Virus record (IMG/VR): IMGVR_UViG_2718218452_000008 | Location: 1 to 38,347 of that record | DNA from: a virus | Lineage: Duplodnaviria > Heunggongvirae > Uroviricota > Caudoviricetes | Direction: 5' to 3' (one strand) | Length of the DNA: 38,347 nt | In this document: positions 1 to 38,347 of the stretch, piece after piece | How the letters are laid out: every line of letters starts with the position of its first letter | How positions within the stretch are numbered: position 1 is the stretch's first letter | Notes under the pieces: model-generated | Databases searched by the model: none | What the model was told of the DNA's origin: nothing | The model's input: the letters and a program-made list of their open reading frames with translations, nothing else | Position numbers and translations under genes: made by a program

Positions 1-174
1 TATCGCGTCCTCAACAATGAATTTTGTGATGCAGTGCCTGGTGCCTCCAGGTGACGTTAACCAGTTAACAATTAACGCCGGATACAGAGAATCCACCCAT
101 AACACTGTTTTTGGTTTTAACTGTTCCGCGTGCGCTCAGCCGCATTCACCACATCACAAAATTCACTTTAAAAA

Positions 175-227
175 GGGCGGCAGAGCAGTCACGGAGTAAA
201 ACTGATACCGCCAAACGTCACCAGAAA
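175..227 (-). ncRNA. dicF: DicF small regulatory RNA (53 nt)
   Basis: Reverse complement of 175-227 reads TTTCTGGTGACGTTTGGCGGTATCAGTTTTACTCCGTGACTGCTCTGCCGCCC, matching the DicF sequence as I recall it, followed by a T-run. It lies downstream of ydfC on the same strand, as in the Qin dicB operon. Confidence 0.8.
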
Positions 228-568
228 ATTGATAACAGAGGGCGTTGCAGCGGGGTTGTCACTTAAGCGTATGGTCAACCTGACAACCCGGTGTCCTCAA
301 CGGGGGAAGGAATAACCCCGCCATACTTACCGCCGCGCCATTTCGCGGATTGCCACAACCGGAAGCGCACGGTCGACGAAAATTTAACGACAGGCTATCT
401 ATGAACCAGCTACCTCGCCGTGCGCTTTCGCGTTATGGTCTGACTTTTCAGGGAAATATCCTTTCAGTAAACTGTCAGTGCCGGATGCTCACCCGTGTCC
501 GGCGCACGCACTCCACCTCATCCGTGGAGAACTCCTTAATTACCAACCTTAGCTTCGTTGGTTAGCTA

Positions 569-787
569 TTAACGCGGGTATGTAATCATTCTGGCAATGC
601 TTAATGTCGCTGCTTTTTCCAGATTAGTGATATCCTGCTCCAGAGCGGACAGATTTTCAGCCTGCTTAGCCCTGGCTTCATTGGCCCATTTCAGATCCTG
701 CGCTGCATTAATTTTCTGGCGCATCCACTCATAAAGTTCATCATCGGTATAGTCTGGCGCGATGATGACGGGTTCTCGTTTCTGCAT
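569..787 (-). CDS. ydfC: YdfC-like small protein (72 aa), dicB-operon member
   Basis: 72-aa ORF at the position and with the length expected for ydfC, between ydfB and dicF. The symbol is assigned by synteny and length, not by verified sequence identity. Confidence 0.55.
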   Translation of the reverse strand: MQKREPVIIAPDYTDDELYEWMRQKINAAQDLKWANEARAKQAENLSALEQDITNLEKAATLSIARMITYPR

Positions 788-816
788 ACTGATTCCTCGC
801 GGTGCTGTTTCGCTTA

Positions 817-945
817 TCAGCCGTTAGATTTTGCCGAACTGGAAAGTGCCTGTTTAAATTCGCTGAAGCTGAGAGCTTCTTCGCCTTCGGCAAGACCTTC
901 GAAGTATTCTTCGTAAGCCTTTTCCATGATTGTGTCGAAATCCAT
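817..945 (-). CDS. ydfB: YdfB-like small protein (42 aa)
   Basis: Not in the ORF track (under 60 aa). Reverse strand encodes MDFDTIMEKAYEEYFEGLAEGEEALSFSEFKQALSSSAKSNG. Its ATG at 943-945 sits directly after the ydfA stop (947-949), consistent with translational coupling and with K-12 ydfB length. Confidence 0.6.
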   Translation of the reverse strand: MDFDTIMEKAYEEYFEGLAEGEEALSFSEFKQALSSSAKSNG

Positions 946-946
946 A

Positions 947-1102
947 TCACCCACCTGAATTTCTTTCCAGCCAGCGACGCGCTCCAGATTCGGTTTTAAA
1001 CGTTTTGCTTTTGGTATACGTCATCGCGGTGAACGTACCGTCCTGGTTGGGGAACACGCCACATACCAGAGATTCGCTGTTGCCAAGATCGATAGTATCC
1101 AT
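947..1102 (-). CDS. ydfA: YdfA-like small protein (51 aa)
   Basis: Internal Met of the 947-1156 track ORF gives MDTIDLGNSESLVCGVFPNQDGTFTAMTYTKSKTFKTESGARRWLERNSGG, closely resembling K-12 YdfA as recalled. It is the first gene downstream of dicA behind an operator palindrome. Confidence 0.65.
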   Translation of the reverse strand: MDTIDLGNSESLVCGVFPNQDGTFTAMTYTKSKTFKTESGARRWLERNSGG

Positions 1103-1182
1103 GTTGACCTCATTTCCCCTTAACGCCGGGGTAGCGGAACTGTTTGCTGAGAACACCGTGCGGTGTGTTGATGCAAATAAGA

Positions 1183-1196
1183 TTAGCCATGGCTAA
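1183..1196. promoter_or_regulatory. Operator-like perfect palindrome TTAGCCATGGCTAA upstream of ydfA (candidate dicB-operon operator)
   Basis: Perfect 14-bp palindrome with TTAGC-N4-GCTAA arms. A second related dyad ATGTTA-N4-TAACAT lies at 1219-1234. Confidence 0.5.
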
Positions 1197-1268
1197 CATA
1201 TAGGTCAAGTAATTTTGTATGTTATGGCTAACATGATTGATGTGGTAAAAGATAACTCATTGATGATG

Positions 1269-1676
1269 TTATCTTTTATTTGTCCGCTGACGGGCTTTTA
1301 GTAATTCTTCAAAGAGTTTATTGAAGTTTTTTACTCGAGCTCGCATTTCGGCGAGCTGGGTATCCTGTTCTGATTCTGGCAGTGCATTAAACAGCTCAAG
1401 GAGCTCTAGTTCTTTGGGGGATAAGGCAACTGGCTTCTCAACAGGTGGTGTTGGTTGCTTGTCTTCATCGCCAAATAGAATCCATGTTGGTGAGCATTGC
1501 AATACTTTGCTGAGGGCAAAAAGGTTCTTCCCTGTAGGTTCACTATCATCCCGTTCCCATTGTGATACAGACACATGGGAGATTTTCAGGGCTTTAGCAA
1601 GAGACCTTTGGGTGTGTTTGAGGTTTTTCCGACGATACCTAATGCGTTCGCCGATAGTTAAATTTTTTGTTTCCAT
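1269..1676 (-). CDS. dicA: DicA-type XRE-family HTH repressor (135 aa)
   Basis: METKNLTIGERIRYRRKNLKHTQRSLAKALKISHVSVSQWER... is a classic XRE helix-turn-helix and near-identical to Qin DicA as recalled. It is divergent from a Cro-like gene. Confidence 0.9.
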   Translation of the reverse strand: METKNLTIGERIRYRRKNLKHTQRSLAKALKISHVSVSQWERDDSEPTGKNLFALSKVLQCSPTWILFGDEDKQPTPPVEKPVALSPKELELLELFNALPESEQDTQLAEMRARVKNFNKLFEELLKARQRTNKR

Positions 1677-1678
1677 AG

Positions 1679-1746
1679 TTAGCTAATGCTAAATCGTATT
1701 GACTATGTTTTTGTTAACATCTATTTTGTTAGTCATGACTAACAAT
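1679..1746. promoter_or_regulatory. Divergent dicA/dicC promoter-operator region with two dyads
   Basis: TTAGCTAATGCTAA at 1679-1692 (TTAGC-N4-GCTAA arms) and the perfect 20-bp palindrome TTGTTAGTCATGACTAACAA at 1727-1746, in the 83-bp gap between the dicA and dicC starts. Confidence 0.55.
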
Positions 1747-1759
1747 AAAGGTGTTTTAA

Positions 1760-1990
1760 ATGCTTAAAACTGACGCTCTTTTGTATTTCGGTTCAAAAAC
1801 AAAACTTGCACAAGCAGCAGGTATTCGTTTGGCTTCGCTTTATAGCTGGAAAGGGGATTTAGTTCCCGAAGGTCGCGCGATGCGTCTACAGGAGGCATCT
1901 GGCGGGGAGCTTCAGTATGATCCCAAAGTTTATGATGAATATCGTAAGACGAAGCGGGCGGGGCGGTTGAACAATGAAAATCACTCCTGA
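1760..1990 (+). CDS. dicC: DicC, Cro-like regulator (76 aa)
   Basis: MLKTDALLYFGSKTKLAQAAGIRLASLYSWKGDLVPEGRAMRLQEASGGELQYDPKVYDEYRKTKRAGRLNNENHS matches Qin DicC as recalled and is divergent from dicA. Confidence 0.85.
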   Translation: MLKTDALLYFGSKTKLAQAAGIRLASLYSWKGDLVPEGRAMRLQEASGGELQYDPKVYDEYRKTKRAGRLNNENHS

Positions 1991-2495
1991 ACAGGCTCGT
2001 GAGGCTCTGGATGCCTGGATATGTCGACCAGGAATGACACAGGAGCAGGCGACGATATTAATCACTGAAGCATTCTGGGCTTTGAAAGAGCGCCCGAACA
2101 TCGATGTTCAGCGTGTCACAGATGAAGGTGGCGCGGTTGATCAGCGAGCGCTTGGCGTTAATCGAGTGAAGATATTCGAACGCTGGAAGGCTATCGACAC
2201 CAGGGATAAGCGTGAAAAGTTCACGGCGCTAGTGCCTGCGATTATGGAGGCTATCCGGATTAGTGATTTCAGGTTGTATCGTGAGATCAGTGATGGAAAA
2301 AGTATTACGTACATGATCGCCGGGTTAAATAAAGAATATGGCGATGTGGTGGAATCCGGACTGCTTTTTGCAGATCCTGCCGTTGTAGATCGTGAAACTG
2401 ACGAACTTATAGAAAAAGCAATTGCTTTCAAGCTTGCGTATCGACAGCAATACCAACAAAAAGCTGGATGGAATTATGAGTCTTCTTTTTGCTGA
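1974..2495 (+). CDS. YdaT-like protein (CII-analog family of Rac/Qin-type prophages)
   Basis: 173-aa ORF overlapping the dicC 3' end. The motif block VKIFERWKAIDTRDKREKFTALVPAIMEAI resembles K-12 YdaT as recalled. Confidence 0.6.
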   Translation: MKITPEQAREALDAWICRPGMTQEQATILITEAFWALKERPNIDVQRVTDEGGAVDQRALGVNRVKIFERWKAIDTRDKREKFTALVPAIMEAIRISDFRLYREISDGKSITYMIAGLNKEYGDVVESGLLFADPAVVDRETDELIEKAIAFKLAYRQQYQQKAGWNYESSFC

Positions 2496-3441
2496 ACGCC
2501 CACTGGTTATAAACACGCAGCTGGCAATGAAAATTGGCTTAAACGAAGCCATTGTTTTGCAACAACTGCACTACTGGTTGAGAGATACCAACTCCGGCAT
2601 GGAATGTGATGGTGTTCGCTGGATTTATAACACAACGGAACAATGGCTGGAACAGTTCCCATTCTGGTCAGAGTCAACGTTAAAGCGCGCGTTTGCAAGT
2701 CTGAAAACGCTGGGGCTTTTGCGTTGTGAAAAGCTCAATAAATCAAAGCGCGATATGACCAATTTCTACACGATCAACTACGGGAGCGAGCTTTTAGATG
2801 GTGGCAAATTGAGCGAATCCATCGGTTTAAAATGCGCCGCTCCATCAGGTCAAAATGACACGATGGAAGAGGTCAAAATGAAACGCTCCATTGGTTCAAA
2901 ACGACTCAATGTCATCGGGTCAAAATGGCCTGATGATCTTACAGAGAATACAACAGAGATTACTACAGAGAATAAAAAGACTTCTCGTCCGGAAGCTTCG
3001 CAACCGGACCCGCAGACGGTTGAACAGGATTTTTTAACCCGACACCCTGACGCGGTTGTGTTCAGTGCGAAAAAACGCCAGTGGGGCAGCCAGGAAGATT
3101 TGGCGTGTGCGCAGTGGATCTGGGGGCGAATCGTGAGTCTTTACGAGCAGGCCGCCAGCGATGATGGCGAGATTTCGCGACCGAAAGAACCCAACTGGAC
3201 CGCATGGGCCAACGACGTGCGCACAATGCGGATGCTGGATGGCAGAACTCACAGACAAATTTGTGAAATGTTTGGTCGGGTGCAGCGGGATCCATTCTGG
3301 GTAAAAAATATCATGAGTCCGTCAAAGCTTCGCGAAAAATGGGATGAACTGGTTATCCGCCTGGGGCGTTCGTCTGTACAGCGTTGTGTGAATCATATTT
3401 CTGAGCCGGATACCGAAATTCCGCCGGGCTTCAGGGGGTAA
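2476..3441 (+). CDS. Phage replication initiation protein (O-like, N-terminal winged-helix, iteron-containing)
   Basis: N-terminus LLFAERPLVINTQLAMKIGLNEAIVLQQLHYWL... is typical of prophage replication initiators, and the gene contains internal iterons. Start chosen at ATG 2476; the track ORF starts at TTG 2422. Confidence 0.7.
   Translation: MSLLFAERPLVINTQLAMKIGLNEAIVLQQLHYWLRDTNSGMECDGVRWIYNTTEQWLEQFPFWSESTLKRAFASLKTLGLLRCEKLNKSKRDMTNFYTINYGSELLDGGKLSESIGLKCAAPSGQNDTMEEVKMKRSIGSKRLNVIGSKWPDDLTENTTEITTENKKTSRPEASQPDPQTVEQDFLTRHPDAVVFSAKKRQWGSQEDLACAQWIWGRIVSLYEQAASDDGEISRPKEPNWTAWANDVRTMRMLDGRTHRQICEMFGRVQRDPFWVKNIMSPSKLREKWDELVIRLGRSSVQRCVNHISEPDTEIPPGFRG
2824..2929. repeat. Five direct iterons (GGT-C/T-AAAA-T/C-G core) inside the replication initiator gene: candidate origin
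   Basis: Copies start at 2824, 2848, 2871, 2893 and 2918 (spacing 22-25 bp): ggtttaaaatg, ggtcaaaatg, ggtcaaaatg, ggttcaaaacg, ggtcaaaatgg. The arrangement parallels lambda ori inside O. Confidence 0.6.
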
Positions 3442-3481
3442 GTGTTAATTTCTGGTCATGAGGTAATTTTCAGGAGGGCTT

Positions 3482-3904
3482 GTGGCAAAAGTTTTTACAC
3501 AAGAAGAGCGGGAAAAAATTAAAGGGCAGGTTGTTGAACTCGTACGCCGGAGTGGGCGTGAGACGTTACGGCAACTGGAAGTCAAGACAGGTGCGACAAG
3601 ATATCTGATGAGCGTTCTCGCAAGAGAGCTGGTTGCCAGCGGCGATGTATACAACTCTGGTTACGGGTTATTCCCGTCTGAACAGGCGCGTAAGGACTGG
3701 CAAAATGCCCGTAAAAAGCTCTCAAGGGCAAAGCTGAAGGAACCATCTGCGGTTGATCCGGACCTTATCTGGTCATTACCTGACGGAGAAATACGTCGCT
3801 ACGACAGGCGTCAGAACATAATCTGTCGCGAGTGCCGGAAGAGTGAAGTTATGCAGCGCATACTAGCATTCTATCAGGGAAATGCTCGATATTTATTGAA
3901 GTGA
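3482..3904 (+). CDS. Hypothetical protein (140 aa)
   Basis: GTG start 5 nt after a strong AGGAGGG Shine-Dalgarno; normal GC; no recognisable motif. Confidence 0.5.
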   Translation: MAKVFTQEEREKIKGQVVELVRRSGRETLRQLEVKTGATRYLMSVLARELVASGDVYNSGYGLFPSEQARKDWQNARKKLSRAKLKEPSAVDPDLIWSLPDGEIRRYDRRQNIICRECRKSEVMQRILAFYQGNARYLLK

Positions 3905-4156
3905 TGAGATTAAAGTTTATTAGTTCAGATATTGATTGGCTCTTTTGTGGAGTAGGGTAGAGTTAGTGTGTTTGTCTGCTTGGTGCCAGCAGCGGATATG
4001 TTTAACAACAGAAAGCATTCAGCATGGTTAGTGGATTTGCAAAGTGGATTAGGATTTGAGAAACTTTGATGAAGTTGTAAAGCTTGTTTCTATAAAAATA
4101 GAAATTTAACTAATAGTTAAACACACCTCCAGCTTCATTGAAAAGGATTATTAGCT

Positions 4157-5056
4157 ATGATTGATCCACTTATTAGAAACTTACAGAGTGATATTGCACT
4201 ACTCCAGCTTTATATCGCGCAACGCAAACAGGCAGGCTTTCATGACATGGAAAGAATAATTGAGTCATTGACCATCTTTATGTTTCGCGCGCTGAAAATG
4301 GGTGAACTGGTAAACATGAATCAGATTAAAGTTAATTTTCCCGCCATTGATTTAGCTGATAATAAAAACATGATAGCAGTTCAAGTTACTACGAATGCAA
4401 GTCCAGCAAAAATTAAAAAAACTATCGAATCTTTTGAGAAAATAAATGAAATAGGAGAGAGTCTGAAAGATAAATACTCTACTTTATATATTTTTGGTTT
4501 TTGTAAAGCCTCAAGATACCTAACTCCAAGTTATTGTAAAATAATCGACCCCAGCTATTTCGTGAATGAACTTTGCGATAAAGCAGATGAAGATATGGTC
4601 CAGGATATGATTGACGCCATTCGACGCCATCATGATTATACATCATTACATCCATGGAGTGATAAAGATTCACTCGAAATTATACTCAATATTATTAATC
4701 GCAATGCAATAAAACATCGGATGAGTTGCGAAGGCAGTCTGTCTGATATGCTCACTGGTTTAAAAGAAATTAATGAAGTAATTACAAAAGGAACAATTCA
4801 ACGTAAGCAACGTTCAAAATCGATATCTGACTTCAAAGATCAAAGCATGGTGAAATTTATGAGAGGTGTAATGGATGATTTGTCTGTTATTCAAGCCATA
4901 GTGAACAAATCTAAAGTTAACCAAGGTGATATGGTTTATATAAGCCATGAAGATATGATTAATATTGATAAATTAAAAGCTAAAATAGCAAGTGATTCAT
5001 CAGAGATTGCAAGGCTAAATAATATTGATATAACACTAAATGTTGTTGATTTATAA
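4157..5056 (+). CDS. Putative SMEK-domain protein (299 aa), low-GC accessory gene
   Basis: The N-terminal region (NFPAIDLADNKNMIAVQVTTNASPAKIKKTIESFEK...LYIFGFCKA) resembles the SMEK domain as I recall it. The gene is strongly AT-rich relative to flanking phage genes and has an AGGA Shine-Dalgarno. Confidence 0.6.
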   Translation: MIDPLIRNLQSDIALLQLYIAQRKQAGFHDMERIIESLTIFMFRALKMGELVNMNQIKVNFPAIDLADNKNMIAVQVTTNASPAKIKKTIESFEKINEIGESLKDKYSTLYIFGFCKASRYLTPSYCKIIDPSYFVNELCDKADEDMVQDMIDAIRRHHDYTSLHPWSDKDSLEIILNIINRNAIKHRMSCEGSLSDMLTGLKEINEVITKGTIQRKQRSKSISDFKDQSMVKFMRGVMDDLSVIQAIVNKSKVNQGDMVYISHEDMINIDKLKAKIASDSSEIARLNNIDITLNVVDL

Positions 5057-5370
5057 TTGTCGATTTAGCAAAACAGAGAATGCTTTGAAAGTTTCACCGA
5101 GAAATATTTATTGTGAACCTCCTTATTGTTTATCGACTTTTACTCTCCGCTCATTGCAGTACTGTCGGAGAAGGCTACTATGTACAAGAAGCAGCTAACA
5201 TAAGCGAGCATCACTATTGATATTAGGAAGAGTATATAAAAACTTCATGCTGAACCTTACAAAAGTAGGTAAACCGGCAATGGCCTAAGTGGCAGGGTCA
5301 TGTTGATCCGGCACTGCCGAGCTAATAATTAACAAGCAAATCACTCTTTCTAATAATTTGTTGAAATAAA

Positions 5371-6024
5371 CTAAATATGTATATGTTTACCAACAACCAC
5401 ATATGAACTACCTGCTTTGCTCCATGATTTTATTATTTCTAAATTATTATCTGAGCATATTTTACTTACAGTATCCACATCTAATAAACCATAGTAGAAA
5501 GCATTGCGAGAGTTTTGGTATATATACCCATGCAAATGTTTAATACCGCTCTCGTACCTCTTGAAATAAGAACTTTTGTATTGATTGACAATCAGTGCTT
5601 CACCATCACTCTTTAATAATTCTCTAATCGCACTGAGGACTTTGTGAATTGTGGATTCACATGGAATTGCGGAAAGCACGTTTGCGCAAAGTATGAAATC
5701 ATAATGATTTGTTATTTTATCTATATTTTCATAAGAAACAATATTAGCATTCTTATAGTTATTTATCACGTAATCTGGAATCGTGGTTTGTACACCTCTG
5801 ATAATTTGCACTCTTTCTAGTTGTCTTCTGGAATCTAAAAATGTCACAGTTTCAAATTTATTTACTAATTGTTCTGAATATCTAAGTTTTCCACATCCAA
5901 AATCAAGGGCATTGCCATTTTTATTAGTGCTTTCAATCTGTTTACAGAGATAGTTAGATGGCATAGTGTGCGGTTTCGCTGCATTTTCTGAACGTATGTT
6001 TATTCCATTTATTTTGTAATTCAA
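5371..6024 (-). CDS. Class I SAM-dependent methyltransferase (about 217 aa), not DNA-MTase-like
   Basis: Motif I ALDFGCGKLRYS, acidic end of beta-2 (VTFLDSRRQ), post-I ILCANVLSAIP, and LLKSDGEALIV. It lacks DPPY/NPPY and PCQ motifs. Probable TTG start at 6024 (GAGG 6 nt upstream) or 6030; starts 13 bp after the membrane-protein stop. Confidence 0.75.
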   Translation of the reverse strand: MNYKINGINIRSENAAKPHTMPSNYLCKQIESTNKNGNALDFGCGKLRYSEQLVNKFETVTFLDSRRQLERVQIIRGVQTTIPDYVINNYKNANIVSYENIDKITNHYDFILCANVLSAIPCESTIHKVLSAIRELLKSDGEALIVNQYKSSYFKRYESGIKHLHGYIYQNSRNAFYYGLLDVDTVSKICSDNNLEIIKSWSKAGSSYVVVGKHIHI

Positions 6025-6036
6025 AATCAACCTCGT

Positions 6037-6732
6037 TTAAAAAATATTGTTATTGTTAAAGAATTCTTTTATTTTGCTATCAGGTATTTGTCTTACTTGG
6101 CTTTCTGTTCTTGGTTTAACTGATGCTATGAAAATAAGGAAGTCAAATGCGACAAGAGAAATAATCCACAACCAAAGATTAATTAAAGAGCCAGTAACAG
6201 AGAATATATTTGTTAATTTGGCGATACTTATTATTAAAATAGTAACAAATGCGATTACTGTATGTTCAAAGAAAACCCAAAAGTAATAAACTTTGTTCCA
6301 GAAAAGTTCAACGTAATGTTTGTCTTTTAACTCTTTAACTTCTGGGTAATACAGTTTACTCATTACCTTGTGAGATTCATCAGTAGTTAATTTTCTCGTA
6401 ACGCCTGCAATTTTTGCTAATGGTTTAATAATTAAATGACTATCCCACATCTTCCTTATTCCAATAATTTTTGCTACATTATTATGTAGATCTAAAGCTC
6501 CACTAATTACTGACCAAAAAACTGAAGATGCAATTGGTAATATGCCAAAGGTTAATATCCATTTAATAAATTCCTCGTAGTCTTTAACGGGGGGGATATA
6601 CTTGGCATTAATGCCAACCAATGGCATGTAGCCATAAATGACTAATGATAGGTAAAATATAAATGTAGTAATAAAAGTCGCCTTATGGAGCATAGGCAAC
6701 ATTTCATTATAACTCTTTGGTGGTTCTAACAT
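6037..6732 (-). CDS. Predicted 4-TM integral membrane protein (231 aa), first gene of a two-gene operon with the methyltransferase
   Basis: Four long hydrophobic segments (ATFITTFIFYLSLVIYGYMPLVGI; FIKWILTFGILPIASSVFWSVISGAL; YYFWVFFEHTVIAFVTILIISIA; LINLWLWIISLVAFDFLIFIASV). ATG at 6732 has GGAG 7 nt upstream. Very AT-rich. Confidence 0.7.
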   Translation of the reverse strand: MLEPPKSYNEMLPMLHKATFITTFIFYLSLVIYGYMPLVGINAKYIPPVKDYEEFIKWILTFGILPIASSVFWSVISGALDLHNNVAKIIGIRKMWDSHLIIKPLAKIAGVTRKLTTDESHKVMSKLYYPEVKELKDKHYVELFWNKVYYFWVFFEHTVIAFVTILIISIAKLTNIFSVTGSLINLWLWIISLVAFDFLIFIASVKPRTESQVRQIPDSKIKEFFNNNNIF

Positions 6733-7173
6733 TTTACTCTCCAAACACTCAAAAAAAAGCTAATCTTCTATAATAACGAAATTCAGCTGGCACAATTAAA
6801 GATTAATTGCCACCAATTTCTTGATTTTATAATTTTATCTAAATGTTTTTGATTAATCTAGTCCTAAAAGAAACCTACTGCATAAATATTTATGCTGATG
6901 ACCCACTCCCTGTTCGTTAACACATAGCAACGTTAGTAATGCATCCTAAGTGATCAATATTTTTGCTAGCTTCATCTGCTCGCTCAAAGGGAACTATAAT
7001 GTTGGCTTGCGTGTGACTTGGCATGTTTAAAGAAGTGCTGGTGGTGACTGGTTGCTGTTTTCCATTTCCACAGAACAAAATCATAGAAACTATACCCAGT
7101 AGTTGTATTGAATCACTGACGAGACAGCCTCATATTTATCAGGACTGGTGTACGTCCAATACAGGAGGTTGTG

Positions 7174-7263
7174 GTGCTGGTTCTCAAATGTGCGCTGGCT
7201 ATTGCTGCTGTAATGGCAATTTATTGTCTTGCTGTTGTTCTTATGGATCACCTTTCTGATTGA
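7174..7263 (+). CDS. Candidate small hydrophobic peptide (29 aa)
   Basis: AGGAGG at 7163-7168 followed by a GTG start, encoding (M)VLVLKCALAIAAVMAIYCLAVVLMDHLSD, a single predicted TM helix. Not in the ORF track (under 60 aa). Confidence 0.3.
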   Translation: MLVLKCALAIAAVMAIYCLAVVLMDHLSD

Positions 7264-7474
7264 TTTCATATTGGCGAGGTAACGGTAGTTAAGTAGAATT
7301 GCTGCGGGTGCTTGAGGCTATCTGCCTCGGGCATCAACACCAAAGGCAGATAGAGAAAAGCCCCAGTTAACATTACGCGTCCGGCAAGACGCTTAACATT
7401 AATCTGAGGCCATATCTATGCTCTACACACGTAGGTTAGCCTCTTACGTGCCGAAAGGCAAGGAGAAGCAGGCT

Positions 7475-7630
7475 ATGAAGCAGCAAAAGGCGATGTTAAT
7501 CGCCCTGATCGTCATCTGTTTAACCGTCATAGTGACGGCACTGGTAACGAGGAAAGACCTCTGCGAGGTACGAATCCGAACCGGCCAGACGGAGGTCGCT
7601 GTCTTCACAGCTTACGAATCTGAGGAGTAA
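7475..7630 (+). CDS. hok: Hok/Gef-family type I toxin (51 aa)
   Basis: MKQQKAMLIALIVICLTVIVTALVTRKDLCEVRIRTGQTEVAVFTAYESEE is the Hok family signature and near-identical to K-12 HokD/RelF as recalled. The track ORF 7418-7630 extends in frame upstream. Confidence 0.85.
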   Translation: MKQQKAMLIALIVICLTVIVTALVTRKDLCEVRIRTGQTEVAVFTAYESEE

Positions 7631-7698
7631 GAGACCCGGCGGGGGAGAAATCCCTCGCCACCTCTGATGTGTCAGGCATTCTCAACGCACCCGCATTT

Positions 7699-7725
7699 AA
7701 CCCGCTTCGGCGGGTTTTTGTTTTT
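7699..7725 (+). terminator. Intrinsic terminator downstream of hok
   Basis: CCCGC-TTCG-GCGGG hairpin at 7701-7714 followed by TTTTTGTTTTT. Confidence 0.6.
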
Positions 7726-16477: not shown

Positions 16478-16942
16478 TGTTTTGTTATGAAGGTGTTACT
16501 GGTAACGTTAAGGTAATTTAACAAAGAGTCAGTTCCGGACTTTATAGTGTGCTCAGTTCATGGCCAAAAACGATTTCTGTGATAAATATTTTGAATATTA
16601 TTTACAGGTAAATGGAGTGGGGCACATGGATAGAAATATTACAATAGAGAATGAAGTATATGCCCGTATTGTATGGGCAGAGAAGGCAAAAACACGGTAA
16701 TTCCGTGTGTTGCCATGATACCTGATTGGCAGAATAGTTGTTTGGTTTTGAGTATATAGTCAGCGTTTTTTGTTCAGTAATTGCTCCCTCAAAAAATAAT
16801 AAAATAAGGTGATTATTTTTGTTTATTATTTAGTTTTTTTTGTGTGTTGTTTTATTGTTTTTGCGTGGTTTGTTTTTTATTGTTATTTCATTAAGGGAAG
16901 GTAAATTCAGGATGGCAGTCTGTAGATAATCGGAGGTCACTT

Positions 16943-17257
16943 ATGCTACATGATCACGTGGCAGAATGTCTGGAGAAAAAAGGACTGTACCGGAGAGCAG
17001 CTGAACGATGGGCAAAAGTGATGGTACAGCTAAGTGATGACCAGAAAAGAAAAGTGGCGGCACAGAAACGAGCAGAGTGTTTGCGTAAGGCGCGCCGGAC
17101 TCCGGTTTCACCGGTGAACCTGACCGAAATAAAACAAGCGGTCAACAGACTACATTCTGAGTTGGGAATGGGATTTGAAGAGCGGCGGGTATTCCGACGA
17201 TATAAAGGGACAGGAGAACAGAATACGTCCGGAAACGCGCGGTCAAAAAAATGCTAA
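16943..17257 (+). CDS. PerC/Pch-family transcriptional regulator (104 aa)
   Basis: N-terminal HDHVAECLEKKGLYRRAAERWAKVM matches the PerC-family signature as recalled. GGAGG Shine-Dalgarno; preceded by an AT- and T-tract-rich region. Confidence 0.6.
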   Translation: MLHDHVAECLEKKGLYRRAAERWAKVMVQLSDDQKRKVAAQKRAECLRKARRTPVSPVNLTEIKQAVNRLHSELGMGFEERRVFRRYKGTGEQNTSGNARSKKC

Positions 17258-17293
17258 AAAATATCTGAGAGAGTTATTGCCTGTTACCATAAG

Positions 17294-17320
17294 AAAAAGC
17301 GACTTTAGTGGTCGCTTTTT
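17294..17320. terminator. Bidirectional intrinsic terminator between the PerC-like and RHH genes
   Basis: AAAAAGCGAC-TTTAGTG-GTCGCTTTTT: hairpin flanked by an A-run and a T-run. Confidence 0.6.
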
Positions 17321-17338
17321 GTGTCATATATAAGTCGT

Positions 17339-17563
17339 TTAAGTAAACCTGTCTGAACAGGTGCTCTGGTCGTGTTTGTCTTTGTTGGGTACAAATTGAG
17401 AATATTTTTCATTAATTAATCTTCTTCTGCAGGCTTCAATAACCCACGCTGAAAAATTACCTGAACCTTTCAGGTCAAGAGCGATGTTAATTTGTTCAAT
17501 TATCTGGTTTGGAAATCGGATGTTGCGGGTTGTTGTTCTGCGGGTTCTGTTCTTTGATGACAT
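17339..17563 (-). CDS. Ribbon-helix-helix DNA-binding protein (YnfO/YlcI-like)
   Basis: RNIRFPNQIIEQINIAL...GNFSAWVIEACRRRL shows the beta-strand plus two-helix RHH pattern; it sits next to cos as ynfO does in Qin. Confidence 0.65.
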   Translation of the reverse strand: MSSKNRTRRTTTRNIRFPNQIIEQINIALDLKGSGNFSAWVIEACRRRLINEKYSQFVPNKDKHDQSTCSDRFT

Positions 17564-17770
17564 AATGTTGCCCCGTATTCAGTGTTGCTGATTTGTATTA
17601 TCTGAAGTTGCTTTTACGCTAATTTGATGCAGATCAATTAATACGATACCTGCGTAATAATTGATTATTTCTCGTGGTTTGATGGCGTACACACATGTCG
17701 TGATAAACCTCATGTAGATGATAATTATTATCATTTTCGTGGGTCCTTTCCGGCGATCCGACAGGTTACG

Positions 17771-17782
17771 GGGCGGCGACCT
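17771..17782. other. cosN cohesive-end site (lambda-type 12-nt GGGCGGCGACCT)
   Basis: GATCCGACAGGTTACG-GGGCGGCGACCT-CGCGGGTTTTCGCTATTTATGAAAATTTTCCGG matches the lambda right-end/left-end junction as recalled. Confidence 0.85.
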
Positions 17783-17819
17783 CGCGGGTTTTCGCTATTT
17801 ATGAAAATTTTCCGGGATC

Positions 17820-17918
17820 CATGTCCGGTTTCTCTTCAAGTTAACTATATGAAAAATATAAAAACAGGTCTTCTGTGAACCGGACATGAACAAAAAACAG
17901 ACATGTAAACCGGACATG
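17820..17918. promoter_or_regulatory. cosB-like region with three CCGGACATG repeats (candidate small-terminase binding sites)
   Basis: CATGTCCGG at 17820-17828 (inverted), ACCGGACATG at 17879-17888 and 17909-17918, between cosN and the Nu1 start. Confidence 0.5.
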
Positions 17919-17965
17919 ACCGGTTTTGTTGTGATTGTGAGGTGAGAGTTTTTGCGAGGTGAGGA

Positions 17966-18475
17966 GTGGCTACGCAGACTGAAGTTGCCAGGCATTTAAG
18001 TCTGACCGATCGCCAGCTTCGCAGATTGCAGAAATTGCCGGGTGCCCCGATATCGAATAAGCGAGGGCAACTGGATCTGGATGCCTGGCGCGATTTTTAC
18101 ATATCGTATCTGAGGAGAAGTAAAAACGATGTGCCTGATGGCGATAGCGAAGACGACTATGAGGAGAAATTGCTTATTGCCAGATGGGAACTGACAGCAG
18201 AACAGGCTGTTACACAGCAGTTAAAAAATGAGGTGTCAAAAGGAAAACTTATTGACACCGGGTTCTGTATTTTTGCCCTCAGTAAGCTGGCAATGGCGTT
18301 ATCCAGTACGCTTGATTCCATCCCTTTATCCATGCAGCGACAGTTTCCTGATTTAACACCGCGCCATCTTGACCATCTGAAAACCCTTATTGCGAAGGGG
18401 GCAAATCAGTGTGCGCGGGCAGGGGATAAATTACCGGATTTACTCGATGAATATATCAGAGCAACAACTGAATAA
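17966..18475 (+). CDS. nu1: Terminase small subunit (Nu1-like)
   Basis: Alignable with lambda Nu1 over the C-terminal half (TGFCIFALSKLAMALSSTLDSIPLSMQRQFPDLTPRHLDHLK). GTG start after GAGGTGAGGAG. Confidence 0.85.
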   Translation: MATQTEVARHLSLTDRQLRRLQKLPGAPISNKRGQLDLDAWRDFYISYLRRSKNDVPDGDSEDDYEEKLLIARWELTAEQAVTQQLKNEVSKGKLIDTGFCIFALSKLAMALSSTLDSIPLSMQRQFPDLTPRHLDHLKTLIAKGANQCARAGDKLPDLLDEYIRATTE

Positions 18476-20375
18476 TATGATGGCTGCCGTTTCGGTTGCG
18501 CTGCAGCCTCTGGTCAGGGTTGTACCAATGACGGCAGTTGAATGGGCTGATCAAAATTATTATCTGCCTAAAGAATCTTCATATGGTGAGGGAGAATGGA
18601 AAACGCTGCCATTCCAGATCGCCATTATGAACTGTATGGGTAACGACCAGGTTCGCACGGTTAACCTGATTAAATCTGCCCGTGTTGGCTATACAAAGAT
18701 GTTGCTGGGGGTGGTCGGGTATTTTATTGAGCATAAATCCCGAAACAGTCTGCTTTTTCAGCCCACGGATTCTGCCGCTGAAGATTTTATGAAGTCTCAC
18801 GTGGAGGCGACGATTCGGAACGTGCCATGCCTGAAAGACCTTTCCCCATGGCTGGGTCGTAAACATCGTGACAATACTCTCACGCTGAAACGCTTTTCAT
18901 CGGGCGTCGGTTTCTGGTGCCTGGGCGGTGCAGCCGCCAAAAACTACCGTGAAAAATCCGTGGACGTGGTCTGCTATGACGAGCTTTCCTCGTTCGAGCC
19001 GGATGTTGAAAAAGAGGGCTCGCCAACCCTGCTGGGGGATAAGCGTATTGAGGGGTCGGTGTGGCCAAAATCCATTCGCGGCTCGACGCCTAAAATCAAA
19101 GGCACCTGCCAGATCGAAAAAGCCGCTAACGAGTCGGCGCATTTTATGCGTTTTTATGTGCCCTGCCCGCACTGTGGGGAGGAGCAGTATCTGAAATTTG
19201 GCGATGAGTCCACGCCTTTTGGGCTTAAATGGGAGAAGGACAGCCCTGAAAGTGTTTTCTACCTCTGTGAACATCATGGCTGCGTGATCCATCAGTCTGA
19301 GCTTGACCAGAGCAACGGGCGGTGGATCTGTGAAAACACGGGCATGTGGACCCGTGACGGTCTGACGTTTTTCAGCGCCCGGGGTGATGAAATTCCGCCG
19401 CCGCGCTCCATCATGTTCCATATCTGGACGGCGTACAGTCCGTTCACCACCTGGGTACAGATTGTCTATGACTGGCTGGATGCACTGAAAGATCCCAACG
19501 GCCTGAAAACCTTTGTGAACACCACGCTGGGCGAGACCTGGGAAGAGGCCGTGGGCGAAAAACTCGATCACCAGGTACTGATGGATAAGGTGGTGCGTTA
19601 CACGGCGGCGGTGCCTGCCCGGGTGGTTTATCTGACGGCGGGCATTGACTCGCAGCGAAACCGTTTTGAGATGTATGTCTGGGGATGGGCTCCGGGAGAG
19701 GAAGCCTTTCTGGTGGATAAAATCATCATTATGGGGCGTCCTGATGAGGAAGAGACGCTGTTACGTGTGGATGCGGCGATCAACAAAAAATACCGCCATG
19801 CGGATGGCACCGAAATGACTATTTCCCGTGTCTGCTGGGACACCGGGGGGATCGATGGTGAAATTGTTTATCAGAGATCAAAAAAACACGGTGTTTTCCG
19901 GGTGCTGCCGGTAAAAGGCGCATCTGTCTATGGCAAGCCGGTGATCACCATGCCAAAAACCCGCAATCAGCGGGGCGTGTATCTGTGTGAAGTGGGAACG
20001 GATACCGCAAAAGAAATTCTCTATGCCCGTATGAAAGCCGATCCCACGCCTGCGGATGAAGCCACGTCGTATGCCATCCGTTTTCCTGATGATCCGGAGA
20101 TTTTTTCGCAGACAGAGGCGCAGCAACTGGTGGCGGAAGAGCTGGTGGAGAAGTGGGAAAAAGGAAAGATGCGTCTGCTGTGGGATAACAAAAAGCGGCG
20201 TAACGAAGCGCTGGACTGCCTGGTGTATGCCTACGCGGCATTACGTGTGTCCGTGCAACGCTGGCAGCTTGATCTGGCTGTACTGGCAAAATCCCGGGAA
20301 GAAGAGACGACCCGGCCAACCCTGAAAGAACTGGCAGCGAAGCTGTCCGGAGGAGTGAATGGTTACAGTCGCTGA
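18447..20375 (+). CDS. A: Terminase large subunit (gpA-like)
   Basis: Collinear similarity to lambda gpA as recalled (TAVEWADQNYYLPKES..., KSARVGYTKMLLG, Walker-like region, CPHCGEEQYLKFGD). Start at the internal ATG MNISEQ. Confidence 0.9.
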   Translation: MNISEQQLNNMMAAVSVALQPLVRVVPMTAVEWADQNYYLPKESSYGEGEWKTLPFQIAIMNCMGNDQVRTVNLIKSARVGYTKMLLGVVGYFIEHKSRNSLLFQPTDSAAEDFMKSHVEATIRNVPCLKDLSPWLGRKHRDNTLTLKRFSSGVGFWCLGGAAAKNYREKSVDVVCYDELSSFEPDVEKEGSPTLLGDKRIEGSVWPKSIRGSTPKIKGTCQIEKAANESAHFMRFYVPCPHCGEEQYLKFGDESTPFGLKWEKDSPESVFYLCEHHGCVIHQSELDQSNGRWICENTGMWTRDGLTFFSARGDEIPPPRSIMFHIWTAYSPFTTWVQIVYDWLDALKDPNGLKTFVNTTLGETWEEAVGEKLDHQVLMDKVVRYTAAVPARVVYLTAGIDSQRNRFEMYVWGWAPGEEAFLVDKIIIMGRPDEEETLLRVDAAINKKYRHADGTEMTISRVCWDTGGIDGEIVYQRSKKHGVFRVLPVKGASVYGKPVITMPKTRNQRGVYLCEVGTDTAKEILYARMKADPTPADEATSYAIRFPDDPEIFSQTEAQQLVAEELVEKWEKGKMRLLWDNKKRRNEALDCLVYAYAALRVSVQRWQLDLAVLAKSREEETTRPTLKELAAKLSGGVNGYSR

Positions 20376-20565
20376 ACTGCAGGCGCTGCGTCAGGCGCGC
20401 CTTGATTTATTAACCGGTAAACGGGTGGTGTCTGTCCAGAAAGATGGTCGCAGAATTGAATATACGGCGGCTTCTCTGGATGAGCTTAACCGGGCGATCA
20501 ATGATGCGGAGTCGGTACTGGGGACAACCCGACGTCGCCGTCGTCCGCTGGGAGTGAGGTTATGA
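20359..20565 (+). CDS. W: Head-tail joining protein gpW
   Basis: LTGKRVVSVQKDGRRIEYTAASLDEL matches lambda W. Confidence 0.85.
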   Translation: MVTVAELQALRQARLDLLTGKRVVSVQKDGRRIEYTAASLDELNRAINDAESVLGTTRRRRRPLGVRL

Positions 20566-22154
20566 AACGAACGCCTGTCCTGATTGATGTGAACGGCGTT
20601 CCGCTTCGTGAGAGTCTCAGCTACAACGGGGGCGGCGCAGGATTTGGCGGGCAAATGGCGGAGTGGTTGCCACCGGCGCAGAGTGTCGATGCGGCCCTGC
20701 TGCCCGCGTTGCGTCTGGGGAATGCCCGGGCAGATGATCTGGTGCGCAATAACGGAATAGCGGCTAATGCGGTGGCCCTGCATAAGGATCACATTGTCGG
20801 GCATATGTTTCTGATCAGCTACCGTCCGAACTGGCGCTGGCTGGGGATGCGGGAGACCGCAGCAAAAAGCTTTGTCGATGAGGTGGAGGCGGCCTGGTCG
20901 GAATACGCAGAAGGGATGTCTGGCGAGATCGACGTGGAAGGAAAACGCACATTTACGGAGTTTATCCGTGAAGGTGTTGGCGTTCATGCGTTTAACGGCG
21001 AAATCTTTGTGCAGCCGGTCTGGGATACGGAAACCACGCAGTTATTCCGTACGCGTTTTAAAGCCGTGAGTCCGAAACGGGTGGACACGCCAGGACACGG
21101 TATGGGGAACCGTTTTCTGCGGGCCGGGGTGGAGGTCGATCGATATGGCCGTGCCGTTGCGTACCATATCTGTGAGGATGATTTTCCTCGCTCCGGGAGT
21201 GGACGATGGGAACGGATCCCGCGTGAACTTCCCACCGGGCGTCCGGCCATGCTGCATATTTTCGAGCCGGTGGAGGACGGGCAGACCCGTGGGGCTAATC
21301 AGTTTTACAGCGTCATGGAACGGCTGAAGATGCTGGATTCCCTGCAGGCAACACAGCTTCAGTCGGCCATTGTGAAAGCCATGTATGCAGCGACGATTGA
21401 AAGTGAACTTGATACCGAAAAGGCCTTTGAATATATCGCCGGCGCGCCACAGGAGCAGAAGGATAATCCGCTTATTAATATTCTGGAGAAGTTCTCCAGC
21501 TGGTATGACACGAATAACGTGACACTGGGCGGTGTCAAAATTCCGCACCTTTTCCCTGGTGATGATCTGAAACTACAGACTGCGCAGGATTCAGACAATG
21601 GATTTTCTGCGCTTGAACAGGCGCTGCTGCGGTATATCGCCGCCGGTCTTGGCGTTTCCTACGAACAGTTGTCCCGTGATTACTCGAAGGTCAGTTATTC
21701 AAGTGCCAGGGCCTCTGCCAATGAGTCGTGGCGCTATTTTATGGGGCGGCGAAAATTTATTGCGGCCCGGCTGGCCACGCAGATGTTTTCCTGCTGGCTG
21801 GAAGAGGCACTTCTTCGGGGGATTATCCGTCCGCCACGGGCGCGTTTTGATTTTTATCAGGCGCGATCAGCCTGGTCACGGGCAGAGTGGATTGGTGCCG
21901 GAAGAATGGCCATTGACGGGCTCAAGGAGGTTCAGGAATCGGTGATGCGCATTGAGGCCGGACTGAGCACGTATGAGAAAGAGCTGGCGCTGATGGGCGA
22001 GGATTATCAGGACATTTTCCGCCAGCAGGTCAGGGAATCTGCAGAGCGGCAAAAAGCCGGACTCTCACGTCCGGTGTGGATAGCGCAGGCGTATCAGCAG
22101 CAGATAGCGGAGAGTCGCAGGCCGGAAGAGGAGACAACACCCCGTGAGACGTAA
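20562..22154 (+). CDS. B: Portal protein gpB
   Basis: 530 aa; position and collinearity with lambda B. Confidence 0.85.
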   Translation: MKRTPVLIDVNGVPLRESLSYNGGGAGFGGQMAEWLPPAQSVDAALLPALRLGNARADDLVRNNGIAANAVALHKDHIVGHMFLISYRPNWRWLGMRETAAKSFVDEVEAAWSEYAEGMSGEIDVEGKRTFTEFIREGVGVHAFNGEIFVQPVWDTETTQLFRTRFKAVSPKRVDTPGHGMGNRFLRAGVEVDRYGRAVAYHICEDDFPRSGSGRWERIPRELPTGRPAMLHIFEPVEDGQTRGANQFYSVMERLKMLDSLQATQLQSAIVKAMYAATIESELDTEKAFEYIAGAPQEQKDNPLINILEKFSSWYDTNNVTLGGVKIPHLFPGDDLKLQTAQDSDNGFSALEQALLRYIAAGLGVSYEQLSRDYSKVSYSSARASANESWRYFMGRRKFIAARLATQMFSCWLEEALLRGIIRPPRARFDFYQARSAWSRAEWIGAGRMAIDGLKEVQESVMRIEAGLSTYEKELALMGEDYQDIFRQQVRESAERQKAGLSRPVWIAQAYQQQIAESRRPEEETTPRET

Positions 22155-23649
22155 TCTTTCACACATTATTGCCGCAGCATTCAATGAACCGCTGCTTCTG
22201 GAGCCCGCCTATGCGCGGGTTTTCTTTTGCGCGCTCGGGCGCGAGATGGGGGCAGCAAGTCTTTCGGTACCACAACAGCAGGTACAGTTTGATGCTCCCG
22301 GAATGCTGGCTGAAACGGACGAGTACATGGCCGGAGGTAAACGACCGGCCCGTGTTTACAGGGTGGTGAACGGTATTGCTGTACTGCCGGTGACCGGCAC
22401 GCTGGTGCACCGGCTGGGGGGTATGCGGCCATTTTCCGGAATGACAGGCTATGACGGTATTGTCGCCTGTCTTCAGCAGGCAATGGCGGATAGCCAGGTG
22501 CGGGGCGTACTGCTGGACATTGACAGTCCGGGCGGGCAGGCCGCCGGCGCGTTTGACTGCGCTGACATGATTTACCGCCTCCGTCAGCAGAAGCCGGTCT
22601 GGGCACTGTGCAATGACACGGCCTGTTCTGCAGCCATGCTGCTGGCGTCGGCCTGCTCCCGACGGCTGGTTACCCAGACATCCCGTATCGGCTCCATTGG
22701 CGTGATGATGAGCCATGTCAGCTATGCCGGTCATCTGGCGCAGGCCGGTGTGGATATCACGCTGATTTACTCAGGGACGCACAAGGTGGATGGCAATCAG
22801 TTTGAAGCCTTACCGGCAGAGGTTCGCCAGGACATGCAGCAGCGCATTGATGCGGCGCGCCGGATGTTTGCCGAAAAAGTGGCGATGTTTACCGGTCTGT
22901 CTGTTGATGCCGTCACGGGAACAGAGGCCGCCGTTTTTGAAGGTCAGTCCGGCATTGATGCCGGGCTGGCGGATGAATTAGTCAATGCGTCGGATGCCAT
23001 CAGTGTGATGGCCACGGCGCTGAACAGTAATGTCAGAGGAGGCACTATGCCGCAATTAACTGCAACGGAAGCCGCCGCGCAGGAGAACCAGCGAGTGATG
23101 GGGATCCTGACATGCCAGGAAGCGAAAGGACGTGAACAGCTTGCCACGATGCTGGCAGGACAACAGGGCATGAGCGTTGAACAGGCCCGGGCGATTCTGG
23201 CCGCGGCGGCACCACAGCAGCCGGTGGCATCCGCGCAGAGTGAAGCCGATCGCATTATGGCGTGTGAAGAAGCGAAAGGTCGTGAACAACTGGCGGCAAC
23301 GCTGGCGGCGATGCCGGAGATGACGGTGGAAAAAGCCCGCCCGATCCTGGCTGCTTCACCGCAGGCGGATGCCGGACCCTCACTCCGTGATCAGATCATG
23401 GCACTGGATGAGGCAAAAGGGGCTGAGGCGCAGGCTGAACAGCTGGCTGCCTGCCCGGGAATGACTGTGGAGAGCGCCCGGGCTGTGCTGGCTGCGGGAT
23501 CAGGTAAGGCAGAACCGGTCTCTGCATCCACAACCGCCATGTTTGAACGCATCATGGCGAACCATTCACCGGCAGCGGTACAGGGTGGCGTGCCACAGAC
23601 GTCAGCAGACGGTGATGCGGACGTGAAAATGCTCATGGCCATGCCATGA
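22144..23649 (+). CDS. C: Head maturation protease gpC (S49 family) with C-terminal Nu3-like scaffold region
   Basis: NEPLLLEPAYARVFFCAL, GIAVLPV.G.L and SIGVMMSH blocks as in lambda C. The C-terminal third carries three tandem copies of an EEAKGREQLA...ARAILAA unit. Confidence 0.85.
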   Translation: MRRNLSHIIAAAFNEPLLLEPAYARVFFCALGREMGAASLSVPQQQVQFDAPGMLAETDEYMAGGKRPARVYRVVNGIAVLPVTGTLVHRLGGMRPFSGMTGYDGIVACLQQAMADSQVRGVLLDIDSPGGQAAGAFDCADMIYRLRQQKPVWALCNDTACSAAMLLASACSRRLVTQTSRIGSIGVMMSHVSYAGHLAQAGVDITLIYSGTHKVDGNQFEALPAEVRQDMQQRIDAARRMFAEKVAMFTGLSVDAVTGTEAAVFEGQSGIDAGLADELVNASDAISVMATALNSNVRGGTMPQLTATEAAAQENQRVMGILTCQEAKGREQLATMLAGQQGMSVEQARAILAAAAPQQPVASAQSEADRIMACEEAKGREQLAATLAAMPEMTVEKARPILAASPQADAGPSLRDQIMALDEAKGAEAQAEQLAACPGMTVESARAVLAAGSGKAEPVSASTTAMFERIMANHSPAAVQGGVPQTSADGDADVKMLMAMP

Positions 23650-23685
23650 AGCCAGTGCTGACCATCAACAGGAGGTTTTTACAAT

Positions 23686-24033
23686 ATGGTGACGAAAACT
23701 ATCACTGAACAGCGTGCGGAAGTACGTATTTTTGCCGGTAATGATCCGGCTCATACCGCCACAGGCAGCAGCGGGATTTCCTCGGCAACACCGGCACTGA
23801 CGCCCCTGATGCTGGATGAGGCCACCGGGAAACTGGTGGTCTGGGACGGACAAAAAGCCGGTAGTGCGGTTGGCATACTGGTACTGCCGCTTGAAGGCAC
23901 AGAGACGGCGCTGACCTATTACAAGTCGGGGACCTTTGCGACGGAGGCAATCCGCTGGCCTGAAAGTGTGGATGAACACAAAAAGGCCAACGCCTTTGCC
24001 GGCAGTGCCCTGAGTCACGCGGCGCTGCCGTAA
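23686..24033 (+). CDS. D: Head decoration protein gpD
   Basis: NDPAHTATG...TPLMLD...KLVVWDG...AVGILV...YKSGTF matches lambda D. Confidence 0.85.
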   Translation: MVTKTITEQRAEVRIFAGNDPAHTATGSSGISSATPALTPLMLDEATGKLVVWDGQKAGSAVGILVLPLEGTETALTYYKSGTFATEAIRWPESVDEHKKANAFAGSALSHAALP

Positions 24034-24090
24034 CACGTTATCAGGCCACCGCGGTGGCCTGACTGATTTCTGAATGAAAGGAACTGATTT

Positions 24091-25119
24091 ATGGGATTGT
24101 TTACGACCCGCCAGTTACTCGGTTATACCGAACAAAAAGTGAAATTTCGTGCGCTGTTTCTGGAGCTGTTTTTCCGCCGTACGGTGAATTTCCATACCGA
24201 AGAGGTGATGCTGGACAAAATTACCGGAAAAACGCCGGTGGCGGCCTATGTTTCCCCGGTTGTTGAAGGAAAAGTGCTGCGTCATCGTGGTGGTGAAACC
24301 CGCGTGTTACGTCCGGGCTACGTCAAGCCGAAACACGAATTTAATTACCAGCAGGCGGTTGAGCGTCTTCCCGGTGAAGATCCGGCTCAGCTGAACGACC
24401 CGGCCTACCGTCGTCTGCGTATCATCACTGATAACCTCAAACAGGAAGAGCACGCCATTGTCCAGGTGGAAGAAATGCAGGCGGTGAATGCCGTGCTGTA
24501 TGGCAAATACACGATGGAAGGAGACCAGTTCGAGAAAATTGAGGTCGATTTTGGCAGGTCGACGAAGAATAACATCACTCAGGGTAGTGGTAAGGAGTGG
24601 TCAAAACAGGATCGTGACACGTTCGATCCTACACATGATCTTGACCTCTACTGCGACCAGGCCAGCGGTCTTGTGAATATTGCCATTATGGACGGTACCG
24701 TCTGGCGTCTGCTGAATGGCTTTAAATTGTTCCGCGAAAAACTGGATACCCGTCGCGGTTCAAATTCTCAACTCGAAACAGCGGTGAAAGACCTGGGCGC
24801 GGTGGTGTCCTTCAAAGGGTATTACGGCGATCTGGCCATTGTGGTGGCAAAAACGTCTTATGTGGCAGAGGACGGTACCGAAAAACGTTATCTGCCTGAG
24901 GGCTCGCTGGTCCTGGGGAATACGGCAGCAGAGGGCATTCGTTGCTATGGTGCCATTCAGGATGCGCAGGCGTTGTCCGAAGGTGTGGTGGCCTCTTCCC
25001 GTTATCCGAAACACTGGCTGACGGTGGGGGATCCCGCCCGTGAATTTACCATGACGCAGTCCGCGCCGCTGATGGTGTTGCCGGACCCGGATGAGTTTGT
25101 GGTGGTACAGGTGAAATAA
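24091..25119 (+). CDS. E: Major capsid protein gpE
   Basis: 342 aa; PGYVKPKHE, DPAYRRLRII, TRRGSNSQLETAVKDLG and GDPAREFTM blocks as in lambda E. Confidence 0.9.
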   Translation: MGLFTTRQLLGYTEQKVKFRALFLELFFRRTVNFHTEEVMLDKITGKTPVAAYVSPVVEGKVLRHRGGETRVLRPGYVKPKHEFNYQQAVERLPGEDPAQLNDPAYRRLRIITDNLKQEEHAIVQVEEMQAVNAVLYGKYTMEGDQFEKIEVDFGRSTKNNITQGSGKEWSKQDRDTFDPTHDLDLYCDQASGLVNIAIMDGTVWRLLNGFKLFREKLDTRRGSNSQLETAVKDLGAVVSFKGYYGDLAIVVAKTSYVAEDGTEKRYLPEGSLVLGNTAAEGIRCYGAIQDAQALSEGVVASSRYPKHWLTVGDPAREFTMTQSAPLMVLPDPDEFVVVQVK

Positions 25120-25170
25120 TCCGTGAGCGGGGGCGAAATGCCCCCGTGTCTTTTTTCACAGGGGGATGAT

Positions 25171-25545
25171 ATGGCAACGAAAGAGCAAAATCTGAAACGG
25201 CTTGATGAACTGGCCCTGATTCTGGGGCGTGAGCCGGATATATCCGGGAGTGCCGCAGAGATAGCGCAGCGGGTGGCAGAATGGGAAGAGGAAATGCAGT
25301 CATCCGGCGATGATGTACAGGTTATGAATATGGATATCCGGGAGAGGGAAAACGCGGCTCATGATGTTCGTGAGGAAACATCCGGCGCGTTAACGCGCAT
25401 CAGAGTTCTGACCTGCCTCCATCTCTGTGGCGTTGATGGTGAAACGGGGGAATCCGTTGAGCTTGCGGATGTTGGTCGGGTGATTCTGATTATGTCCTCA
25501 GATGCAAAAACACACGTTGATGGTGGAATGGCTGTTTATGCGTGA
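25171..25545 (+). CDS. FI: gpFI-like DNA-packaging/head protein
   Basis: Position between E and FII; ATG at 25171 with GGGGGA Shine-Dalgarno. Confidence 0.65.
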   Translation: MATKEQNLKRLDELALILGREPDISGSAAEIAQRVAEWEEEMQSSGDDVQVMNMDIRERENAAHDVREETSGALTRIRVLTCLHLCGVDGETGESVELADVGRVILIMSSDAKTHVDGGMAVYA

Positions 25546-25891
25546 TTTTCAGAATGCCTTTGATGCCGCCCTTGCCGGGGTGGACAGTACGATTGTTGAA
25601 GTGATGGGCATCAGTGCGCAGTTCACCTCCGGTGCACAGCGTGGCGGCGAAGTTCAGGGGGTTTTTGACGATCCGGAGTCGCTGGGGTTTGCCAGTAGTG
25701 GGATCCGTATTGAAGGAAGCAGCCCGTCATTATTTGTGCGGACGGATACGGTTCGTGCCGTGCGGCGTGGTGACACGTTGACCATTAATGGTGAGACGTT
25801 CTGGGTGGATCGTGTTTCTCCGGATGACGGGGGCAGTTGTTATCTCTGGCTGAACCGTGGGCAACCACCCGCAGTTAACCGGCGACGATAA
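25538..25891 (+). CDS. FII: Head-tail connector gpFII
   Basis: GVFDDPESLGF...RIEGSSPSLFVRTD...RRGDTLTI...FWVDRVSPDDGGSCYLWL matches lambda FII. Confidence 0.85.
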   Translation: MRDFQNAFDAALAGVDSTIVEVMGISAQFTSGAQRGGEVQGVFDDPESLGFASSGIRIEGSSPSLFVRTDTVRAVRRGDTLTINGETFWVDRVSPDDGGSCYLWLNRGQPPAVNRRR

Positions 25892-25905
25892 ACGCAGGGT
25901 GAATT

Positions 25906-26481
25906 ATGGCGATAAAAGGGCTTGATCAGGCGATTGAAAATCTGAGCCGGGTTCGTAAAAACGCCATTCCGTCGGCTTCAGCAATGGCTATTAACCGCGT
26001 GGCTACAACGGCGATTAATCAGTCTTCATCACAGGTTGCCCGGGAGACCAGGGTGAGCCGGAAACTGGTAAAGGAACGGTCCAGACTGAAACGGGCGACG
26101 GTCAGAAATCCGAATGCCAGAATTATCGTTAACCGCGGTGATCTCCCTGCTATTAAGCTGGGGATCAGGATGCTTGGTCATCGTCCGAACAGCATACTTA
26201 AAGCCGGTCAGCATCGTTATCAGCGGGCATTCATCCAGCGATTAAATAATGGGCGCTGGCATGTTATGCAACGTTTGCCAGAAGCCCGGTATGCGAAGGG
26301 CAATGACGATAAAGGAAGGAAAAAGCGTAATCGTCTTCCCATTCAGGTGGTTAAAATTCCGATGGCGGCCCCACTGAAGCAGGCTTTTGATGAGAACGTT
26401 AACCGTATCCGGCGAGAACGTCTGCCAAAAGAACTGGGCTATGCGTTGAAACAACAACTAAGGATTGTGATAAAGCGATGA
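25906..26481 (+). CDS. Z: Tail completion protein gpZ
   Basis: MAIKGLDQAIENLSR...[22 protein letters not shown] matches lambda Z. Confidence 0.85.
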   Translation: MAIKGLDQAIENLSRVRKNAIPSASAMAINRVATTAINQSSSQVARETRVSRKLVKERSRLKRATVRNPNARIIVNRGDLPAIKLGIRMLGHRPNSILKAGQHRYQRAFIQRLNNGRWHVMQRLPEARYAKGNDDKGRKKRNRLPIQVVKIPMAAPLKQAFDENVNRIRRERLPKELGYALKQQLRIVIKR

Positions 26482-26873
26482 AACATACTGATATCCGTGC
26501 TGCAGTGCTGGATGCACTCGAGCAGCATGAACACGGGGCGACGCTGTTTGATGGTCGCCCCGCTGTTTTTGATGAGGCGGATTTTCCGGCAATTGCTGTT
26601 TATCTCACCGGCGCTGAATACACGGGCGAAGCGCTGGACAGCGATACCTGGCAGGCGGAGCTGCATATTGAAGTTTTCCTGCCTGCTCAGGTGCCGGATT
26701 CAGAGCTGGATTCGTGGATGGAAAGCCGGATTTATCCGGCGATGAGTGCGATCCCGGCACTGTCAGGCCTGATTACCACGATGGTTACGCAGGGCTATGA
26801 GTATCGTCGTGATGACGATATGGCGTTATGGAGTTCTGCTGATTTGACTTATTCCATTACATACGAGATGTGA
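26478..26873 (+). CDS. U: Tail terminator protein gpU
   Basis: 131 aa; position and length as lambda U. Confidence 0.8.
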
Positions 26874-26880
26874 GGACGAT

Positions 26881-27633
26881 ATGCCAACACCAAATCCTCT
26901 GGCACCGGTAAAAGGTGCCGGTACCACCCTGTGGGTTTATAACGGTCAGGGTGATGCCTATGCAAACCCGTTGTCAGACGATAACTGGCAGCGACTGGCA
27001 CAGGTAAAGGATCTGACGCCGGGCGAGATGACGGCAGAACCCTACGATGATAACTACCTGGATGATGAAGACGCGGACTGGACTGCGACCGGGCAGGGGC
27101 AGAAGTCTGCAGGAGATACCAGTTTTACGCTGGCCTGGAAACCGGGAGAAGAAGGTCAGAAAGGGCTTATAGGCTGGTTTGAAAGCGGGGATGTGCGGGC
27201 CTATAAAATCCGTTTCCCGAACGGCACGGTGGATGTGTTCCGTGGCTGGGTCAGCAGTATCGGTAAGGCCGTAACGGCGAAGGAAGTGATCACCCGTACG
27301 GTGAAAGTGACCAACGTGGGCAAACCTTCTGTGGCGGAAGAACGCAGCGAAATTACGCCGGTCACTGCGATTAAGGTGACGCCGACATCTGGTACGGTGG
27401 CAAAAGGGAAAACAACAACCCTGACGGTTTCTTTTGAGCCGGAAAGTGCAACCGACAAAACGTTCAGAGCGGTTTCCGCCGATCCGTCAACGGGAACCAT
27501 TGCTGTGAAAGATATGGCGATCACTGTGACGGGGGTTAAGGCTGGAAAAGTGAGTATCCCCGTGATTTCCGGTAATGGTCAGTTTGCCACGGTAGCTGAA
27601 GTCACCGTTACTGAAGCGGGCGCTGCAGGGTAA
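26881..27633 (+). CDS. V: Major tail tube protein gpV with C-terminal Ig-like domain
   Basis: 250 aa; N-terminal tube domain and a Thr/Val-rich Ig-like C-terminus, as in lambda V. Confidence 0.85.
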
Positions 27634-27646
27634 ACGGAGGTCATAC

Positions 27647-28078
27647 ATGTTTCTGAAAACCGAACAATTTGAATATAACGGTGTGTCCGTCACGCTTTCC
27701 GAGCTGTCTGCGCTGCAGCGTATCGAGCATCTTGCCCTGCTGAAACGACGGGCAGAACAGGCTGAAGCCAGCGGTAACCTGCAGGTGAGCGTGGAAGACC
27801 TTGTCAGAACCGGCGCGTTTCTGGTGGCGATGTCCCTGTGGCATAACCATCCACAGAAAACGGAGTCACCATCAATGAATGAGGCTGTGATGCAGATCGA
27901 ACAGGAGGTGCTCACCACCTGGCCTGCTGATGCCATTGCCCGGGCGGAAGACGTGGTGTTGCGTCTGTCCGGGATGAGCGGGGCTGTTCATGCGGATACT
28001 GACAGCACCGAAGTGGCGAAAAATAACGCGCTGACTGATGATGATTTTTCTGCGGGAAAGTCTTCGACGGCGAGCTGA
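27647..28078 (+). CDS. G: Tail assembly chaperone gpG
   Basis: MFLKTEQFEYNGVSVTLSELSALQRIEHLALLKRRAEQAE... matches lambda G. Confidence 0.85.
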   Translation: MFLKTEQFEYNGVSVTLSELSALQRIEHLALLKRRAEQAEASGNLQVSVEDLVRTGAFLVAMSLWHNHPQKTESPSMNEAVMQIEQEVLTTWPADAIARAEDVVLRLSGMSGAVHADTDSTEVAKNNALTDDDFSAGKSSTAS

Positions 28079-28518
28079 ATTTTGCCCTCAGACTGGCGCG
28101 TGAGATGGGGAGGCCTGACTGGCGCGCCATGCTTGCCGGGATGACATCCACCGAATATGCCGACTGGCGACATTTTTACCGTACGCATTATTTTCTCGAT
28201 ACCCAACTGGATATGCATTTTTCCGGGCTGACGTACGCCGTACTCAGCCTGTTTTTTTGCGATCCGGATATGCATCCCTCTGATTTCAGTCTGCTTGCCC
28301 CCCGGCGTGAGGAAGCGCAGACGGAGATGCCGGATGAGGAAAAAATGCTGATGCAGAAAGCGGCAGGACTTGCCGGAGGCGTCCGGTTTGGTGGGGACGG
28401 AGGGCGTGAGATTTTATCGTCTGCGGATGTGGCGGATGTCAGCGAGGATGATGTCGCATTAATGATGGCTTCAGCGGGGATTTCCGGAGGTGTGAGATAT
28501 GTCCCAGCCGGTTGGTGA
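27647..28518 (+). CDS. GT: gpGT fusion produced by programmed -1 ribosomal frameshift
   Basis: Slippery heptamer G GGA AAG at 28054-28060 near the 3' end of G. The -1 frame continues as LRLAREMGRPDWRAMLAGMTSTEYADW..., homologous to lambda T, ending at 28518. Confidence 0.75.
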
Positions 28519-30264
28519 TCTTGTTATTGACCTGAGTCTGGATGCGGTCCGTTTCGATGAGCAGATGAGCCGGGTAAGGCGTCATTTTTCCGGACTGGAG
28601 ACTGACGCCAGAAAAACCGCCGGTGTTGTTGAGCAGAACCTGAGTCGTCCAGGCGCTGGCTGCACAAAAAGCCGGGATTTCCGTCGGGCAGTATAAAGCG
28701 GCCATGCGAACCCTGCCCGCACAGTTTACGGATATCGCCACGCAGCTTGCCGGTGGTCAGAATCCCTGGCTGATCCTGCTGCAACAGGGCGGTCAGGTGA
28801 AGGACTCCTTCGGCGGGATGATCCCCATGTTCAGGGGGCTTGCCGGTGCGATCACCCTGCCGATGGTCGGGGTCACCTCGCTGGCGGTGGCGACAGGTGC
28901 GCTGGCGTACGCCTGGTACCAGGGGGATTCCACGCTTTCAGCGTTTAATAAAACCCTGGTTCTTTCCGGTAATCAGTCCGGACTGACTGCCGATCGCATG
29001 CTGACGCTCTCCAGAGCCGGACAGGCCGCAGGGCTGACGTTTAACCAGGCGAGTGAGTCACTGGCAGCCCTGGTGAATGCCGGTGTGCGTGGTGGTGAAC
29101 AGTTTGATGCCATCAACCAGAGTGTCGCGCGTTTTGCTTCTGCATCCGGTGTGGAGGTGGACAAGGTTGCAGAGGCTTTTGGAAAACTGACCACCGACCC
29201 GACGTCGGGACTGATGGCGATGGCGCGCCAGTTCCGTAACGTGACGGCAGAGCAGATTGCGTATGTTGCACAGCTGCAGCGTTCCGGAGACGAGGCCGGG
29301 GCATTGCAGGCGGCGAACGATATCGCCACGAAAGGCTTTGATGAGCAGACCCGTCGCCTGAAAGAAAACATGGGAACACTGGAGACCTGGGCGGATAAAA
29401 CAGGGAAGGCATTCAAATCGATGTGGGATGCCATTCTGGATATCGGTCGTCCTGAGTCCTCAGCGGATATGCTCGCCAGTGCGCAGAAGGCATTTGATGA
29501 GGCGGATAAAAAATGGCAGTGGTACCAGAGCCGGAGCCAGCGCCGCGGTAAAACCTCTTCTTTCCGGGCCAACCTTCAGGGCGCATGGAATGACCGGGAA
29601 AATGCCCGGCTGGGGCGAGTGGGCAGAAAGTGCGACGGACAGTTTTTCGCAGGTTAAAAGCGTGGCCACGCAGACCTTTGACGGTATTGCACAGAATATG
29701 GCAGCGATGCTGACCGGCAGTGAGCAGAACTGGCGCAGCTTCACCCGTTCCGTGCTGTCCATGATGACAGAAATTCTGCTTAAGCAGGCAATGGTGGGGA
29801 TTGTCGGGAGTATCGGTAGCGCCATTGGCGGGGCTGTTGGTGGCGGCGCATCCGCATCAGGCGGTACAGCCATTCAGGCAGCTGCGGCGAAATTCCATTT
29901 TGCGACCGGAGGATTTACGGGAACCGGCGGCAAATATGAGCCAGCGGGGATTGTTCACCGTGGTGAGTTTGTCTTCACGAAGGAGGCAACCAGCCGGATT
30001 GGCGTGGGGAATCTTTACCGGCTTATGCGCGGCTATGCCACCGGCGGTTATGTCGGTACACCGGGCAGTCTGGCGGACAGCCGGTCGCAGGCGTCCGGGA
30101 AGTTTGAGCAGAATAACCATGTGGTGATTAACAACGACGGCACGAACGGGCAGATTGGACCACAGGCGCTGAAGGCTGTGTATGACATGGCCCGCAAGGG
30201 TGCCCGTGATGAAATTCAGGCACAGATGCGTGATGGTGGCTTGTTCTCCGGAGGTGGACGATGA
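28499..30264 (+). pseudogene. H: Tape measure protein gpH, disrupted (frameshift plus internal out-of-frame deletion)
   Basis: The N-terminus (MSQPVGDLVIDLSLDAVRFDEQM...), middle (LPAQFTDIATQLAGGQNPWLILLQQGG...) and C-terminus (...SATDSFSQVKSVATQTFDGIAQNMAAMLTGSEQNWRSF...GGLFSGGGR) of lambda H lie in three different frames. There is an extra C near 28653 and a junction near 29610-29630; total span is 1766 bp against about 2560 bp for lambda H. Confidence 0.65.
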
Positions 30265-30590
30265 AAACCTTCCGCTGGAAAGTGAAACCCGGGATGGATG
30301 TGACATCGGCTCCTTCCGTCAGGGAGGTGCGCTTTGGTGATGGCTATTCCCAGCGTGCGCCTGCCGGGCTGAATGCTGACCTGAAAACGTACAGCGTGAC
30401 GCTTTCTGTCTCCCGCGAGGAGGCCAGGGCGCTGGAGTCGTTTCTGGCTGAGCACGGGGGCTGGAAAGCCTTTCTGTGGACGCCGCCTTATGGCTGGCGG
30501 CAGATCAGGGTGACCTGCGCAAAATGGACATCGCGGGTCAGTATGTTACGTGTTGAGTTCAGCGCAGAGTTTAAACAGGTGGTGAACTGA
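30261..30590 (+). CDS. M: Tail protein gpM
   Basis: MKTFRWKVKPGMDV...VRFGDGYSQRAPAGLNA matches lambda M. Confidence 0.9.
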   Translation: MKTFRWKVKPGMDVTSAPSVREVRFGDGYSQRAPAGLNADLKTYSVTLSVSREEARALESFLAEHGGWKAFLWTPPYGWRQIRVTCAKWTSRVSMLRVEFSAEFKQVVN

Positions 30591-31288
30591 TGCAGGATAT
30601 CCGGCAGGAAACACTGAATGAATGCACCCGTGCGGAGCAGTCGGCCAGCGTGGTGCTCTGGGAAATCGATCTGACAGAGGTTGGTGGAGAACGTTATTTT
30701 TTCTGTAATGAGCAGAACGAAAAAGGTGAGCCGGTCACCTGGCAGGGGCGACAGTATCAGGCATACCCCATTCAGGGGAGCGGTTTTGAACTGAATGGCA
30801 AAGGCACCAGTACGCGGCCCACGCTGGCAGTCTCTAACCTGTACGGCATGGTCACCGGTATGGTGGAAGATATGCAGAGTCTGGTCGGCGGAACGGTAGT
30901 CCGGCGTAAGGTTTACGCCCGTTTTCTGGATGCGGTGAACTTCGTCAGCGGAAACAGCAACGCCGATCCGGAGCAGGAGGTGATCAGCCGCTGGCGCATC
31001 GAGCAGTGCAGCGAACTGAGCGCAGTCAGTGCCTCTTTTGTACTGGCCACGCCGACGGAAACGGATGGCGCTGTTTTTCCGGGACGTACCATGCTGGCCA
31101 ACACCTGCACCTGGACCTATCGCGGTGATGAGTGCGGTTATAACGGTCCGGCTGTCGCGGATGAATATGACCAGCCGACGTCCGATATAACGAAGGATAA
31201 ATGCAGCAAATGCCTGAGCGGCTGTAAGTTCCGCAATAACGTCGGCAACTTTGGCGGTTTCCTTTCCATTAACAAACTTTCGCAGTAA
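30590..31288 (+). CDS. L: Tail protein gpL
   Basis: 232 aa, same length as lambda L; collinear. Confidence 0.85.
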   Translation: MQDIRQETLNECTRAEQSASVVLWEIDLTEVGGERYFFCNEQNEKGEPVTWQGRQYQAYPIQGSGFELNGKGTSTRPTLAVSNLYGMVTGMVEDMQSLVGGTVVRRKVYARFLDAVNFVSGNSNADPEQEVISRWRIEQCSELSAVSASFVLATPTETDGAVFPGRTMLANTCTWTYRGDECGYNGPAVADEYDQPTSDITKDKCSKCLSGCKFRNNVGNFGGFLSINKLSQ

Positions 31289-31292
31289 TCCC

Positions 31293-32036
31293 ATGACAGA
31301 GACAGAATCAGCGATTCTGGCGCACGCCCGGCGATGTGCGCCAGCGGAGTCGTGCGGCTTCGTGGTGAGAACGCCGGAGGGGGAAAGCTATTTTCCCTGC
31401 GTGAATATTTCCGGTGAGCCGGAGGATTATTTCCGGATGGCTCCGGAGGACTGGCTGCAGGCAGAAATGCAGGGTGAGATTGTGGCGCTGGTCCACAGCC
31501 ACCCCAGTGGTCTGCCCTGGCTGAGTGAGGCTGACCGGCGGCTGCAGGTGCAGAGTGATTTGCCGTGGTGGCTGGTCTGCCGGGGGGCGATTCATAAGTT
31601 CCGCTGTGTGCCGCATCTCACCGGGCGGCGCTTTGAGCACGGGGTGACGGACTGTTACGCGCTGTTCCGGGACGCTTATCATCTGGCGGGGACTGAACTG
31701 CCGGATTTTCACCGGGAGGATGACTGGTGGCGTCACGGTCAGAATCTCTATCTTGACAATATGGAGGCGACGGGTTTTTACCGTGTCGCACTGACAGAGG
31801 CGCAGCCTGGCGATGTGCTGCTGTGCTGTTTTGGTTCATCGGTGCCGAATCATGCCGCCATTTACTGTGGTGACGGCGAGCTGCTGCACCATATTCCTGA
31901 ACAACTGAGCAAACGAGAGAGGTATACCGACAAATGGCAGCGACGCACACACTCCCTCTGGCGTCACCGGGCATGGCGCGCATCTGCCTTTACGGGGATT
32001 TGCAACGATTTGGCCGCCGCATCGACCTTCGTGTGA
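31293..32036 (+). CDS. K: Tail assembly protein gpK (NlpC/P60-JAB-like)
   Basis: AHARRCAPAESCGFVV...HSHP matches lambda K. ATG at 31293 just after the L stop. Confidence 0.85.
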   Translation: MTETESAILAHARRCAPAESCGFVVRTPEGESYFPCVNISGEPEDYFRMAPEDWLQAEMQGEIVALVHSHPSGLPWLSEADRRLQVQSDLPWWLVCRGAIHKFRCVPHLTGRRFEHGVTDCYALFRDAYHLAGTELPDFHREDDWWRHGQNLYLDNMEATGFYRVALTEAQPGDVLLCCFGSSVPNHAAIYCGDGELLHHIPEQLSKRERYTDKWQRRTHSLWRHRAWRASAFTGICNDLAAASTFV

Positions 32037-32575
32037 AAACGGGGGCTGAAGCCATCCGCGCACTGGCCACACAGCTCCCGGTGTTTCGTCAGAAACTGAG
32101 CGACGGCTGGTATCAGGTACGGATTGCCGGGCGTGATGCAGGCGAAACCGAATTATCATCCCGTCTTAATGAGCCGCTGGCAAATGGTGCAGTGATCCAC
32201 ATCGTGCCGCGTCTTGCGGGAGCAAAAAGTGGCGGTGTGTTTCAGGCGGTGCTGGGTGCGGCGTTGATTGCTACGGCAATCTGGATGCCGGGGATCAGTA
32301 TCGCTTTCAGTGACATTCTCTTTTCAATGGGTGCGGCGATGACGCTTGGCGGTGTTGCACAGATGCTGGCACCGAAAGCGAGTACCGCAACAACGACCAG
32401 CACGGATAACGGTAAGCAGAACACGTATTTCTCATCACTGGATAACATGGTTGCCCAGGGCAATGTTCTGCCTGTTCTGTACGGTGAAATGCGTGTGGGG
32501 TCACGGGTAATTTCGCAGGAAATCAGCACGGCAGACGAAGGGGATGGTGGTGAAATCGTGGTGATTGGTCGCTGA
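31934..32575 (+). CDS. I: Tail assembly protein gpI
   Basis: MAATHTLPLASPGMARICLYGDLQRFGRRIDLRVKTGAEAIRALATQLP matches lambda I. Confidence 0.85.
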   Translation: MAATHTLPLASPGMARICLYGDLQRFGRRIDLRVKTGAEAIRALATQLPVFRQKLSDGWYQVRIAGRDAGETELSSRLNEPLANGAVIHIVPRLAGAKSGGVFQAVLGAALIATAIWMPGISIAFSDILFSMGAAMTLGGVAQMLAPKASTATTTSTDNGKQNTYFSSLDNMVAQGNVLPVLYGEMRVGSRVISQEISTADEGDGGEIVVIGR

Positions 32576-32635
32576 TGCAGAATGTTTTATGTGAAACCGC
32601 CTCCGGGCGGTTTTGTCGTTTATGGAGCGTGAGGA

Positions 32636-35600
32636 ATGGGTAAAGGCAGCAGTAAGGGGCATACCCCGCGCGAAGCGAAGGACAACCTGAAGTCCACGCA
32701 GCTGCTGAGTGTGATCGATGCCATCAGCGAAGGGCCGATAGAAGGTCCGGTGGATGGATTAAAAAGCGTGCTGCTGAACAGTACGCCGGTGCTGGACAGT
32801 GAGGAGAATACCAATATCTCCGGCGTCACGGTGGTGTTCCGGTCAGGTGAGCAGGAGCAGACACCGCCGGAGGGGTTTGAATCCTCCGGCTCCGAGACGG
32901 TGCTGGGTACGGAAGTGAAATATGACACGCCGATAACCCGGACCATCACGTCGGCAAACATTGACCGTCTGCGCCTGACCTTCGGTGTGCAGGCACTGGT
33001 GGAAACCACCTCAAAGGGGGACAGGAATCCGTCGGAAGTCCGCCTGCTGGTTCAGATACAGCGTAATGGTGGCTGGGTGACGGAAAAAGACATCACCATT
33101 AAGGGCAAAACCACCTCGCAGTATCTGGCCTCGGTGGTGGTGGATAACCTGCCGCCGCGCCCGTTTAATATCCGGATGCGCAGGATGACGCCGGACAGCA
33201 CCACAGACCAGCTGCAGAACAAAACGCTCTGGTCGTCATACACCGAAATCATCGATGTGAAACAGGGCTACCCGAACACGGCACTGGTCGGCGTACAGGT
33301 GGATTCGGAGCAGTTCGGCAGCCAGCAGGTGAGCCGTAATTATCATCTGCGCGGACGCATTCTGCAGGTGCCGTCGAATTACGACCCGGAAAAACGCACA
33401 TACAGCGGTATCTGGGACGGAACGCTTAAACCGGCATACAGCAACAACATAGCCTGGTGTCTGTGGGATATGCTGACCCATCCGCGTTATGGCATGGGGA
33501 AACGTCTTGGTGCAGCGGATGTGGATAAATGGGCGCTGTATGTCATCGGCCAGTACTGCGACCAGTCGGTGCCGGACGGCTCTGGTGGCACGGAGCCGCG
33601 CATCACCTGTAATGCGTACCTGACCACACAGCGCAAGGCGTGGGATGTGCTCAGTGATTTCTGCTCGGCGATGCGCTGTATGCCGGTATGGAACGGGCAG
33701 ACGCTGACGTTCGTGCAGGACCGACCGTCGGATAAGGTGTGGACCTATAACCGCAGTAATGTGGTGATGCCGGATGATGGCGCGCCGTTCCGCTACAGCT
33801 TCAGCGCCCTGAAGGACCGCCATAATGCCGTTGAGGTGAACTGGATTGACCCGAATAACGGCTGGGAGACGGCGACAGAGCTTGTGGAGGACACGCAGGC
33901 CATTGCCCGTTACGGTCGTAACGTCACGAAGATGGATGCCTTTGGCTGTACCAGCCGGGGGCAGGCACACCGCGCCGGGCTGTGGCTGATTAAAACAGAA
34001 CTGCTGGAAACGCAGACCGTGGACTTCAGCGTGGGTGCCGAAGGGCTTCGCCATGTGCCGGGCGATGTCATTGAAATCTGTGATGATGACTATGCCGGTA
34101 TCAGCACCGGCGGGCGCGTGCTGGCGGTAAACAGCCAGACCCGGACGCTGACGCTCGACCGTGAAATCACGCTGCCATCCTCCGGTACCACGCTGATAAG
34201 CCTGGTTGACGGAAGTGGCAATCCGATCAGCGTGGAGGTTCAGTCCGTCACCGACGGCGTGAAGGTGAAAGTGAGCCGTGTTCCTGACGGTGTTGCTGAA
34301 TACAGCGTGTGGGGGCTGAAGTTGCCGACGTTGCGCCAGCGCCTGTTCCGCTGTGTGAGTATCCGTGAGAACGATGACGGCACGTATGCTATCACCGCCG
34401 TGCAGCATGTACCGGAAAAAGAAGCCATCGTGGATAACGGGGCGCACTTTGACGGCGACCAGAGCGGCACGGTGAATGGTGTCACGCCGCCAGCAGTGCA
34501 GCACCTGACTGCCGAAGTCACCGCAGACAGCGGGGAGTATCAGGTACTGGCCCGCTGGGATACGCCGAAGGTGGTGAAGGGCGTGAGTTTCATGCTTCGC
34601 CTGACCGTGGCCGCGGATGACGGCAGTGAGCGGCTGGTCAGCACAGCCCGGACGGCGGAAACCACATACCGCTTCACACAACTGGCGCCGGGGAACTACA
34701 GGCTGACAGTCCGGGCAGTAAATGCGTGGGGGCAGCAGGGCGATCCGGCATCGGTATCGTTCAGGATTGCCGCACCGGCAGCGCCGTCACAGATTGAGCT
34801 GACGCCGGGCTATTTTCAGATAACCGCCACGCCGCATCTTGCGGTTTATGACCCGACGGTACAGTTTGAGTTCTGGTTCTCGGAAACGCGGATTACCGAT
34901 ATCAGGCAGGTTGAAACCACAGCCCGCTATCTTGGCACGGCGCTGTACTGGATAGCCGCCAGTATCAATATCAAACCGGACCATGATTATTATTTTTACA
35001 TCCGCAGTGTGAACACCGTTGGCAAATCGGCATTTGTGGAGGCTGTTGGCCAGCCGAGTGATGATGCATCCGGCTATCTGGATTTTTTCAAAGGCCAGAT
35101 AACCGAATCCCATCTCGGCAAGGAGTTGCTGGAAAAAGTCGACCTGACGGAGGATAACGCCAGCAGACTGGAGGAGTTTTCGAAAGAGTGGAAGGACGCC
35201 AACGATAAGTGGAATGCCATGTGGGGCGTCAAAATTGAGCAGACCAAAGACGGCAAACATTATGTCGCGGGTATTGGCCTCAGCATGGAGGACGCGGAGG
35301 AAGGCAAACTGAGCCAGTTTCTGGTTGCCGCCAATCGTATCGCGTTTATTGACCCGGCAAACGGGAATGAAACGCCGATGTTTGTGGCGCAGGGCAACCA
35401 GATATTCATGAACGACGTGTTCCTGAAGCGCCTGACGGCTCCCACCATTACCAGCGGCGGTAATCCTCCGGCATTTTCCCTGACACCGGACGGAAAGCTG
35501 ACCGCTAAAAATGCAGATATCAGTGGCAGTGTGAATGCGAACGCCGGGACGCTCAACAATGTCACAATTAATGAGAACTGTCAGATTAAGGGGAAACTGT

Positions 35601-36031
35601 CAGCCAACCAGATTGAAGGCGATATAGTCAAAACAGTGGGTAAGGCTTTTCCGCGGGACTCCCGGGCACCGGAGCGGTGGCCATCAGGGACCATTACCGT
35701 CAGGGTTTATGACGATCAGCCGTTTGACCGGCAGATTGTTATTCCGGCGGTGGCATTCAGTGGCGCTAAGCATGAGAGAGAGCATACTGATATTTACTCC
35801 TCATGCCGTCTGATAGTGCGGAAAAACGGTGCTGAAATTTATAACCGTACCGCGCTGGATAATACGCTGATTTACAGTGGCGTTATTGATATGCCTGCCG
35901 GTCACGGTCACATGACGCTGGAGTTTTCGGTATCAGCATGGCTAGTGAATAACTGGTATCCCACAGCAAGTATCAGCGATTTGCTGGTTGTGGTGATGAA
36001 GAAAGCCACCGCAGGCATCAGTATCAGCTGA
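32636..36031 (+). CDS. J: Tail tip / host specificity protein gpJ (1131 aa)
   Basis: Length and position as lambda J (1132 aa); apparently intact. Confidence 0.9.
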
Positions 36032-36098
36032 ATTTTATAACCCATATACGGGCGCCAGAAATGGCGCCTTTTTTATTGCAGAAAAGCGAGAGGTAATT

Positions 36099-36698
36099 AT
36101 GCGTAAACTTTATGCCGCCATTTTGTCCGCAGCCATTTGTCTGGCCGTATCCGGTGCGCCTGCATGGGCGTCTGAACATCAGTCCACGCTGAGCGCGGGG
36201 TATCTTCATGTCTCGACGAACGTTCCTGGCAGCGATGAACTGAACGGGATTAACGTGAAATACCGTTATGAGTTTACGGACACACTGGGGATGGTGACGT
36301 CGTTCAGCTATGCAGGAGACAAGAATCGCCAGCTTACCCGTTACAGCGATACCCGCTGGCATGAAGATTCCGTGCGTAACCGCTGGTTCAGCGTGATGGT
36401 GGGGCCGTCTGTGCGCGTGAATGAATGGTTCAGCGCGTATGCGATGGCGGGTATGGCTTACAGCCGTGTGTCGACTTTCTCCGGGGATTATCTCCGCGTA
36501 ACTGACAACAAGGGGAAAACGCACGACGTGCTGACCGGAAGTGATGACGGTCGCCACAGCAACACGTCTCTGGCGTGGGGAGCTGGCGTGCAGTTTAACC
36601 CGACCGAATCCGTGGCCATTGATATTGCTTATGAAGGCTCCGGCAGTGGCGACTGGCGCACTGACGGTTTCATCGTGGGTGTCGGTTATAAGTTCTGA
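36099..36698 (+). CDS. lom: Lom-family outer membrane protein (Ail/PagC/OmpX beta-barrel family)
   Basis: Signal peptide and the C-terminal [23 protein letters not shown], which matches the lambda Lom C-terminus. Confidence 0.85.
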
Positions 36699-36724
36699 TT
36701 AGCCAGGTAACACAGTGTTATGAC

Positions 36725-36752
36725 AGCCCGCCGGTTCAGGCGGGCTTTTTTG
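36725..36752 (+). terminator. Intrinsic terminator downstream of lom
   Basis: AGCCCGCC-GGTTCAG-GCGGGCT hairpin followed by TTTTTTG. Confidence 0.7.
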
Positions 36753-36762
36753 TGGGGTGAAT

Positions 36763-38076
36763 ATGGCAGTAAAGATTTCAGGTGTACTGAAAGACGGCAC
36801 AGGAAAACCGGTACAGAACTGCACAATCCAGCTGAAAGCAAAACGTAACAGCACCACGGTGGTGGTGAACACGCTGGCCTCAGAAAATCCGGATGAAGCC
36901 GGGCGTTACAGCATGGACGTTGAGTACGGTCAGTACAGCGTTATTCTGTTGGTGGAAGGATTCCCGCCGTCACATGCCGGGACCATCACCGTGTATGAAG
37001 ATTCTCAACCGGGGACGCTGAATGATTTTCTCGGTGCCATGTCGGAGGATGACGTCCGGCCGGAGGCACTGCGTCGTTTTGAACTGATGGTGGAAGAAGC
37101 GGCGCGTCACGCTGAGGAGGCGAAGAAGAATGCCGGAGAGGCGGAGACGTCCGCGAGGAATGCTGGCATATCAGCCAGTCAGGCAGAAGAGAGCGCTGCA
37201 AATGCTGACACTTCAGCAGGGGATGCATCGGAGTCAGCCCGGCAGGCGGCAGAAAGTGCAGCCTCAGCAAAGCAGTCAGAGGATGCGTCCTCGTCCTCGG
37301 CCTCTGCGGCCGCTCAAAAAGCCAGTGAGTCATTACAAAGTGCAACAGATGCTGAGTTGTCAAAAAAGATGGCAGAAAGTGCAGCCGGTAATGCAGCCAG
37401 GGATGCAACGACCGCAACAGAAAAAGCCCGGGAGTCAGCAGAAAGCGCACAGTCAGCGGAACAAAGCAGGATAGCGGCGGAAGAGGCCGTAAACCGAATC
37501 CCCACCGTGGTGGGACCTCCCGGGCCAAAGGGGGAACAGGGGCCCGCGGGTCCTCAGGGGCCGAAGGGTGATAAGGGAGAGCGCGGTGACACCGGCCCTG
37601 TCGGGGCAACCGGCGAACGGGGACCGGCAGGTGATGCTGGTCCGGCAGGCCCGCAGGGGCCGAAAGGTGACAGGGGAGAGCGGGGAGAGACCGGTCTGAC
37701 GGGAAATGCAGGTCCACAGGGTCCAAAGGGAGATACCGGTGCGGCAGGCCCGGCAGGCCCACAGGGACCGAAAGGAGAAACAGGTGCGGCTGGCCCGGTG
37801 GGGGCAACCGGACCTCAGGGACCGAAGGGCGACCCGGGGGAGACACAAATCCGTTTTCGTCTGGGGCCGGCGAGCATTATTGAGACAAACAGCAATGGCT
37901 GGTTCCCGGATACAGATGGCGCACTCATCACCGGACTGACCTTTCTTGACCCCAAAGATGCCACACAGGTTCAGGGGCTGTTTCAGCATTTGCAGGTCAG
38001 GTTTGGTGACGGGCCGTGGCAGGATGTTAAGGGGCTGAATGAAGTGGGCAGTGATACAGGCAGAACAGGAGAATGA
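36763..38076 (+). CDS. stf: Side tail fiber protein (Stf-like) with collagen-like G-X-Y repeats
   Basis: N-terminus MAVKISGVLKDGTGKPVQNCTIQLKA... matches the lambda Stf N-terminus. An acidic Ala/Ser-rich coiled region precedes about 35 G-X-Y triplets (GPPGPKGEQGPAGPQGPKGDKGERGD...). Confidence 0.85.
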   Translation: MAVKISGVLKDGTGKPVQNCTIQLKAKRNSTTVVVNTLASENPDEAGRYSMDVEYGQYSVILLVEGFPPSHAGTITVYEDSQPGTLNDFLGAMSEDDVRPEALRRFELMVEEAARHAEEAKKNAGEAETSARNAGISASQAEESAANADTSAGDASESARQAAESAASAKQSEDASSSSASAAAQKASESLQSATDAELSKKMAESAAGNAARDATTATEKARESAESAQSAEQSRIAAEEAVNRIPTVVGPPGPKGEQGPAGPQGPKGDKGERGDTGPVGATGERGPAGDAGPAGPQGPKGDRGERGETGLTGNAGPQGPKGDTGAAGPAGPQGPKGETGAAGPVGATGPQGPKGDPGETQIRFRLGPASIIETNSNGWFPDTDGALITGLTFLDPKDATQVQGLFQHLQVRFGDGPWQDVKGLNEVGSDTGRTGE

Positions 38077-38077
38077 C

Positions 38078-38347
38078 ATGAATATACTAAAAAAACTTAT
38101 GCAGCGTCTGTGTGGTTGCGGAAAGCATGATGGCCGTGAACACGTGCAGTCGCTTACAGCACAACTGCGACTGGGACCGGCAGACATTCTGGAGTCAGAT
38201 GAGAATGGCATTATTCCGGAGCAGGACAGGGTAATCACACAGGTGGTGATACTGGATGCGGATAAAAAGCAGATACAGTGCGTGGTAAGACCGCTGCAAA
38301 TTCTGCGTGCTGACGGGACGTGGGAAAATATTGGCGGGATGAAGTAA
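38078..38347 (+). CDS. Small protein (89 aa) with a module homologous to the Stf C-terminal domain
   Basis: ATG 1 nt after the stf stop with AGGAG upstream. LRLGPADILESDENGIIPEQDRVITQVVILDADKKQIQ...LQILRADGTWENI parallels IRFRLGPASIIETNSNGWFPDTDGALITGLTFLDPKDATQVQ...LQVRFGDGPWQDV at the Stf C-terminus. Confidence 0.5.
   Translation: MNILKKLMQRLCGCGKHDGREHVQSLTAQLRLGPADILESDENGIIPEQDRVITQVVILDADKKQIQCVVRPLQILRADGTWENIGGMK

What the first reader, a model, noticed from the sequence alone, without database searches (positions are those of the whole stretch)
2824..2929. Five iterons inside the replication initiator gene (candidate origin)
Five direct repeats of an 11-bp GGT(C/T)AAAA(T/C)G core spaced 22-25 bp lie in the middle of the initiator coding sequence, the lambda ori-in-O arrangement. 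No helicase-loader gene (P or DnaC-like) follows, which is unusual for a lambda-type replication module.
Basis: seen in the sequence. Interest (0 to 1): 0.45.

Follow-up and report, generated by a model that had tools for sequence, protein, structure and literature searches.

The report
Phage origin inside loader-less initiator gene
The five repeats are very probably the replication origin of an E. coli lambda-like prophage, lying inside its initiator gene as in phage lambda; the phage has no helicase-loader gene, and its initiator ends in a copy of the tail of the host restart protein DnaT, which may be how it borrows the host's loader.

Summary
Five ~23-bp imperfect palindromes with core G(G/T)T(C/T)AAAA(T/C)G start at 2825, 2848, 2871, 2894 and 2918 (spacing 23, 23, 23, 24) and fall in three reading frames. 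Three tandem A-rich 12-mers follow at 2941-2976, the least stable DNA in the gene. Both elements lie in the stretch of the initiator gene (2476-3441) that encodes a disordered linker, at the same relative position as the iterons in lambda O.

The C-terminal domain is homologous to that of lambda O (E 4e-28). The N-terminal domain is a different winged helix, closest in fold to staphylococcal RepA_N plasmid initiators. Diverged relatives carry their own repeats at the same place.

No helicase or loader is encoded anywhere in the window, nor in the replication modules of the viable phages mEp460_ev081, HannyBb, PhiR42_1 and SfV. The 140-aa ORF is a small winged-helix protein (DUF977), not a recognisable loader.

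The last ~20 residues of the initiator (SEPDTEIPPGFRG) match the invariant C-terminal tail of host DnaT. Across 70 genomes, tail type tracked the neighbouring gene: Trp-acidic, lambda-O-like tails sat beside a lambda-P-like gene, and DnaT-like tails mostly had no loader. Origin function is likely. Tail-mediated recruitment of host DnaB-DnaC is inferred, not shown.

The parts
2476..3441 (+). Replication initiator gene (321 aa). Layout: N-terminal winged-helix domain, disordered linker, lambda-O-type C-terminal domain, DnaT-like tail.
   Evidence: ORF, with ATG at 2476, the same CDS as in the PGAP and phage annotations. PHROG 391 'replication initiation O-like', E 4.5e-95. No Pfam hit. AF2 domain layout.
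2497..2790 (+). Coding region of the N-terminal winged-helix domain (aa 8-105), the presumed iteron-binding domain.
2816..2940 (.). Iteron array: five ~23-bp imperfect palindromes with cores at 2825-2834, 2848-2857, 2871-2880, 2894-2903 and 2918-2927.
   Evidence: Repeats at the equivalent position in diverged homologues.
2941..2976 (.). Three tandem A-rich 12-mers (ACAGAGAnTAnn), the candidate DNA-unwinding and helicase-entry element. They encode the peptide TENTTEITTENK.
   Evidence: Least stable 40-mer of the gene. Only 2 of 36 nt vary among 52 alleles, against 26% in the rest of the gene. Codon identity across distant homologues is 71%, against 41% in the C-terminal domain. Conserved next to unrelated N-domains.
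3010..3369 (+). Coding region of the helical C-terminal domain (aa 179-298), homologous to the lambda O C-terminal domain.
   Evidence: BLASTP against lambda O: 35% identity over aa 147-294, E 4e-28. AF2 pLDDT about 80-96.
3373..3438 (+). Coding region of the C-terminal tail (aa 300-321, SVQRCVNHISEPDTEIPPGFRG), which matches the C-terminal tail of host DnaT.
   Evidence: phmmer against PDB DnaT chains 2ru8, 6aep and 9zbt. NCBIfam DnaT model positions 158-179 of 179. BLASTP against K-12 DnaT: 17/32 identical, E 2e-8. hhalign of the two profiles: probability 94%, tail only.
3482..3904 (+). DUF977 gene (140 aa) in the position where lambda has P/ren. It is a small winged-helix protein and was not recognisable as a helicase loader.
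   Evidence: Pfam DUF977, E 2e-30, and PHROG 142 'Ren-like exclusion protein'. No PDB sequence match. The AF2 model matches only generic GntR/MarR-type wHTH folds. It coexists with a DnaC-like gene in L096 and is absent from most other loader-less modules.
1677..2495 (+). Upstream context: the divergent promoter region, dicC/cro-like gene (1760-1990) and YdaT/cII-like gene (1974-2495). Rightward early transcription would run from here into the origin.
   Evidence: Pfam and PHROG hits. PGAP names. That transcription activates the origin is an inference by analogy with lambda.

Best explanation
The window is a Qin/mEp460-like lambdoid prophage of E. coli. The five repeats are the iterons of its replication origin.

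Proposed mechanism:
1. Dimers of the initiator's N-terminal winged-helix domain bind the five phased, palindromic 23-bp sites.
2. Binding bends or wraps the DNA and destabilises the adjacent A-rich 12-mer element.
3. The host replicative helicase is loaded there.

Both DNA elements sit in the part of the gene that encodes a disordered, sequence-tolerant linker between the DNA-binding domain and a lambda-O-type C-terminal domain. This is the arrangement of lambda ori in O and of RepA_N plasmid origins.

The phage encodes no helicase and no loader. Instead, the initiator's C-terminal domain ends in a ~20-residue tail that copies the invariant C-terminal tail of host DnaT, the adaptor of the PriA-PriB-DnaT restart pathway that leads to DnaC-dependent loading of DnaB. 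I propose that this tail docks the initiator to whichever host factor the DnaT tail docks to, most likely DnaC or the DnaB6-DnaC6 complex. The host's own loader would then do the job that P does for lambda.

Shown: the repeats, their anatomy and position, the homologies, the absence of a loader gene, the tail match, and the link between tail type and neighbouring gene.

Inferred: initiator-iteron binding, unwinding at the 12-mers, and the tail's partner.

My confidence is about 0.8 for origin function and about 0.5 for the tail mechanism. The overall figure of 0.7 is weighted towards the origin claim.
For: Origin:
- The repeat array is real, phased and far beyond chance. The units are palindromic.
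- The units occupy three reading frames.
- They lie in a segment with AF2 pLDDT below 50, aa 109-178.
- The relative position matches the annotated lambda iterons.
- The lambda iteron core TCAAAACGA resembles TCAAAATGA here.
- The A-rich 12-mers are the least stable DNA in the gene and are nearly invariant among alleles. Across distant homologues they keep 45/63 identical codons, against 155/378 in the C-terminal domain.
- Ten diverged or domain-swapped relatives were examined. Eight have their own 3-6 repeats in the equivalent mid-gene region, differing in sequence with the N-domain; seven of these are spaced 23-24 bp or multiples, and L099 has in-frame 15/48-bp repeats. In six the repeats or the linker are followed by ACAGAGAnTAC-type 12-mers.
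- The C-terminal domain is homologous to lambda O.
- The N-domain fold is closest to RepA_N initiators. Their Rep boxes lie centrally in rep, and the ori-encoded linker is dispensable (PMC5703833).

No loader:
- The PGAP annotation of an identical prophage shows none.
- tblastn with DnaC, YdaV, two other DnaC-like proteins, lambda P and a primase-helicase finds nothing in the window (E > 1).
- The same module occurs in the phages PhiR42_1, mEp460_ev081 and HannyBb. mEp460 is reported to grow lytically and lysogenically (PMC9836094).

Tail:
- Tail residues R161, D162, S167, D170, I173, P174, G176, F177, R178 and G179 are invariant in 15 DnaT sequences.
- The same tail ends many family members with different N-domains.
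- It also ends the unrelated Rac initiator YdaU, which is followed by the DnaC-like YdaV.
- It ends the solitary replication proteins of phages SfV and ST64B.
- In 70 GTDB loci, all 28 with a lambda-P-like gene downstream have Trp-acidic tails like lambda O's own LDLTNTDWIYGVDL.
- Seven Oxalobacteraceae loci with a DnaC-like neighbour have QDYRAG...DGxF tails.
- Of 19 GFR-type (DnaT-like) tails, 17 have no loader and 2 have a YdaV-type DnaC-like gene (Fisher p 9e-7 on loci).
[quoted passage not shown] The cryo-EM model was built from the DnaT 84-153 unit (4OU7), and the paper's text does not describe residues 154-179.
Against: - No experiment shows that this fragment replicates or that the protein binds the repeats.
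- Among 52 close alleles, the iteron cores vary as much as the rest of the gene (12/50 against 212/827 sites). There is therefore no extra purifying selection visible at that scale, and the window's first iteron is itself off-consensus.
- The 12-mers are only moderately AT-rich (GC about 0.33-0.38). They also encode a conserved peptide, so part of their conservation could act at the protein level.
- Homology to DnaT is confined to the tail. The globular C-terminal domains are not detectably related.
- The DnaT tail's partner is unknown, and the published model assigns DnaB/DnaC recruitment tentatively to the DnaT N-terminal domain.
- Three tail-bearing initiators (L096, L109, L110) and YdaU do have a DnaC-like neighbour, so the tail does not strictly substitute for a loader gene.
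- The tail-to-neighbour association weakens to p about 0.04 when the loci are collapsed to rough lineages.
- Eleven loci with other tails also lack a detectable loader.
Confidence: 0.7

Rival explanations
1. The tail recruits the restart primosome (PriA and/or PriB) rather than DnaC. The initiator opens the origin and, by mimicking DnaT, brings PriA-PriB to the bubble. Host DnaT and DnaC then load DnaB, as at phiX174 or ColE1-type primosome assembly sites. The origin reading is unchanged; only the partner differs.
For: DnaT is known to contact PriA (through its C-terminal domain) and PriB (through its linker). No DnaT-DnaC contact has been demonstrated. This reading equally explains the absence of a phage loader.
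Against: The PriA-docked unit in the cryo-EM model was built from DnaT 84-153, without the tail. The PriB contact is the acidic linker, which the phage protein lacks. When a tail-bearing initiator does have a loader-type neighbour, it is a DnaC paralogue (YdaU-YdaV, L096, L109, L110), echoing the host dnaT-dnaC operon. In the same protein family, the other tail types track the loader type.
Confidence: 0.2
2. The 140-aa DUF977 protein, or another small downstream protein, is an unrecognised helicase loader or adaptor, so the module is really initiator plus loader.
For: It occupies the gene position immediately after the initiator, where lambda has P. Small loaders exist, such as SPP1 G39P (from my own knowledge). 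Tail-bearing initiators are often followed by some small winged-helix protein: DUF977, DUF1627, or cluster 5.
Against: There is no similarity to any loader by Pfam, PHROG, NCBIfam or PDB sequence search, and no NTPase motif. The fold matches only generic GntR/MarR winged helices at E >= 4e-3. DUF977 and DUF1627 coexist with a DnaC-like loader in L096 and in Rac. The downstream gene differs among loader-less modules, being a methyltransferase, ParB-like protein, transcriptional activator and so on.
Confidence: 0.06
3. The repeats are not an origin. They are either a by-product of a repetitive linker peptide or binding sites with another role, such as autoregulation, incompatibility or handcuffing. 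The true origin would lie elsewhere.
For: Copies 1, 4 and 5 are in the same frame and encode IG(L/S)K. In L098 and L099 the equivalent repeats are all in one frame. The cores are not more conserved than the rest of the gene among close alleles.
Against: The five copies use three reading frames. The same 23-24-bp phasing recurs with unrelated sequences in relatives. The position is identical to that of the proven lambda iterons. An adjacent low-stability conserved element is present. No other iteron cluster exists in the window.
Confidence: 0.07
4. The prophage is a decayed, cryptic element like Qin of K-12 that has simply lost its loader gene. On this view the module is non-functional.
For: The immunity region is that of Qin (dicA, dicC, dicB, DicF). 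In strain PE164 several structural genes are annotated as frameshifted. A cargo island of low GC follows the DUF977 gene.
Against: The same initiator-DUF977 arrangement without a loader is found in the isolated or induced phages PhiR42_1, mEp460_ev081 and HannyBb. It is also found in hundreds of IMG/VR contigs with an intact 321-codon ORF. Loader-less, tail-bearing modules recur in about 9 lineages and in SfV and ST64B.
Confidence: 0.03

Closest known systems
Phage lambda ori-lambda and the O protein
   Same: Iterons are imperfect palindromes with a TCAAAAYGA centre, about 20-24 bp apart, in the middle of the initiator gene (lambda O nt 349-433 of 900; here about 341-455 of 966). An A-rich, easily melted stretch follows on the same side, and both encode an inter-domain linker. 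The C-terminal domain is homologous: 35% identity, E 4e-28. The gene order cro, cII-like, initiator is the same.
   Different: There are five iterons rather than four. The N-terminal DNA-binding domain is unrelated in sequence: no Pfam family, including Phage_rep_O, was reported, and BLASTP shows no similarity. No P gene follows. The lambda O tail (..LDLTNTDWIYGVDL) is replaced by a DnaT-like tail.
RepA_N plasmid initiators of Gram-positive bacteria (pSK41 Rep, pTZ2162 RepA)
   Different: No sequence membership: no Pfam family, including RepA_N, was reported. The CTD is the lambda O type, whereas the pSK41 CTD binds DnaG primase. The host is a gamma-proteobacterium and the element is a phage.
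E. coli DnaT (primosomal protein i) and the dnaT-dnaC operon
   Same: The C-terminal ~20 residues match: window VNHISEPDTEIPPGFRG against DnaT VNTVSEPDSQIPPGFRG. These positions are invariant in DnaT. Like DnaT, the protein would act as an adaptor upstream of DnaC-dependent DnaB loading. In some prophages a tail-bearing initiator is followed by a DnaC paralogue, mirroring dnaT-dnaC.
   Different: Only the tail is shared. There is no DnaT N-terminal domain, no acidic PriB-binding linker, and no detectable relation to the DnaT three-helix ssDNA-binding domain. Targeting is by sequence-specific origin binding, not by PriA.
Rac prophage YdaU-YdaV module (K-12)
   Same: The gene context is the same: repressor, YdaS/Cro-like, YdaT, initiator. 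The same DnaT-like tail ends the initiator (..VNTVSLPDSAIPPGFRG).
   Different: YdaU is a DUF1376 protein with no other similarity to the window's initiator. Rac encodes its own DnaC-like YdaV.

Membership tests
Lambda-type origin embedded in the initiator gene | Array of four or more direct repeats (iterons) of about 18-23 bp with internal dyad symmetry, regularly phased, in the middle of the initiator ORF | tested here: met
   Five units with spacing 23, 23, 23, 24 and partial palindromes. Position about 341-455 of 966 nt, against lambda 349-433 of 900. 0 of 2000 shuffles reach a chain of 3.
Lambda-type origin embedded in the initiator gene | AT-rich, easily unwound region immediately to one side of the iterons | tested here: met
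   2939-2978 is the least stable 40-mer in the gene. GC is 0.38-0.40 with strong A-over-T skew. The region is only moderately AT-rich.
Lambda-type origin embedded in the initiator gene | Origin DNA encodes a flexible linker between the DNA-binding and partner-binding domains | tested here: met
   AF2 pLDDT is below 50 for aa 109-178, which are encoded by nt 2800-3009.
Lambda-type origin embedded in the initiator gene | Initiator binds the iterons, and the fragment supports initiator-dependent replication | not testable with these tools
   Requires EMSA or footprinting and a mini-replicon assay.
Lambda O protein family | C-terminal (P-interacting) domain homologous to lambda O | tested here: met
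   BLASTP: 35% identity over 148 aa, E 4e-28. PHROG 391 and 277 'replication initiation O-like'.
Lambda O protein family | N-terminal Phage_rep_O DNA-binding domain | tested here: not met
   No Pfam hit at E <= 0.01. No BLASTP similarity to lambda O aa 1-134. The fold is closest to RepA_N/DnaD-N-type winged helices.
Lambda O protein family | Cognate P-type helicase loader encoded immediately downstream | tested here: not met
   The next gene is DUF977. No lambda P hit in the window.
RepA_N initiators | RepA_N sequence domain (PF06970) | tested here: not met
DnaT (primosomal protein i) | DnaT domain (PF17948), N-terminal oligomerisation domain and acidic linker | tested here: not met
   No Pfam hit. 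The NCBIfam DnaT score is 17 bits against a cut-off of 201. hhalign aligns only the last 34 columns.
DnaT (primosomal protein i) | Conserved C-terminal tail ..R-D-x-N-x-x-S-E-P-D-x-x-I-P-x-G-F-R-G at the C-terminus | tested here: met
   17 of 32 residues identical, E 2e-8. Profile-profile probability 94%. These positions are invariant in DnaT.
Helicase loaders (DnaC/IstB AAA+, lambda P, primase-helicase), tested for the 140-aa ORF and for the whole window | Sequence or fold similarity to a known loader; NTPase motifs for the AAA+ type | tested here: not met
   DUF977 only. PHROG 'Ren-like exclusion protein'. PDB sequence search empty. Foldseek gives generic wHTH folds only. tblastn of the loader panel against the window gives E > 1. 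DciA, G39P and gp59 were not searched explicitly beyond the Pfam and Foldseek runs.

The most novel reading that the evidence does not exclude
The extreme C-terminal tails of lambda-O-type and related phage initiators may form a portable 'loader-selection code'. Trp-acidic tails would dock lambda-P-type loaders, and the DnaT-like ..D-x-x-I-P-x-G-F-R-G tail would dock enterobacterial DnaC or the DnaB6-DnaC6 complex. If so, the invariant and so far unassigned tail of DnaT itself would be the missing contact by which the PriA-PriB-DnaT preprimosome recruits DnaB-DnaC. Phages such as this one (and SfV, SfII, mEp460, ST64B and Rac) would have copied it to initiate replication without a loader of their own.
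Probability: 0.3. Interest if true: 0.8.

Novelty: new variant of a known kind. Interest (0 to 1): 0.55.

Why it matters
On its own, the repeat array is one more example of a lambda-type origin inside an initiator gene. It is useful for annotation, because NCBI's pipeline calls this very common protein 'hypothetical' and no Pfam family covers it.

The wider interest lies in how the module does without a loader. The initiator ends in a copy of the invariant tail of host DnaT, and within this protein family the tail type tracks which loader gene, if any, sits next door. The papers read here state that it is still unknown how the PriA-PriB-DnaT preprimosome recruits DnaB-DnaC. The phage data point to a specific ~20-residue peptide that can be tested directly by peptide binding, tail swaps and host mutants. 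They also give a simple rule for predicting whether a temperate phage depends on the host's DnaC.

Tried and rejected
- Pfam and NCBIfam gave nothing usable for the initiator.
- I tested whether the whole C-terminal domain is DnaT-like. hhalign aligned only the tail, so that idea was dropped.
- I expected the iteron cores to be more conserved than their spacers among 52 close alleles. They are not: 12/50 against 12/53 variable sites.
- A simple count of the largest repeat family was only marginally unusual against codon shuffles (6 of 500 reach 4 copies). The phased-chain statistic was needed.
- DnaA boxes: only one perfect match, at 3493-3501, about 520 bp from the 12-mers, and probably chance.
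- Literature searches for PPGFRG/IPPGF, for DUF977, and for 'initiator-solo' found nothing relevant. I recall that Weigel and Seitz 2006 classify loader-less phage modules, but I could not check this.
- The preprimosome paper gives no residue-level statement about DnaT 154-179.
- A genome scan with the 15-sequence alignment failed for lack of a conserved stretch and was repeated with 8 sequences.
The DUF977 model that was obtained rests on a shallow alignment and has a poorly predicted C-terminal half.
- I assumed YdaW of Rac was DUF977. It is DUF1627.
Full report
WHAT THE WINDOW IS. The first 12 kb are 100% identical to prophages in many E. coli chromosomes. In strain PE164 the prophage lies next to tRNA-Ser/mtfA. 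Its early region reads, in order: integrase, DUF4224, exonuclease, ydfD, dicB, ydfC, ydfB, ydfA, dicA, dicC, YdaT-like, 'hypothetical protein', DUF977, SMEK-domain protein, methyltransferase, hypothetical protein, hokD, two hypothetical proteins, DUF968, RusA and Q. Lambda-like lysis, head and tail genes follow. The 'hypothetical protein' (WP_000054501.1) is the ORF at window 2476-3441, which holds the finding. The closest sequenced phages are PhiR42_1 (95.5% over 2.7 kb), mEp460_ev081 and HannyBb.

THE OBSERVATION. The repeat finder reports one family of five copies, spaced 23, 23, 23 and 24 bp, at 2806-2935.
- The ten-base core GGTYAAAAYG (at most 1 mismatch) occurs at 2825, 2848, 2871, 2894 and 2918, all on the + strand. 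Only ten scattered matches occur in the rest of the window on both strands.
- Each unit is an imperfect palindrome of about 23 bp centred on the middle A of TCAAAATG, for example CATCAGGTCAAAATGACACGATG and CATCGGGTCAAAATGGCCTGATG, with 8 of 11 symmetric pairs.
- The copies begin in reading frames 1, 0, 2, 1, 1. The repetition is therefore in the DNA, not merely in the peptide.
- The gene holds a chain of four regularly spaced ten-mers. No chain of even three was seen in 2000 codon shuffles.
- A cruder statistic, the largest repeat family regardless of spacing, was only marginal: 6 of 500 shuffles reach four copies.
- Twelve bases after the last unit come three tandem 12-mers, ACAGAGAATACA, ACAGAGATTACT and ACAGAGAATAAA, at 2941-2976.
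- The 40-mer at 2939-2978 is the least stable duplex in the gene: -44.3 kcal/mol against a mean of -55.3.
- The region has the lowest GC in the gene and a strong excess of A over T.

THE PROTEIN. The protein has no Pfam family but matches PHROG 391, 'replication initiation O-like', at E 4.5e-95. An AlphaFold2 model shows four segments:
- a confident winged-helix domain, aa 8-105;
- a segment with pLDDT below 50, aa 109-178;
- a confident helical domain, aa 179-298;
- a poorly ordered tail.

The iterons (aa 117-152) and the 12-mers (aa 156-167) are encoded entirely within the disordered segment.

The C-terminal domain is a true homologue of the lambda O C-terminal domain: 35% identity over aa 147-294 against lambda O 135-270, E 4e-28. 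The N-domains of the two proteins show no sequence similarity.

COMPARISON WITH KNOWN ORIGINS. In the lambda record, the four annotated iterons lie at nt 349-433 of the 900-nt O gene. The run ACACAAAAGACACTATTACAAAAGAAAAAAGAAAAG follows them. Here the array lies at about nt 341-455 of 966 and is followed by the A-rich 12-mers. Even the iteron centres are alike: lambda TCAAAACGA, here TCAAAATGA.

In pSK41, a RepA_N plasmid, the NTD binds four Rep boxes located centrally in the rep gene. The ori-encoded central segment is a dispensable linker, and the CTD makes a host-specific contact (PMC5703833). The anatomy here is the same.

RELATIVES. The family is very large: 4317 hits in the 90% clusters and 12,330 representatives of 50% clusters at E <= 0.001. 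The N- and C-terminal domains match independently, so the domains are shuffled.

I recovered the DNA of ten diverged or domain-swapped relatives and searched each gene for repeats. Eight carry 3-6 direct repeats in the equivalent mid-gene region:
- GGTCAAATTG in L087;
- CCCTCATCGA in L090;
- CAGGTCAAAATGACCC in L093;
- TCAAAATGAG in L094;
- GCAAAGCCCA in L096;
- CGCCGCAAAC in L097;
- TGGTGCAGGA in L098;
- TCAGATTCTG in L099.

Spacing is 23-24 bp or a multiple in the first seven. L099 has in-frame repeats at 15 and 48 bp. Sequences differ where the N-domain differs, as expected if the domain and its sites co-evolve. L091 and L095 showed no clear array.

In six of the ten, 12-mers of the ACAGAGAnTAC type follow, including next to an unrelated N-domain (L096). 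Among amino acids identical to the window's, codon identity is 45/63 (71%) in the 12-mer region against 155/378 (41%) in the C-terminal domain. This suggests constraint on the DNA itself.

Among 52 close alleles from 77 IMG/VR and phage loci, the 12-mers are nearly invariant (2 of 36 sites vary, against 26% in the rest of the gene). The iteron cores are not more conserved than their spacers or the rest of the gene. I report this as a negative result.

NO LOADER.
- tblastn with E. coli DnaC, Rac YdaV, two other DnaC-like proteins, lambda P and a phage primase-helicase finds nothing in the 38-kb window (all E > 1).
- The PGAP annotation of the identical prophage shows none.
- The same module (YdaT-like, initiator, DUF977, then cargo, RusA and Q) is present in PhiR42_1, mEp460_ev081 and HannyBb. 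mEp460 is reported to complete both lytic and lysogenic cycles (PMC9836094).

The module is therefore functional without a phage loader, and the prophage has not simply lost one.

THE 140-AA ORF. It is DUF977 (E 2e-30) and PHROG 142, 'Ren-like exclusion protein'.
- It has no NCBIfam, PADLOC or PDB sequence match.
- Its model has a confident N-terminal winged helix plus a long helix, and a poorly predicted C-terminal half. It matches only generic GntR/MarR-type domains at E >= 4e-3.
- It coexists with a DnaC-like gene and a DUF1627 gene in L096. Rac has YdaV (DnaC-like) followed by YdaW, which is DUF1627.
- In other loader-less modules the next gene is something else entirely: a methyltransferase, a ParB-like protein, DUF1627, a transcriptional activator and so on.

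It is therefore unlikely to be the loader, although an accessory role cannot be excluded.

THE DnaT-LIKE TAIL. The only PDB and NCBIfam matches of the initiator are to DnaT, and only at the very end. BLASTP against K-12 DnaT gives 17 of 32 identities (E 2e-8), ending ..VNHISEPDTEIPPGFRG against ..VNTVSEPDSQIPPGFRG.
- In an alignment of 15 DnaT proteins these tail positions are invariant: R161, D162, S167, D170, I173, P174, G176, F177, R178 and G179.
- Profile-profile comparison aligns the last 34 columns (probability 94%, E 9e-8) and nothing else. This is a shared terminal peptide, not a shared domain.
- The same tail ends many family members that have other N-domains.
- It also ends the unrelated Rac initiator YdaU (..VNTVSLPDSAIPPGFRG).
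- An extended form (..YDNVDYSQIPAGFRG) ends the replication proteins of SfII, SfV, ST64B, the cdtI phage, several Stx2 phages and others. SfV and ST64B encode no helicase or loader in their early-right regions.

TAIL TYPE AND NEIGHBOURING GENE. A scan of one genome per species with the C-terminal-domain profile gave 70 loci. For each I read the ORF's C-terminus and searched 3 kb downstream with the loader panel.
- All 28 loci with a lambda-P-like gene next door have Trp-acidic tails, such as ..HWNSAEAWENTL or ..IDFDNQDWAEGLQI. These resemble lambda O's own ..LDLTNTDWIYGVDL.
- Seven Oxalobacteraceae loci with a DnaC-like neighbour share a ..QDYRAGxxxDGxF tail.
- Of 19 loci with GFR-type (DnaT-like) tails, 17 have no loader. 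Many run on to RusA, DUF968 and Q within 4 kb.
- The other 2, like L096 and Rac, have a YdaV-type DnaC paralogue.
- Fisher's exact test gives p = 9e-7 counting loci, but only about 0.04 after collapsing to rough lineages. The association is suggestive, not proven.
- Eleven loci with other tails also lack a detectable loader.

HOW IT MOST LIKELY WORKS. Initiator dimers bind the five phased palindromes. The nucleoprotein complex, probably helped by rightward early transcription, opens the A-rich 12-mers. This much is inference by analogy with lambda and with RepA_N plasmids.

For the helicase, I propose that the DnaT-like tail docks the complex to the host factor that the DnaT tail normally contacts. 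The pairing of tail types with loader types, and the recurrence of tail-bearing initiators next to DnaC paralogues (echoing the host dnaT-dnaC operon), make DnaC or DnaB6-DnaC6 the most likely partner. The literature read here leaves room for this:
- No direct contact between DnaC and PriA, PriB or DnaT has been shown (PMC11087952).
- The cryo-EM models were built from the DnaT 84-153 unit, and the paper's text does not describe the tail.

The main alternative is that the tail recruits PriA or PriB, so that the origin is handed to the restart primosome.

NOVELTY. A lambda-type origin inside an O-family gene is a known kind of feature. The chimeric architecture (RepA_N-like N-domain, lambda-O C-domain, DnaT tail) and the tail-to-loader correspondence are, as far as my searches of open-access text could tell, not described. 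RAST-style annotations do already label these proteins 'Primosomal protein I', so the similarity has been noticed by software. I rate it a new variant of a known kind. I put about 0.8 confidence on origin function and about 0.5 on the tail mechanism.

Noticed in passing
L101-L170; lambda O in L100:687-1586: C-terminal tails of lambda-O-type initiators fall into discrete classes that track the downstream gene. ..WNxxEAWExxL and ..DFDxxxWxEG tails (lambda O itself ends ..TNTDWIYGVDL) sit beside a lambda-P-like gene. ..QDYRAGxxxDGxF tails sit beside a DnaC-like gene in Duganella, Janthinobacterium and another Oxalobacteraceae genome.
   Followed up: partly
L004:4120-4977 (Rac prophage ydaU, E. 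coli K-12): YdaU, a DUF1376 protein otherwise unrelated to the window's initiator, ends with the same DnaT-like tail (..RQVNTVSLPDSAIPPGFRG). It is followed by the DnaC-like YdaV, mirroring the host dnaT-dnaC operon.
   Followed up: partly
window 2941-2976 and the equivalent sites in L087, L090, L091, L093, L096: The 12-mer ACAGAGAnTACn (peptide TE(N/T)TTEITTE) is conserved at the DNA level across initiators with different N-terminal domains and different iterons. It seems to travel with the C-terminal domain rather than with the iterons.
   Followed up: partly
window 2825-2834: The window's first iteron core reads GTTTAAAATG. Most close relatives have GTTCAAAATG, which is closer to the consensus.
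   Followed up: no
window 3493-3501 (+): A perfect DnaA-box consensus (TTTTACACA, pattern TTWTNCACA) lies at the start of the DUF977 gene, about 520 bp from the 12-mers. About 0.09 such matches are expected by my own rough estimate in the 1.4 kb searched, so it may be chance.
   Followed up: no
window 3905-7300: A low-GC cargo island follows the replication module. It holds a SMEK-domain protein at 4157-5056 (PADLOC Aga_REase-PNTD, E 1e-20), a SAM methyltransferase at 5371-6030 on the minus strand (weak mad2 hit) and a predicted membrane protein at 6037-6744 on the minus strand. Related phages carry different genes at this spot. It is possibly an anti-phage defence cassette.
   Followed up: partly
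window 175-226 (-), 7306-7480 (+), 11796-11968 (+): Rfam matches above gathering score: DicF sRNA, the sok antitoxin RNA of a hok/sok (hokD-like) locus, and sRNA STnc100.
   Followed up: no
window 10776-11025 (+): A cluster of three tRNA genes lies downstream of Q. ARAGORN calls them Met (CAT), Arg (TCG) and Arg (TCT). PGAP annotates the first as tRNA-Ile in the identical prophage, so it is presumably a lysidine-modified CAT anticodon.
   Followed up: no
L151 (Shigella flexneri SFBU0723, CP182557.1 4174878-4187308): A copy of this initiator gene appears disrupted near its 3' end (..LGRSPVQRCVIIFLNRIQKFHLVSGDKC), losing the DnaT-like tail. It is probably a decayed prophage.
   Followed up: no
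P0002-P0004: Some database entries are 448-aa fusions of the YdaT-like protein and the initiator. The two ORFs overlap by 20 nt here (2476-2495), so a frameshift or a gene-calling artefact probably joins them.
   Followed up: no

What the first reader, a model, noticed from the sequence alone, without database searches (positions are those of the whole stretch)
3905..7420. Low-GC island inserted between the replication module and hok/ydfU/rusA/Q
Composition drops sharply (roughly 30-35% GC by eye) across about 3.5 kb containing the SMEK gene, the membrane/MTase operon and about 670 bp of apparently non-coding sequence. Flanking genes have normal phage composition, indicating a horizontally acquired cargo island in the nin-equivalent position.
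Basis: seen in the sequence. Interest (0 to 1): 0.6.

Follow-up and report, generated by a model that had tools for sequence, protein, structure and literature searches.

The report
Defence-cargo island in a prophage hotspot
The low-GC stretch is real foreign cargo sitting in a swap-slot of an E. coli Qin-like prophage where related phages carry many different anti-phage defence systems, and the slot is bracketed by a short inverted DNA element that also brackets defence cargo in unrelated phages such as P2.

Summary
Window 3905-7420 is 34.1% GC against 52.8% elsewhere, and gene GC3 is 0.26-0.28 against 0.56.

Comparison with about 150 related loci puts the island proper at about 4000-6970. 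The last 300 bp of the "non-coding" stretch is conserved backbone, followed by the hok/sok leader.

The site lies between a DUF977/Ren-like gene and hokD and is a cargo hotspot. Among 80 related prophages, 22 other cargo types occupy it. These include PD-T7-1, CBASS cyclase, AbiH, Tmn, NsnA/PD-T4-2, RES and Lit-like genes. K-12 Qin carries relBE there.

The cargo here is two separable cassettes:
- A single-gene SMEK protein, made of an Mrr-like PD-(D/E)xK nuclease domain plus a four-helix bundle.
- A strictly paired membrane-protein/SAM-methyltransferase operon, homologous to the uncharacterised e14 genes ymfE/ymfD.

Anti-phage function is inferred from location only.

Unexpectedly, the slot edges carry a 30-bp palindromic element, L-type on the left and R-type inverted on the right. 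The same pair brackets cargo in other phages, in a plasmid, and around fun(Z) in P2. This suggests a shared cassette-exchange mechanism. It may have been partly described in 2004; I could not check.

The parts
3482..3904 (+). DUF977 / Ren-like gene; conserved left flank of the slot
   Evidence: Pfam DUF977 at 2e-30. PHROG 142 'Ren-like exclusion protein' at 3e-46. 90-100% nucleotide identity in 80 related loci that carry other cargo.
3905..3971 (+). Conserved non-coding stretch leading into the L element; contains a TTGACA
   Evidence: Conserved in Qin-like phages whatever the cargo. A related sequence precedes the L element in L103, L158 and phage P2.
3972..4001 (+). L-type boundary element, TTGTCTGCTTGGTGCCAGCAGCGGATATGT
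   Evidence: nhmmer E = 6e-4 and 8e-5. The left breakpoint of 58 of 70 other-cargo loci falls at 3988-4007, that is at or within a few bases of its inner edge. The same element marks the left end of the island in unrelated contexts L102, L103 and L165.
4002..4156 (+). Upstream region of the SMEK gene; presumed own promoter (inferred)
   Evidence: Travels with the SMEK gene in L102-L107, L110 and L165 at 74-82% identity.
4157..5056 (+). SMEK-domain protein, 299 aa: N-terminal Mrr-like PD-(D/E)xK domain plus C-terminal four-helix bundle
5134..5163 (-). Decayed R-type element closing the SMEK cassette (inferred by homology)
   Evidence: Aligns with the R copies after SMEK in L165 (7154-7177) and L158/L159 (5982-6008). 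It is not detected by the HMM in the window itself.
5285..5370 (-). Distal end of the ymfED-like cassette, downstream of the methyltransferase; contains a small hairpin
   Evidence: Homology to loci that carry ymfED alone starts at 5285-5296. The block GGGTCATGTTGACCC is conserved.
5371..6030 (-). Class I SAM-dependent methyltransferase, YmfD homologue (PGAP start gives 5371-6024)
   Evidence: Pfam Methyltransf_12/23 above cutoff. 68% identical to K-12 YmfD. No DPPY or PCQ DNA-methyltransferase motifs by inspection. No sequence match among solved structures.
6037..6744 (-). 4-TM inner-membrane protein, YmfE homologue (PGAP 6037-6732)
   Evidence: 60% identical to K-12 YmfE. AlphaFold2 pLDDT 87, all-helical. 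No Pfam, NCBIfam, PADLOC or PHROG family. The family has 214 representative clusters, nearly all 160-290 aa apart from short fragments.
6745..6897 (-). Upstream region of the ymfE-like operon; presumed promoter and 5' UTR (inferred)
   Evidence: Moves with the operon in L102, L103, L106, L141, L143 and L165. Homology ends at 6880-6898.
6967..6996 (-). Decayed R-type boundary element; minus strand reads TAGTTCCCTTTGAGCGAGCAGATGAAGCTA
   Evidence: Weak nhmmer hit, E = 1.3. The right breakpoint of 43 of 70 other-cargo loci falls at 6962-6981. Intact R copies sit at this exact position in 15 of 15 representative relatives.
6997..7278 (.). Conserved backbone non-coding DNA
   Evidence: 91-95% identical in relatives with other cargo. 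No conserved ORF and no codon-phase bias. No excess RNA folding, z = +0.6 on both strands.
7279..7630 (+). hok/mok/sok locus; hokD CDS at 7475-7630
   Evidence: Rfam sok RF01794, 114 bits, at 7306-7480. Pfam HOK_GEF at 2.9e-23. PGAP annotates hokD.

Best explanation
Window ~4000-6970 is horizontally acquired accessory cargo. It occupies a fixed exchange slot of a Qin-like lambdoid prophage, right after the Ren-like DUF977 gene and before hokD.

Shown:
- The slot has sharp, recurrent edges.
- In relatives it holds at least 22 other, mostly low-GC cargos, most of them known or candidate anti-phage defence systems.
- An identical copy of this island sits in backbones that differ by 7-25% in neighbouring genes, so it has moved recently between prophages.
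- The cargo is a composite of two units that also occur apart.
  - (a) A one-gene SMEK cassette on the + strand. It encodes an Mrr-like PD-(D/E)xK nuclease domain fused to a four-helix bundle.
  - (b) A tightly linked (6-nt gap) two-gene operon on the - strand. It encodes a 4-TM membrane protein and a non-DNA-type class I SAM methyltransferase, homologous to e14 ymfE-ymfD.
- The slot edges are an inverted pair of a 30-bp palindromic element: L-type with spacer TGTGCCAR and R-type with spacer TGAGCGAR. The same pair brackets cargo in P2-like phages (including fun(Z) of P2), in other lambdoid slots and on an IncHI2 plasmid.

Inferred:
- Both cassettes are expressed from their own promoters in the lysogen and protect it against other phages.
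- SMEK acts as a nuclease effector whose helical domain senses or regulates.
- YmfE/YmfD acts at the inner membrane by methylating a small molecule or lipid, or by exclusion or abortive infection.
- Cargo is swapped by recombination at the L and R elements. This could be short-homology recombination (Red/RecET-type) or an unidentified site-specific enzyme. The inverted orientation means that recombination between L and R inverts the cargo rather than deleting it.
For: Composition.

Breakpoints: left 3988-4007 in 58 of 70 loci, right 6962-6981 in 43 of 70 loci (alignment).

Cargo diversity: 22 clusters among 80 loci.

Defence content of the alternative cargos:
- By Pfam: YobI NTPase, AbiH, FRG, SMODS, ABC-3C CTD10/DUF2326, RES, HEPN_RES_NTD1, Peptidase_U49, GmrSD_N+AAA_15/21 and RelA_SpoT.
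- By PADLOC, 8 of 10 tested proteins hit: Tmn, AbiH, PDC-S15, CBASS cyclase, PDC-M68B, NsnA/PD-T4-2, PDC-S33 and PD-T7-1.
- K-12 Qin has relB-relE at the slot.

Recent transfer: the island is 100% identical while the replication gene is 93% and rem 75% identical (L007-L009, L093-L101).

Separability:
- SMEK occurs without ymfED in L110, L111-113, L114, L158-160, L161 and L163, always in defence-island, integron-like or integrative-element settings.
- ymfED occurs without SMEK in e14, a P2-like prophage, Mu-like and other phages, and as distant pairs in Vibrio, Microbulbifer and Neptuniibacter.
- The membrane gene was never seen without the methyltransferase gene.

SMEK fold. SMEK is reported as a nuclease effector domain in short pAgo systems (PMC10810196) and in short Lamassu (PMC12663957).

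L/R elements:
- L(+) and R(-) sit at the two breakpoints in 15 of 15 representative relatives. The R copies there were not in the HMM seed.
- 71 IMG/VR contigs match a strict R consensus exactly.
- 29 of 31 R copies have an oppositely oriented partner within 6 kb, and 28 of those are L-type.
- The pair also occurs in P2-like tail-fibre/sheath slots around NsnA-like, PDC-M38 and Mrr cargo and around fun(Z) in P2.
Against: - No experiment or database model links this SMEK protein or YmfE/YmfD to phage defence. PADLOC gives only a partial hit for SMEK (N-terminal 140 residues of a pAgo-associated REase model) and nothing meaningful for the other two.
- The canonical (D/E)xK lysine is a threonine (Q76-x-T78), so nuclease activity is not assured.
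- Some slot cargos are not obviously defensive: QueH, NUDIX+HAD, BCCT transporter and IS110.
- The R elements in this window are decayed and fall below detection thresholds.
- The element arms show no covariation, and no recombinase co-occurs consistently, so the exchange mechanism is conjecture.
- The promoter scan found no more sites than in shuffled sequence.
Confidence: 0.7

Rival explanations
1. The three genes form one system, a restriction-modification-like trio. The SMEK nuclease would be the effector, the methyltransferase would protect self, and the membrane protein would be an accessory.
For: The three genes travel together as one ~2.9-kb block at 83-88% identity in at least three other settings: L102-type phages, L106-type phages and the IncHI2 plasmid pK820-1. 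A nuclease-fold protein next to a methyltransferase resembles an R-M system.
Against: Each unit is found without the other in many more contexts: 6 SMEK-only and at least 9 ymfED-only. A decayed R element lies between them. The genes are convergent. The methyltransferase has small-molecule-type motifs (Methyltransf_11/12/23, TehB-like) and no DPPY or PCQ/ENV motifs (and inspection). K-12 e14 has ymfED with no adjacent SMEK.
Confidence: 0.08
2. The cargo is a lysogenic-conversion 'moron' for host physiology rather than phage defence. Examples would be methylation or detoxification of a small molecule at the membrane in the manner of TehAB, or envelope remodelling. SMEK would be an unrelated selfish or toxin gene.
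For: The methyltransferase matches Pfam TehB just above cutoff (24.4 against 20.4 bits). A membrane-protein plus methyltransferase pairing recalls tehA-tehB. Some slot cargos are metabolic: QueH, NUDIX+HAD and BCCT. SMEK twice sits beside SymE toxin genes.
Against: The NCBIfam TehB equivalogs score 28-29 bits against cutoffs of 218-303. YmfE has 4 TM helices and no similarity to the TehA/SLAC1 family. The pair recurs specifically in defence-rich slots: next to lit in e14, in the P2-like prophage end region, and in TA-cassette arrays in Vibrio.
Confidence: 0.17
3. The low GC is intrinsic to this part of lambdoid genomes (AT-rich nin/regulatory DNA) and the genes are ordinary phage core genes, not foreign cargo.
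For: Other short patches of the window dip to 35-40% GC, at 14.6-17.7 kb.
Against: Only 145 of 5426 E. coli genomes carry the segment, and no deposited phage does. Relatives have other cargo at identical breakpoints. PHROGs has no family for SMEK or the membrane protein beyond noise. The same block occurs on a plasmid and in tail-gene regions of other phages.
Confidence: 0.02
4. The 30-bp L/R elements are not recombination sites. They would be insulating regulatory elements (terminator-like hairpins or operator sites) that each moron carries, and cargo exchange would rely only on the long homologous flanks.
For: The elements are palindromic (8-8-8). L follows the upstream gene, where lambda has tR2 (own knowledge). 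Long conserved flanks exist on both sides.
Against: There is no U-tract after the stem, and no compensatory change in the arms: 82.1% paired, equal to the shuffle mean. The terminator scan does not flag them. The same short elements bracket cargo in backbones with no other sequence similarity, such as P2 tail genes, an IncHI2 plasmid and Enterobacter islands. Back-to-back R/L copies mark junctions inside composite cargos. IS110-family elements, which are known to target palindromic repeats (own knowledge), lie next to them.
Confidence: 0.3

Closest known systems
P2-like prophage defence hotspots: fun(Z) between tail-fibre and sheath genes, and tin/old (Rousset et al. 2022, PMC9122126; Vassallo et al. 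2022, PMC9519451)
   Same: Both are fixed slots between conserved phage genes. Both hold AT-rich, rapidly exchanged cargo dominated by defence systems. The same L/R 30-bp elements bracket fun(Z) in P2 and NsnA-like, PDC-M38 and Mrr cargo in P2-like prophages.
   Different: The phage family differs (Qin-like lambdoid), as does the position (after the Ren-like gene, before hok). The cited papers do not describe boundary elements, and they leave the exchange mechanism open.
E. coli K-12 cryptic prophage Qin, segment dicC...flxA-ydfV-relBE-hokD
   Same: The backbone and slot are the same; relBE sits directly upstream of hokD. L- and R-type elements are present at L151 5981-6008 and 6970-6997.
   Different: The K-12 cargo is a toxin-antitoxin pair plus flxA/ydfV. 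The DUF977 and replication genes are deleted. The element pair there has the opposite orientation.
e14 prophage genes ymfE-ymfD next to lit (K-12 b1138, b1137, b1139)
   Same: The membrane protein is 60% and the methyltransferase 68% identical over full length. Gene order is the same and the ORFs abut. Both sit in a low-GC accessory segment of a prophage beside a known abortive-infection gene.
   Different: The prophage and position differ (at the icd attachment end). There is no SMEK gene. Only one weak R-type element is detectable. The function of ymfDE is unknown; nothing beyond gene lists was found in the literature.
SMEK nuclease domain of short-pAgo partners (SMEK/Mrr-APAZ, e.g. Kordia jejudonensis) and of short Lamassu LmuA
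   Same: The N-terminal domain family is the same, with the conserved E...NFPAID...QVT...K core. In those systems it is reported as a defence effector domain (PMC10810196, PMC12663957).
   Different: There is no APAZ domain, no Argonaute gene and no LmuB/LmuC genes. The C-terminus is a 140-aa four-helix bundle. The protein is a stand-alone single gene.
Cassette systems bounded by short recombination sites: integron attC cassettes, Acinetobacter pdif modules, and mobile insertion cassettes (MICs). These are analogies from own knowledge.
   Same: Small promoter-plus-gene units are delimited by short imperfect palindromes. They are arrayed head to tail, exchanged between unrelated replicons and often carry defence or TA genes.
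   Different: The sequence is unrelated to attC or dif. The two ends are inverted copies with distinct spacers. No integrase or transposase is consistently adjacent. No target-site duplication was seen.

Membership tests
Prophage accessory/defence hotspot | Conserved flanking genes with recurrent breakpoints in related phages | tested here: met
   DUF977 and hok flanks are 90-100% identical. Breakpoints fall at 3988-4007 and 6962-6981 in most of 70 loci.
Prophage accessory/defence hotspot | Many unrelated cargos at the same site | tested here: met
   22 cargo clusters of 0.75-5.4 kb among 80 loci.
Prophage accessory/defence hotspot | Cargo enriched in known defence systems | tested here: met
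   8 of 10 tested cargo proteins hit PADLOC models at E < 1e-5, including the experimentally validated PD-T7-1. Pfam finds AbiH, SMODS, RES, Peptidase_U49 and GmrSD_N.
Prophage accessory/defence hotspot | This particular cargo protects against phage | not testable with these tools
   Needs plaque assays. There is no PADLOC system-level match.
SMEK domain family (PF21941 / NF033859) | Score above the curated thresholds | tested here: met
   79.9 bits against 27, and 105.1 bits against 30.
PD-(D/E)xK (Mrr-like) nucleases | alpha-beta-beta-beta-alpha-beta core fold | tested here: met
PD-(D/E)xK (Mrr-like) nucleases | Catalytic D...(D/E/Q)xK triad | tested here: inconclusive
   E36, D65, Q76 and K85 are invariant, but the position of the canonical Lys is T78. 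The Kordia homologue has the same motif.
Short pAgo (SPARDA-like) system | Adjacent short Argonaute gene and an APAZ domain on the nuclease partner | tested here: not met
   The protein is 299 aa. The PADLOC hit covers only profile positions 9-143 of 463. There is no Argonaute gene among the neighbours.
Lamassu | LmuB (SMC-like) and LmuC partners | tested here: not met
   Absent from the window neighbourhood.
YmfE-YmfD gene pair | Full-length homology of both proteins, same order, abutting ORFs | tested here: met
   60% identity over 232 aa and 68% over 214 aa. Pairing was seen in every locus examined, including distant gamma-proteobacteria.
Type II restriction-modification | DNA methyltransferase catalytic motif (DPPY/NPPY or PCQ...ENV) | tested here: not met
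   No such motif in the 219-aa sequence by inspection. Best families are Methyltransf_12/23/11 and TehB. The only PADLOC hit is mad2 at 1e-4.
TehAB tellurite resistance | TehB equivalog score and a TehA-type 10-TM partner | tested here: not met
   NCBIfam TehB scores 28-29 bits against cutoffs of 218-303. The partner has 4 TM helices and matches no family.
IS/transposon insertion | Transposase gene, terminal inverted repeats and target-site duplication | tested here: inconclusive
   No transposase, and no direct repeats at the edges. However, an inverted pair of related 30-bp elements does bracket the cargo.
Integron cassette | attC site (R''-L''...L'-R', GTTRRRY core) and a nearby intI | tested here: not met
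   The element consensus T[TA]GTCCGCTTTG[TA]GC[CG]ARRAGCGGACRTTG is 30 bp and unlike attC. No integron integrase is in the window.

The most novel reading that the evidence does not exclude
The L/R 30-bp elements are functional recombination sites of a phage-borne cassette-exchange network, analogous to an integron or to recombinase-mediated cassette exchange. Through them, unrelated enterobacterial mobile elements (Qin-like lambdoids, P2-like phages, e14, IncHI2 plasmid islands) trade defence cassettes. Within that network, the SMEK four-helix-bundle protein and the YmfE/YmfD membrane-methyltransferase pair would be two previously unrecognised anti-phage systems.
Probability: 0.3. Interest if true: 0.8.

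Novelty: new member of a known kind. Interest (0 to 1): 0.58.

Why it matters
- It defines a lambdoid-prophage defence hotspot (the Ren-like/hok slot) with base-pair edges. This gives a ready list of candidate systems.
- It gives the long-uncharacterised K-12 genes ymfE/ymfD, and the stand-alone SMEK protein, a concrete and testable hypothesis: anti-phage function.
- It points to a short sequence element shared by hotspots of unrelated phages. If that element drives cargo exchange, it would answer the question left open for the P2/P4 hotspots of how defence genes move so precisely between phages. It would also offer a simple sequence tag for finding new defence cargo.

Tried and rejected
- **Generic repeat search across 3850-7450.** It found no flanking direct or inverted repeats, only short AT-rich chance pairs. 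The L/R pair is too diverged here and emerged only from cross-locus comparison.
- **Rfam.** It reports only sok and sub-threshold noise.
- **The conserved 300 bp at 6975-7278.** None of three tests gave a signal: a conserved ORF or codon-phase bias, RNA folding on either strand and promoter/terminator content.
- **Methyltransferase against PDB sequences.** No match.
- **Pseudomonas neighbours of SMEK.** Neither the 219-aa protein nor the SLATT_5 protein is related to the window's methyltransferase or membrane proteins.
- **Hairpin hypothesis for the element.** No covariation.
- **Literature on ymfD/ymfE.** Only gene lists and neutral mutations.
- **Nilsson et al. 2004 and Odegrip et al. 2006.** I could not obtain them to check prior description of repeats at P2 Z/fun.
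- **17-mer GTGCCAGNNGCGGAYAT as a separate motif.** It turned out to be the right half of the L element.

Full report
**1.

The window is a Qin-like lambdoid prophage of E. coli. Its annotated twin in strain C7 runs dicB, dicA, dicC, ydaT-like, replication gene, DUF977 gene, [island], hokD, rem-like, DUF968, rusA, Q, three tRNAs, lysis genes and terminase.

- GC of 3905-7420 is 34.1% against 52.8% for the rest.
- The lowest-GC 3.5-kb window of the whole sequence starts at 3861.
- 500-bp windows inside the island never exceed 36.8% GC, against 52.9 +/- 5.6% outside.
- GC3 of the three island genes is 0.26-0.28, against 0.56 +/- 0.07 for 21 other long ORFs.

**2. True boundaries**

I fetched 80 IMG/VR loci that share the DUF977 gene, plus phage and E. 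coli records. In loci with other cargo:

- On the left, similarity to the window stops at 3988-4007 in 58 of 70 cases.
- On the right, it resumes at 6962-6981 in 43 of 70 cases. A minority break further out.

The foreign segment is therefore about 4000-6970, or 2.97 kb.

- 6745-6897 travels with the membrane-protein operon wherever that operon occurs.
- 6975-7278 is backbone, 91-95% identical regardless of cargo. It has no conserved ORF, no codon-phase signal and no excess RNA structure.
- 7279-7474 is the hok/mok/sok leader (Rfam sok, 114 bits).

**3. The site is a hotspot for defence cargo**

The 70 loci with different content fall into 22 cargo clusters of 0.75-5.4 kb, mostly 33-47% GC.

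- Pfam domains in these cargos: YobI-type NTPase, AbiH, FRG, SMODS, an ABC-3C module, DUF5677, RES with HEPN_RES_NTD1, a Lit-like Peptidase_U49, GmrSD_N with an AAA_15/21 ATPase, and RelA_SpoT.
- A few cargos are not obviously defensive: QueH, NUDIX+HAD, a BCCT transporter and an IS110-family element.
- PADLOC hits 8 of the 10 proteins tested at E < 1e-5: Tmn, AbiH, PDC-S15, CBASS cyclase, PDC-M68B, NsnA/PD-T4-2, PDC-S33 and PD-T7-1. The PD-T7-1 homologue is in phage mEp460.
- In K-12 Qin the same position holds relB-relE, with ydfV and flxA, directly upstream of hokD.
- The left flank gene is PHROG 142, 'Ren-like exclusion protein'.

**4. The island is recent and mobile**

- The full segment occurs in 145 of 5426 complete E. 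coli genomes, mostly at 99% identity or more.
- It occurs in no deposited phage genome.
- Copies that are 100% identical sit in backbones whose replication gene is only 93% identical and whose rem-like gene is only 75% identical.
- Versions 83-88% identical lie in quite different places: downstream of a tail-fibre/host-specificity gene in other phages (L102-L107), and on the IncHI2 plasmid pK820-1 of Citrobacter koseri next to a serine recombinase gene.

**5. The cargo is two cassettes**

*SMEK (4157-5056).*
- It passes the curated SMEK_N thresholds.
- A profile of 36 homologues matches the solved 'Mrr domain from Kordia jejudonensis Mrr-APAZ pAgo' at E = 2.8e-12.
- Invariant residues are E36, D65, Q76, T78 and K85. 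The classical lysine position is a threonine, so catalysis is plausible but unproven.
- The literature lists SMEK as a nuclease effector domain of short-Argonaute partners (PMC10810196) and of short Lamassu LmuA (PMC12663957).
- Full-length 300-aa homologues are widespread in Proteobacteria. They occur as single genes with ever-changing neighbours:
  - a DUF4062 protein in a tail-gene slot;
  - HEPN-like and SLATT_5 genes in Pseudomonas;
  - SymE and DUF87 genes in Cupriavidus;
  - integrase/resolvase islands and a TA cluster in Enterobacter;
  - an ABC-3C/AAA_15 defence island in C. koseri;
  - an integron-like array with SduA_C and FRG genes in Vibrio parahaemolyticus.

*The operon on the minus strand (6744-5371).*
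- It encodes a 4-TM all-helical protein (pLDDT 87) and a class I SAM methyltransferase.
- The two proteins are 60% and 68% identical to YmfE and YmfD of the K-12 e14 prophage, where they sit beside lit.
- In every locus with the membrane gene, the methyltransferase gene follows within a few bases. These include e14, a P2-like prophage end region, Mu-like and other phages, all without SMEK.
- The pairing persists in distant relatives: Vibrio cholerae (among ParDE/Phd cassettes), Microbulbifer and Neptuniibacter. There the upstream protein keeps the YmfE motifs NYNxML, HNK, LYYPEV and FWVxFEH.
- The membrane family has 214 clusters at 50% identity. Nearly all are 160-290 aa apart from short fragments, none is much longer than the query, and none has a Pfam assignment.
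- The methyltransferase lacks DNA-methyltransferase motifs, has no sequence match to a solved structure, and misses the TehB equivalog cutoffs by a wide margin.
- I found nothing on the function of ymfDE in the literature.

**6. How it probably works**

Shown: location, composition, mobility, separability and folds.

Inferred:
- Both cassettes are lysogen-expressed morons.
- SMEK is a stand-alone nuclease-type defence or abortive-infection protein. Its helical domain controls or senses.
- YmfE/YmfD act together at the inner membrane, given the abutting ORFs and strict co-occurrence. Either they methylate a non-DNA substrate in a way that excludes or aborts infection, or the pair works as an effector plus modulator.
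- I put the defence reading at about 0.55-0.6 for each cassette.
- A single three-gene R-M-like system is unlikely (0.08). A non-defence conversion function remains open (about 0.17).

**7. An unexpected boundary element**

*What it is.*
- Where the island occurs in unrelated contexts, its left end starts at the same bases that end the conserved left flank in Qin-like phages.
- These bases are the right half of a 30-bp element with 8-bp palindromic arms around an 8-bp spacer.
- Reading into the cargo, the consensus is T[T/A]GTCCGCTTTG[T/A]GC[C/G]A[R][R]AGCGGAC[R]TTG.
- There are two flavours. L-type has spacer TGTGCCAR and R-type has spacer TGAGCGAR.

*Where it occurs.*
- An HMM built from 18 copies finds an L(+) at the left breakpoint and an R(-) at the right breakpoint in 15 of 15 representative Qin-like loci with other cargo. 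The R copies there were not in the seed.
- Composite cargos have internal copies, often back to back as R(-)/L(+) about 18 bp apart. Examples are L015, L141 and L165.
- A strict R consensus has 71 exact matches in IMG/VR.
- 29 of 31 R copies with enough sequence on the inward side have an oppositely oriented partner within 6 kb, and 28 of those partners are L-type. About half of these loci are not DUF977-hok slots.
- In P2-like phages the pair lies between tail-fibre and sheath genes. There it brackets GmrSD_N+HEPN (NsnA/PD-T4-2-like), PDC-M38 and Mrr cargo at 33-41% GC inside 55-67% GC backbones.
- In phage P2 itself the pair brackets fun(Z), at AF063097 15335-15361 and 17429-17450.
- K-12 Qin has a pair around ydfV/flxA, and e14 has a weak R copy between lit and intE.

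*In this window.*
- The L element is intact at 3972-4001.
- The R that closes the SMEK cassette (5134-5163) and the outer R (6967-6996) are decayed.

*What it might be.*
- The arms show no compensatory change, so this looks like a protein-recognised palindrome rather than a selected hairpin.
- No recombinase is consistently adjacent, and no target duplications were seen.
- My reading is that these elements are the seams at which cargo is exchanged. Exchange could run by short-homology recombination or by an unidentified site-specific activity. Recombination between inverted copies would invert the cargo rather than delete it, and K-12 Qin shows such an inverted arrangement.
- Rousset et al. 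leave the hotspot exchange mechanism open and do not mention such elements.
[quoted passage not shown] That paper is not in the library, so priority is unresolved.

**8. Verdict**

- The finding as written is correct but of a known kind: a prophage moron/defence hotspot carrying uncharacterised cargo.
- Three results raise its value above routine:
  - a base-pair definition of a rich lambdoid hotspot;
  - a testable function for ymfE/ymfD and for stand-alone SMEK proteins;
  - the shared L/R boundary element that links hotspots of unrelated phages.

Noticed in passing
window 3972-4001 and 6967-6996; also L004, L015, L141, L165, L196, L237 and others: A 30-bp palindromic element occurs in two flavours, L with spacer TGTGCCAR and R with spacer TGAGCGAR. 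Inverted pairs of it bracket cargo cassettes in Qin-like phages, in P2-like phages (including fun(Z) of P2), in K-12 Qin and on an IncHI2 plasmid. The arms show no covariation, and no cognate recombinase was identified.
   Followed up: partly
L002 5897-7631 (E. coli O157:H16) and L004 4701-6123 (phage Tritos); equivalent to window ~7640-7840: A second variable slot lies just downstream of hokD. Many relatives carry a ~1.8-kb insert there, consisting of a 216-aa hypothetical protein plus an HTH/ImmA-IrrE protein. This window lacks the insert.
   Followed up: no
L008 / L095 (~10798-12322); also H1, H10 and H13: In some strains the island is interrupted by insertion sequences. These are IS3-family or integrase-core genes. 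One ~1.5-kb insert splits the ymfE-like gene.
   Followed up: no
L056 3902-5179, L141 693-1970, L165 11449-12453: IS110-family transposases lie inside or right beside L/R elements. This hints that these IS elements target the palindromic element.
   Followed up: no
window 10776-11025: Three tRNA genes follow the Q antiterminator gene. ARAGORN calls them Met(CAT), Arg(TCG) and Arg(TCT). PGAP annotates the first as tRNA-Ile in the twin prophage.
   Followed up: partly
window ~14600-17700: A second, shorter and shallower low-GC patch (35-42%) lies in the lysis/accessory region. In the twin prophage this region is annotated with holin, lysozyme, lysis protein, a PerC-family regulator and a YlcI/YnfO protein.
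   Followed up: no
window 7639-7720: A sub-threshold Rfam match to the isrK Hfq-binding sRNA lies just after hokD (25.8 bits against a gathering score of 50, E = 0.013).
   Followed up: no
L152 (Vibrio cholerae) 4318-5651; L163 (V. parahaemolyticus) 3975-4856: Distant ymfED-like pairs and SMEK homologues sit in same-strand arrays of small genes with TA cassettes, Shedu-like (SduA_C) and FRG genes. These arrays look like chromosomal integron cassette arrays.
   Followed up: no
L114 7154-7369 and L159 6407-6871: SMEK homologues in Cupriavidus and Enterobacter are each followed by a SymE-family toxin gene. This may be coincidence or a recurrent neighbour.
   Followed up: no
L165 9065-9329: On plasmid pK820-1 an L(+) and an R(-) lie only ~240 bp apart with no ORF of note between them. 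This may be an 'empty' cassette site.
   Followed up: no

What the first reader, a model, noticed from the sequence alone, without database searches (positions are those of the whole stretch)
4157..5056. Putative SMEK-domain protein as a stand-alone accessory gene
The N-terminal region of this 299-aa protein resembles the SMEK domain as I recall it (AIDL.D ... IAVQVT ... KIKKTIESF ... LYIFG), a domain I associate with predicted conflict systems. The C-terminal half has no motif I recognise. It converges on the membrane/MTase operon and shares its low GC, so the three genes may form one module.
Basis: partly seen in the sequence, partly recalled or inferred. Interest (0 to 1): 0.75.

Follow-up and report, generated by a model that had tools for sequence, protein, structure and literature searches.

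The report
Stand-alone SMEK nuclease gene in prophage
A 299-residue gene carried as cargo by an E. coli lambdoid prophage encodes a restriction-enzyme-like (SMEK/Mrr-type) nuclease domain fused to a helical domain found only in this family. It is most likely an untested single-gene anti-phage nuclease rather than part of an obligate three-gene system.

Summary
ORF 4157-5056(+) is real and its N-terminal half is a SMEK domain (Pfam PF21941 E=2e-22; NCBIfam NF033859 E=1e-30). RefSeq already names the identical protein 'SMEK domain-containing protein'.

- **C-terminal half (157-299):** conserved, under purifying selection, predicted helical, with no Pfam or PDB relative. Apart from fragments and one spurious repeat match, its hits in 1.84 billion representatives are ~274-356-residue proteins with the domain at the C end; all nine divergent ones scanned carry SMEK_N.
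- **Distribution:** Proteobacteria and Bacteroidota, with no conserved neighbour. It travels with about 180 bp of conserved upstream DNA and sits beside CBASS, Abi_alpha, AbiGi, SLATT, retron-type RT and toxin-antitoxin genes. In a sibling prophage the same slot holds PD-T7-1.
- **Neighbouring genes:** the methyltransferase and membrane genes are ymfD/ymfE homologues, a separately mobile pair. The trio recurs in five backbones, but only in one sub-clade.

Verdict: a plausible new single-gene defence nuclease of a known kind. Function is untested; interest is moderate.

The parts
3978..4156 (+). Conserved upstream region that travels with the SMEK gene. It may hold a promoter (TTGATG at 4066-4071, then TCTATA/TATAAA at 4089-4096, read by eye) and has a Shine-Dalgarno AAGGA at 4143-4147.
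   Evidence: The left edge of homology falls at window 3968-3985 in most loci, whether or not the ymfDE-like pair is present; two exceptions begin at 4033 (L081) and 4142 (L043). About 180 bp is alignable across Escherichia, Enterobacter, Pectobacterium and Yersinia loci (A5). The simple promoter scan did not call a site here, so the promoter is an inference.
4157..5056 (+). CDS of the 299-aa SMEK-domain protein (identical to RefSeq WP_000566848.1).
   Evidence: There are 108 mostly full-length homologues at 31-99% identity.
4157..4624 (+). N-terminal SMEK_N domain (residues 1-156), a Mrr-like PD-(D/E)xK nuclease fold. Invariant residues are E36 (4262-4264), D65 (4349-4351), Q76 (4382-4384) and K85 (4409-4411).
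4625..5053 (+). C-terminal family-specific domain (residues 157-299). It is predicted as four long helices plus short strands. Conserved residues are P166, D169, R182, A184, E192, G193, G212, K221, D271 and K274.
5057..5284 (.). Spacer between the two units of the composite cassette.
   Evidence: Homology to SMEK-only loci ends at 5043-5059, and homology to a ymfDE-only locus begins at 5288. In L073 and L075 the stretch 5216-5285 is not alignable. No terminator, significant hairpin or credible small ORF was found.
5371..6030 (-). ymfD-like class I SAM-dependent methyltransferase (small-molecule type). It is a neighbour and not an obligate partner.
   Evidence: Matches Methyltransf_12/23 and TehB. 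It is 69% nucleotide-identical to ymfD of e14. It has no DPPY or PCQ motif.
6037..6744 (-). ymfE-like membrane protein with about four hydrophobic segments (the RefSeq start gives 231 aa, ending at 6732). It is always followed by the ymfD-like gene.
3978..6898 (.). Low-GC composite cassette (SMEK unit plus ymfE/ymfD unit) inserted between the DUF977 gene and hokD of a Qin/DicB-type lambdoid prophage.
   Evidence: GC profile. Block boundaries against L034, L044, L072 and L076. Five unrelated flank contexts. The slot holds other cargo in sibling prophages.

Best explanation
The gene encodes a self-contained, two-domain candidate anti-phage nuclease, carried as cargo (a 'moron') by prophages, integrative islands, ICEs and one plasmid.

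Shown here:
- The N-terminal 156 residues are a SMEK/Mrr-like PD-(D/E)xK nuclease domain.
- Four residues (E36, D65, Q76, K85) are invariant across the family and are shared with the solved SMEK domain of the Kordia short-Argonaute partner.
- The C-terminal 143 residues form a conserved helical domain whose hits are, apart from fragments and one spurious repeat match, proteins of this ~300-residue architecture.
- The gene moves with its own conserved upstream region and has no conserved partner gene.

Inferred:
- The C-terminal domain is the sensing, regulatory or oligomerisation module. It keeps the nuclease inactive until an infection cue appears, such as a phage protein or nucleic-acid feature.
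- Once triggered, the nuclease degrades DNA non-specifically and aborts the infection, protecting the lysogen population.
- This is analogous to the way APAZ/pAgo or STAND modules control the same type of effector.

The adjacent ymfE/ymfD-like pair is most likely a second, independent cargo module that became linked to SMEK in one sub-clade.
For: Domain identity: (the PADLOC match covers only the REase part of an Argonaute-associated REase-APAZ model).

Homology to a solved SMEK ('Mrr') domain of KjAgo's partner. All four invariant residues are aligned there. The literature reports that SMEK-APAZ/KjAgo has collateral DNase activity (PMC12205087, PMC10810196) and that SMEK is Mrr-like, with AspBHI as its closest nuclease (bioRxiv 10.1101/2023.06.08.544223).

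Invariant E36/D65/Q76/K85 at 16-25% identity.

C-domain exclusivity. Purifying selection on both domains.

No conserved neighbour.

Defence or mobile context:
- CBASS cyclase plus 4TM effector
- Abi_alpha
- AbiGi in an ICE
- SLATT_5 and a Gp49/HTH toxin-antitoxin pair
- PDC-S06 and HNH in integrase islands, plus SymE and TacAT
- retron-type RT, IetS and PDC-S21

In a sibling prophage the same DUF977-hokD slot carries PD-T7-1 (E=7e-157).

Distribution is patchy: 152 of 5426 complete E. coli genomes.
Against: - There is no experimental evidence of nuclease activity or phage protection for any member. No paper in the searchable library treats stand-alone SMEK proteins.
- No PADLOC model matches the full length.
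- The canonical lysine of the (D/E/Q)xK motif is Thr78 throughout the family. K85 as the substitute lysine is an inference I could not check in 3D.
- KjAgo/SMEK-APAZ activity was described as weak.
- The full-length model has pTM 0.58, so the interdomain arrangement is uncertain.
- The gene lies co-directionally in the phage early-right region, and the simple scan found no promoter upstream. Expression in the lysogen is therefore not shown.
- The trio recurs in five backbones, which leaves room for a functional tie to ymfDE.
Confidence: 0.5

Rival explanations
1. The three genes are one functional system. The SMEK nuclease would work together with the YmfE-like membrane protein and the YmfD-like methyltransferase. 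For example, the pair could sense envelope or infection stress, or modify a small molecule or protein that gates the nuclease, or it could act as an immunity function.
For: The trio keeps the same arrangement and the same outer boundaries (~3978-6898) in at least five unrelated flank contexts. These include a second lambdoid prophage and an IncHI2A plasmid. All three genes have co-diverged: SMEK 84-90%, MTase 82-85%, membrane protein 85-91% protein identity. In e14 the ymfDE pair also sits next to a single-gene abortive-infection effector, Lit.
Against: - SMEK homologues at 30-83% identity lack the pair in every other context examined.
- The ymfE/ymfD pair occurs without SMEK at 85-86% protein identity in Cronobacter and Enterobacter prophages, in P2-like prophages after ogr, and in 283 E. 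coli genomes carrying e14.
- Each unit has its own reusable boundaries, and the spacer between them is not conserved.
- The genes are convergent and not co-transcribed.
- The methyltransferase has no DNA-methyltransferase motifs.
Confidence: 0.2
2. The protein is a constitutively active, Type IV-like (modification-dependent, Mrr/MspJI-style) restriction endonuclease. The C-terminal domain would recognise modified or otherwise foreign DNA, and incoming DNA would be cut directly without killing the host.
For: The catalytic domain is Mrr-like, with structural neighbours MspJI and AspBHI. Type IV enzymes are typically single genes without a cognate methyltransferase and occur in defence islands, which matches the stand-alone distribution.
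Against: The C-domain has no similarity to SRA, winged-helix, Mrr_N or other known DNA-reading modules. It is roughly neutral in charge (pI 7.15). The related SMEK effector in KjAgo acts as a collateral nuclease and not a site-directed one (PMC12205087).
Confidence: 0.15
3. The gene serves the phage itself. It could be a recombination, replication or host-takeover nuclease, or an anti-defence factor, of the early-right (nin-like) region, and not a host-protective function.
For: It lies between the replication genes (O-like, DUF977) and the hokD/DUF968/RusA/Q region and is co-directional with early-right transcription. Lambdoid phages keep accessory nucleases such as RusA in that region.
Against: Most family members are not in phages at all. 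They occur in chromosomal islets, integrase islands, an ICE and a plasmid. No sequenced phage in INPHARED carries a full-length copy. The slot is variable cargo space that elsewhere holds PD-T7-1. The low GC content marks it as foreign to the prophage backbone.
Confidence: 0.07
4. The protein is catalytically dead and acts as a DNA-binding or regulatory protein. Older records call relatives 'regulator'.
For: Legacy names such as 'regulator' and 'similar to regulator of acetyl CoA synthetase' appear in some records. The canonical motif lysine is replaced by Thr78.
Against: Four active-site-type residues are invariant over very large distances and are shared with a homologue from a system with reported nuclease activity. 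The legacy names carry no experimental support. No helix-turn-helix or other regulator domain was detected.
Confidence: 0.04

Closest known systems
SMEK-APAZ (also called Mrr-APAZ), the effector subunit of short prokaryotic Argonaute systems, e.g. Kordia jejudonensis KjAgo (clade S2B, SPARDA-type)
   Same: The N-terminal nuclease domain is homologous: PDB 26bh_D at E=1.9e-12 over residues 20-139, with E36, D65, Q76 and K85 conserved. The PADLOC Aga_REase model matches at E=1.4e-20. Both are effector domains of conflict systems.
   Different: There is no APAZ domain; the PADLOC match covers only profile positions 9-143 of 463. There is no adjacent short pAgo gene. The protein is 299 aa against roughly 460. 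In place of APAZ it has a family-specific ~140-residue helical domain.
Mrr-like nuclease effector domains of other defence proteins: Type ISP LlaBIII, Type IV MspJI/AspBHI, Avs4, and the NucC, Can2 and Cdn1 type cyclic-nucleotide-activated nucleases
   Different: There is no NTPase, CARF/SAVED or SRA-like partner domain. The motif is D...QxT with a downstream invariant lysine, not D...(E/Q)xK. Sequence identity is only 7-15%.
Single-gene prophage-encoded defence cargo of E. coli: PD-T7-1 in the same slot of sibling prophages, and Lit of e14
   Same: It occupies the same kind of genomic niche: low-GC single-gene cargo in a variable prophage slot. PD-T7-1 occupies the identical DUF977-downstream position. 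Lit sits beside the ymfDE pair in e14.
   Different: There is no sequence or domain relationship to either. PD-T7-1 and Lit have experimental support, and this gene has none.
ymfD/ymfE of cryptic prophage e14 (for the two neighbouring genes)
   Same: The order is the same, membrane protein then methyltransferase. They are 69% nucleotide-identical over 1.35 kb, and the domain content is the same.
   Different: e14 has no SMEK gene. Neither pair has a known function.

Membership tests
SMEK domain family (Pfam PF21941 SMEK_N / NCBIfam NF033859) | Profile match above the curated gathering score | tested here: met
   Pfam 79.9 bits against 27, E=2.2e-22. NCBIfam 105.1 bits against 30, E=1.3e-30.
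SMEK domain family (Pfam PF21941 SMEK_N / NCBIfam NF033859) | Restriction-endonuclease (PD-(D/E)xK, Mrr-like) fold | tested here: met
SMEK domain family (Pfam PF21941 SMEK_N / NCBIfam NF033859) | Conserved active-site-type residues and metal-dependent nuclease activity | tested here: inconclusive
   E36, D65, Q76 and K85 are invariant in 30 sequences down to 16% identity and in the Kordia domain. Activity cannot be tested with these tools. The canonical motif lysine is Thr78.
Short pAgo system with SMEK-APAZ effector (SPARDA-type) | APAZ domain C-terminal to the nuclease domain | tested here: not met
   The PADLOC REase-APAZ model is matched only at profile positions 9-143 of 463. The C-terminal half has no detectable relative, and the protein is only 299 aa.
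Short pAgo system with SMEK-APAZ effector (SPARDA-type) | Adjacent short Argonaute (MID-PIWI) gene | tested here: not met
   The neighbours are a DUF977 gene and the ymfD/ymfE-like genes. No such neighbour is annotated in the gene-annotated homologous loci, and the 17 GTDB loci share no neighbour at all.
Restriction-modification system (SMEK as REase plus the adjacent methyltransferase) | Cognate DNA methyltransferase (N6/N4 or C5 motifs) | tested here: not met
   The MTase matches Methyltransf_12/23, TehB and NodS-type small-molecule families and no DNA methyltransferase family. It has no (D/N/S)PP(Y/F/W) or PCQ motif.
Restriction-modification system (SMEK as REase plus the adjacent methyltransferase) | Obligate co-occurrence of nuclease and methyltransferase | tested here: not met
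   SMEK occurs alone in most contexts. ymfDE occurs alone in e14 and in other prophages.
Type IV (modification-dependent) restriction enzymes of the Mrr/MspJI kind | Mrr-like catalytic domain | tested here: met
Type IV (modification-dependent) restriction enzymes of the Mrr/MspJI kind | Recognisable modified-DNA-binding domain (SRA-like, winged helix, Mrr_N) | tested here: not met
STAND/Avs-type defence NTPases with Mrr-like effector | Central P-loop NTPase and a repeat sensor | tested here: not met
   There is no P-loop motif and no NTPase family hit. The protein is 299 aa.
Catalogued anti-phage systems (PADLOC-DB v2.0.0) | Full-length match to a model of a described or candidate system | tested here: not met
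   Only a partial, domain-level hit to Aga_REase was found.

The most novel reading that the evidence does not exclude
The ~300-residue 'SMEK_N plus private C-terminal helical domain' proteins could be a new, widespread single-gene abortive-infection system. A previously undescribed sensor domain would directly gate a Mrr-like DNase. In one enterobacterial sub-clade the system may have recruited the YmfE/YmfD membrane-methyltransferase pair as an accessory module. That would also give a first functional handle on ymfDE of e14, which likewise sits beside the Abi protease Lit.
Probability: 0.12. Interest if true: 0.6.

Novelty: new variant of a known kind. Interest (0 to 1): 0.4.

Why it matters
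If the gene protects against phages, it would add a compact 0.9 kb single-gene system to the defence repertoire of E. coli prophages. It would also show that the SMEK/Mrr-like effector, so far studied only as the nuclease arm of short Argonaute systems, can be driven by a completely different and much smaller control domain. The family-specific C-terminal domain would then be a new sensing or regulatory module worth structural study.

The finding also helps annotation. It documents that the DUF977-hokD slot of Qin-type prophages is a defence-cargo hotspot. It also shows that ymfE/ymfD is a discrete, mobile two-gene moron found in known prophage hotspots.

The domain assignment itself is not new, because RefSeq already carries it, and nothing here overturns current views.

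Tried and rejected
- **C-domain relatives.** A PDB profile search gave E >= 0.3. A Pfam scan of 14 members at E <= 10 gave no family hit in more than one member. The word-indexed search found only fragments.
- **Alternative architectures for the C-domain.** None were found among 92 hits in 1.84e9 representatives. The one 977-aa hit is a repeat artefact.
- **Conserved partner gene.** Clustering 209 neighbouring ORFs from 18 loci gave no shared family other than SMEK itself.
- **Restriction-modification coupling with the methyltransferase.** Rejected on motifs and distribution.
- **RNA element or type III-like antitoxin in the conserved upstream region or spacer.** No Rfam hit apart from hok/sok further downstream. 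Folding z-scores were not significant. There were no credible small ORFs.
- **Flanking repeats or att-like sites at the cassette edges.** Only AT-rich chance matches were found.
- **Promoter and terminator scan.** No site upstream of SMEK and no terminator between the convergent genes; counts were below the shuffle expectation.
- **Literature.** No paper in the library deals with stand-alone SMEK proteins, 'Mrr-APAZ', or the function of ymfD/ymfE.

Full report
**Setting**

The window is a lambdoid prophage of Escherichia coli of the Qin/DicB type. Around the finding lie:
- a dicA-like repressor gene (1269-1676, -), dicC/cro-like, ydaT-like and O-like replication genes, and a DUF977 gene (3482-3904);
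- downstream, hok/sok, DUF968, rusA and Q genes, followed by three tRNA genes.

The 3.2 kb around the finding is 100% identical to E. coli chromosomes; 151 of 5426 complete genomes carry nearly the whole stretch. RefSeq annotates it as 'SMEK domain-containing protein | class I SAM-dependent methyltransferase | hypothetical protein'. No deposited phage genome contains the module; only a ~120-bp stretch at its hokD-side edge matches two Escherichia phages.

**The observation**

The ORF 4157-5056 (+) exists, has a good Shine-Dalgarno sequence, and its start is conserved in homologues. The quoted motifs are present.

The SMEK assignment is confirmed well above curated thresholds by Pfam (PF21941, 79.9 bits against 27) and NCBIfam (NF033859, 105.1 bits against 30). 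Nothing in Pfam, NCBIfam, PHROGs or PADLOC matches the C-terminal half.

The gene and the two convergent genes share a GC content of 0.31-0.34, against 0.45-0.55 in the flanks. The domain assignment itself is already in the public annotation.

**The N-terminal domain**

- PADLOC matches only the nuclease part (profile positions 9-143 of 463) of an Argonaute-associated REase-APAZ model.
- A profile of 30 homologues hits one solved structure, 26bh, 'the Mrr domain from Kordia jejudonensis Mrr-APAZ pAgo', at E=1.9e-12 over residues 20-139.
- The literature describes this SMEK-APAZ protein as forming a heterodimer with KjAgo that shows weak collateral DNase activity (PMC12205087; PMC10810196). It calls SMEK 'Mrr-like', with AspBHI as the nearest nuclease (bioRxiv 10.1101/2023.06.08.544223).
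- A separate AlphaFold model of residues 1-160 is very confident (pLDDT 93.4, pTM 0.88).
- When members as distant as 16-25% identity are aligned, only E36, D65, Q76 and K85 stay invariant in this domain. All four are also present in the Kordia domain.
- The motif reads D...QxT, followed seven residues later by the invariant lysine. That K85 replaces the canonical motif lysine is my inference.

**The C-terminal half**

Residues 157-299 are conserved along their whole length in 108 homologues. They evolve under purifying selection like the N-domain (dN/dS 0.10-0.31 against 0.10-0.45). They are predicted as four long helices with short strands.

No informative relative was found:
- Foldseek on PDB finds nothing significant.
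- Profile searches of PDB sequences and Pfam find nothing consistent.

A profile of this half alone, run over 1.84 billion representative proteins, returns only 92 hits. Apart from fragments and one spurious 977-residue repeat match, these are 274-356-residue proteins (nearly all 286-320) with the domain at the C-terminal end. Nine of nine divergent full-length hits carry SMEK_N. The domain appears private to this two-domain family. Other SMEK_N proteins, on plasmids for example, share only the N-domain.

**Distribution and context**

Relatives occur in Enterobacterales, Pseudomonas, Vibrio, Aeromonas, Xanthomonas, Stenotrophomonas, Burkholderiales, Marinomonas and, more distantly, Bacteroidota. 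In E. coli the gene is patchy, in 152 of 5426 genomes.

Among 17 loci from GTDB species-representative genomes, clustering all neighbouring ORFs finds no shared family other than SMEK itself. In most loci the gene carries about 180 bp of alignable upstream DNA, and the left edge of homology falls at window 3968-3985.

Neighbours are typical of defence islands and mobile elements:
- CBASS cyclase plus 4TM effector in Pectobacterium
- Abi_alpha in Vibrio
- AbiGi in a Yersinia ICE
- SLATT_5 and a Gp49/HTH pair in Pseudomonas
- PDC-S06, HNH, resolvases and integrases beside proBA in Enterobacter, or SymE and TacAT
- a retron-type reverse transcriptase, IetS and PDC-S21 among 56 neighbours of 15 genomes

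In prophages with the same backbone, the slot downstream of the DUF977 gene holds other cargo instead. One example is PD-T7-1 (E=7e-157), a system in PADLOC's catalogue of described anti-phage systems.

**The neighbouring genes**

The methyltransferase and membrane genes are homologues of ymfD and ymfE of cryptic prophage e14 (69% nucleotide identity). There they lie next to the Abi protease gene lit and without any SMEK gene.

The membrane-then-methyltransferase pair is itself a mobile unit:
- At 85-86% protein identity it occurs alone after the O/P genes of an Enterobacter prophage, and next to umuDC-like genes in Cronobacter.
- At 63-78% identity it occurs after ogr at the end of P2-like prophages.

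The methyltransferase is of the TehB/Methyltransf_12/23 type without DNA-methyltransferase motifs. The membrane protein has about four hydrophobic segments.

**Is the trio one module?**

The evidence points both ways.

For:
- The same convergent arrangement, with the same outer boundaries (~3978-6898), is found for SMEK alleles of 84-100% identity.
- It occurs in five unrelated flanking contexts, including another lambdoid prophage and an IncHI2A plasmid of Citrobacter koseri.
- All three genes have co-diverged.

Against:
- The cassette splits into two units with their own reusable edges: the SMEK unit ~3978-5059 and the ymfDE unit ~5285-6898. The spacer between them is not conserved in some alleles.
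- Each unit is found alone at comparable divergence (83-84% for SMEK in Pectobacterium; 85-86% for ymfE).
- The genes are convergent, and no more distant SMEK homologue has the pair.

I read the trio as a composite of two independent cargo modules that became linked in one sub-clade. I leave about 0.2 probability for real functional coupling.

**Most likely mechanism**

Shown: a Mrr-like nuclease fold with conserved active-site-type residues, fused to a conserved private domain, moving as a single gene through defence-rich mobile DNA.

Inferred, by analogy with how APAZ/pAgo, STAND, CARF or SAVED modules gate the same class of nuclease:
- The C-domain senses an infection cue or drives oligomerisation.
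- This releases a non-specific DNase, giving abortive infection that protects the lysogen population.

I give this a confidence of about 0.5.

Rivals:
- a three-gene system with ymfDE (0.2);
- a direct Type IV-like restriction enzyme whose C-domain reads modified DNA (0.15);
- a phage-serving nuclease (0.07);
- an inactive regulator (0.04).

**Comparison with what is known, and novelty**

The protein is a member of the SMEK domain family; all testable criteria were met. It is not a member of the following:
- the short-pAgo SMEK-APAZ systems (no APAZ domain and no pAgo gene);
- a restriction-modification system;
- a STAND/Avs protein;
- any system modelled in PADLOC v2.

No paper in the searchable library addresses stand-alone SMEK proteins. 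I therefore class it as a new variant of a known kind: a familiar effector with an undescribed control domain and a single-gene architecture. Interest is moderate. It is a reasonable, cheap candidate for a phage-challenge assay, but neither surprising to specialists nor a key to an open question.

**Limits**

- There are no experimental data.
- I could not open the model coordinates to check the geometry of the active site or the interdomain contacts. The full-length pTM is only 0.58.
- The promoter is read by eye and was not called by the scan.
- The defence association was not scored against a genomic background.

Noticed in passing
window 5371-6744 (-); L045 (e14), L046, L048, L050-L054: The membrane-protein-then-methyltransferase pair is a ymfE/ymfD homologue and is a discrete mobile two-gene moron. 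It lies next to lit in e14, after ogr at the end of P2-like prophages (a known defence hotspot), and after O/P in an Enterobacter lambdoid prophage. Its function is unknown, and it may itself be a defence or exclusion candidate.
   Followed up: partly
L036 7227-8576 (-) (E. coli strain 455, NZ_CP183146): In a sibling prophage, the slot immediately downstream of the DUF977 gene carries PD-T7-1 (PADLOC E=7e-157) plus an unannotated 314-aa protein in place of the SMEK cassette. This slot is a cargo and defence hotspot.
   Followed up: partly
window 3978-4156; alignment A5: About 180 bp upstream of the SMEK gene is conserved across Escherichia, Enterobacter, Pectobacterium and Yersinia loci. It includes an imperfect palindrome (CTGCTTGGTGCCAGCAG, about 3981-3997) well upstream of the putative promoter. 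This could be an operator or a recombination edge; no RNA structure or small ORF was detected.
   Followed up: partly
window 7306-7480 (+) and ORF 7418-7630: There is a complete hok/sok type I toxin-antitoxin locus (Rfam sok, 114 bits; hokD CDS) just downstream of the cassette. A sub-threshold isrK-like match lies at 7639-7720.
   Followed up: no
window 10776-11025 (+): Three phage-borne tRNA genes lie downstream of the Q gene. ARAGORN calls the first Met(CAT), while RefSeq annotates the same gene as tRNA-Ile (presumably lysidine-modified CAT). The other two are Arg(TCG) and Arg(TCT).
   Followed up: no
L002 (NZ_JBFBIU010000052.1, 'Streptomyces sp. NPDC088196', 3 kb contig): An 87% identical, 34% GC copy of the SMEK gene sits on a 3 kb contig of a Streptomyces assembly. 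This is almost certainly enterobacterial contamination of that assembly and not a real actinobacterial homologue.
   Followed up: no
E. coli records H24-H27, H40, H41, H51 (e.g. NZ_CP017631) and H67 (NZ_CP024155): Some E. coli genomes carry a 1-nt shorter SMEK allele annotated as two pieces (frameshifted). One genome has an IS1 insertion within the ymfDE-like pair. The cassette is therefore decaying in part of the population.
   Followed up: no
L030 7958-8617 and 9002-10736 (Pseudomonas, CP145799): In Pseudomonas the SMEK homologue is followed, in several independent contigs, by the same unannotated 219-aa protein, a SLATT_5 protein and a 309-aa protein. This may be a local multi-gene defence cluster. 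The 219-aa protein is unrelated to the window's methyltransferase.
   Followed up: partly

What the first reader, a model, noticed from the sequence alone, without database searches (positions are those of the whole stretch)
5371..6732. Two-gene operon: 4-TM membrane protein plus class I SAM methyltransferase in the replication-to-Q hotspot
A predicted 4-TM membrane protein (6732-6037) is followed 13 bp later by a Rossmann-fold SAM methyltransferase (6024-5371) with small-molecule/protein-type motifs rather than DNA-MTase motifs. Both are very AT-rich against a roughly 50% GC phage backbone and sit where lambdoid phages carry anti-phage cargo. I do not recognise this pairing as a described defence system. 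Alternatives are a lipid or quinone modification moron or a toxin-immunity pair.
Basis: partly seen in the sequence, partly recalled or inferred. Interest (0 to 1): 0.85.

Follow-up and report, generated by a model that had tools for sequence, protein, structure and literature searches.

The report
ymfE–ymfD-like membrane protein/methyltransferase prophage cassette
The two genes are real and form an operon, but they are a diverged copy of the uncharacterised ymfE–ymfD pair of the E. coli K-12 e14 prophage: a small inner-membrane protein always found with its own SAM methyltransferase, usually parked beside proven anti-phage genes, with its own function still untested.

Summary
Window 6732-6037 (-) encodes a 231-aa protein with four transmembrane (TM) segments. 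Window 6024-5371 (-) encodes a 217-aa class I SAM methyltransferase of the small-molecule/protein type. The two are 12 nt apart, and each has its own Shine-Dalgarno (SD) sequence. They lie in an AT-rich island (about 30% GC) between the replication genes and Q of an E. coli lambdoid prophage.

It also missed that the island's third gene, SMEK (4157-5056), is 99% identical to DS-27, a single-gene anti-phage system validated in 2026.

The pair is an obligate unit. All 31 complete loci retrieved through the methyltransferase, across at least six phyla, carry a YmfE homologue next door on the same strand. Gene order varies, both genes are under purifying selection, and GC is always below the flanks.

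It sits in cargo slots of lambdoid, e14 and P2-like prophages and a P4-like satellite. Elsewhere it lies directly beside Hachiman, Olokun, Lamassu and type III R-M.

No PADLOC, Pfam, PDB or BFVD match exists for YmfE. The methyltransferase substrate cannot be assigned.

A defence or conflict role is plausible (about 0.4) but unproven. The pair does not appear among DefensePredictor's listed hits in the text I could read.

The parts
6037..6732 (-). ymfE-like gene: 231-aa inner-membrane protein with four TM segments and a conserved cytoplasmic helical domain between TM2 and TM3 (motifs LHNxxSKxxGIRxxWD, YYP, IDxHY, FWxxFE)
   Evidence: ORF and RefSeq CDS. 60% identity to K-12 YmfE, E 2e-108. AF2 pLDDT 93.8. 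Hydropathy and positive-inside rule. Family alignments A1 and A2. dN/dS 0.09-0.16.
5371..6024 (-). ymfD-like gene: 217-aa class I SAM-dependent methyltransferase with a TTG start. Invariant motifs are ENAAKP (N-terminal), DFGCGKLRY (motif I), DS (acidic loop), NVLSAIP, VNQxxSSYFK and YYG.
6025..6036 (-). 12-nt intergenic spacer. The GAGG Shine-Dalgarno of the methyltransferase gene (6034-6031) lies in it, so the two genes are probably translationally coupled.
   Evidence: Sequence read directly. The same tight spacing or overlap occurs in homologous loci.
6733..6898 (-). Upstream leader and probable promoter region that travels with the pair, including the SD GGAGAG at 6742-6737
   Evidence: blastn homology of the cassette ends at 6880-6898 in unrelated prophage backgrounds. 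Conserved blocks appear in the upstream alignment. No strong sigma-70 consensus was scored.
5290..5370 (-). 3' tail of the two-gene cassette, downstream of the methyltransferase stop
   Evidence: The two-gene homology blocks start at window 5285-5296 in L069, L073 and L074.
4157..5056 (+). SMEK-domain gene, convergent neighbour. It is a separate cassette, not part of the core pair. It is 99% identical to DS-27, a validated single-gene anti-phage system.
   Evidence: Pfam SMEK_N 2e-22, NCBIfam 1e-30, PADLOC Aga_REase 1e-20. 296/299 identity to DS-27 WP_087896215. DS-27 is listed as replicated. It moves together with the pair as a 2.9-kb block, window 3978-6898, in L068, L069, L072 and L076.
3978..6898 (.). 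AT-rich cargo island (SMEK plus the ymfED-like pair) inserted between DUF977 and the sok/hokD module of the prophage
   Evidence: GC profile, blastn boundaries, annotation. The whole island is present in 151 of 5426 complete E. coli genomes.

Best explanation
The locus is an autonomous two-gene cargo cassette of the YmfE/YmfD family.

Shown:
- YmfE-like is an inner-membrane protein with four TM segments.
- YmfD-like is a dedicated class I SAM methyltransferase of the small-molecule/protein type.
- The two genes are co-transcribed and probably translationally coupled.
- They are inherited strictly together across phyla and are under purifying selection.
- They sit in mobile-element cargo slots beside proven defence genes.

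Inferred:
- All conserved YmfE motifs (N-terminal PKxYxEML, the helical domain between TM2 and TM3, the FWxxFE start of TM3, the C-terminal QVxQI) face the cytoplasm.
- The two proteins work as a complex at the cytoplasmic face of the inner membrane. YmfE either recruits, activates or presents a membrane-proximal substrate to the methyltransferase, or it is itself the methylation-controlled membrane effector.
- The biological role is most likely protection of the lysogen or host against other phages or mobile elements, that is, a still-untested defence or conflict module. It is expressed from its own promoter, antisense to the phage early operon, and as AT-rich DNA it is probably H-NS-silenced.

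The methyl acceptor is unknown.
For: Homology to K-12 ymfE/ymfD with the same gene order and spacing.

Strict pairing:
- 31 of 33 loci found through the methyltransferase in GTDB species genomes have a YmfE homologue adjacent on the same strand. The two exceptions are cut contigs.
- 27 of 28 IMG/VR contigs also carry both genes; the exception starts inside the pair.
- All 10 loci found through YmfE have the methyltransferase next door.
- Gene order is swapped in five loci, so the linkage is not mere synteny.
- Pairwise identities of the two proteins correlate, r = 0.85.

Selection and foreign origin: dN/dS is 0.09-0.29. GC of the pair is below the flanks in every locus.

Topology: K+R counts are 13 in the central loop and 5 in the C-terminus, against 2 and 0 in the outer loops.

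Cargo slots:
- Lambdoid replication-to-Q region.
- attL end of e14, divergent from lit.
- Just after ogr in P2-like prophages.
- P4-like element carrying a type I-C retron and gop-beta-cII.

Defence systems within two genes of the pair:
- DS-27/SMEK.
- Hachiman in L029 and L021; L011 carries a HamB homologue.
- Olokun in L046.
- Lamassu in L027 and type III R-M in L038.
- That makes at least 5 of 25 non-enterobacterial loci with a complete known system.

A two-gene block with its own 166-bp upstream region recurs in otherwise unrelated DNA.
Against: - There is no experimental phenotype for the pair.
- No PADLOC model matches it.
- It is not among DefensePredictor's predicted or validated genes in the supplementary text I could read, whereas its neighbour SMEK is. 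Some of those files were truncated.
- DS-27 was validated on its own, so the island's defensive value does not need the pair.
- Many distant loci are solitary islets among housekeeping genes.
- No deposited phage genome out of 50,697 encodes YmfE.
- The only published phenotype found is reduced early biofilm in a ymfD deletion.
Confidence: 0.4

Rival explanations
1. A lysogenic-conversion or physiological moron. The membrane-associated methyltransferase modifies a lipid, quinone or small molecule (detoxification or export, in the manner of tehA/tehB), and changes stress tolerance, biofilm formation or envelope properties rather than blocking phages.
Against: All NCBIfam equivalog scores are far below their cut-offs, for example TehB 28-29 bits against 218-303. 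YmfE has no transporter or enzyme family signature and no fold relative. The family is rare, patchy, of low GC and mobile, and it repeatedly abuts defence systems. That pattern is unusual for a metabolic trait.
Confidence: 0.28
2. A toxin-immunity or addiction pair. YmfE is a membrane-damaging toxin held in check by YmfD (or the reverse), and the pair stabilises the mobile element. This could double as abortive infection.
For: The architecture resembles pairs of a small membrane protein and a cytosolic partner such as RexB/RexA. This is an analogy from my own knowledge, not a test. ymfE is occasionally disrupted while the methyltransferase stays intact: insertions in L053 and L064, an IS1 in strain 14EC047, and a frameshift in Bradyrhizobium. 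Toxin-antitoxin modules and hok/sok are neighbours.
Against: The Keio ymfD deletion, with ymfE left intact, grows normally, though the locus may be silent. YmfE conservation is concentrated in polar cytoplasmic motifs rather than in a pore-like surface. Both genes are equally constrained. No toxin-antitoxin family match was found.
Confidence: 0.12
3. An accessory of the neighbouring defence genes. The pair regulates, protects against or counteracts them, for instance as a self-protection or anti-defence function for SMEK/DS-27, Lit, Hachiman and others. On this reading it is not a stand-alone system.
For: The SMEK-plus-pair block, window 3978-6898, is conserved as one unit at 83-87% identity in four unrelated backgrounds. 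All of the roughly 146 E. coli copies of this variant appear to carry SMEK, judging from the counts. The pair lies directly next to several different defence systems.
Against: The partner system differs from locus to locus, and many loci have none. DS-27 protected when cloned alone. One caveat is that the test host MG1655 carries its own e14 ymfED. The pair has its own upstream region and the opposite orientation.
Confidence: 0.1
4. Decaying, functionless prophage remnant.
For: It is found in cryptic prophages and in no isolated phage genome. Occasional disrupted copies exist.
Against: dN/dS is 0.09-0.29. Each protein keeps a set of invariant residues across phyla (3 in alignment A1 of the membrane protein, 34 in A3 of the methyltransferase). 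About 146 E. coli genomes carry the pair at 99% identity or more across the full query. Both AF2 models are confident.
Confidence: 0.03

Closest known systems
E. coli K-12 e14 prophage ymfE (b1138) - ymfD (b1137)
   Same: Full-length homologues (60% and 68% amino-acid identity). Same gene order, strand relation and tight spacing, low GC, prophage cargo position, and a defence gene next door (lit in e14, SMEK here).
   Different: A different prophage and a different slot: the attL end of e14 versus the replication-to-Q region. About 69% nucleotide identity and an unalignable upstream region. The K-12 genes themselves have no assigned function.
tehA/tehB (tellurite resistance: membrane protein plus SAM methyltransferase)
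   Same: An operon of an integral membrane protein and a class I SAM methyltransferase. The Pfam TehB domain is matched above its cut-off.
   Different: The NCBIfam TehB equivalogs score 28-29 bits against cut-offs of 218-303. From my own knowledge, TehA is a 10-TM protein related to SLAC1. No Pfam family, TehA's included, matches any YmfE family member.
Lambda RexA/RexB and other defence systems that pair a small membrane effector with a cytosolic partner
   Same: A prophage-borne two-gene unit expressed in the lysogen, made of a four-TM protein and a cytosolic partner (analogy from my own knowledge).
   Different: No sequence or profile match to any PADLOC model. The cytosolic partner here is an enzyme with an intact SAM-binding site. 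One weak SLATT-type hit (E 0.009) in 1 of 31 family members is not evidence.
Methyltransferase-containing defence systems (R-M, BREX PglX, DISARM, MADS)
   Same: A SAM methyltransferase inside a defence-island context. There is a weak PADLOC mad2 hit, E 1e-4.
   Different: These use DNA methyltransferases with target-recognition domains. This protein is 217 aa, has no (D/N/S)PP(Y/F/W) or C5-type catalytic motif and no target-recognition domain, and its fold neighbours are small-molecule, peptide and tRNA enzymes.
DS-27 (SMEK-domain single-gene defence system; DefensePredictor, Science 2026, PMC13092281)
   Same: It sits in the same AT-rich island 315 bp away, and it moves with the pair in several enterobacterial prophages.
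   Different: The pair also occurs widely without it.

Membership tests
YmfE/YmfD family (e14 prophage pair) | Full-length homology of the membrane protein to K-12 YmfE | tested here: met
   139/230 identical (60%), no gaps, E 2e-108.
YmfE/YmfD family (e14 prophage pair) | Full-length homology of the methyltransferase to K-12 YmfD | tested here: met
   145/212 identical (68%), no gaps, E 4e-113. One database source names a homologue 'ymfD'.
YmfE/YmfD family (e14 prophage pair) | Membrane gene immediately upstream of the methyltransferase gene on the same strand | tested here: met
   12-nt gap here, 0-nt gap in K-12. The genes are adjacent in all complete homologous loci.
Class I (Rossmann-fold) SAM-dependent methyltransferase | Glycine-rich motif I and the acidic residue at the end of beta-2 | tested here: met
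   DFGCGKLRY, with invariant D41, G43 and C44 (G45 is conserved in at least 90%), and the invariant D64-S65 pair. Pfam Methyltransf_12 and Methyltransf_23 pass their gathering scores.
Class I (Rossmann-fold) SAM-dependent methyltransferase | Seven-stranded alpha/beta methyltransferase fold | tested here: met
Class I (Rossmann-fold) SAM-dependent methyltransferase | SAM binding and methyl transfer | not testable with these tools
   Needs biochemistry.
DNA methyltransferase of R-M / BREX / MADS type | Catalytic motif IV, (D/N/S)PP(Y/F/W) or the C5 PC motif, plus a target-recognition domain | tested here: not met
TehB tellurite-resistance methyltransferase | Score above the NCBIfam equivalog cut-off, and a TehA partner | tested here: not met
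   29 and 28 bits against cut-offs of 303 and 218. The partner protein matches no Pfam family.
Any defence system modelled in PADLOC-DB 2.0.0 | Profile match of the component proteins | tested here: not met
   The YmfE-like protein has no hit. Of 31 family members, only one has a hit, at E 0.009. DefenseFinder and newer databases could not be run.
Anti-phage defence system (generic) | Enriched next to known defence systems or in mobile-element defence hotspots | tested here: inconclusive
   At least 5 of 25 non-enterobacterial loci have a complete known system within two genes. Enterobacterial copies lie in prophage or satellite cargo slots beside DS-27, Lit or a retron. No background control could be computed.
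Anti-phage defence system (generic) | Protection against phage when expressed | not testable with these tools
   No published test was found.
Type II-like toxin-antitoxin pair | One partner is toxic and the other neutralises it | not testable with these tools
   The only indirect evidence is that the Keio ymfD deletion grows normally.

The most novel reading that the evidence does not exclude
YmfED is a previously undescribed, phylum-spanning two-gene anti-phage or abortive-infection system. In it, a methyltransferase that does not act on nucleic acids works with a dedicated four-TM partner of a fold not seen in PDB or BFVD. One version is a membrane effector whose state is set by methylation. 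Such an effector could even act as a guard that fires when phage enzymes deplete SAM.
Probability: 0.3. Interest if true: 0.8.

Novelty: new member of a known kind. Interest (0 to 1): 0.5.

Why it matters
ymfD and ymfE are two of the remaining y-genes of E. coli K-12, and they sit next to the classic Lit exclusion gene.

This work gives them a concrete, cheaply testable hypothesis. It shows they form an obligate, mobile module under purifying selection. The module recurs from Enterobacterales to Planctomycetota and Acidobacteriota, directly beside Hachiman, Lamassu, Olokun, type III R-M, a retron and DS-27.

If the pair is defensive, it would add a chemistry to bacterial immunity that none of the known systems compared here uses: a small-molecule or protein-type SAM methyltransferase tethered to a novel membrane protein.

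If it is not defensive, it shows that guilt by association in prophage hotspots can mislead. It also clarifies that the validated defence gene in this island is SMEK/DS-27, not the pair.

Tried and rejected
- A natural YmfE-methyltransferase fusion in Bradyrhizobium (L041/L042) looked like proof of physical coupling. It turned out to be a frameshifted ymfE, with the 3' part in another frame, so I rejected it.
No complex model exists.
- A profile search of PDB sequences with the YmfE alignment found nothing meaningful. The methyltransferase has no PDB sequence hit.
- The SLATT idea rests on one hit at E 0.009 in 1 of 31 members. It is not supported.
- The bioRxiv preprint 10.64898/2026.09.05.749240, on H-NS silencing of antiviral immunity, mentions ymfE 11 times and lit 18 times but could not be opened. 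Phrase probes show 'ymfE and lit' and 'ymfE locus', but no 'ymfD', no 'methyltransferase', and no wording about ymfE deletion or expression. It probably uses ymfE as a locus label for the H-NS-bound lit region.
- Accession searches in the literature found nothing.
- Short contigs labelled Scatousia, Haemophilus and Streptomyces that carry 86-100% identical copies are probably mis-binned enterobacterial DNA. I did not count them as taxonomic spread.
- The viral-contig scan with the YmfE alignment failed because it had no sufficiently conserved stretch.

Full report
**What is there.**
The window is an E. coli lambdoid (Qin/Rac-like) prophage integrated next to tRNA-Ser. The gene order is dicB/dicA/dicC, ydaT, a replication-region gene, DUF977, then an AT-rich island, then sok/hokD, DUF968, rusA, Q, tRNAs, lysis genes and terminase.

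The island has GC 0.28-0.35 against about 0.5 in the flanks. It holds three genes:
- SMEK (4157-5056, + strand).
- On the minus strand, a 231-aa membrane protein (6732-6037).
- Also on the minus strand, a 217-aa methyltransferase (6024-5371).

The membrane gene has ATG 6732 behind GGAGAG. Its TAA stop is followed after 12 nt by the TTG start of the methyltransferase, which sits behind GAGG.

**The two proteins.**
The methyltransferase passes the Pfam thresholds for Methyltransf_12 and Methyltransf_23. Its family shows:
- an invariant motif I, DFGCGKLRY;
- the acidic D64-S65 pair;
- NVLSAIP;
- VNQxxSSYFK;
- YYG;
- an unusual invariant N-terminal ENAAKP.

The membrane protein matches nothing in Pfam, NCBIfam or PADLOC, and only a non-significant hit (E 0.05) in PHROGs. 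Its AF2 model is confident (pLDDT 93.8) but has no fold relative in PDB or BFVD.

It has four hydrophobic segments. The positive-inside rule places the N-terminus, the roughly 65-residue domain between TM2 and TM3 and the C-terminus in the cytoplasm. Nearly all conserved residues lie in those cytoplasmic parts or at the cytoplasmic end of TM3: Y8, H83, R93, D97, Y129, D137, W152 and E156. This is what one expects of a partner for a cytoplasmic enzyme. It is not what one expects of a periplasm-facing receptor blocker.

**It is a ymfE-ymfD homologue.**
One homologue in the protein search was named ymfD. The K-12 e14 prophage carries ymfE (b1138, 234 aa) directly upstream of ymfD (b1137, 221 aa). 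That pair lies at the attL end and is divergent from the Lit exclusion gene. The window proteins are 60% and 68% identical to them over their full length.

Of 5426 complete E. coli genomes, 434 carry a pair of this family: 146 have the window variant, 5 have an 80-90% variant, and 283 have the e14 variant. None is on a plasmid.

ymfD was still called uncharacterised in 2025, and its deletion had no growth defect. The only phenotype I found is reduced early biofilm.

**An obligate pair.**
The membrane family is small: 53 representatives at 50% identity among 1.84 billion proteins.

Adjacency holds in every complete locus:
- Through YmfE homologues, all ten loci fetched had the methyltransferase next door.
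- Through the methyltransferase alignment, 31 of 33 loci in GTDB species genomes had a YmfE homologue adjacent on the same strand. The other two are cut contigs.
- 27 of 28 IMG/VR contigs carried both genes; the exception begins inside the pair.

The hosts include Gammaproteobacteria, Planctomycetota, Acidobacteriota, Dormibacterota, Acidimicrobiia and Gemmatimonadales. Gene order is reversed in five loci. Pairwise identities of the two proteins correlate at r = 0.85. dN/dS is 0.09-0.29. The pair is lower in GC than its flanks everywhere. An apparent fusion in Bradyrhizobium is a frameshift artefact.

**Where it sits.**
blastn shows two cassette sizes:
- A two-gene block, window about 5290-6896, includes 166 bp upstream. 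It recurs at 66-82% identity in otherwise unrelated DNA.
- A three-gene block, window 3978-6898, includes SMEK and recurs at 83-87% identity.

Hosts of the two-gene block:
- P2-like prophages, just after ogr (Providencia, Enterobacter).
- A P4-like element with a type I-C retron and gop-beta-cII.
- e14.

In non-enterobacterial genomes the pair lies directly beside complete known defence systems:
- Hachiman (L029, L021; L011 has a HamB homologue).
- Olokun (L046).
- Lamassu (L027).
- Type III R-M (L038).

That is at least 5 of 25 such loci. Others are flanked by transposases, integrases, resolvases or toxin-antitoxin genes, and several lie among housekeeping genes. No deposited phage genome encodes YmfE.

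**The neighbour is a proven defence gene.**
SMEK is described as a nuclease domain of short-Argonaute systems (abstract of PMC10810196). The window's SMEK protein is 296/299 identical to DS-27, a single-gene system validated and replicated in the DefensePredictor study (PMC13092281).

The ymfED-like genes do not appear in the parts of that study's tables that are held. This is weak negative evidence, because the files are truncated. DS-27 was tested in MG1655, which itself carries e14 ymfED.

**Interpretation.**
Shown:
- a real, constrained, co-transcribed pair;
- membership of the ymfE/ymfD family;
- strict co-inheritance;
- mobile cargo status;
- frequent adjacency to defence systems.

Inferred:
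- the two proteins form a complex at the cytoplasmic face of the inner membrane;
- the module serves phage or mobile-element conflict.

The methyl acceptor is unknown. I put the defence or conflict reading at about 0.4. The other readings are a metabolic or envelope moron at about 0.28, a toxin-immunity pair at about 0.12, an accessory of neighbouring defence genes at about 0.1, and junk at about 0.03.

**Novelty and score.**
The locus is a diverged new member of a catalogued but uncharacterised family, not a newly seen gene pairing. What appears to be new is the comparative picture: obligate pairing across phyla and residence in defence hotspots. I found no paper describing it. Interest is moderate at 0.5: this is a well-defined hypothesis that can be tested in K-12, with real upside if methylation-based immunity is confirmed.

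Noticed in passing
window 4157-5056 (+): The SMEK-domain protein is 99% identical (296/299) to DS-27, a validated single-gene anti-phage system from DefensePredictor (Science 2026).
   Followed up: yes
window 7306-7480 (+) and 7475-7630 (+): A sok antitoxin RNA (Rfam RF01794, 114 bits) and the hokD toxin ORF lie immediately beyond the island. This is a type I toxin-antitoxin module bordering the cargo slot.
   Followed up: partly
window 175-226 (-); 10776-11022 (+); 11796-11968 (+): Rfam also finds DicF sRNA, three tRNA genes downstream of Q, and the STnc100 sRNA.
   Followed up: no
L053 4999-6905; L064 7967-9988; NZ_CP024155 (hit H39): In some E. coli prophages the ymfE-like gene is split by an insertion of about 1.1-1.4 kb, or the pair carries an IS1, while the methyltransferase stays intact. 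This could mean that the membrane gene is costly to carry.
   Followed up: partly
L041 3861-5276; L042 3534-4949 (Bradyrhizobium): A single 471-aa ORF hits both family profiles and looks like a fusion. It is a frameshifted ymfE running into the methyltransferase frame.
   Followed up: yes
L013, L014, L015: Contigs of 2.4-3.0 kb assigned to 'Candidatus Scatousia', a Haemophilus MAG and a Streptomyces isolate carry copies of the E. coli cassette at 86-100% identity. These are probably binning errors or contamination.
   Followed up: no
L012 (K-12 e14) 2868-5589: In e14 the ymfED operon is divergent from lit. A September 2026 bioRxiv preprint on H-NS silencing of antiviral immunity names a 'ymfE locus' together with lit, but the paper could not be opened.
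   Followed up: partly
L005 11058-11960 (-): In the Enterobacter asburiae P2-like prophage, a 300-aa protein with a weak TIR-effector match (PADLOC E 3e-8) lies about 1.7 kb downstream of the pair, next to a CI-type repressor.
   Followed up: no
phages collection (INPHARED, 50,697 genomes): There is no tblastn hit for the YmfE-like protein in any deposited phage genome, although the cassette is common in E. coli prophages. It may therefore reside mainly in cryptic or rarely induced elements.
   Followed up: partly

Follow-up and report, generated by a model that had tools for sequence, protein, structure and literature searches.

A conserved small gene for a predicted single-pass membrane peptide lies beside hok in lambdoid prophages of Escherichia coli

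A strong ribosome-binding site followed by a 29-codon hydrophobic reading frame lies upstream of a hok gene in a stretch of viral DNA of 38,347 nucleotides (hereafter the window), and the question that it raises is whether this frame is a gene and, if so, whether it belongs to hok, encodes a second membrane toxin, or stands on its own. A sequence-only reading of the window had pointed out the AGGAGG, the 29-codon frame with one hydrophobic helix, and the hok gene about 210 bp further on, and had suggested a peptide resembling type I toxins or a leader peptide. The sequence is as that reading described it, and the distance from the end of the ORF to the hok CDS is 212 nt. We found that the small ORF is genuine, in that it has a strong ribosome-binding site and a frame that evolves as a protein-coding gene under purifying selection. 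The features discussed below are collected in Table 1.

Two GTG codons, at 7171 and 7174, stand in frame behind the AGGAGG (surrounding sequence of the window, ACAGGAGGTTGTGGTGCTGGTT). The ORF listing gives a 30-residue frame at 7171–7263 because the GTG at 7171 lies in the same frame. Across the 227 copies that we compared, the codon at 7174 is GTG in 221, ATG in 2 and TCG in 4, the last being frameshifted copies, whereas the codon at 7171 is variable and reads GTC, TAT, ATC or similar in many of them. Because only the 7174 codon is conserved, we take it to be the true start. The product of the resulting 29 codons is VLVLKCALAIAAVMAIYCLAVVLMDHLSD, with GAT (7258–7260) as the last sense codon and a TGA stop at 7261–7263. 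The peptide has a GRAVY of 1.86, residues 6–24 being strongly hydrophobic, and AlphaFold2, run on the single sequence of the peptide, returned a single helix with a pLDDT of 91.6. The hydrophobicity and the helix prediction fit a transmembrane peptide.

Table 1. Positions of the small gene and the adjoining hok locus in the window.
Feature	Position	Strand	Comment
Putative −35 hexamer TTGAAT	7108..7113	+	sigma-70-like, the small gene's own
Putative −10 hexamer CATATT	7131..7136	+	17 nt after the −35
Predicted 5′ UTR	7143..7162	+	carries the conserved motif GTRYACGTC
Shine-Dalgarno AGGAGG	7163..7168	+	5 nt before the conserved GTG
Small ORF, 29 codons + TGA	7174..7263	+	product (f)MLVLKCALAIAAVMAIYCLAVVLMDHLSD; one predicted transmembrane helix, ~residues 6–24
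Conserved 3′ tail of the module	7264..7278	+	supplies the hok −35 here
hok promoter	7271..7299	+	TTGGCG (7271–7276), 17 nt, TAGAAT (7294–7299); consensus scan
hok/mok/sok locus	7306..7720	+	leader 7306–7480, mok 7418–7630, hok 7475–7630, terminator 7699–7716

Copies of the region were collected by blastn searches of 5,426 complete E. coli genomes and of phages, and further copies came from pattern scans of IMG/VR, GTDB genomes and metagenomes and from eight annotated loci at 79–100% identity. The 227 copies with enough flank comprise 98 unique sequences and 48 unique ORF sequences, and come from prophages and phages of E. coli, Shigella and E. albertii. The frame, whose lack of conservation in homologous loci the sequence-only reading had listed among the grounds for refutation, is intact in about 220 of these 227 copies. 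Among the ORF-complete copies it is broken in four decayed ones, which belong to one lineage with a 2-nt deletion (for example L085 and L123), and in one recombinant. Two divergent copies that the search pattern did not match also retain the frame: L006 has a 3-nt, in-frame deletion, and in L004 an 11-nt deletion between ATTG repeats has removed the stop and made the frame 6 codons longer.

The substitutions point to selection on the peptide. We counted the minimum number of events, each extra allele per site being one event, and obtained for the ORF frame 24 synonymous and 22 non-synonymous ones, where a synonymous fraction of 0.30 is expected at the observed transition bias (binomial p = 0.0014). 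Their distribution over the three codon positions is 14/7/25. Pairwise pN/pS is 0.34 in the ORF frame versus 0.52–0.89 in the other five frames, which are unconvincing by the event count as well, the best of them being the wobble-sharing reverse frame (p = 0.04). All replacements are conservative (A/V/T, I/V, M/V/I/T, D/E/N, R/H, L/F, S/T, C/Y). The test is itself conservative, because the search pattern fixed several wobble positions, and it is limited to 46 events because the diversity is shallow, being confined to Escherichia and Shigella. On this synonymous excess, which is specific to the ORF frame, we conclude that the amino-acid sequence is under purifying selection. The high nucleotide identity of the ORF could in part stem from recombinational homogenisation with the adjacent hok module.

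Other sources of the conservation were considered and set aside. A 78-aa Cys-rich frame at 7023–7259 on the plus strand, annotated as a hypothetical protein on 392 contigs, evolves neutrally (6 synonymous and 38 non-synonymous events; pN/pS 0.89) and lacks conservation in its upstream half; a 59-aa frame at 7090–7269 on the minus strand, annotated in phage HannyBb and in a Klebsiella record, is interrupted by stops in 10 of 31 variants. By these comparisons, both overlapping ORFs are artefacts of the hydrophobic-codon stretch. RNA structure does not account for the conservation either: folding of 7143–7300 gave z = −0.66 on the plus strand, which is no significant structure and leaves the Shine-Dalgarno in a 3-bp stem only, and no structure was found on the antisense strand (z = +0.11). 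A remnant of a larger gene was rejected as well, as all 36 database relatives, found in a protein search with a 42-aa annotated extension as the query, are short Escherichia ORFs without a Pfam domain.

Upstream of the frame, the putative promoter hexamers are held at fixed offsets. The −35 position reads TTGAAT, TTGAAG or TTGATT in 201 of 227 copies and is retained in four sequence families despite divergence of the 17-nt spacer, and the −10 reads CATATT in 219 of 227. Among 10 family representatives the −10 is 100% identical (mean pairwise identity 1.00), whereas its flanks are 54–57% identical (spacer 0.54, sequence after the −10 0.57); the corresponding values are 0.35 further upstream, 0.69 for the −35, 0.85 for the Shine-Dalgarno, 0.88 for the ORF and 0.86 for the 3′ tail. 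Upstream of ~7105 the copies belong to five or more families of unrelated sequence, and the cargo that precedes differs from family to family. The promoter matches the consensus at 8 of 12 positions, below the threshold of the consensus scan. On this pattern of conservation the hexamers are the footprint of a functional, weak sigma-70 promoter, whose activity we infer. Judged from the position of the −10, transcription would start at ~7143 and give a leader of ~30 nt, a length that is conserved among the copies. The Shine-Dalgarno position holds GGAGG, GGAGA, GGGAGG or GGGGG in all but a few copies, and its spacing to the start codon stays at 5 nt. In the frameshifted lineage of four copies, the −10 has mutated to CTTGTA and the Shine-Dalgarno to CAGAAAG, so that promoter, ribosome-binding site and frame have decayed together, as expected for one functional unit.

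Several further observations concern this region. In 14 copies TCTCAT stands in place of the −35, and these copies (L030, L031, L034, L048, L066) read TCTCATCAATGATGAGA at the equivalent of 7108–7124, a perfect 8+1+8 palindrome that resembles an operator for a dimeric DNA-binding protein; the window has only the degenerate TTGAATCACTGACGAGA. In L085 and L123, two IMG/VR contigs with the decayed module, the downstream hok is intact. A terminator-like hairpin within the ORF (7198–7217) was discounted, being broken in L005-type copies. A likeness in 12 of 13 positions between GTGGTGACTGGTT (~7040) and the start region GTGGTGCTGGTT (7171–7182) was judged to be chance and is absent from the other upstream families.

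What follows the ORF is a complete hok locus. The Rfam hok/sok leader model RF01794 matches from its first position with 114 bits; the match begins with GGGUGCUUGAGGCU, which we take to resemble the 5′ 'tac' end of the R1 hok mRNA. Pfam HOK_GEF matches the mok/hok frame at 2.9e-23, the hok product begins MKQQKAMLIALIV and is encoded inside the mok frame, and RefSeq annotates hokD at this place. The hok −10 ends 7 nt before the start of the Rfam leader match. The 3′ end of the hok mRNA and its terminator (7639–7720) also give a sub-threshold match to Rfam IsrK (25.8 bits against a gathering score of 50, E = 0.014). IsrK is an Hfq-binding sRNA of Salmonella Gifsy-1, and the match may reflect a shared ancestry of the prophage position or a mere terminator-like shape.

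The small ORF stops 8 nt short of the hok −35 and 43 nt short of the 5′ end of the hok mRNA (~7306). Since the hok promoter begins only after this point, the ORF is not within the hok mRNA. Hok is found downstream in 199 of 227 copies and is absent from 28; in copies without it (L005, L008), other sequence and then a convergent DUF1971/TehB-like gene follow the module. The proposal of a leader peptide therefore fails, since the ORF is upstream of the hok promoter and mRNA start and is also found where there is no hok. Nor is the ORF a mok-like member of the locus, which would sit inside the hok transcript and always accompany hok; hok often occurs without it.

The edges of the two units tell the same. 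The 3′ tail of the module is kept both with hok and without it (L005, L008), while most other hok loci (Stx phages, Rac, Sp5-type) become homologous to the window only from ~7279–7289 onwards. Because the mosaic junction with the downstream module falls at ~7279, we delimit the module as 7108–7278. In ~750 further E. coli genomes, O157:H7 and ST131 among them, hok is accompanied by 7241–7278 only, at 100% identity, a remnant made of the last ~20 nt of the ORF and the tail, fused to hok. Such loci indicate that the ORF has repeatedly been truncated by cargo exchange with hok kept, and this suggests that the small ORF together with hok is the older arrangement. From these comparisons, the small gene and hok are frequent neighbours but separable units. 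They share the prophage and the strand, are adjacent, and both encode membrane peptides; however, the small peptide has no HOK_GEF match, its ORF is outside the hok transcript, and each unit occurs independently. Members of the Hok/Gef family (PF01848) are about 50 aa long and have a periplasmic, Cys-containing tail.

The truncations bear on the view that the ORF is non-functional as a protein and that its conservation comes from recent spread and hitch-hiking, the region serving cargo exchange next to hok as a homology arm while ribosome-binding site and frame persist by inertia. Such an origin would suit the loss of most of the ORF without obvious consequence in those ~750 hok-keeping genomes, the narrow phylogenetic range and shallow divergence, and the lack of a RefSeq annotation in the rows listed. 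It is decidedly unlikely, however, in the face of a synonymous excess that is specific to the frame, of replacements that are strictly conservative, and of a −10, a Shine-Dalgarno and a start codon that are kept although their surroundings are only 35–57% identical. Moreover, an indel is tolerated in frame, the lone frameshifted lineage is also the one without Shine-Dalgarno and −10, and the ORF is retained in a non-hok context.

The short distance to hok admits another explanation, that this is a cis-acting upstream ORF which tunes hok, or other genes further on, through promoter occlusion or read-through, the peptide sequence being of secondary importance. A scan found no intrinsic terminator between the end of the ORF (7263) and the hok terminator, which makes read-through of the small-gene transcript into hok probable; in the non-hok context, we noted by eye a weak 5-bp hairpin with T-rich flanks past the ORF. 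This missing terminator, the 8-nt gap to a hok −35 that the conserved tail itself provides, and the 199 of 227 copies that precede hok would all agree with a role in cis. We nevertheless regard it as very improbable, because selection acts on the amino-acid sequence itself, the module persists without hok, the ORF lies outside the hok mRNA, and hok loci work without the small ORF: hokW-sokW of Sp5, cloned alone, is a functional toxin–antitoxin system (PMC8621323).

The likeness to type I toxins holds in size and in the single helix; the features of RNA control were sought and not found. Like the E. coli toxins IbsC, TisB, ShoB, DinQ and ZorO, which have ~20–35 residues that are nearly all one hydrophobic helix and are often unannotated and often on mobile elements (PMC12648545), the peptide is small (<60 aa), hydrophobic and single-helical. 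It differs from them in having no sequence similarity or family match, the 29/30-aa peptide giving none in searches of Pfam, NCBIfam, PHROG and PADLOC, and in an acidic C-terminal tail and a slightly negative net charge. In the mRNAs of type I toxins the Shine-Dalgarno is typically sequestered and processing is required (PMC12648545), whereas the predicted 5′ UTR of the small gene is neither long nor structured, at ~30 nt, and leaves the Shine-Dalgarno exposed. No antisense or divergent sRNA was found. An antisense promoter on the opposite strand, for which the earlier reading had advised a search, did not appear: neither a promoter nor a terminator on the minus strand of 6750–7800 exceeds the threshold of the consensus scan, though a weak or unconventional promoter may have escaped it. 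Rfam gave, for 7100–7300, only a chance-level minus-strand sok match at 7267–7364 (19.5 bits, E = 0.35, gathering score 59). There are no direct, inverted or complementary repeats near the small ORF, and the longest match anywhere in the 38-kb window is 10 nt, below the shuffled expectation.

The small gene does not have the appearance of a classical type I toxin under RNA control. It might still encode the toxin of a second type I module next to hok, one that depolarises the membrane and whose RNA control goes unrecognised. In its 29 residues, its one transmembrane helix and its strong hydrophobicity the peptide agrees with what is generally described for type I toxins (PMC12648545), the gene sits in a prophage beside a bona fide type I system, and a weak minus-strand pair, TTAACT and TATGAA separated by 16 nt (~7292–7265), can be seen by eye past the stop codon. 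The −35 of this pair is not retained in the L005-type context, however, and the scans gave no minus-strand promoter or terminator, no antisense structure and no repeat that would indicate an sRNA. A short leader with a strong, exposed Shine-Dalgarno speaks against a second toxin as well, and a conserved, constitutive-looking promoter together with an open ribosome-binding site is hard to square with a potent one. We therefore consider a second toxin unlikely.

Several E. coli chromosomes match the window at 100% identity. The window represents a Qin-like lambdoid prophage whose genes run in the order dicA/dicC immunity, ydaT, replication gene, DUF977, cargo, small ORF and hokD, followed by a rem-like gene, a hypothetical gene, DUF968 (ydfU), rusA, Q and tRNAs. 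The small gene lies at the right-hand end of a slot of variable cargo, which is flanked by DUF977 (ren-like) and the hok/rem/DUF968/rusA/Q block. Here the cargo (4157–6744) consists of a SMEK-domain protein on the plus strand, with a PADLOC match to Aga_REase-PNTD at 1.4e-20, and, on the minus strand, a class I methyltransferase with a weak mad2 match and a 235-aa multi-pass membrane protein. Elsewhere the slot holds SIR2 proteins, a DUF2326 protein, QueH, or unrelated large ORFs (slots compared: L004 451–1410, L006 1–1395, L005 593–1261, L008 362–1156 and L003 864–2198). Judged by its contents, the slot resembles a hot spot for defence and accessory genes in lambdoid prophages of the Qin/mEp460 type. 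L008 has at 1411–1434 a perfect 9-bp hairpin, GTCCGCTTT-TCGCTC-AAAGCGGAC, with no T-run, at the left edge of the conserved 6979–7105 block and just left of the equivalent of window position 6979; the left arm is replaced in the window, so this looks like a mosaic boundary.

Phage morons are independent promoter–ORF–terminator units in lambdoid prophages, HK97 gp15 being an example. Like them, the small gene is a small extra gene between backbone genes; it has its own putative promoter, with a −35 and a −10 conserved at fixed spacing, and is patchy in related phages, being truncated or absent beside hok in many genomes. It differs from them in that no clear terminator of its own is present in the hok context. 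We conclude, with a probability of roughly 0.6, that 7108–7278 is a self-contained, independently expressed 'moron'-type accessory gene for a single-pass inner-membrane peptide. It would consist of a weak sigma-70 promoter, an unstructured leader of ~30 nt, a strong Shine-Dalgarno and a GTG-started ORF of 29 codons, and its expression would come from the prophage, with a further contribution from early rightward transcription that reads through. The peptide would insert into the inner membrane with its Lys5 end inside and its acidic tail (D-H/R-L-S-D) outside, a topology, Lys5 cytoplasmic and tail periplasmic, that is predicted by the positive-inside rule.

Such a moron-type peptide would have counterparts among the small inner-membrane proteins of enterobacteria. 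MgtS, AcrZ, MgrB and YohP are encoded by chromosomal core or regulon genes and have known partners. They resemble the small peptide in being single-pass, under 50 aa and served by an ordinary promoter and ribosome-binding site, whereas the small peptide is prophage-borne and matches no curated family. Within the membrane, it would bind a host or phage membrane protein or mildly perturb the membrane. Non-toxic small membrane proteins act by binding larger membrane proteins (PMC12648545), and by analogy the most probable mode of action of the peptide would be to bind or modulate a larger membrane protein of the host or the phage, conceivably Hok. A closer tie to Hok, in which the peptide would belong to a new prophage membrane-effector family that works with or against Hok, is quite unlikely. 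It would then be a constitutively produced transmembrane partner that influences how Hok forms pores, or a type I-like toxin under unprecedented control, with no sequestration of the Shine-Dalgarno and with the antitoxin elsewhere.

The module is covered over at least 80% of its length in 1,891 of 5,426 complete E. coli genomes (about 35%), including E. coli B REL606 (NC_012967.1, complement(1619975..1620064)); carriage by BL21(DE3) is inferred from the GenBank accession ACT43394.1 only, the cluster table naming no organism. The small ORF is also present in the free temperate phages Evi, Tritos, mEp460_ev081 and HannyBb. The scan of GTDB genomes yielded only E. albertii, Shigella and a few MAG contigs that are probably misbinned or chance matches, and the pattern scans of genomes and metagenomes returned no homologue outside Escherichia and Shigella.

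Annotation of the small ORF is uneven. Some GenBank records give it as a 29-aa 'membrane protein' (for example APK03751.1 and ACT39199.1), and a few label it 'membrane protein' or 'conserved hypothetical protein' but place its start at various wrong positions upstream (34–68 aa); in the rows examined, RefSeq has no annotation at the small ORF. In REL606 (L135), the RefSeq tags skip ECB_RS08100 between ECB_RS08105 and ECB_RS08095, at the small ORF and mok, and the original GenBank record of this strain has the 29-aa ORF (ACT39199.1); the skipped tag would fit a gene call withdrawn at a later time. Fragments of the peptide gave no match in a full-text literature search, and the text of a preprint on small proteins of CFT073 lacks the peptide.

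About a third of complete E. coli genomes therefore carry a conserved gene that RefSeq, in the rows examined, omits, and hundreds of GenBank records annotate the wrong frame at this place, the spurious 78-aa Cys-rich ORF. Small unannotated membrane peptides in prophages are of a kind already known; this family has no name, and no description of it was found in the literature searched. The analysis corrects a tempting misreading, that the small ORF is a hok leader, and adds the small gene, as a candidate, to a class of small membrane proteins that is still growing. An interaction of the peptide with Hok or the neighbouring defence cargo, if there is one, would be relevant to the way in which membrane toxins and immunity are combined by prophages; and should the less likely Hok-linked effector prove true, the small gene and hok would form a two-peptide membrane module guarding the defence-cargo slot of lambdoid prophages.

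What the first reader, a model, noticed from the sequence alone, without database searches (positions are those of the whole stretch)
7418..7725. Hok-family toxin without relBE upstream
The Hok protein is near-identical to HokD/RelF as recalled, but no RelB/RelE homologs precede it here. The ORF extends in frame 19 codons upstream (MLYTRRLASYVPKGKEKQA), and a terminator follows at 7699-7725. Whether a mok-like leader and sok antisense RNA are present cannot be decided by eye.
Basis: partly seen in the sequence, partly recalled or inferred. Interest (0 to 1): 0.5.

Follow-up and report, generated by a model that had tools for sequence, protein, structure and literature searches.

The report
Complete hok/sok toxin-antitoxin module in prophage
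This is an ordinary, intact copy of the well-known hok/sok RNA-controlled toxin–antitoxin module carried by a lambda-like prophage of E. coli; the lack of relBE upstream is the usual state, and the K-12 relBE–hokD arrangement is the less common, truncated one.

Summary
ORF 7418-7630 (+) is a 70-codon mok/hok frame. Its last 51 codons (7475-7630) encode a Hok/Gef toxin that is 50/51 identical to K-12 HokD. No RelB or RelE homologue occurs anywhere in the window. A terminator follows at 7699-7716 plus a T-run.

The leader 7306-7480 matches Rfam RF01794 at 114 bits. Also present are a promoter (7271-7299), tac (7306-7316), fbi (7681-7692), ucb, a mok Shine-Dalgarno and a 3' protective hairpin. 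An antisense Sok gene (7426→7356) has -35, spacer and -10 identical to the tested sokW of phage 933W.

Folding gives tac/fbi in the full-length RNA and tac/ucb in the 3'-shortened RNA. Covariation in 39 loci from several genera supports tac/fbi; tac/ucb is invariant.

K-12 hokD keeps only the part from the hok Shine-Dalgarno onward; relE replaces its leader. The intact leader occurs in 4214 of 5426 complete E. coli genomes, the relE-hokD junction in 1164.

This is already known (hokW/sokW; RefSeq labels it hokD) and of low interest. Sok transcription and toxicity of this copy are inferred, not measured.

The parts
7271..7299 (+). hok mRNA promoter: -35 TTGGCG (7271-7276), 17-nt spacer, -10 TAGAAT (7294-7299)
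   Evidence: Promoter scan, 9/12 match. It sits 7 nt upstream of the conserved mRNA 5' end GGGUGCUU at 7306, where the Rfam model starts. The -10 region is conserved in 933W.
7306..7724 (+). Full-length hok mRNA (about 417 nt), from the inferred start site to the terminator
   Evidence: MFE -173.2 kcal/mol, z = -6.1 against shuffles. nhmmer homology in more than 40 loci from other genera runs from about 7290 to about 7694.
7306..7316 (+). tac (translational activator) element GGGUGCUUGAG
   Evidence: It pairs with fbi in the full-length fold, with ucb in the 3'-shortened fold, and with 7324-7335 in the nascent metastable hairpin. All three pairings are conserved in 39 loci.
7307..7335 (+). Metastable 5' hairpin of the nascent transcript (tac paired with the sequence just downstream)
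   Evidence: The first 31-55 nt fold into this hairpin, -21.4 kcal/mol. 93.2% of cells are paired in 39 loci against 30-49% when slid; position 4 shows UA 28 / CG 9.
7358..7366 (+). ucb / anti-Shine-Dalgarno box. AAGCCCC (7358-7364) pairs with tac in the shortened RNA; GCCCCAG (7360-7366) pairs with the mok SD in the full-length RNA
   Evidence: Pair lists from the folds. tac/ucb is 99.3% paired across 39 loci but invariant, so there is no covariation.
7356..7426 (-). Predicted Sok antisense RNA, 71 nt: 15-nt single-stranded 5' tail, long hairpin, GGGGCUUUU 3' end
   Evidence: Fold -28.6 kcal/mol; the 81-nt version has z = -4.6. Coordinates correspond to the sokW misc_RNA annotated in phage 933W. 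It differs from SokW at 6 positions, all within the first 17 nt, i.e. the 5' tail and the base of the stem. Transcription was not measured.
7433..7461 (-). Sok promoter on the minus strand: -35 TTGCCT (7461->7456), 17-nt spacer, -10 TAACCT (7438->7433)
   Evidence: Read from the sequence. It has the same geometry as TTGCGC-17-TATCCT in the R1-type plasmid locus. The -35, spacer and -10 are identical to 933W, where promoter mutations abolish antitoxin activity (PMC8621323). A7433 and T7437 (the T-7 and A-11 of the -10) and GGCAAG 7457-7462 are invariant in 39 loci. It falls below the threshold of the consensus scan.
7406..7409 (+). mok Shine-Dalgarno GAGG, 8 nt before ATG 7418; sequestered by ucb in the full-length fold
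   Evidence: Pairs 7360-7410, 7361-7409, 7362-7408 and 7364-7406. GAGG is invariant in 39 loci. The helix carrying it shows compensatory changes: AU 28 / GC 11 and GC 24 / AU 13.
7418..7630 (+). mok reading frame (70 codons), in frame with hok and running through it
   Evidence: ORF list. 933W annotates the equivalent ORF as mokW. In 39 loci a GAGG plus ATG always (one exception) opens a frame that reaches or overlaps the hok start: in frame in 26, a long +1 overlap in 7, a 19-codon frame in 5.
7460..7465 (+). hok Shine-Dalgarno AAGGAG; the point where homology with K-12 hokD begins
   Evidence: Alignment with K-12: identity starts at AGGAGAAGCAGGCTATG, and upstream of it lies the relE 3' end.
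7475..7630 (+). hok CDS, 51 aa, HokD type
   Evidence: Pfam PF01848, E=2.9e-23. 50/51 identical to K-12 HokD. RefSeq annotates the identical DNA as hokD.
7613..7616 (+). UACG at Tyr47: the TadA A-to-I editing motif reported for hokC/D/E (Tyr to Cys recoding)
   Evidence: TTACGAA is invariant in all 39 loci. Editing of hokD mRNA is reported in PMC12214031. It was not tested here.
7638..7659 (+). 3' stem-loop GGCGGGGGA-GAAA-UCCCUCGCC: the likely 3' end of the processed, active mRNA, protecting it from exonucleases
   Evidence: Present in both folds. 97.8% paired, with 3 pairs changed on both sides, in 39 loci (helix 16). The role is inferred from R1 mutagenesis (PMC9841398).
7681..7692 (+). fbi (fold-back inhibition) element CUCAA-C-GCACCC, complementary to tac with one bulged C
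   Evidence: MFE pairs 7306-7311 with 7687-7692 and 7312-7316 with 7681-7685. The duplex is -19.2 kcal/mol, reached by 6 of 2000 shuffles of the 3' UTR. Covariation UA 27 / CG 8. Homology with other loci ends just after it.
7699..7726 (+). Intrinsic terminator of hok mRNA
   Evidence: Terminator scan: 7-bp stem with 5 GC pairs, then TTTTGTTTTT. It is shared with K-12 hokD but not with 933W.

Best explanation
Window 7271-7726 is a complete hok/sok-type type I toxin-antitoxin module of the HokD/HokW subgroup. It lies in the early region of a Qin-like lambdoid prophage, between variable cargo and the rem-ydfU(DUF968)-rusA-Q genes.

Proposed mechanism, following the plasmid R1 paradigm:
1. The hok mRNA starts at about 7306. 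While it is being made, tac is held in a metastable 5' hairpin.
2. In the finished 417-nt RNA, tac (7306-7316) pairs with fbi (7681-7692), and ucb hides the mok Shine-Dalgarno (7406-9). This RNA is stable, untranslated and closed to Sok.
3. Slow 3' trimming back to the 7638-7659 hairpin removes fbi. tac then pairs with ucb, and the mok SD and the Sok target open.
4. Ribosomes translating mok (7418 onward) deliver translation to hok (7475).
5. The unstable 71-nt Sok RNA (7426->7356, own promoter at 7461-7433 on the minus strand) pairs with the mok start region and triggers RNase III cleavage.
6. When Sok supply falls (prophage loss, or induction as shown for hokW/sokW), the 51-aa membrane toxin is made.

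Shown here: the sequence elements, the predicted alternative folds, conservation and covariation, and homology to tested loci. Inferred: the transcripts, processing, toxicity and biological role of this particular copy.
For: - Toxin: Pfam HOK_GEF E=2.9e-23; 98% identical to K-12 HokD.
- Leader: Rfam RF01794 at 114 bits (gathering score 59) over 7306-7480. The same model hits 933W hokW/sokW (113.5 bits) and an R1-type plasmid locus (87.2 bits), but not K-12 relBE-hokD.
- Promoter 7271-7299.
- Full-length MFE pairs tac with fbi and ucb with the mok SD. The 3'-shortened RNA forms tac/ucb. The nascent RNA forms the metastable hairpin.
- In 39 loci from Escherichia, Kluyvera, Photorhabdus, Erwinia, Pantoea and Citrobacter, 82.8% of cells are paired against 38-44% for slid controls, with covariation score 0.174 against 0.06-0.09.
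- tac position 4 covaries with both its fbi partner and its metastable partner.
- The tac-fbi duplex is reached by 6 of 2000 shuffles.
- Sok has a hairpin plus U-tail, and its -35, spacer and -10 are identical to sokW.
- About 95% nt identity to 933W mokW/hokW/sokW over 7287-7694.
- hokW/sokW was shown experimentally to be a type I TA dependent on RNase III and Hfq (PMC8621323).
- The R1 mechanism is summarised in PMC9841398.
Against: - There are no expression data for this copy.
- The Sok promoter matches the sigma-70 consensus at only 7/12 and was not picked up by the scan. The R1-type promoter is no better.
- tac/ucb is invariant, so that pairing has no covariation support.
- The shortened RNA was cut at an arbitrary 3' end (7672).
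- Part of the structure was derived from the window sequence itself, which inflates the percentage paired.
- Chromosomal hok loci tested in the past did not mediate post-segregational killing (preprint 10.1101/2025.08.07.668861).
Confidence: 0.75

Rival explanations
1. The locus is architecturally complete but functionally silent: a decaying chromosomal hok copy, like those described for E. coli K-12, that never produces toxin under natural conditions.
For: [quoted passage not shown] The K-12 hok loci other than hokB are regarded as inactivated (PMC12214031). The neighbouring prophage in the closely matching strain C7 carries several pseudogenes.
Against: No IS element, frameshift or stop interrupts any element. 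Every pairing element and both promoters match the functional 933W locus. K-12 HokD, which differs from this Hok by one residue, served as a known-toxic positive control in the preprint's assay. The module is kept in 78% of complete E. coli genomes, often in several copies.
Confidence: 0.15
2. hok is expressed here as the tail of a longer phage or host transcript, as in the K-12 relBEF operon. The leader is only a relic and no Sok control operates.
For: In K-12, hokD lies directly downstream of relE without a hok leader of its own, and hokD was first described as relF, a gene of the relB operon (title of reference 7 in PMC9841398).
Against: The two nearest upstream genes (5371-6030 and 6037-6744) are on the opposite strand, and about 560 nt of non-coding DNA precede the hok promoter. 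The module has its own promoter-like site and terminator. The leader scores as high on RF01794 as the tested hokW/sokW.
Confidence: 0.04
3. The 70-aa ORF 7418-7630 is itself the functional product, an N-terminally extended Hok, rather than a mok frame that only serves translational coupling.
For: The frame is continuous with hok here and in 26 of 39 related loci. Some phage records annotate only the long ORF, as a 'MokW-like host killing protein'.
Against: In 12 of the 39 loci the upstream frame is out of phase with hok or ends after 19 codons, and the residues at mok positions 2-5 vary freely. So the extension is not conserved as protein; what is conserved is that translation enters the hok start region. 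hok has its own strong SD, AAGGAG, 9 nt before ATG 7475. HokW at 51 aa is toxic on its own (PMC8621323).
Confidence: 0.06

Closest known systems
hokW/sokW (mokW) of Stx2 phage 933W / Sakai prophage Sp5
   Same: About 95% nucleotide identity over 7287-7694, that is, from the promoter -10 to just past fbi. Same mok frame, same Sok -35, spacer and -10, identical Sok hairpin. Same RF01794 score. Prophage-borne.
   Different: Hok differs at 3 residues (T45V, A46D, E51K). The Sok 5' region differs at 6 positions within the first 17 nt. The terminator is unrelated. In 933W the module sits in the late/accessory region next to L0136, not upstream of rem-DUF968-Q.
hokD (relF) of the relBEF operon, E. 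coli K-12 cryptic prophage Qin
   Same: 50/51 identical Hok. Identical 3' UTR including fbi and terminator. Same downstream neighbours rem, ydfU and Q, and the same dicA/dicC/dicB/DicF immunity region.
   Different: K-12 keeps only the part from the hok SD onward. Promoter, tac, ucb, mok start and sok are replaced by relE-relB, and there is no RF01794 hit. The K-12 junction is found in 1164 of 5426 genomes, the intact leader in 4214 of 5426.
hok/sok (parB) of plasmid R1 and IncF relatives
   Same: Same order of elements and the same geometry of the Sok promoter (TTGCGC-17-TATCCT against TTGCCT-17-TAACCT). tac GGCGCUUGAGG against GGGUGCUUGAGG. fbi lies at the 3' end. mok is in frame in the R1-type locus examined. 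RF01794 hit of 87 bits.
   Different: The toxin is much less similar (HokW and R1 Hok share 44% identity; PMC8621323). The Sok hairpin here carries a 16-18 nt apical extension. The carrier is a plasmid, and its role is post-segregational killing.
hokC (gef)/mokC/sokC chromosomal loci
   Same: Same architecture with an in-frame 69-codon mok (loci L019-L022). Hok 82-84% identical.
   Different: They lack the apical extension of the Sok hairpin and have a different 3' terminator. They are core-chromosomal rather than prophage-borne.

Membership tests
[quoted passage not shown] | Small Hok/Gef-family membrane toxin ORF (about 50 aa) | tested here: met
   PF01848 E=2.9e-23; 98% identical to HokD.
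[quoted passage not shown] | Conserved hok mRNA leader (Rfam RF01794) | tested here: met
   114 bits against a gathering score of 59, full model 1-157, at 7306-7480. Positive controls 933W and the R1-type locus hit; the K-12 relBE-hokD region does not. The model matches the hok-sense strand.
[quoted passage not shown] | Long-range 5'-3' tac/fbi pairing that closes the full-length mRNA | tested here: met
   Present in the MFE. Duplex -19.2 kcal/mol, reached by 6 of 2000 shuffles. 91.6% paired with a U-A to C-G compensatory change in 39 loci.
[quoted passage not shown] | Alternative tac/ucb pairing after 3' trimming that frees the mok SD, plus a metastable 5' hairpin | tested here: met
   Predicted folds. 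Conservation is 99.3% for tac/ucb (invariant, so no covariation) and 93.2% for the metastable hairpin (with covariation). This is prediction only; processing was not observed.
[quoted passage not shown] | Overlapping mok reading frame with its own SD upstream of hok | tested here: met
   GAGG 7406-7409 and ATG 7418, 70 codons.
[quoted passage not shown] | Cis-encoded antisense Sok RNA with its own promoter, covering the mok start region | tested here: inconclusive
   Promoter geometry and key bases are conserved, and the -35, spacer and -10 are identical to the experimentally validated sokW. A hairpin with a U-tail is predicted (PMC8621323). The consensus scan does not call the promoter, and there are no transcript data.
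[quoted passage not shown] | Toxin kills or arrests cells, and Sok neutralises it | not testable with these tools
   Shown only for relatives: HokW/SokW, and K-12 HokD, used as a known-toxic control in the preprint's assay.
relBEF operon (relB-relE-hokD) | RelB antitoxin and RelE toxin genes directly upstream of hokD, co-transcribed with it | tested here: not met
   tblastn with RelB and RelE gives no hit in the window (best E >= 1). The nearest upstream genes are a methyltransferase and a membrane protein on the opposite strand.

The most novel reading that the evidence does not exclude
Among close HokD/HokW-type copies, sequence differences in the leader cluster in two places: the apical loop of the 5' hairpin and 7411-7430, the region of the Sok 5' recognition tail and mok start. 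This Sok differs from SokW at 6 positions, all within its first 17 nt. Since E. coli genomes carry a median of 2 and up to 10 such leaders, the tail may be diversifying so that co-resident prophage hok/sok modules stay insulated from each other's antitoxin. Each prophage would then remain individually 'addictive' or individually triggered on induction.
Probability: 0.3. Interest if true: 0.35.

Novelty: already known. Interest (0 to 1): 0.1.

Why it matters
It matters little beyond correct annotation. RefSeq labels only the 51-aa hokD here and omits mok, Sok and the regulatory RNA elements. Someone working from K-12 might therefore wrongly expect relBE, or wrongly assume an orphan toxin. The comparison also shows concretely that K-12's relF/hokD is a 5'-truncated remnant of this prophage module, while most E. 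coli genomes carry the intact form.

Tried and rejected
- The sigma-70 consensus scan on 7150-7850 found the hok promoter and terminator but not the Sok promoter (7/12 match, below threshold). The Sok promoter therefore rests on comparison with 933W and R1-type loci.
- The terminator scan also missed the Sok terminator, whose stem has bulges.
- From memory I expected R1 mok to be out of frame with hok. The R1-type plasmid locus fetched here has it in frame, so the in-frame extension is not unusual.
- The review PMC2593563 was not available. No open text of the original description of the chromosomal hok loci was found. The statement that K-12 hokD was inactivated by rearrangement comes second-hand from PMC12214031 and from my own alignment.
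- PADLOC has no model that hits Hok, Rem-like or the downstream small ORFs.
- An ungapped whole-window comparison with E. coli C7 gave 7716 mismatches. The window is therefore not simply collinear with that genome over its whole length, although 7260-7760 is 100% identical to it.
- MAFFT puts the Photorhabdus fbi one column out of register, because that fbi has no bulge. The inner tac-fbi pairs are therefore under-counted.

Full report
**1. Observation**

ORF 7418-7630 (+) has 70 codons. It begins MLYTRRLASYVPKGKEKQA and continues in frame into MKQQKAMLIALIV....
- Pfam places residues 25-66 in HOK_GEF (PF01848, E=2.9e-23).
- The 51-codon hok proper (ATG 7475, stop 7628-7630) is 50/51 identical to K-12 HokD. 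The single change is Pro49 to Ser.
- tblastn with K-12 RelE and RelB finds nothing anywhere in the 38-kb window (best E >= 1). Rem (72%) and YdfU (85%) follow hok exactly as in K-12 Qin.
- The hairpin 7699-7716 followed by a T-run is called as a terminator.

**2. Surroundings**

The window is a lambdoid prophage with a Qin-type early region.
- DicF RNA lies at 175-226.
- For the rest I used the RefSeq annotation of E. coli C7, which is 100% identical over 7260-7760. It lists dicB, dicA, dicC, YdaT-like, DUF977, then hokD, a Rem-like gene, DUF968, rusA and Q. These are followed by three tRNAs, the lysis genes and lambda-like head and tail genes.
- Directly upstream of hok is a 3-kb island of 28-35% G+C. 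It carries a SMEK-domain protein on the plus strand, and a SAM methyltransferase and a 235-aa membrane protein on the minus strand.
- K-12 has flxA-ydfV-relB-relE at the equivalent place. Phage HannyBb has a different small cargo there.
- So hok sits at the edge of a variable cargo slot.

**3. What the leader is**

Rfam RF01794 ('sok') matches 7306-7480 over its whole length at 114 bits, against a gathering score of 59. The match is on the hok-sense strand and ends at the hok start codon. The model therefore describes the hok mRNA leader, within which Sok is encoded on the other strand.

Controls behave as expected:
- 933W hokW/sokW scores 113.5 bits.
- An IncFII plasmid locus encoding a Hok identical to the 52-aa sequence I recalled for R1 Hok scores 87.2 bits.
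- The K-12 relBE-hokD region gives no hit.

Alignment shows that K-12 hokD is identical to the window only from the hok Shine-Dalgarno (AGGAGAAGCAGGCTATG, about 7461) through the terminator. Upstream of that point K-12 has the 3' end of relE. K-12 has thus lost the promoter, tac, ucb, the mok start and sok, but it keeps fbi and the terminator.

**4. Elements of the module**

- A promoter-like site, TTGGCG-17-TAGAAT (7271-7299), lies 7 nt before the conserved 5' end GGGUGCUUGAGG at 7306.
- Folding 7306-7722 gives an MFE of -173.2 kcal/mol (z = -6.1). In it, 7306-7311 pair with 7687-7692 and 7312-7316 with 7681-7685, with one bulged C. This is the tac/fbi fold-back. GCCCCAG (7360-7366) pairs with CUGAGGC and so covers the mok SD GAGG at 7406-7409.
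- The tac-fbi duplex (-19.2 kcal/mol) is reached by only 6 of 2000 shuffles of the 3' UTR.
- Removing the last 50 nt switches the MFE to GGG.GCUU (7306-7313) paired with AAGCCCC (7358-7364), the tac/ucb stem, and the ucb-SD pairing is lost.
- The first 31-55 nt fold into a -21.4 kcal/mol hairpin that sequesters tac. This is the metastable structure described for nascent R1 hok mRNA (PMC9841398).
- A GC-rich stem-loop at 7638-7659 lies just upstream of the part that must be removed. It corresponds to the 3' hairpin that protects processed R1 hok mRNA.

**5. Comparative support**

A back-translated search of one genome per species returned 53 loci. nhmmer with 7270-7730 aligned almost all of them from about 7290 to about 7694, that is, promoter to fbi. 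I aligned 39 distinct full-length units from Escherichia, Kluyvera, Photorhabdus, Erwinia, Pantoea, Citrobacter and others.
- On the full-length structure, 82.8% of cells are paired against 38-44% when partners are slid. The covariation score is 0.174 against 0.06-0.09. 50 pairs change on both sides.
- tac position 4 is U in Escherichia and C in Photorhabdus. Its fbi partner changes A to G (UA 27, CG 8, UG 2). Its metastable partner does the same (UA 28, CG 9, UG 2). The same base is bulged in tac/ucb, which is otherwise invariant (99.3% paired).
- Caveats: the structure was taken from the window sequence, which favours it in the percentage-paired measure. The invariant pairs say nothing either way.

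**6. mok**

GAGG followed 8-10 nt later by ATG is present in 38 of 39 loci. The frame it opens differs between loci:
- continuous with hok in 26 loci, including this one, 933W and the hokC-type loci;
- a long +1 overlap in 7 loci;
- a 19-codon frame ending at the hok start in 5 loci.

The second to fifth codons vary freely. What is conserved is translation into the hok initiation region, not a Mok protein. This fits translational coupling.

**7. Sok**

- On the minus strand, TTGCCT (7461->7456), 17 nt, then TAACCT (7438->7433) has the same geometry as TTGCGC-17-TATCCT in the R1-type locus.
- It matches the consensus at only 7/12 and was not called by the scan. However, its -35, spacer and -10 are identical to 933W.
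- The bases that give the -10 A(-11) and T(-7), and TTGCC of the -35, are invariant in 39 loci.
- A start at about 7426 and an end at about 7356 correspond to the sokW feature annotated in 933W.
- The resulting 71-nt RNA has a 15-nt free 5' tail, a long hairpin and a GGGGCUUUU end (-28.6 kcal/mol).
- For sokW, Takada et al. showed that promoter mutations unleash HokW toxicity, that Sok supplied in trans rescues, and that RNase III and Hfq contribute. They also showed that Sok disappears and HokW appears after mitomycin C, advancing lysis and doubling phage release (PMC8621323).

**8. How common it is**

- The 501-nt region is 100% identical in 11 complete E. coli genomes. It is covered at >=80% in 3826 of 5426 genomes, and all 30 listed hits are annotated as hokD.
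- The leader alone (7290-7480) is present in 4214 of 5426 genomes, with a median of 2 and up to 10 copies.
- The K-12 relE-hokD junction is present in 1164 genomes.
- The module also occurs in 102 phage records, annotated MokW, HokW/SokW, HokD or gef, and in P1-like and other plasmids.
- A recent survey reports that hok is enriched in prophages (10.1101/2025.08.07.668861).

**9. Verdict**

This is a textbook, intact hok/sok module of the HokD/HokW subgroup in a prophage. Every defining sequence feature of the family that can be tested in silico is met. Sok transcription, 3' processing and toxicity are inferred from near-identical tested relatives. The absence of relBE is not an anomaly; K-12's relBEF is the rearranged form.

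Novelty: already known. Interest is low.

The only mildly open point is that differences among close copies cluster in the Sok 5' tail and mok start region. That could insulate co-resident copies from each other's antitoxin.

Noticed in passing
window 3900-7000: A 3-kb low-G+C island (28-35% against about 50% in the flanks) lies directly upstream of hok. It encodes a 299-aa SMEK-domain protein (4157-5056, +) whose N-terminus matches the PADLOC model 'Aga_REase-PNTD1-PNTD2' (E=1.4e-20), a class I SAM methyltransferase (5371-6030, -; weak PADLOC mad2 hit), and a 235-aa membrane protein with no family hit (6037-6744, -). It occupies the slot where K-12 Qin has flxA-ydfV-relBE. It may be defence or moron cargo.
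   Followed up: partly
window 7613-7616: UACG at Tyr47 of Hok is the TadA A-to-I editing motif reported to recode Tyr to Cys in hokC/D/E mRNAs (PMC12214031). TTACGAA is invariant in all 39 aligned loci.
   Followed up: partly
window 7411-7430 and 7335-7344: Among five close HokD/HokW-type copies, the variable sites of the leader cluster in the Sok 5' tail / mok start region and in the apical loop of the 5' hairpin. Predicted Sok differs from 933W SokW at 6 positions, all within its first 17 nt.
   Followed up: partly
window 7287-7694 compared with L001 (933W) 1501-1908: Homology with the 933W module starts in the hok promoter and stops 2 nt after fbi; the terminators are unrelated. In many other genera homology also ends right after GCACCC. 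The mobile unit is therefore promoter-to-fbi, and it sits at a different place in the 933W genome.
   Followed up: partly
window 7306-7480: Rfam RF01794, named 'sok antitoxin', matches the hok-sense strand and ends at the hok start codon, here and in the 933W and R1-type controls. A hit therefore marks the hok leader, not the strand of the antisense RNA.
   Followed up: yes
window 175-226 (-): DicF antisense sRNA, full-length Rfam match of 76.7 bits, next to dicB as in K-12 Qin.
   Followed up: no
window 11796-11968 (+): Match to the sRNA family STnc100 (RF02076, 100.8 bits), downstream of the tRNA cluster and the Q gene. The 3' third of the model aligns poorly.
   Followed up: no
window 10776-11022 (+): Three tRNA genes in a row downstream of the antiterminator Q gene. 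They are annotated Ile, Arg, Arg in the near-identical E. coli C7 prophage, as is typical of Stx-type lambdoid phages.
   Followed up: no
window 7023-7259 (+): A 78-codon ORF unusually rich in Cys and Gly (…GGCGAGSQMCAGYCCCNGNLLSCCCSYGSPF) lies in the non-coding gap between the low-GC island and the hok promoter. It has no Pfam hit and is not annotated in RefSeq. It is probably not a gene.
   Followed up: no

Follow-up and report, generated by a model that had tools for sequence, protein, structure and literature searches.

The prophage region analysed here contains, between its lysis genes and cos, a pch gene of the PchA type together with an upstream spacer and a terminator-type hairpin. We use "the window" for the whole stretch of DNA analysed (38,347 nucleotides). 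The best explanation overall, to which we assign a probability of about 0.92, is that this region is a standard PchA-type pch cassette that forms a moron among the late genes and is subject to the regulation inferred for it below. The carrier is a lambdoid prophage of attaching-and-effacing E. coli, and the cassette occupies the slot with Rz/Rz1 on one side and the DUF3950 gene, cos and the terminase genes on the other. pch is a prophage gene that turns on the machinery with which enterohaemorrhagic E. coli attaches to the gut. The features discussed here are listed in Table 1.

Table 1. Coordinates of features in the window
Feature	Position	Strand	Comment
dicF sRNA gene, same prophage	175-226	-	Rfam RF00039, 76.7 bits vs gathering score of 48
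Phage lysozyme gene	15141-15674		
Rz spanin gene	15953-16477	+	Last lysis gene; Pfam Phage_lysis, E=1.2e-48
Rz1	16230-16415		Embedded in Rz
Spacer between Rz and pch	16478-16942		465 bp
Conserved left module of pch cassette	16478-16780	+	8-16% variable columns; location of the 46-codon ORF and of a candidate sigma-70 promoter
46-codon ORF	16560-16700	+	Inner 24-codon ORF at 16626-16700; GGAG at 16614-16617, ATG at 16626
T-rich, AT-rich core	16781-16900	.	Presumed promoter/regulatory region; GC ~23%; top strand 54% T, 6% C
Shine-Dalgarno (SD) sequence of pch	16932-16936	+	GGAGG, 6 nt 5' of ATG; from sequence
pch CDS	16943-17257	+	PchA-type allele of the PchABC group; 104 aa; Pfam PF06069; nucleotide identity with ECs_1091
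Coding-region element of pch	17031-17047	+	SD-pairing segment and DicF-complementary octamer
Hairpin of bidirectional intrinsic terminator type	17294-17320	.	AAAAAGCGAC-loop-GTCGCTTTTT; between pch and the DUF3950 gene
DUF3950 / YlcI-YnfO family gene	17339-17563	-	Convergent to pch; Pfam PF13132, E=1.3e-17; NCBIfam NF041551
Small terminase gene, Nu1 type	17966-18475		510 bp; preceded by lambda-type cos and followed by the large terminase gene

Identity and published role of the pch gene

The first-pass annotation had placed the 104-aa ORF in the PerC family based on an N-terminal signature. The Pfam PerC profile (PF06069) matched this ORF with 149.3 bits against a cut-off of 22.6 (E=3.8e-44), and the alignment covered profile positions 1-89 of 90; the family call is thereby corroborated and can be sharpened to a PchA-type allele. 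The family searches also gave a weak match to the ANR family (E=0.046, under the cut-off), and no solved structures with detectable sequence similarity to Pch were found.

The coding sequence is 100% identical at the nucleotide level to Sakai pchA (ECs_1091), and the 941-bp cassette at 16400-17340 matches the Sakai pchA locus at 939 of 941 nt, the two differences being at 16491 and 17272. At the protein level, identity is 100% to PchA, 99% to PchB and 98% to PchC of E. coli O157:H7 Sakai. These three proteins (ECs_1091, ECs_2182, and ECs_2737; group 1 perC homologues) are likewise 104 aa long, and nothing of substance differs between them and the copy in the window. A 1301-bp stretch over pch is 100% identical in O145:H28 (e.g., RM12581), O26, O103 and other STEC chromosomes, in which the ORF is annotated as "PerC family transcriptional regulator"; the best whole-cassette matches of the window are also to O145:H28, O26 and O103 strains. 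Judged by its sequence, the 104-aa ORF is the already characterised PchA-type allele of pch, and nothing contradicts this identity. The gene was already known, RefSeq annotates it as a PerC family regulator, and this part of the analysis is routine annotation.

For comparisons among alleles, we aligned nine haplotypes: that of the window, that of Sakai pchA, and seven diverged E. coli sequences of chromosomal or plasmid origin. In the pch coding sequence, 6% of the columns are variable, and the codon changes comprise 9 nonsynonymous and 10 synonymous changes, from which we conclude that pch is under purifying selection. The SD sequence GGAGG is unchanged in all nine haplotypes as well as in E. 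albertii and Escherichia sp. MOD1.

Plasmid-borne PerC, identified as the ORF directly 3' of perB on an E. coli plasmid, is 46-48% identical to Pch (tblastn E ~1e-17), with 48% identity over residues 1-88. PerC, which is encoded by the perABC operon of EPEC EAF-type plasmids, belongs to the same Pfam family, and the two proteins have an N-terminal core (YRRAA.RWA..M, AAQKRA.C) in common; both are LEE1 activators in the literature (PMC4764244, PMC4456613). PerC is shorter (89 aa) and lacks the C-terminal 15 residues of Pch. Moreover, perC is the third gene of a plasmid operon, after perB, and therefore has no AT-rich spacer of its own, whereas pch is borne on a prophage.

Because the protein is identical to Sakai PchA, the published role in ler/LEE1 activation applies to this exact protein and, on the strength of that identity, pch is a known activator of ler/LEE. 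Activation of ler/LEE1 and of adherence by Pch was reported by Iyoda & Watanabe 2004 (via PMC6265319, PMC4456613, PMC4764244), and full expression of ler and espA as well as adherence depend on the group 1 pch genes (PMC6265319). Pch binds the LEE1 promoter region, where it lowers H-NS/StpA occupancy and alters the nucleoprotein complex; its mode of action is that of an anti-silencer, not of a classical activator (PMC4764244). Reported inputs to pch transcription are LrhA, which acts directly, Lrp/butyrate and LeuO (PMC4456613) as well as NtrC/sigma-S (PMC10714755, PMC13012123).

Prophage context and translation control

The window is a lambdoid prophage with the gene order lysozyme, Rz/Rz1, 465-bp spacer, pch, DUF3950, cos, Nu1 and large terminase. 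The same order (lysozyme-Rz/Rz1-pch-DUF3950-Nu1-terminase) is present in Sakai prophages Sp4, Sp11 and Sp14. The Sakai pch loci also lie 3' of Rz in a lambdoid prophage and have the same terminator as that in the window, and Sakai pchA has a 465-bp upstream spacer of the same type, 1 nt apart from the spacer in the window. The backbone of the prophage in the window is like that of Sp14, which has the 510-bp small-terminase gene, yet the upstream allele is of the pchA type.

Homology with a pch-less Stx2a phage ends in the last codons of Rz at ~16470 and restarts inside the DUF3950 gene at ~17430, and these positions define the left and right borders of the cassette. The pch module replaces ~960 bp, from the end of Rz to the middle of the ylcI-like gene. 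Deposited phage genomes have in common with the window Rz and the 5' portion of the DUF3950 gene and are without the cassette; the only deposited phage record with the cassette is a 3-kb partial record. The spacer and pch, always as one unit, are present in 672/5426 complete E. coli genomes (median, 3 copies). RefSeq has no annotated feature in the spacer. A scan of genome contigs added only two loci, one in E. albertii and one in Escherichia sp. MOD1.

The insertion slot is the lambda-type moron slot between Rz and cos that holds bor in lambda and DLP12, and in related phages it is occupied by a Bor-like gene or by other cargo. As in typical morons, the pch cassette has its own AT-rich upstream region and a terminator. 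The hairpin at the end of the cassette (A5-GCGAC-loop-GTCGC-T5, with an 11-bp stem in the predicted fold) resembles a bidirectional terminator and is conserved in every E. coli haplotype. The cassette differs from bor in its cargo, a transcription regulator versus a surface lipoprotein, and in its orientation: lambda bor lies on the strand opposite to the late operon, whereas pch is oriented with it. Since pch has the same orientation as the lysis genes, and a consensus promoter/terminator scan identified no plus-strand terminator-like sites between Rz and pch, late-operon transcription would be expected to read through into pch upon induction. Such read-through would fit the reported enhancement of group 1 pch by the SOS response (PMC6265319).

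In the pchA mRNA, an SD:anti-SD structure with its anti-SD inside the coding region blocks translation, and the sRNA DicF opens this structure under low oxygen/microaerobic conditions (PMC7769764, PMC7873438, PMC9438474). The predicted folding energy of 16905-17325 is beyond that of shuffled sequences (z=-2.97). In the minimum free energy fold, UAAGUGAU (17031-17038) pairs with GUCACUUA (16936-16943, a stretch that begins with the final G of the SD and ends with the A of the AUG), and CC at 17041-17042 pairs with GG at 16932-16933. Duplex predictions pair the adjoining octamer ACCAGAAA (17040-17047) with the complementary 5' end of DicF (UUUCUGGU). In the pchB-type and E. albertii sequences, C-to-U variants on the SD side retain the pairs as G-U, while some SD-side pairs are lost in the more distant MOD1 sequence.

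The inhibitory helix would be formed by 16932-16943 with 17031-17042, and DicF would pair at 17040-17047. The predicted SD-sequestering helix and the complementarity to DicF are consistent with the published model as reviewed in PMC7769764 and PMC7873438. As in the published DicF-pchA lock, a coding segment of pch in the window is predicted to pair with the ribosome-binding region and adjoins a DicF-complementary octamer. Compared with sRNA-relieved locks of the DsrA/RprA-rpoS type, the anti-SD of pch is ~90 nt downstream, in the coding sequence and not in the leader. pch and its sRNA activator dicF are both carried on this one prophage, and pchA and dicF likewise occur together in Sakai prophage Sp4.

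The AT-rich core upstream of pch

The first-pass annotation had described the region upstream of pch as AT-rich with repeated and phased T-tracts suggestive of curved DNA and of silencing by nucleoid proteins. The AT-richness and the repeated T-tracts are evident. The spacer has a GC content of 33% compared with 51% for the whole window, and 16791-16890, with 18% GC, is the lowest 100 bp in the entire 38 kb. Runs of at least 4 A/T cover 44 of the 120 bases of the core, which is the highest density in the window (median, 5; 99th percentile, 25). T runs are located at 16766-71, 16816-20, 16834-41, 16850-53, 16858-62, and 16873-78. The core also contains a degenerate tandem repeat at 16812-16888 with ~3 copies and a period of 21-25 bp (TRF score 59-60), a score reached by 1.3% of dinucleotide-preserving shuffles.

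The core would act as the pch promoter and as the docking region for regulators. The best sigma-70-like match (TTGCCA-17-AATAGT, 16710-16738) lies upstream of the core and would give a TSS at ~16745 and a leader of ~198 nt that includes the U-rich tract. From a weaker match (TTGTTA-16-TAAATT, 16880-16907), transcription would start at ~16914, the leader would be ~29 nt long, and the T-tracts would occupy the position of an UP element. In the consensus promoter/terminator scan, promoter-like matches occurred at chance frequency only, and a separate sigma-70 scan returned weak candidates only.

Binding and silencing by H-NS at the core are plausible from its composition alone, because the core remains extremely AT-rich in all alleles as well as in E. 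albertii (GC of 22-31% throughout), and AT content is the main determinant of H-NS binding. The core is probably bound by H-NS through its composition and not through phased bends. The alternative is that the T-tracts are helically phased and generate intrinsically curved DNA that nucleates H-NS silencing of pch. The very low GC content and the many T runs would agree with this, as would the reported presence of H-NS on all known virulence genes of Sakai phage-like elements (PMC4764244). The repeat period of ~21 bp corresponds to two helical turns, and there is a weak AA/TT periodicity with its peak between 11.25 and 11.5 bp (p ~0.05-0.08 for the core and p=0.01 for the spacer as a whole). The local predicted curvature of the core is within the top 1% of the window using three wedge models. 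However, the end-to-end curvature of the core is not above that of dinucleotide-preserving shuffles in any of the three models (42-48% of the shuffles were equally curved), a result that is approximate given the wedge parameters used; the predicted bend can thus be put down to composition. Also, the centres of the T-tracts are irregularly spaced (19.5, 14, 8.5, and 15.5 bp), and the tract pattern varies between alleles: the A25 allele has 3 tracts versus 7, and the T run at 16834-16841 consists of 7, 8 or 10 T depending on the allele. Finally, the H-NS high-affinity motif (TCGATAAATT-like) is not enriched, with 39 matches in the window at ≤2 mismatches compared with 33.7 expected and a single match in the spacer (16515-16524, 2 mismatches). 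Thus, the repeated T-tracts of the original description stand, their helical phasing is marginal, and the curvature is no greater than in composition-matched shuffles. Based on these data, we consider nucleation of silencing by phased, curved DNA unlikely, and we favour H-NS binding through composition.

Comparison of the nine haplotypes revealed that variable columns amount to 8-9% in 16478-16700, 16% in 16701-16780, and 51% in the AT-rich core. Within this alignment, the core is the most variable, fast-evolving part of the pch cassette. In E. albertii, the upstream region is unrelated to that in the window beyond ~60 bp from the ATG. Among the three Sakai paralogues, the left modules and coding regions of pchA, pchB and pchC are nearly identical, while the cores differ. 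This concentration of paralogue divergence in a 120-bp T-rich core is a mildly useful new observation. "Differential regulation of PchA and PchB" was reported by Honda et al. 2009 (via PMC4456613, PMC13012123), and the core would be the obvious candidate cause; more generally, its divergence offers a concrete candidate explanation for why pchA, pchB and pchC are regulated differently.

An extended version of this reading is that the core, with its degenerate 21-25 bp repeat and its T run of variable length, is a tuning element, which changes by slippage or recombination and provides each paralogue with a different promoter geometry or different regulator sites, and that the left module is a regulatory RNA or a long pch leader. 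If true, turnover of the core would account for the difference in control reported between pchA and pchB, and the core would determine how strongly a strain expresses the LEE. We regard this combined reading as quite improbable.

The left module and its small ORF

In the 672/5426 E. coli genomes with pch, the left module always accompanies the gene. Upstream of the pch homologues in E. albertii and MOD1, the module is absent. One reading of the module is that it functions as RNA, either as a structured pch leader that starts at ~16745 or further 5' or as a separate small RNA, for which one candidate is a minus-strand transcript ending at a terminator-like hairpin followed by a T-run (16708-16692). 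In line with this reading, the predicted folding energy of the module is beyond that of shuffles on both strands (z=-3.3 on the plus strand and z=-2.7 on the minus strand), its conservation is similar to that of the pch coding sequence, and the best sigma-70-like site lies within it. On the other hand, the level of conservation is approximately that of pch synonymous sites, and recent common ancestry may suffice to account for it; the promoter-like sites are no commoner than chance, and the module is missing from the two more distant loci. Moreover, no Rfam family was detected in 16478-17340 when this region was searched at a permissive threshold and the whole window was also scanned, and the supplement of PMC4104026 (Tree 2014) lists no Hfq-bound sRNA (EcOnc) at the Sakai coordinates upstream of pchA. 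An RNA role for the left module is possible but unsupported, and we consider it unlikely. We also considered the sRNA HnrS (PMC13502914) as an occupant of the spacer and rejected it, as HnrS sits in Sp9, Sp10 and Sp12 and not in the pch prophages.

The left module contains the 24-codon ORF with a GGAG SD that had been noted at the outset; the ORF is present and forms the inner part of a 46-codon ORF. The surrounding 4 kb contain 70 ORFs of at least 20 codons, and an ORF of 24 codons is therefore unremarkable. For this ORF to be a genuine small-protein or leader-peptide gene of the pch cassette, one can cite the correctly spaced GGAG, the conserved ATG, a frame that is open in 9/9 haplotypes, and a surrounding module that is as conserved as the pch coding sequence. 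However, the substitutions are so few that the frame would be expected to stay intact by chance alone, and the codon changes comprise 10 nonsynonymous versus 2 synonymous changes compared with 9 versus 10 in pch. In pchC-type alleles, the SD is lost (GGAG to GAAG and GGGG to TGTT). Homologues outside pch cassettes were not detected using tblastn against phages and plasmids, the ORF is missing 5' of pch in E. albertii and MOD1, and neither Pfam nor NCBIfam has a matching family. Together, these observations support that the 24/46-codon ORF is probably not translated into a functional protein, and a real gene at this position is very unlikely. The ORF has a full-length match to phrog_2157, and some GenBank records list it as "hypothetical", while no RefSeq annotation includes it; the phrog_2157 match and the GenBank entries show only that gene callers pick up the same ORF in prophages.

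DicF and pch in one prophage

The Rfam scan of the window identified dicF in the prophage that carries pch, the gene for the PchA-type regulator. According to published reports (PMC7769764, PMC7873438, and PMC9438474), the sRNA DicF activates the translation of pchA. Regulator and target thus travel together. Sp4, the pchA prophage of E. coli O157:H7 Sakai, likewise pairs dicF (5733-5784 of sequence L002) with pch, and it carries the same set of sok, three tRNA genes, and STnc100-family sRNA; in the window prophage, the tRNA genes lie downstream of the Q region.

Features of the window prophage
Feature	Window position	Strand	Remark
dicF sRNA gene	175-226	-	Rfam, 76.7 bits
sok antitoxin RNA (hok/sok type I toxin-antitoxin)	7306-7480		
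Three tRNA genes	10776-11022		
STnc100-family sRNA	11796-11968		
Terminator-like hairpin	16692-16708	-	ACACGG-AATTA-CCGTGT, then TTTTT; within small plus-strand ORF
Weak promoter-like site	16825-16796	-	
Lambda-type cohesive-end sequence	17771-17782		GGGCGGCGACCT then CGCGGGTTTTCGCTATTTATGAAAATTTTCC; just downstream of pch cassette

Position and occurrence of the pch cassette

The sequence that we take to be a lambda-type cohesive end, based on its likeness to the lambda left end, makes pch the final cargo ahead of cos because it follows the cassette so closely. An exact match of 34 nt with the end of a lambda record (H105) supports this identification. In the DUF3950/YlcI-like gene on the minus strand, the swapped pch module covers the 3' third (17339-17429), and the 5' part occurs in pch-less phages too, with the recombination joint falling within the gene.

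Of the complete E. coli genomes, 12% have the pch cassette, yet a search of the phage collection identified it in no complete deposited phage genome, the only match being a 3-kb partial record. The gene seems to be confined to resident prophages, which are possibly defective. In addition, 11 records deposited as plasmids (H106-H116; 59-1413 kb), e.g., NZ_CP144927.1, NZ_CP027549.1, and NZ_CP157167.1, contain the complete cassette. Some of these are conjugative; they may represent phage-plasmids, plasmid-inserted prophages, or assembly artefacts, one of the records being a 287-kb 'plasmid' of EDL933.

Variation and further candidates

By far the most variable portion of the cassette is the 120-bp AT core (16781-16900), which is also the main difference between pchA, pchB, and pchC of Sakai. 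Within it, the T run at 16834-16841 comprises 7, 8, or 10 T depending on the allele. Judged by sequence, the minus-strand promoter-like site and hairpin would bound a candidate RNA of ~100 nt, for which we found no expression evidence in the Hfq-bound sRNA supplement of PMC4104026 (Sakai coordinates).

ANR (AraC negative regulator) proteins are Aar-like, small regulators linked to H-NS, as is Pch. In the N-terminal region of Pch, residues 7-47 (16943-17090) matched the ANR family NF033650 with an E value of 0.046 and 13.6 bits, i.e., below the cut-off of 32, and this similarity could be due to chance.

A multi-kilobase AT-rich block at ~4000-7000 (27-32% GC in 300-465-bp windows) forms the window's largest low-GC island. 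It includes several ORFs, with both strands represented, and probably constitutes additional accessory cargo.

Follow-up and report, generated by a model that had tools for sequence, protein, structure and literature searches.

A shared 815-nt deletion in the tape-measure gene of a mosaic lambdoid prophage sequence and its predicted consequence for tail assembly

Results

Layout of the H locus

The window analyzed here is the whole 38,347-nt stretch of Caudoviricetes DNA held as IMG/VR record IMGVR_UViG_2718218452_000008. Its tail region contains a locus homologous to the lambda tape-measure gene H, which lies 3′ of the G/G-T chaperone genes and 5′ of M-L-K-I-J, as judged from ORF order and annotated relatives (Table 1). 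The original prediction that homology to H between 28499 and 30264 is divided among three frames was borne out both by the ORFs and by tblastn with lambda gpH (853 aa), in which residues 1-58 aligned to frame 2 (E = 3e-23), residues 51-365 to frame 3 (E = 4e-173), and residues 625-853 to frame 1 (E = 2e-121). The ORFs of the locus, which encode 65, 317, and 278 aa, occupy three different frames and overlap or abut one another, the last of them extending over 29428-30264 when read from its first possible ATG at 29428. Stop codons lie inside the locus at 28694-28696 and 29655-29657. The three retained segments are 70-93% identical in amino-acid sequence to lambda gpH, and Pfam places TMP_2 in the middle ORF (2.7e-64) and Tape_meas_lam_C in the last (4.2e-19), the same two domains that are found in an intact 859-aa H orthologue. 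The locus thus has the N- and C-terminal domain homology and the tail-operon position of the gpH family and lacks the single open frame of ~850-860 codons. Because the retained segments are in three frames and residues 373-641 are missing, no full-length H product is possible. Judged by its sequence, the locus reads as a pseudogene of the gpH family and not as a functional member.

Table 1. Features of the H locus and its surroundings, and the prophage type matched by each part of the window
Feature	Position	Strand	Details
Window segment, type A	1 to ~19.0 kb		C7 100% identical over 1-14000; three SNPs in direct comparison
Window segment, type B	19.0 to 23.2 kb		
Window segment, type A	~23.3 to 28.65 kb (to 28648)		zero mismatches
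G and G-T tail assembly chaperone genes	27647..28518	+	upstream of H, both intact
Pseudogene of lambda-type tail tape-measure protein H	28499..30264	+	1766 nt, compared with 2580 nt in intact orthologues
H fragment 1, 65 aa	28499..28696	+	H residues 1-50, then 15 out-of-frame residues and a TAA stop
One extra base (T or C; placement ambiguous)	28648..28649	+	window reads GAGTCGTCCAGG
H fragment 2, 317 aa	28704..29657	+	H residues 69-372 (TMP_2), then 13 out-of-frame residues (RVGRKCDGQFFAG) and a stop
Window segment, type B	29.5 kb to end		essentially identical to JB2 type B prophage
Deletion junction	29595..29616	+	sole surviving copy of the 11-nt repeat CCGGCTGGGGC at 29606-29616
H fragment 3	29602..30264	+	frame of H residues 642-859: Tape_meas_lam_C domain and C-terminal tip-binding helix
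Tail-tip genes M, L, K, I, J	30261..36031	+	open, full length; near-identical to the JB2 prophage beside ybhB/bio (deleted H)

The original prediction that all other head and tail genes are intact holds at the level of ORFs. All 22 of them, from Nu1 to the tail-fiber C-terminal gene (Nu1, A, W, B, C, D, E, FI, FII, Z, U, V, G, T, M, L, K, I, J, lom, and two tail-fiber genes) are open with the lengths annotated in relatives, including the full-length head and packaging genes from Nu1 to FII. For G-T, an intact lambda-type slippery site, G GGA AAG, occupies 28054-28060, with its frame relation checked on the sequence, and across holin, lysozyme, and Rz the window is identical to the region annotated in strain C7. 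The RefSeq record of C7 contains frameshifts in the portal gene (4129656-4131248) and in J (5287602-5290999), the window counterparts of which (20562-22154 and 32636-36031) are open; single-base differences from C7 fall at window positions 21045 and 21708 in portal and 33781 in J. These C7 frameshifts are either real decay in that strain or indel errors in its assembly.

Elsewhere in the window, around 10776-11025 and 11440-12100, three tRNA genes lie 3′ of Q, two of them Arg-TCG and Arg-TCT and the other with a CAT anticodon, which is called Met by ARAGORN and Ile by PGAP. Next comes a TerB-family ORF, interrupted by a stop codon in the identical C7 annotation, and 3′ of it DUF3927 and then a 616-aa NanS-p-type SASA esterase. 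Stx phages typically have this late-region layout, but the window lacks stx genes. In the early region, a gene for a SMEK-domain protein (4157-5056, plus strand) is followed on the minus strand (5371-6744) by two genes, one for a class I SAM methyltransferase and one hypothetical, all named from the identical C7 annotation, and the block as a whole (4157-6744) may be an accessory or defense-like insert. A relative of the early region, L043 (GCA_045258215.1, contig JBJHSH010000001.1, locus 1-21851), is located next to yodB/zinT and has genes for YdaT, DUF977, SMEK, methyltransferase, hok, DUF968, RusA, Q, and NanS-p. No lysis or morphogenesis genes are called between its esterase gene and its tail-fiber, nleB, and nleF genes, and that block appears to have been deleted.

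Origin of the 815-nt deletion

Alignment of the window to the intact 2580-nt H orthologue of strain EC-107 (98% identical) revealed both a 1-bp insertion, at 28648/28649, and an out-of-frame internal deletion, as had been predicted, and the anticipated shortfall of ~0.8 kb amounts to a net 814 nt. The deletion removes 815 nt (H nt 1107-1921, residues 373-641). It had been expected near 29610-29630, and its exact junction, 29605/29606, lies just to the left of that range. The sequence across the junction is GGGAAAATGCCCGGCTGGGGCGAGTGGGCAG. The longest direct repeat in intact H is 27 nt in length and imperfect, with only its last 11 nt, CCGGCTGGGGC, perfect, and the spacing of its two copies from start to start is exactly 815 nt. 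This correspondence between deletion length and repeat spacing points to slipped mispairing or illegitimate recombination, either of which could have joined the short direct-repeat copies within H. Because the two copies occupy different reading frames in the intact gene, the deletion product is out of frame, and with 815 not divisible by 3, translation ends 13 codons past residue 372. The C-terminal third of the protein (residues 642-859), which includes the tip-anchoring helix of the tape measure, is thereby placed in another frame. An ATG in frame with these residues is created directly at the junction (29602-29604), and gene callers consequently report a 220-aa ORF containing only Tape_meas_lam_C in many assemblies.

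Over 1765 nt, a single SNP separates the deleted allele from the intact one of EC-107, which makes the deletion young in sequence terms. Since the direct repeat is present in the aligned intact alleles, the same 815-nt deletion could conceivably have recurred independently.

Distribution of the deleted allele

A 120-nt probe across the deletion junction was run against 5,426 complete E. coli genomes and matched at full length in three of them: C7, from a cow (H pseudogene RG29_RS28510), OkiPb01675, from bovine feces in Japan (ACZ5SP_RS04265), and JB2, from a rabbit farm in China (ACNHKV_RS19950). All three carry the PGAP/RefSeq label of a 1765-nt pseudogene, "phage tail tape measure protein, frameshifted". 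In each genome, the prophage with the deleted H adjoins ybhB/bioA (bio operon), the chromosomal site used by lambda for integration, and contains the same cargo of nleB2, partial nleC, nleH, cif, and nleA. The junction is present in one IMG/VR contig as well, and the 220-aa ORF that starts at it is indexed in 37 blocks of a public gene collection; every draft NCBI contig fetched among the matches to this ORF (10/10) was confirmed to contain the junction. The junction was absent from phage records (50,697 phage genomes), and it was not found in GTDB representative genomes or JGI metagenomes, where E. coli diversity is barely sampled.

The 815-nt deletion is a pre-existing allele common to many assemblies and is not private to the window genome. 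The description of the inactivation as recent therefore stands with respect to the single SNP that separates deleted and intact alleles, and not as an event peculiar to this element. Within the window, most 500-nt bins between 29483 and the end of the tail genes have zero mismatches to the deleted-H prophage, and the ~8.8 kb from 29500 to 38347 is essentially identical to the JB2 prophage carrying the deletion. The original prediction had also allowed for assembly error at the deletion site. The same junction in three independently closed genomes, one IMG/VR contig, and ten draft contigs, which come from different laboratories, argues that the deletion is not an assembly error. For the same reason, we consider it very improbable that both lesions are sequencing or assembly errors and that the real H is intact. 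The absence of the +1 base from every other sequence searched would fit such a double error, but a direct repeat clearly accounts for the biological origin of the deletion, which is embedded in the ~8.8 kb that matches the JB2 prophage.

Mosaic structure of the window and the extra base

Strains C7 and JB2 each have two prophages relevant to the window, which differ in type. Type A has DicA/DicC-type immunity and an intact H and, as seen in JB2, is on the zinT/yodB side of the chromosome, whereas type B, which is found beside ybhB/bio, is the one with the deleted H. Relatives were found by look-ups with the terminase, protein C, and the NanS-p esterase. The window alternates between the two types (Table 1), with switch points near 19007, at 22458-23214, at 28648, and at 29402-29483. 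Within H, alleles are A-type to 28648, B-type at 28649 and 28838, and B-type again from 29483; between these, a 9-SNP patch at 29180-29402 matches JB2 prophage A and AMSHJX01 and neither of the C7 prophages compared. In J, the C-terminal part of the window allele likewise matches JB2 and not C7. The window has no chromosomal flank, integrase, attachment site, or cargo region and ends at a tail-fiber gene.

Many of the short-read contigs with the deletion begin inside H, at window-equivalent positions 29056-29103 or 29406-29421, indicating that assemblers treat the 5′ half of H as a multi-copy repeat and leave it unresolved. Such breaks are a practical caution for any call made in H.

The extra base had been attributed to a C-run near 28653, a placement that does not hold: the base is at 28648/28649, where there is no C-run, and consists of a single C that has become CC or of a T added beside the C. 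A-type alleles read GAGTCGTCAGG at this site and B-type alleles GAGCCGCCAGG, so that the polymorphic position is T in A and C in B; the window has T and then C, and the extra base sits exactly where the A-type SNPs end. The form with the extra base is GTCGTCCAGG, and the form expected if it is a consensus error is GTCGTCAGG. Save for this base, the 5′ 240 nt of H are A-type and identical to 48 complete genomes. The variant with the extra base is absent from the 5,426 complete E. coli genomes, an exact 24-mer containing it has no match in IMG/VR, GTDB representative genomes, or JGI metagenomes, and none of the deletion carriers that cover the site has it. Nor are the exact 65-aa, 317-aa, and 278-aa products of the locus on record.

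Among the public sequences searched, the extra base thus occurs in the window alone and could reflect either an error in the consensus or a genuine second hit. As to its source, it may be an artifact of reads from two paralogous copies, a scar of exchange, or a duplicated C in a dead gene. That the two parental alleles of a single SNP stand in tandem just where a conversion tract would end suggests a further possibility, namely that two co-resident lambdoid prophages underwent error-prone template switching or gene conversion and that the base is a genuine scar of this. We regard this as doubtful; if true, the window would have caught very recent and repeated inter-prophage exchange within one cell, in which a dead tape-measure allele is spreading from one prophage into another. 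We also asked whether the lesions could compensate for each other, and this is ruled out, as the net change of −814 (+1 and −815) is not divisible by 3. H is dead from the deletion alone, whichever origin the extra base has.

The alternation of types along the window reflects either very recent exchange between prophages or a chimeric assembly induced by repeats. If the latter, the window would combine two co-resident prophages, of which only the one at ybhB/bio has the deleted H, the donor of the early and head genes would have an intact H, and the extra base would be a consensus artifact at the join. The near absence of mismatches between successive window segments and C7 prophage A or B (the latter also present in OkiPb01675 and JB2) is what such a chimera would produce, but mosaicism is normal for lambdoid prophages, and at least one of the switches exists in nature, since two independent assemblies, an ENA metagenome contig and a Logan contig, contain the gene for the mosaic protein C (22144-23649) at 99.2-99.7% nucleotide identity, the Logan contig being the closest match (99.7%). 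A chimeric origin also gains from the intact 2580-nt H of the A-type prophage in both C7 and JB2, and from the position of the extra base, with its T followed by C, at the exact end of the A-type SNPs, together with the privacy of the +1 variant; the B-type tract that begins there, however, is defined by just two informative sites (28649 and 28838). The contig breaks described above, which lie close to the last switch of the window from A-like to B sequence (29402-29483), also fit a chimeric origin. A simple chimera of the two C7 prophages is ruled out by the 29180-29402 patch and the C-terminal part of J, with their matches to JB2 and AMSHJX01. Beyond the +1 base, moreover, the window has zero other gene-disrupting indels, compared with the portal and J frameshifts of the C7 record. 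Taken together, these observations leave a chimeric window a possible if unlikely explanation, and one that would change the owner of the dead H and not the existence of the dead allele.

Discussion

We consider it highly probable that H in the window is a pseudogene created by a repeat-mediated 815-nt deletion, that it was inherited with the tail module of a ybhB/bio-type prophage, and that the element consequently makes no tails of its own. In the sequence of events that we propose, the deletion would have arisen outside the window genome, as an allele of an effector-carrying prophage beside ybhB/bio. The type B tail module (from ~29483 to the end) would have been joined to head and early modules of type A, the two types being co-resident in related strains. 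The extra base near codon 50, which is predicted to truncate the product earlier, would be either a later second hit in a gene that was already dead or a consensus error.

The tape measure of lambda is required for formation of the tail initiator on the tip complex. In the lambda tail tip, gpH residues 818-842 form a coiled coil in the lumen, where they are held by gpI (PMC10721106). An H product terminating at residue 50 or, as in the sister genomes, at residue 372 lacks the C-terminal helix held by the tip and is therefore expected to yield no tails. With no tape measure there would be no tail initiator, and the element itself would make no tails. Filled heads could still form, as the head, packaging, lysis, and remaining tail genes are open, and tails could be supplied by co-resident lambdoid prophages. 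In both C7 and JB2, H of the A-type prophage is intact (2580 nt), with ~80-100% protein identity over the three retained segments, and the presence of an intact, near-identical H in co-resident prophages makes rescue in trans plausible. We infer both the loss of tail assembly and its rescue in this manner. The original prediction of a tail-defective prophage is supported to that extent, and in practice the defect would be softened by co-resident lambdoid prophages with an intact H.

The loss of only the central residues 373-641, with retention of N-terminal TMP_2 and C-terminal Tape_meas_lam_C, raises the question of whether the shortened H could be a functional short-ruler variant that specifies a shorter tail. 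The reading frame makes this extremely improbable, since a loss of 815 nt shifts the frame and the extra base, which brings the net change to −814, leaves it unrestored. The 52-nt overlap between the second and third fragments (29606-29657) contains one slippery-looking sequence, G TTT TTC, but a shift there would be −1 and into the wrong frame. PGAP calls a pseudogene in all three complete genomes, and the junction is in no isolated phage. Functional phages with an intact H of this shortened size would have spoken against the original prediction, and a search of 50,697 phage records found no intact short H in isolated phages and no phage that spans the junction; the annotated carriers are frameshifted pseudogenes in 3/3 cases.

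Inactivation of H by the repeat-mediated deletion is ordinary prophage decay, a known kind of event, and RefSeq genomes with the main lesion already carry a pseudogene label for H. For annotation of the window, H (28499-30264) should be marked as a pseudogene, and completeness tools should not score the element as intact. The shared 815-nt deletion can also serve as a marker for one effector-carrying prophage lineage, which has been sampled from cattle, a rabbit farm, and other sources. Two principles that are already known are illustrated here: short direct repeats in long repetitive genes cause inactivating deletions, and co-resident lambdoid prophages swap modules.

Comparison with known systems places the locus among lambda-type tape measures. 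Lambda gpH and the prophage orthologues WP_075362656.1 and WP_000082490.1 occupy the same slot between G-T and M, and the G-T frameshift site is conserved. Across its full length, an intact prophage orthologue shares 81% identity with lambda gpH, whereas H of the window has no residues 373-641 and has its remaining segments in three frames. Amber mutations in lambda H abolish tails, and heads are still made. In-frame deletions in lambda H, studied by Katsura and Hendrix, reportedly give a shorter tail; the window H has also lost the central ruler, but out of frame, and is thus expected to be null and not to shorten the tail. A direct counterpart is the deleted H of C7, OkiPb01675, and JB2, which has the identical junction and is followed by the same M, L, K, I, and J. 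Unlike these prophages, the window has the extra base at 28648/28649, is A-type in H upstream of 29402 and in genes D to T, and takes its early and lysis region from a different prophage type. The pool of defective lambdoid prophages in O157 Sakai offers a biological parallel. Induction, packaging, and transfer of its members with the help of co-resident prophages were shown experimentally (Asadulghani et al. 2009, PMC2669165); that pool and the window element have in common lesions in morphogenesis genes, co-resident prophages with near-identical structural genes, and the exchange of segments between them.
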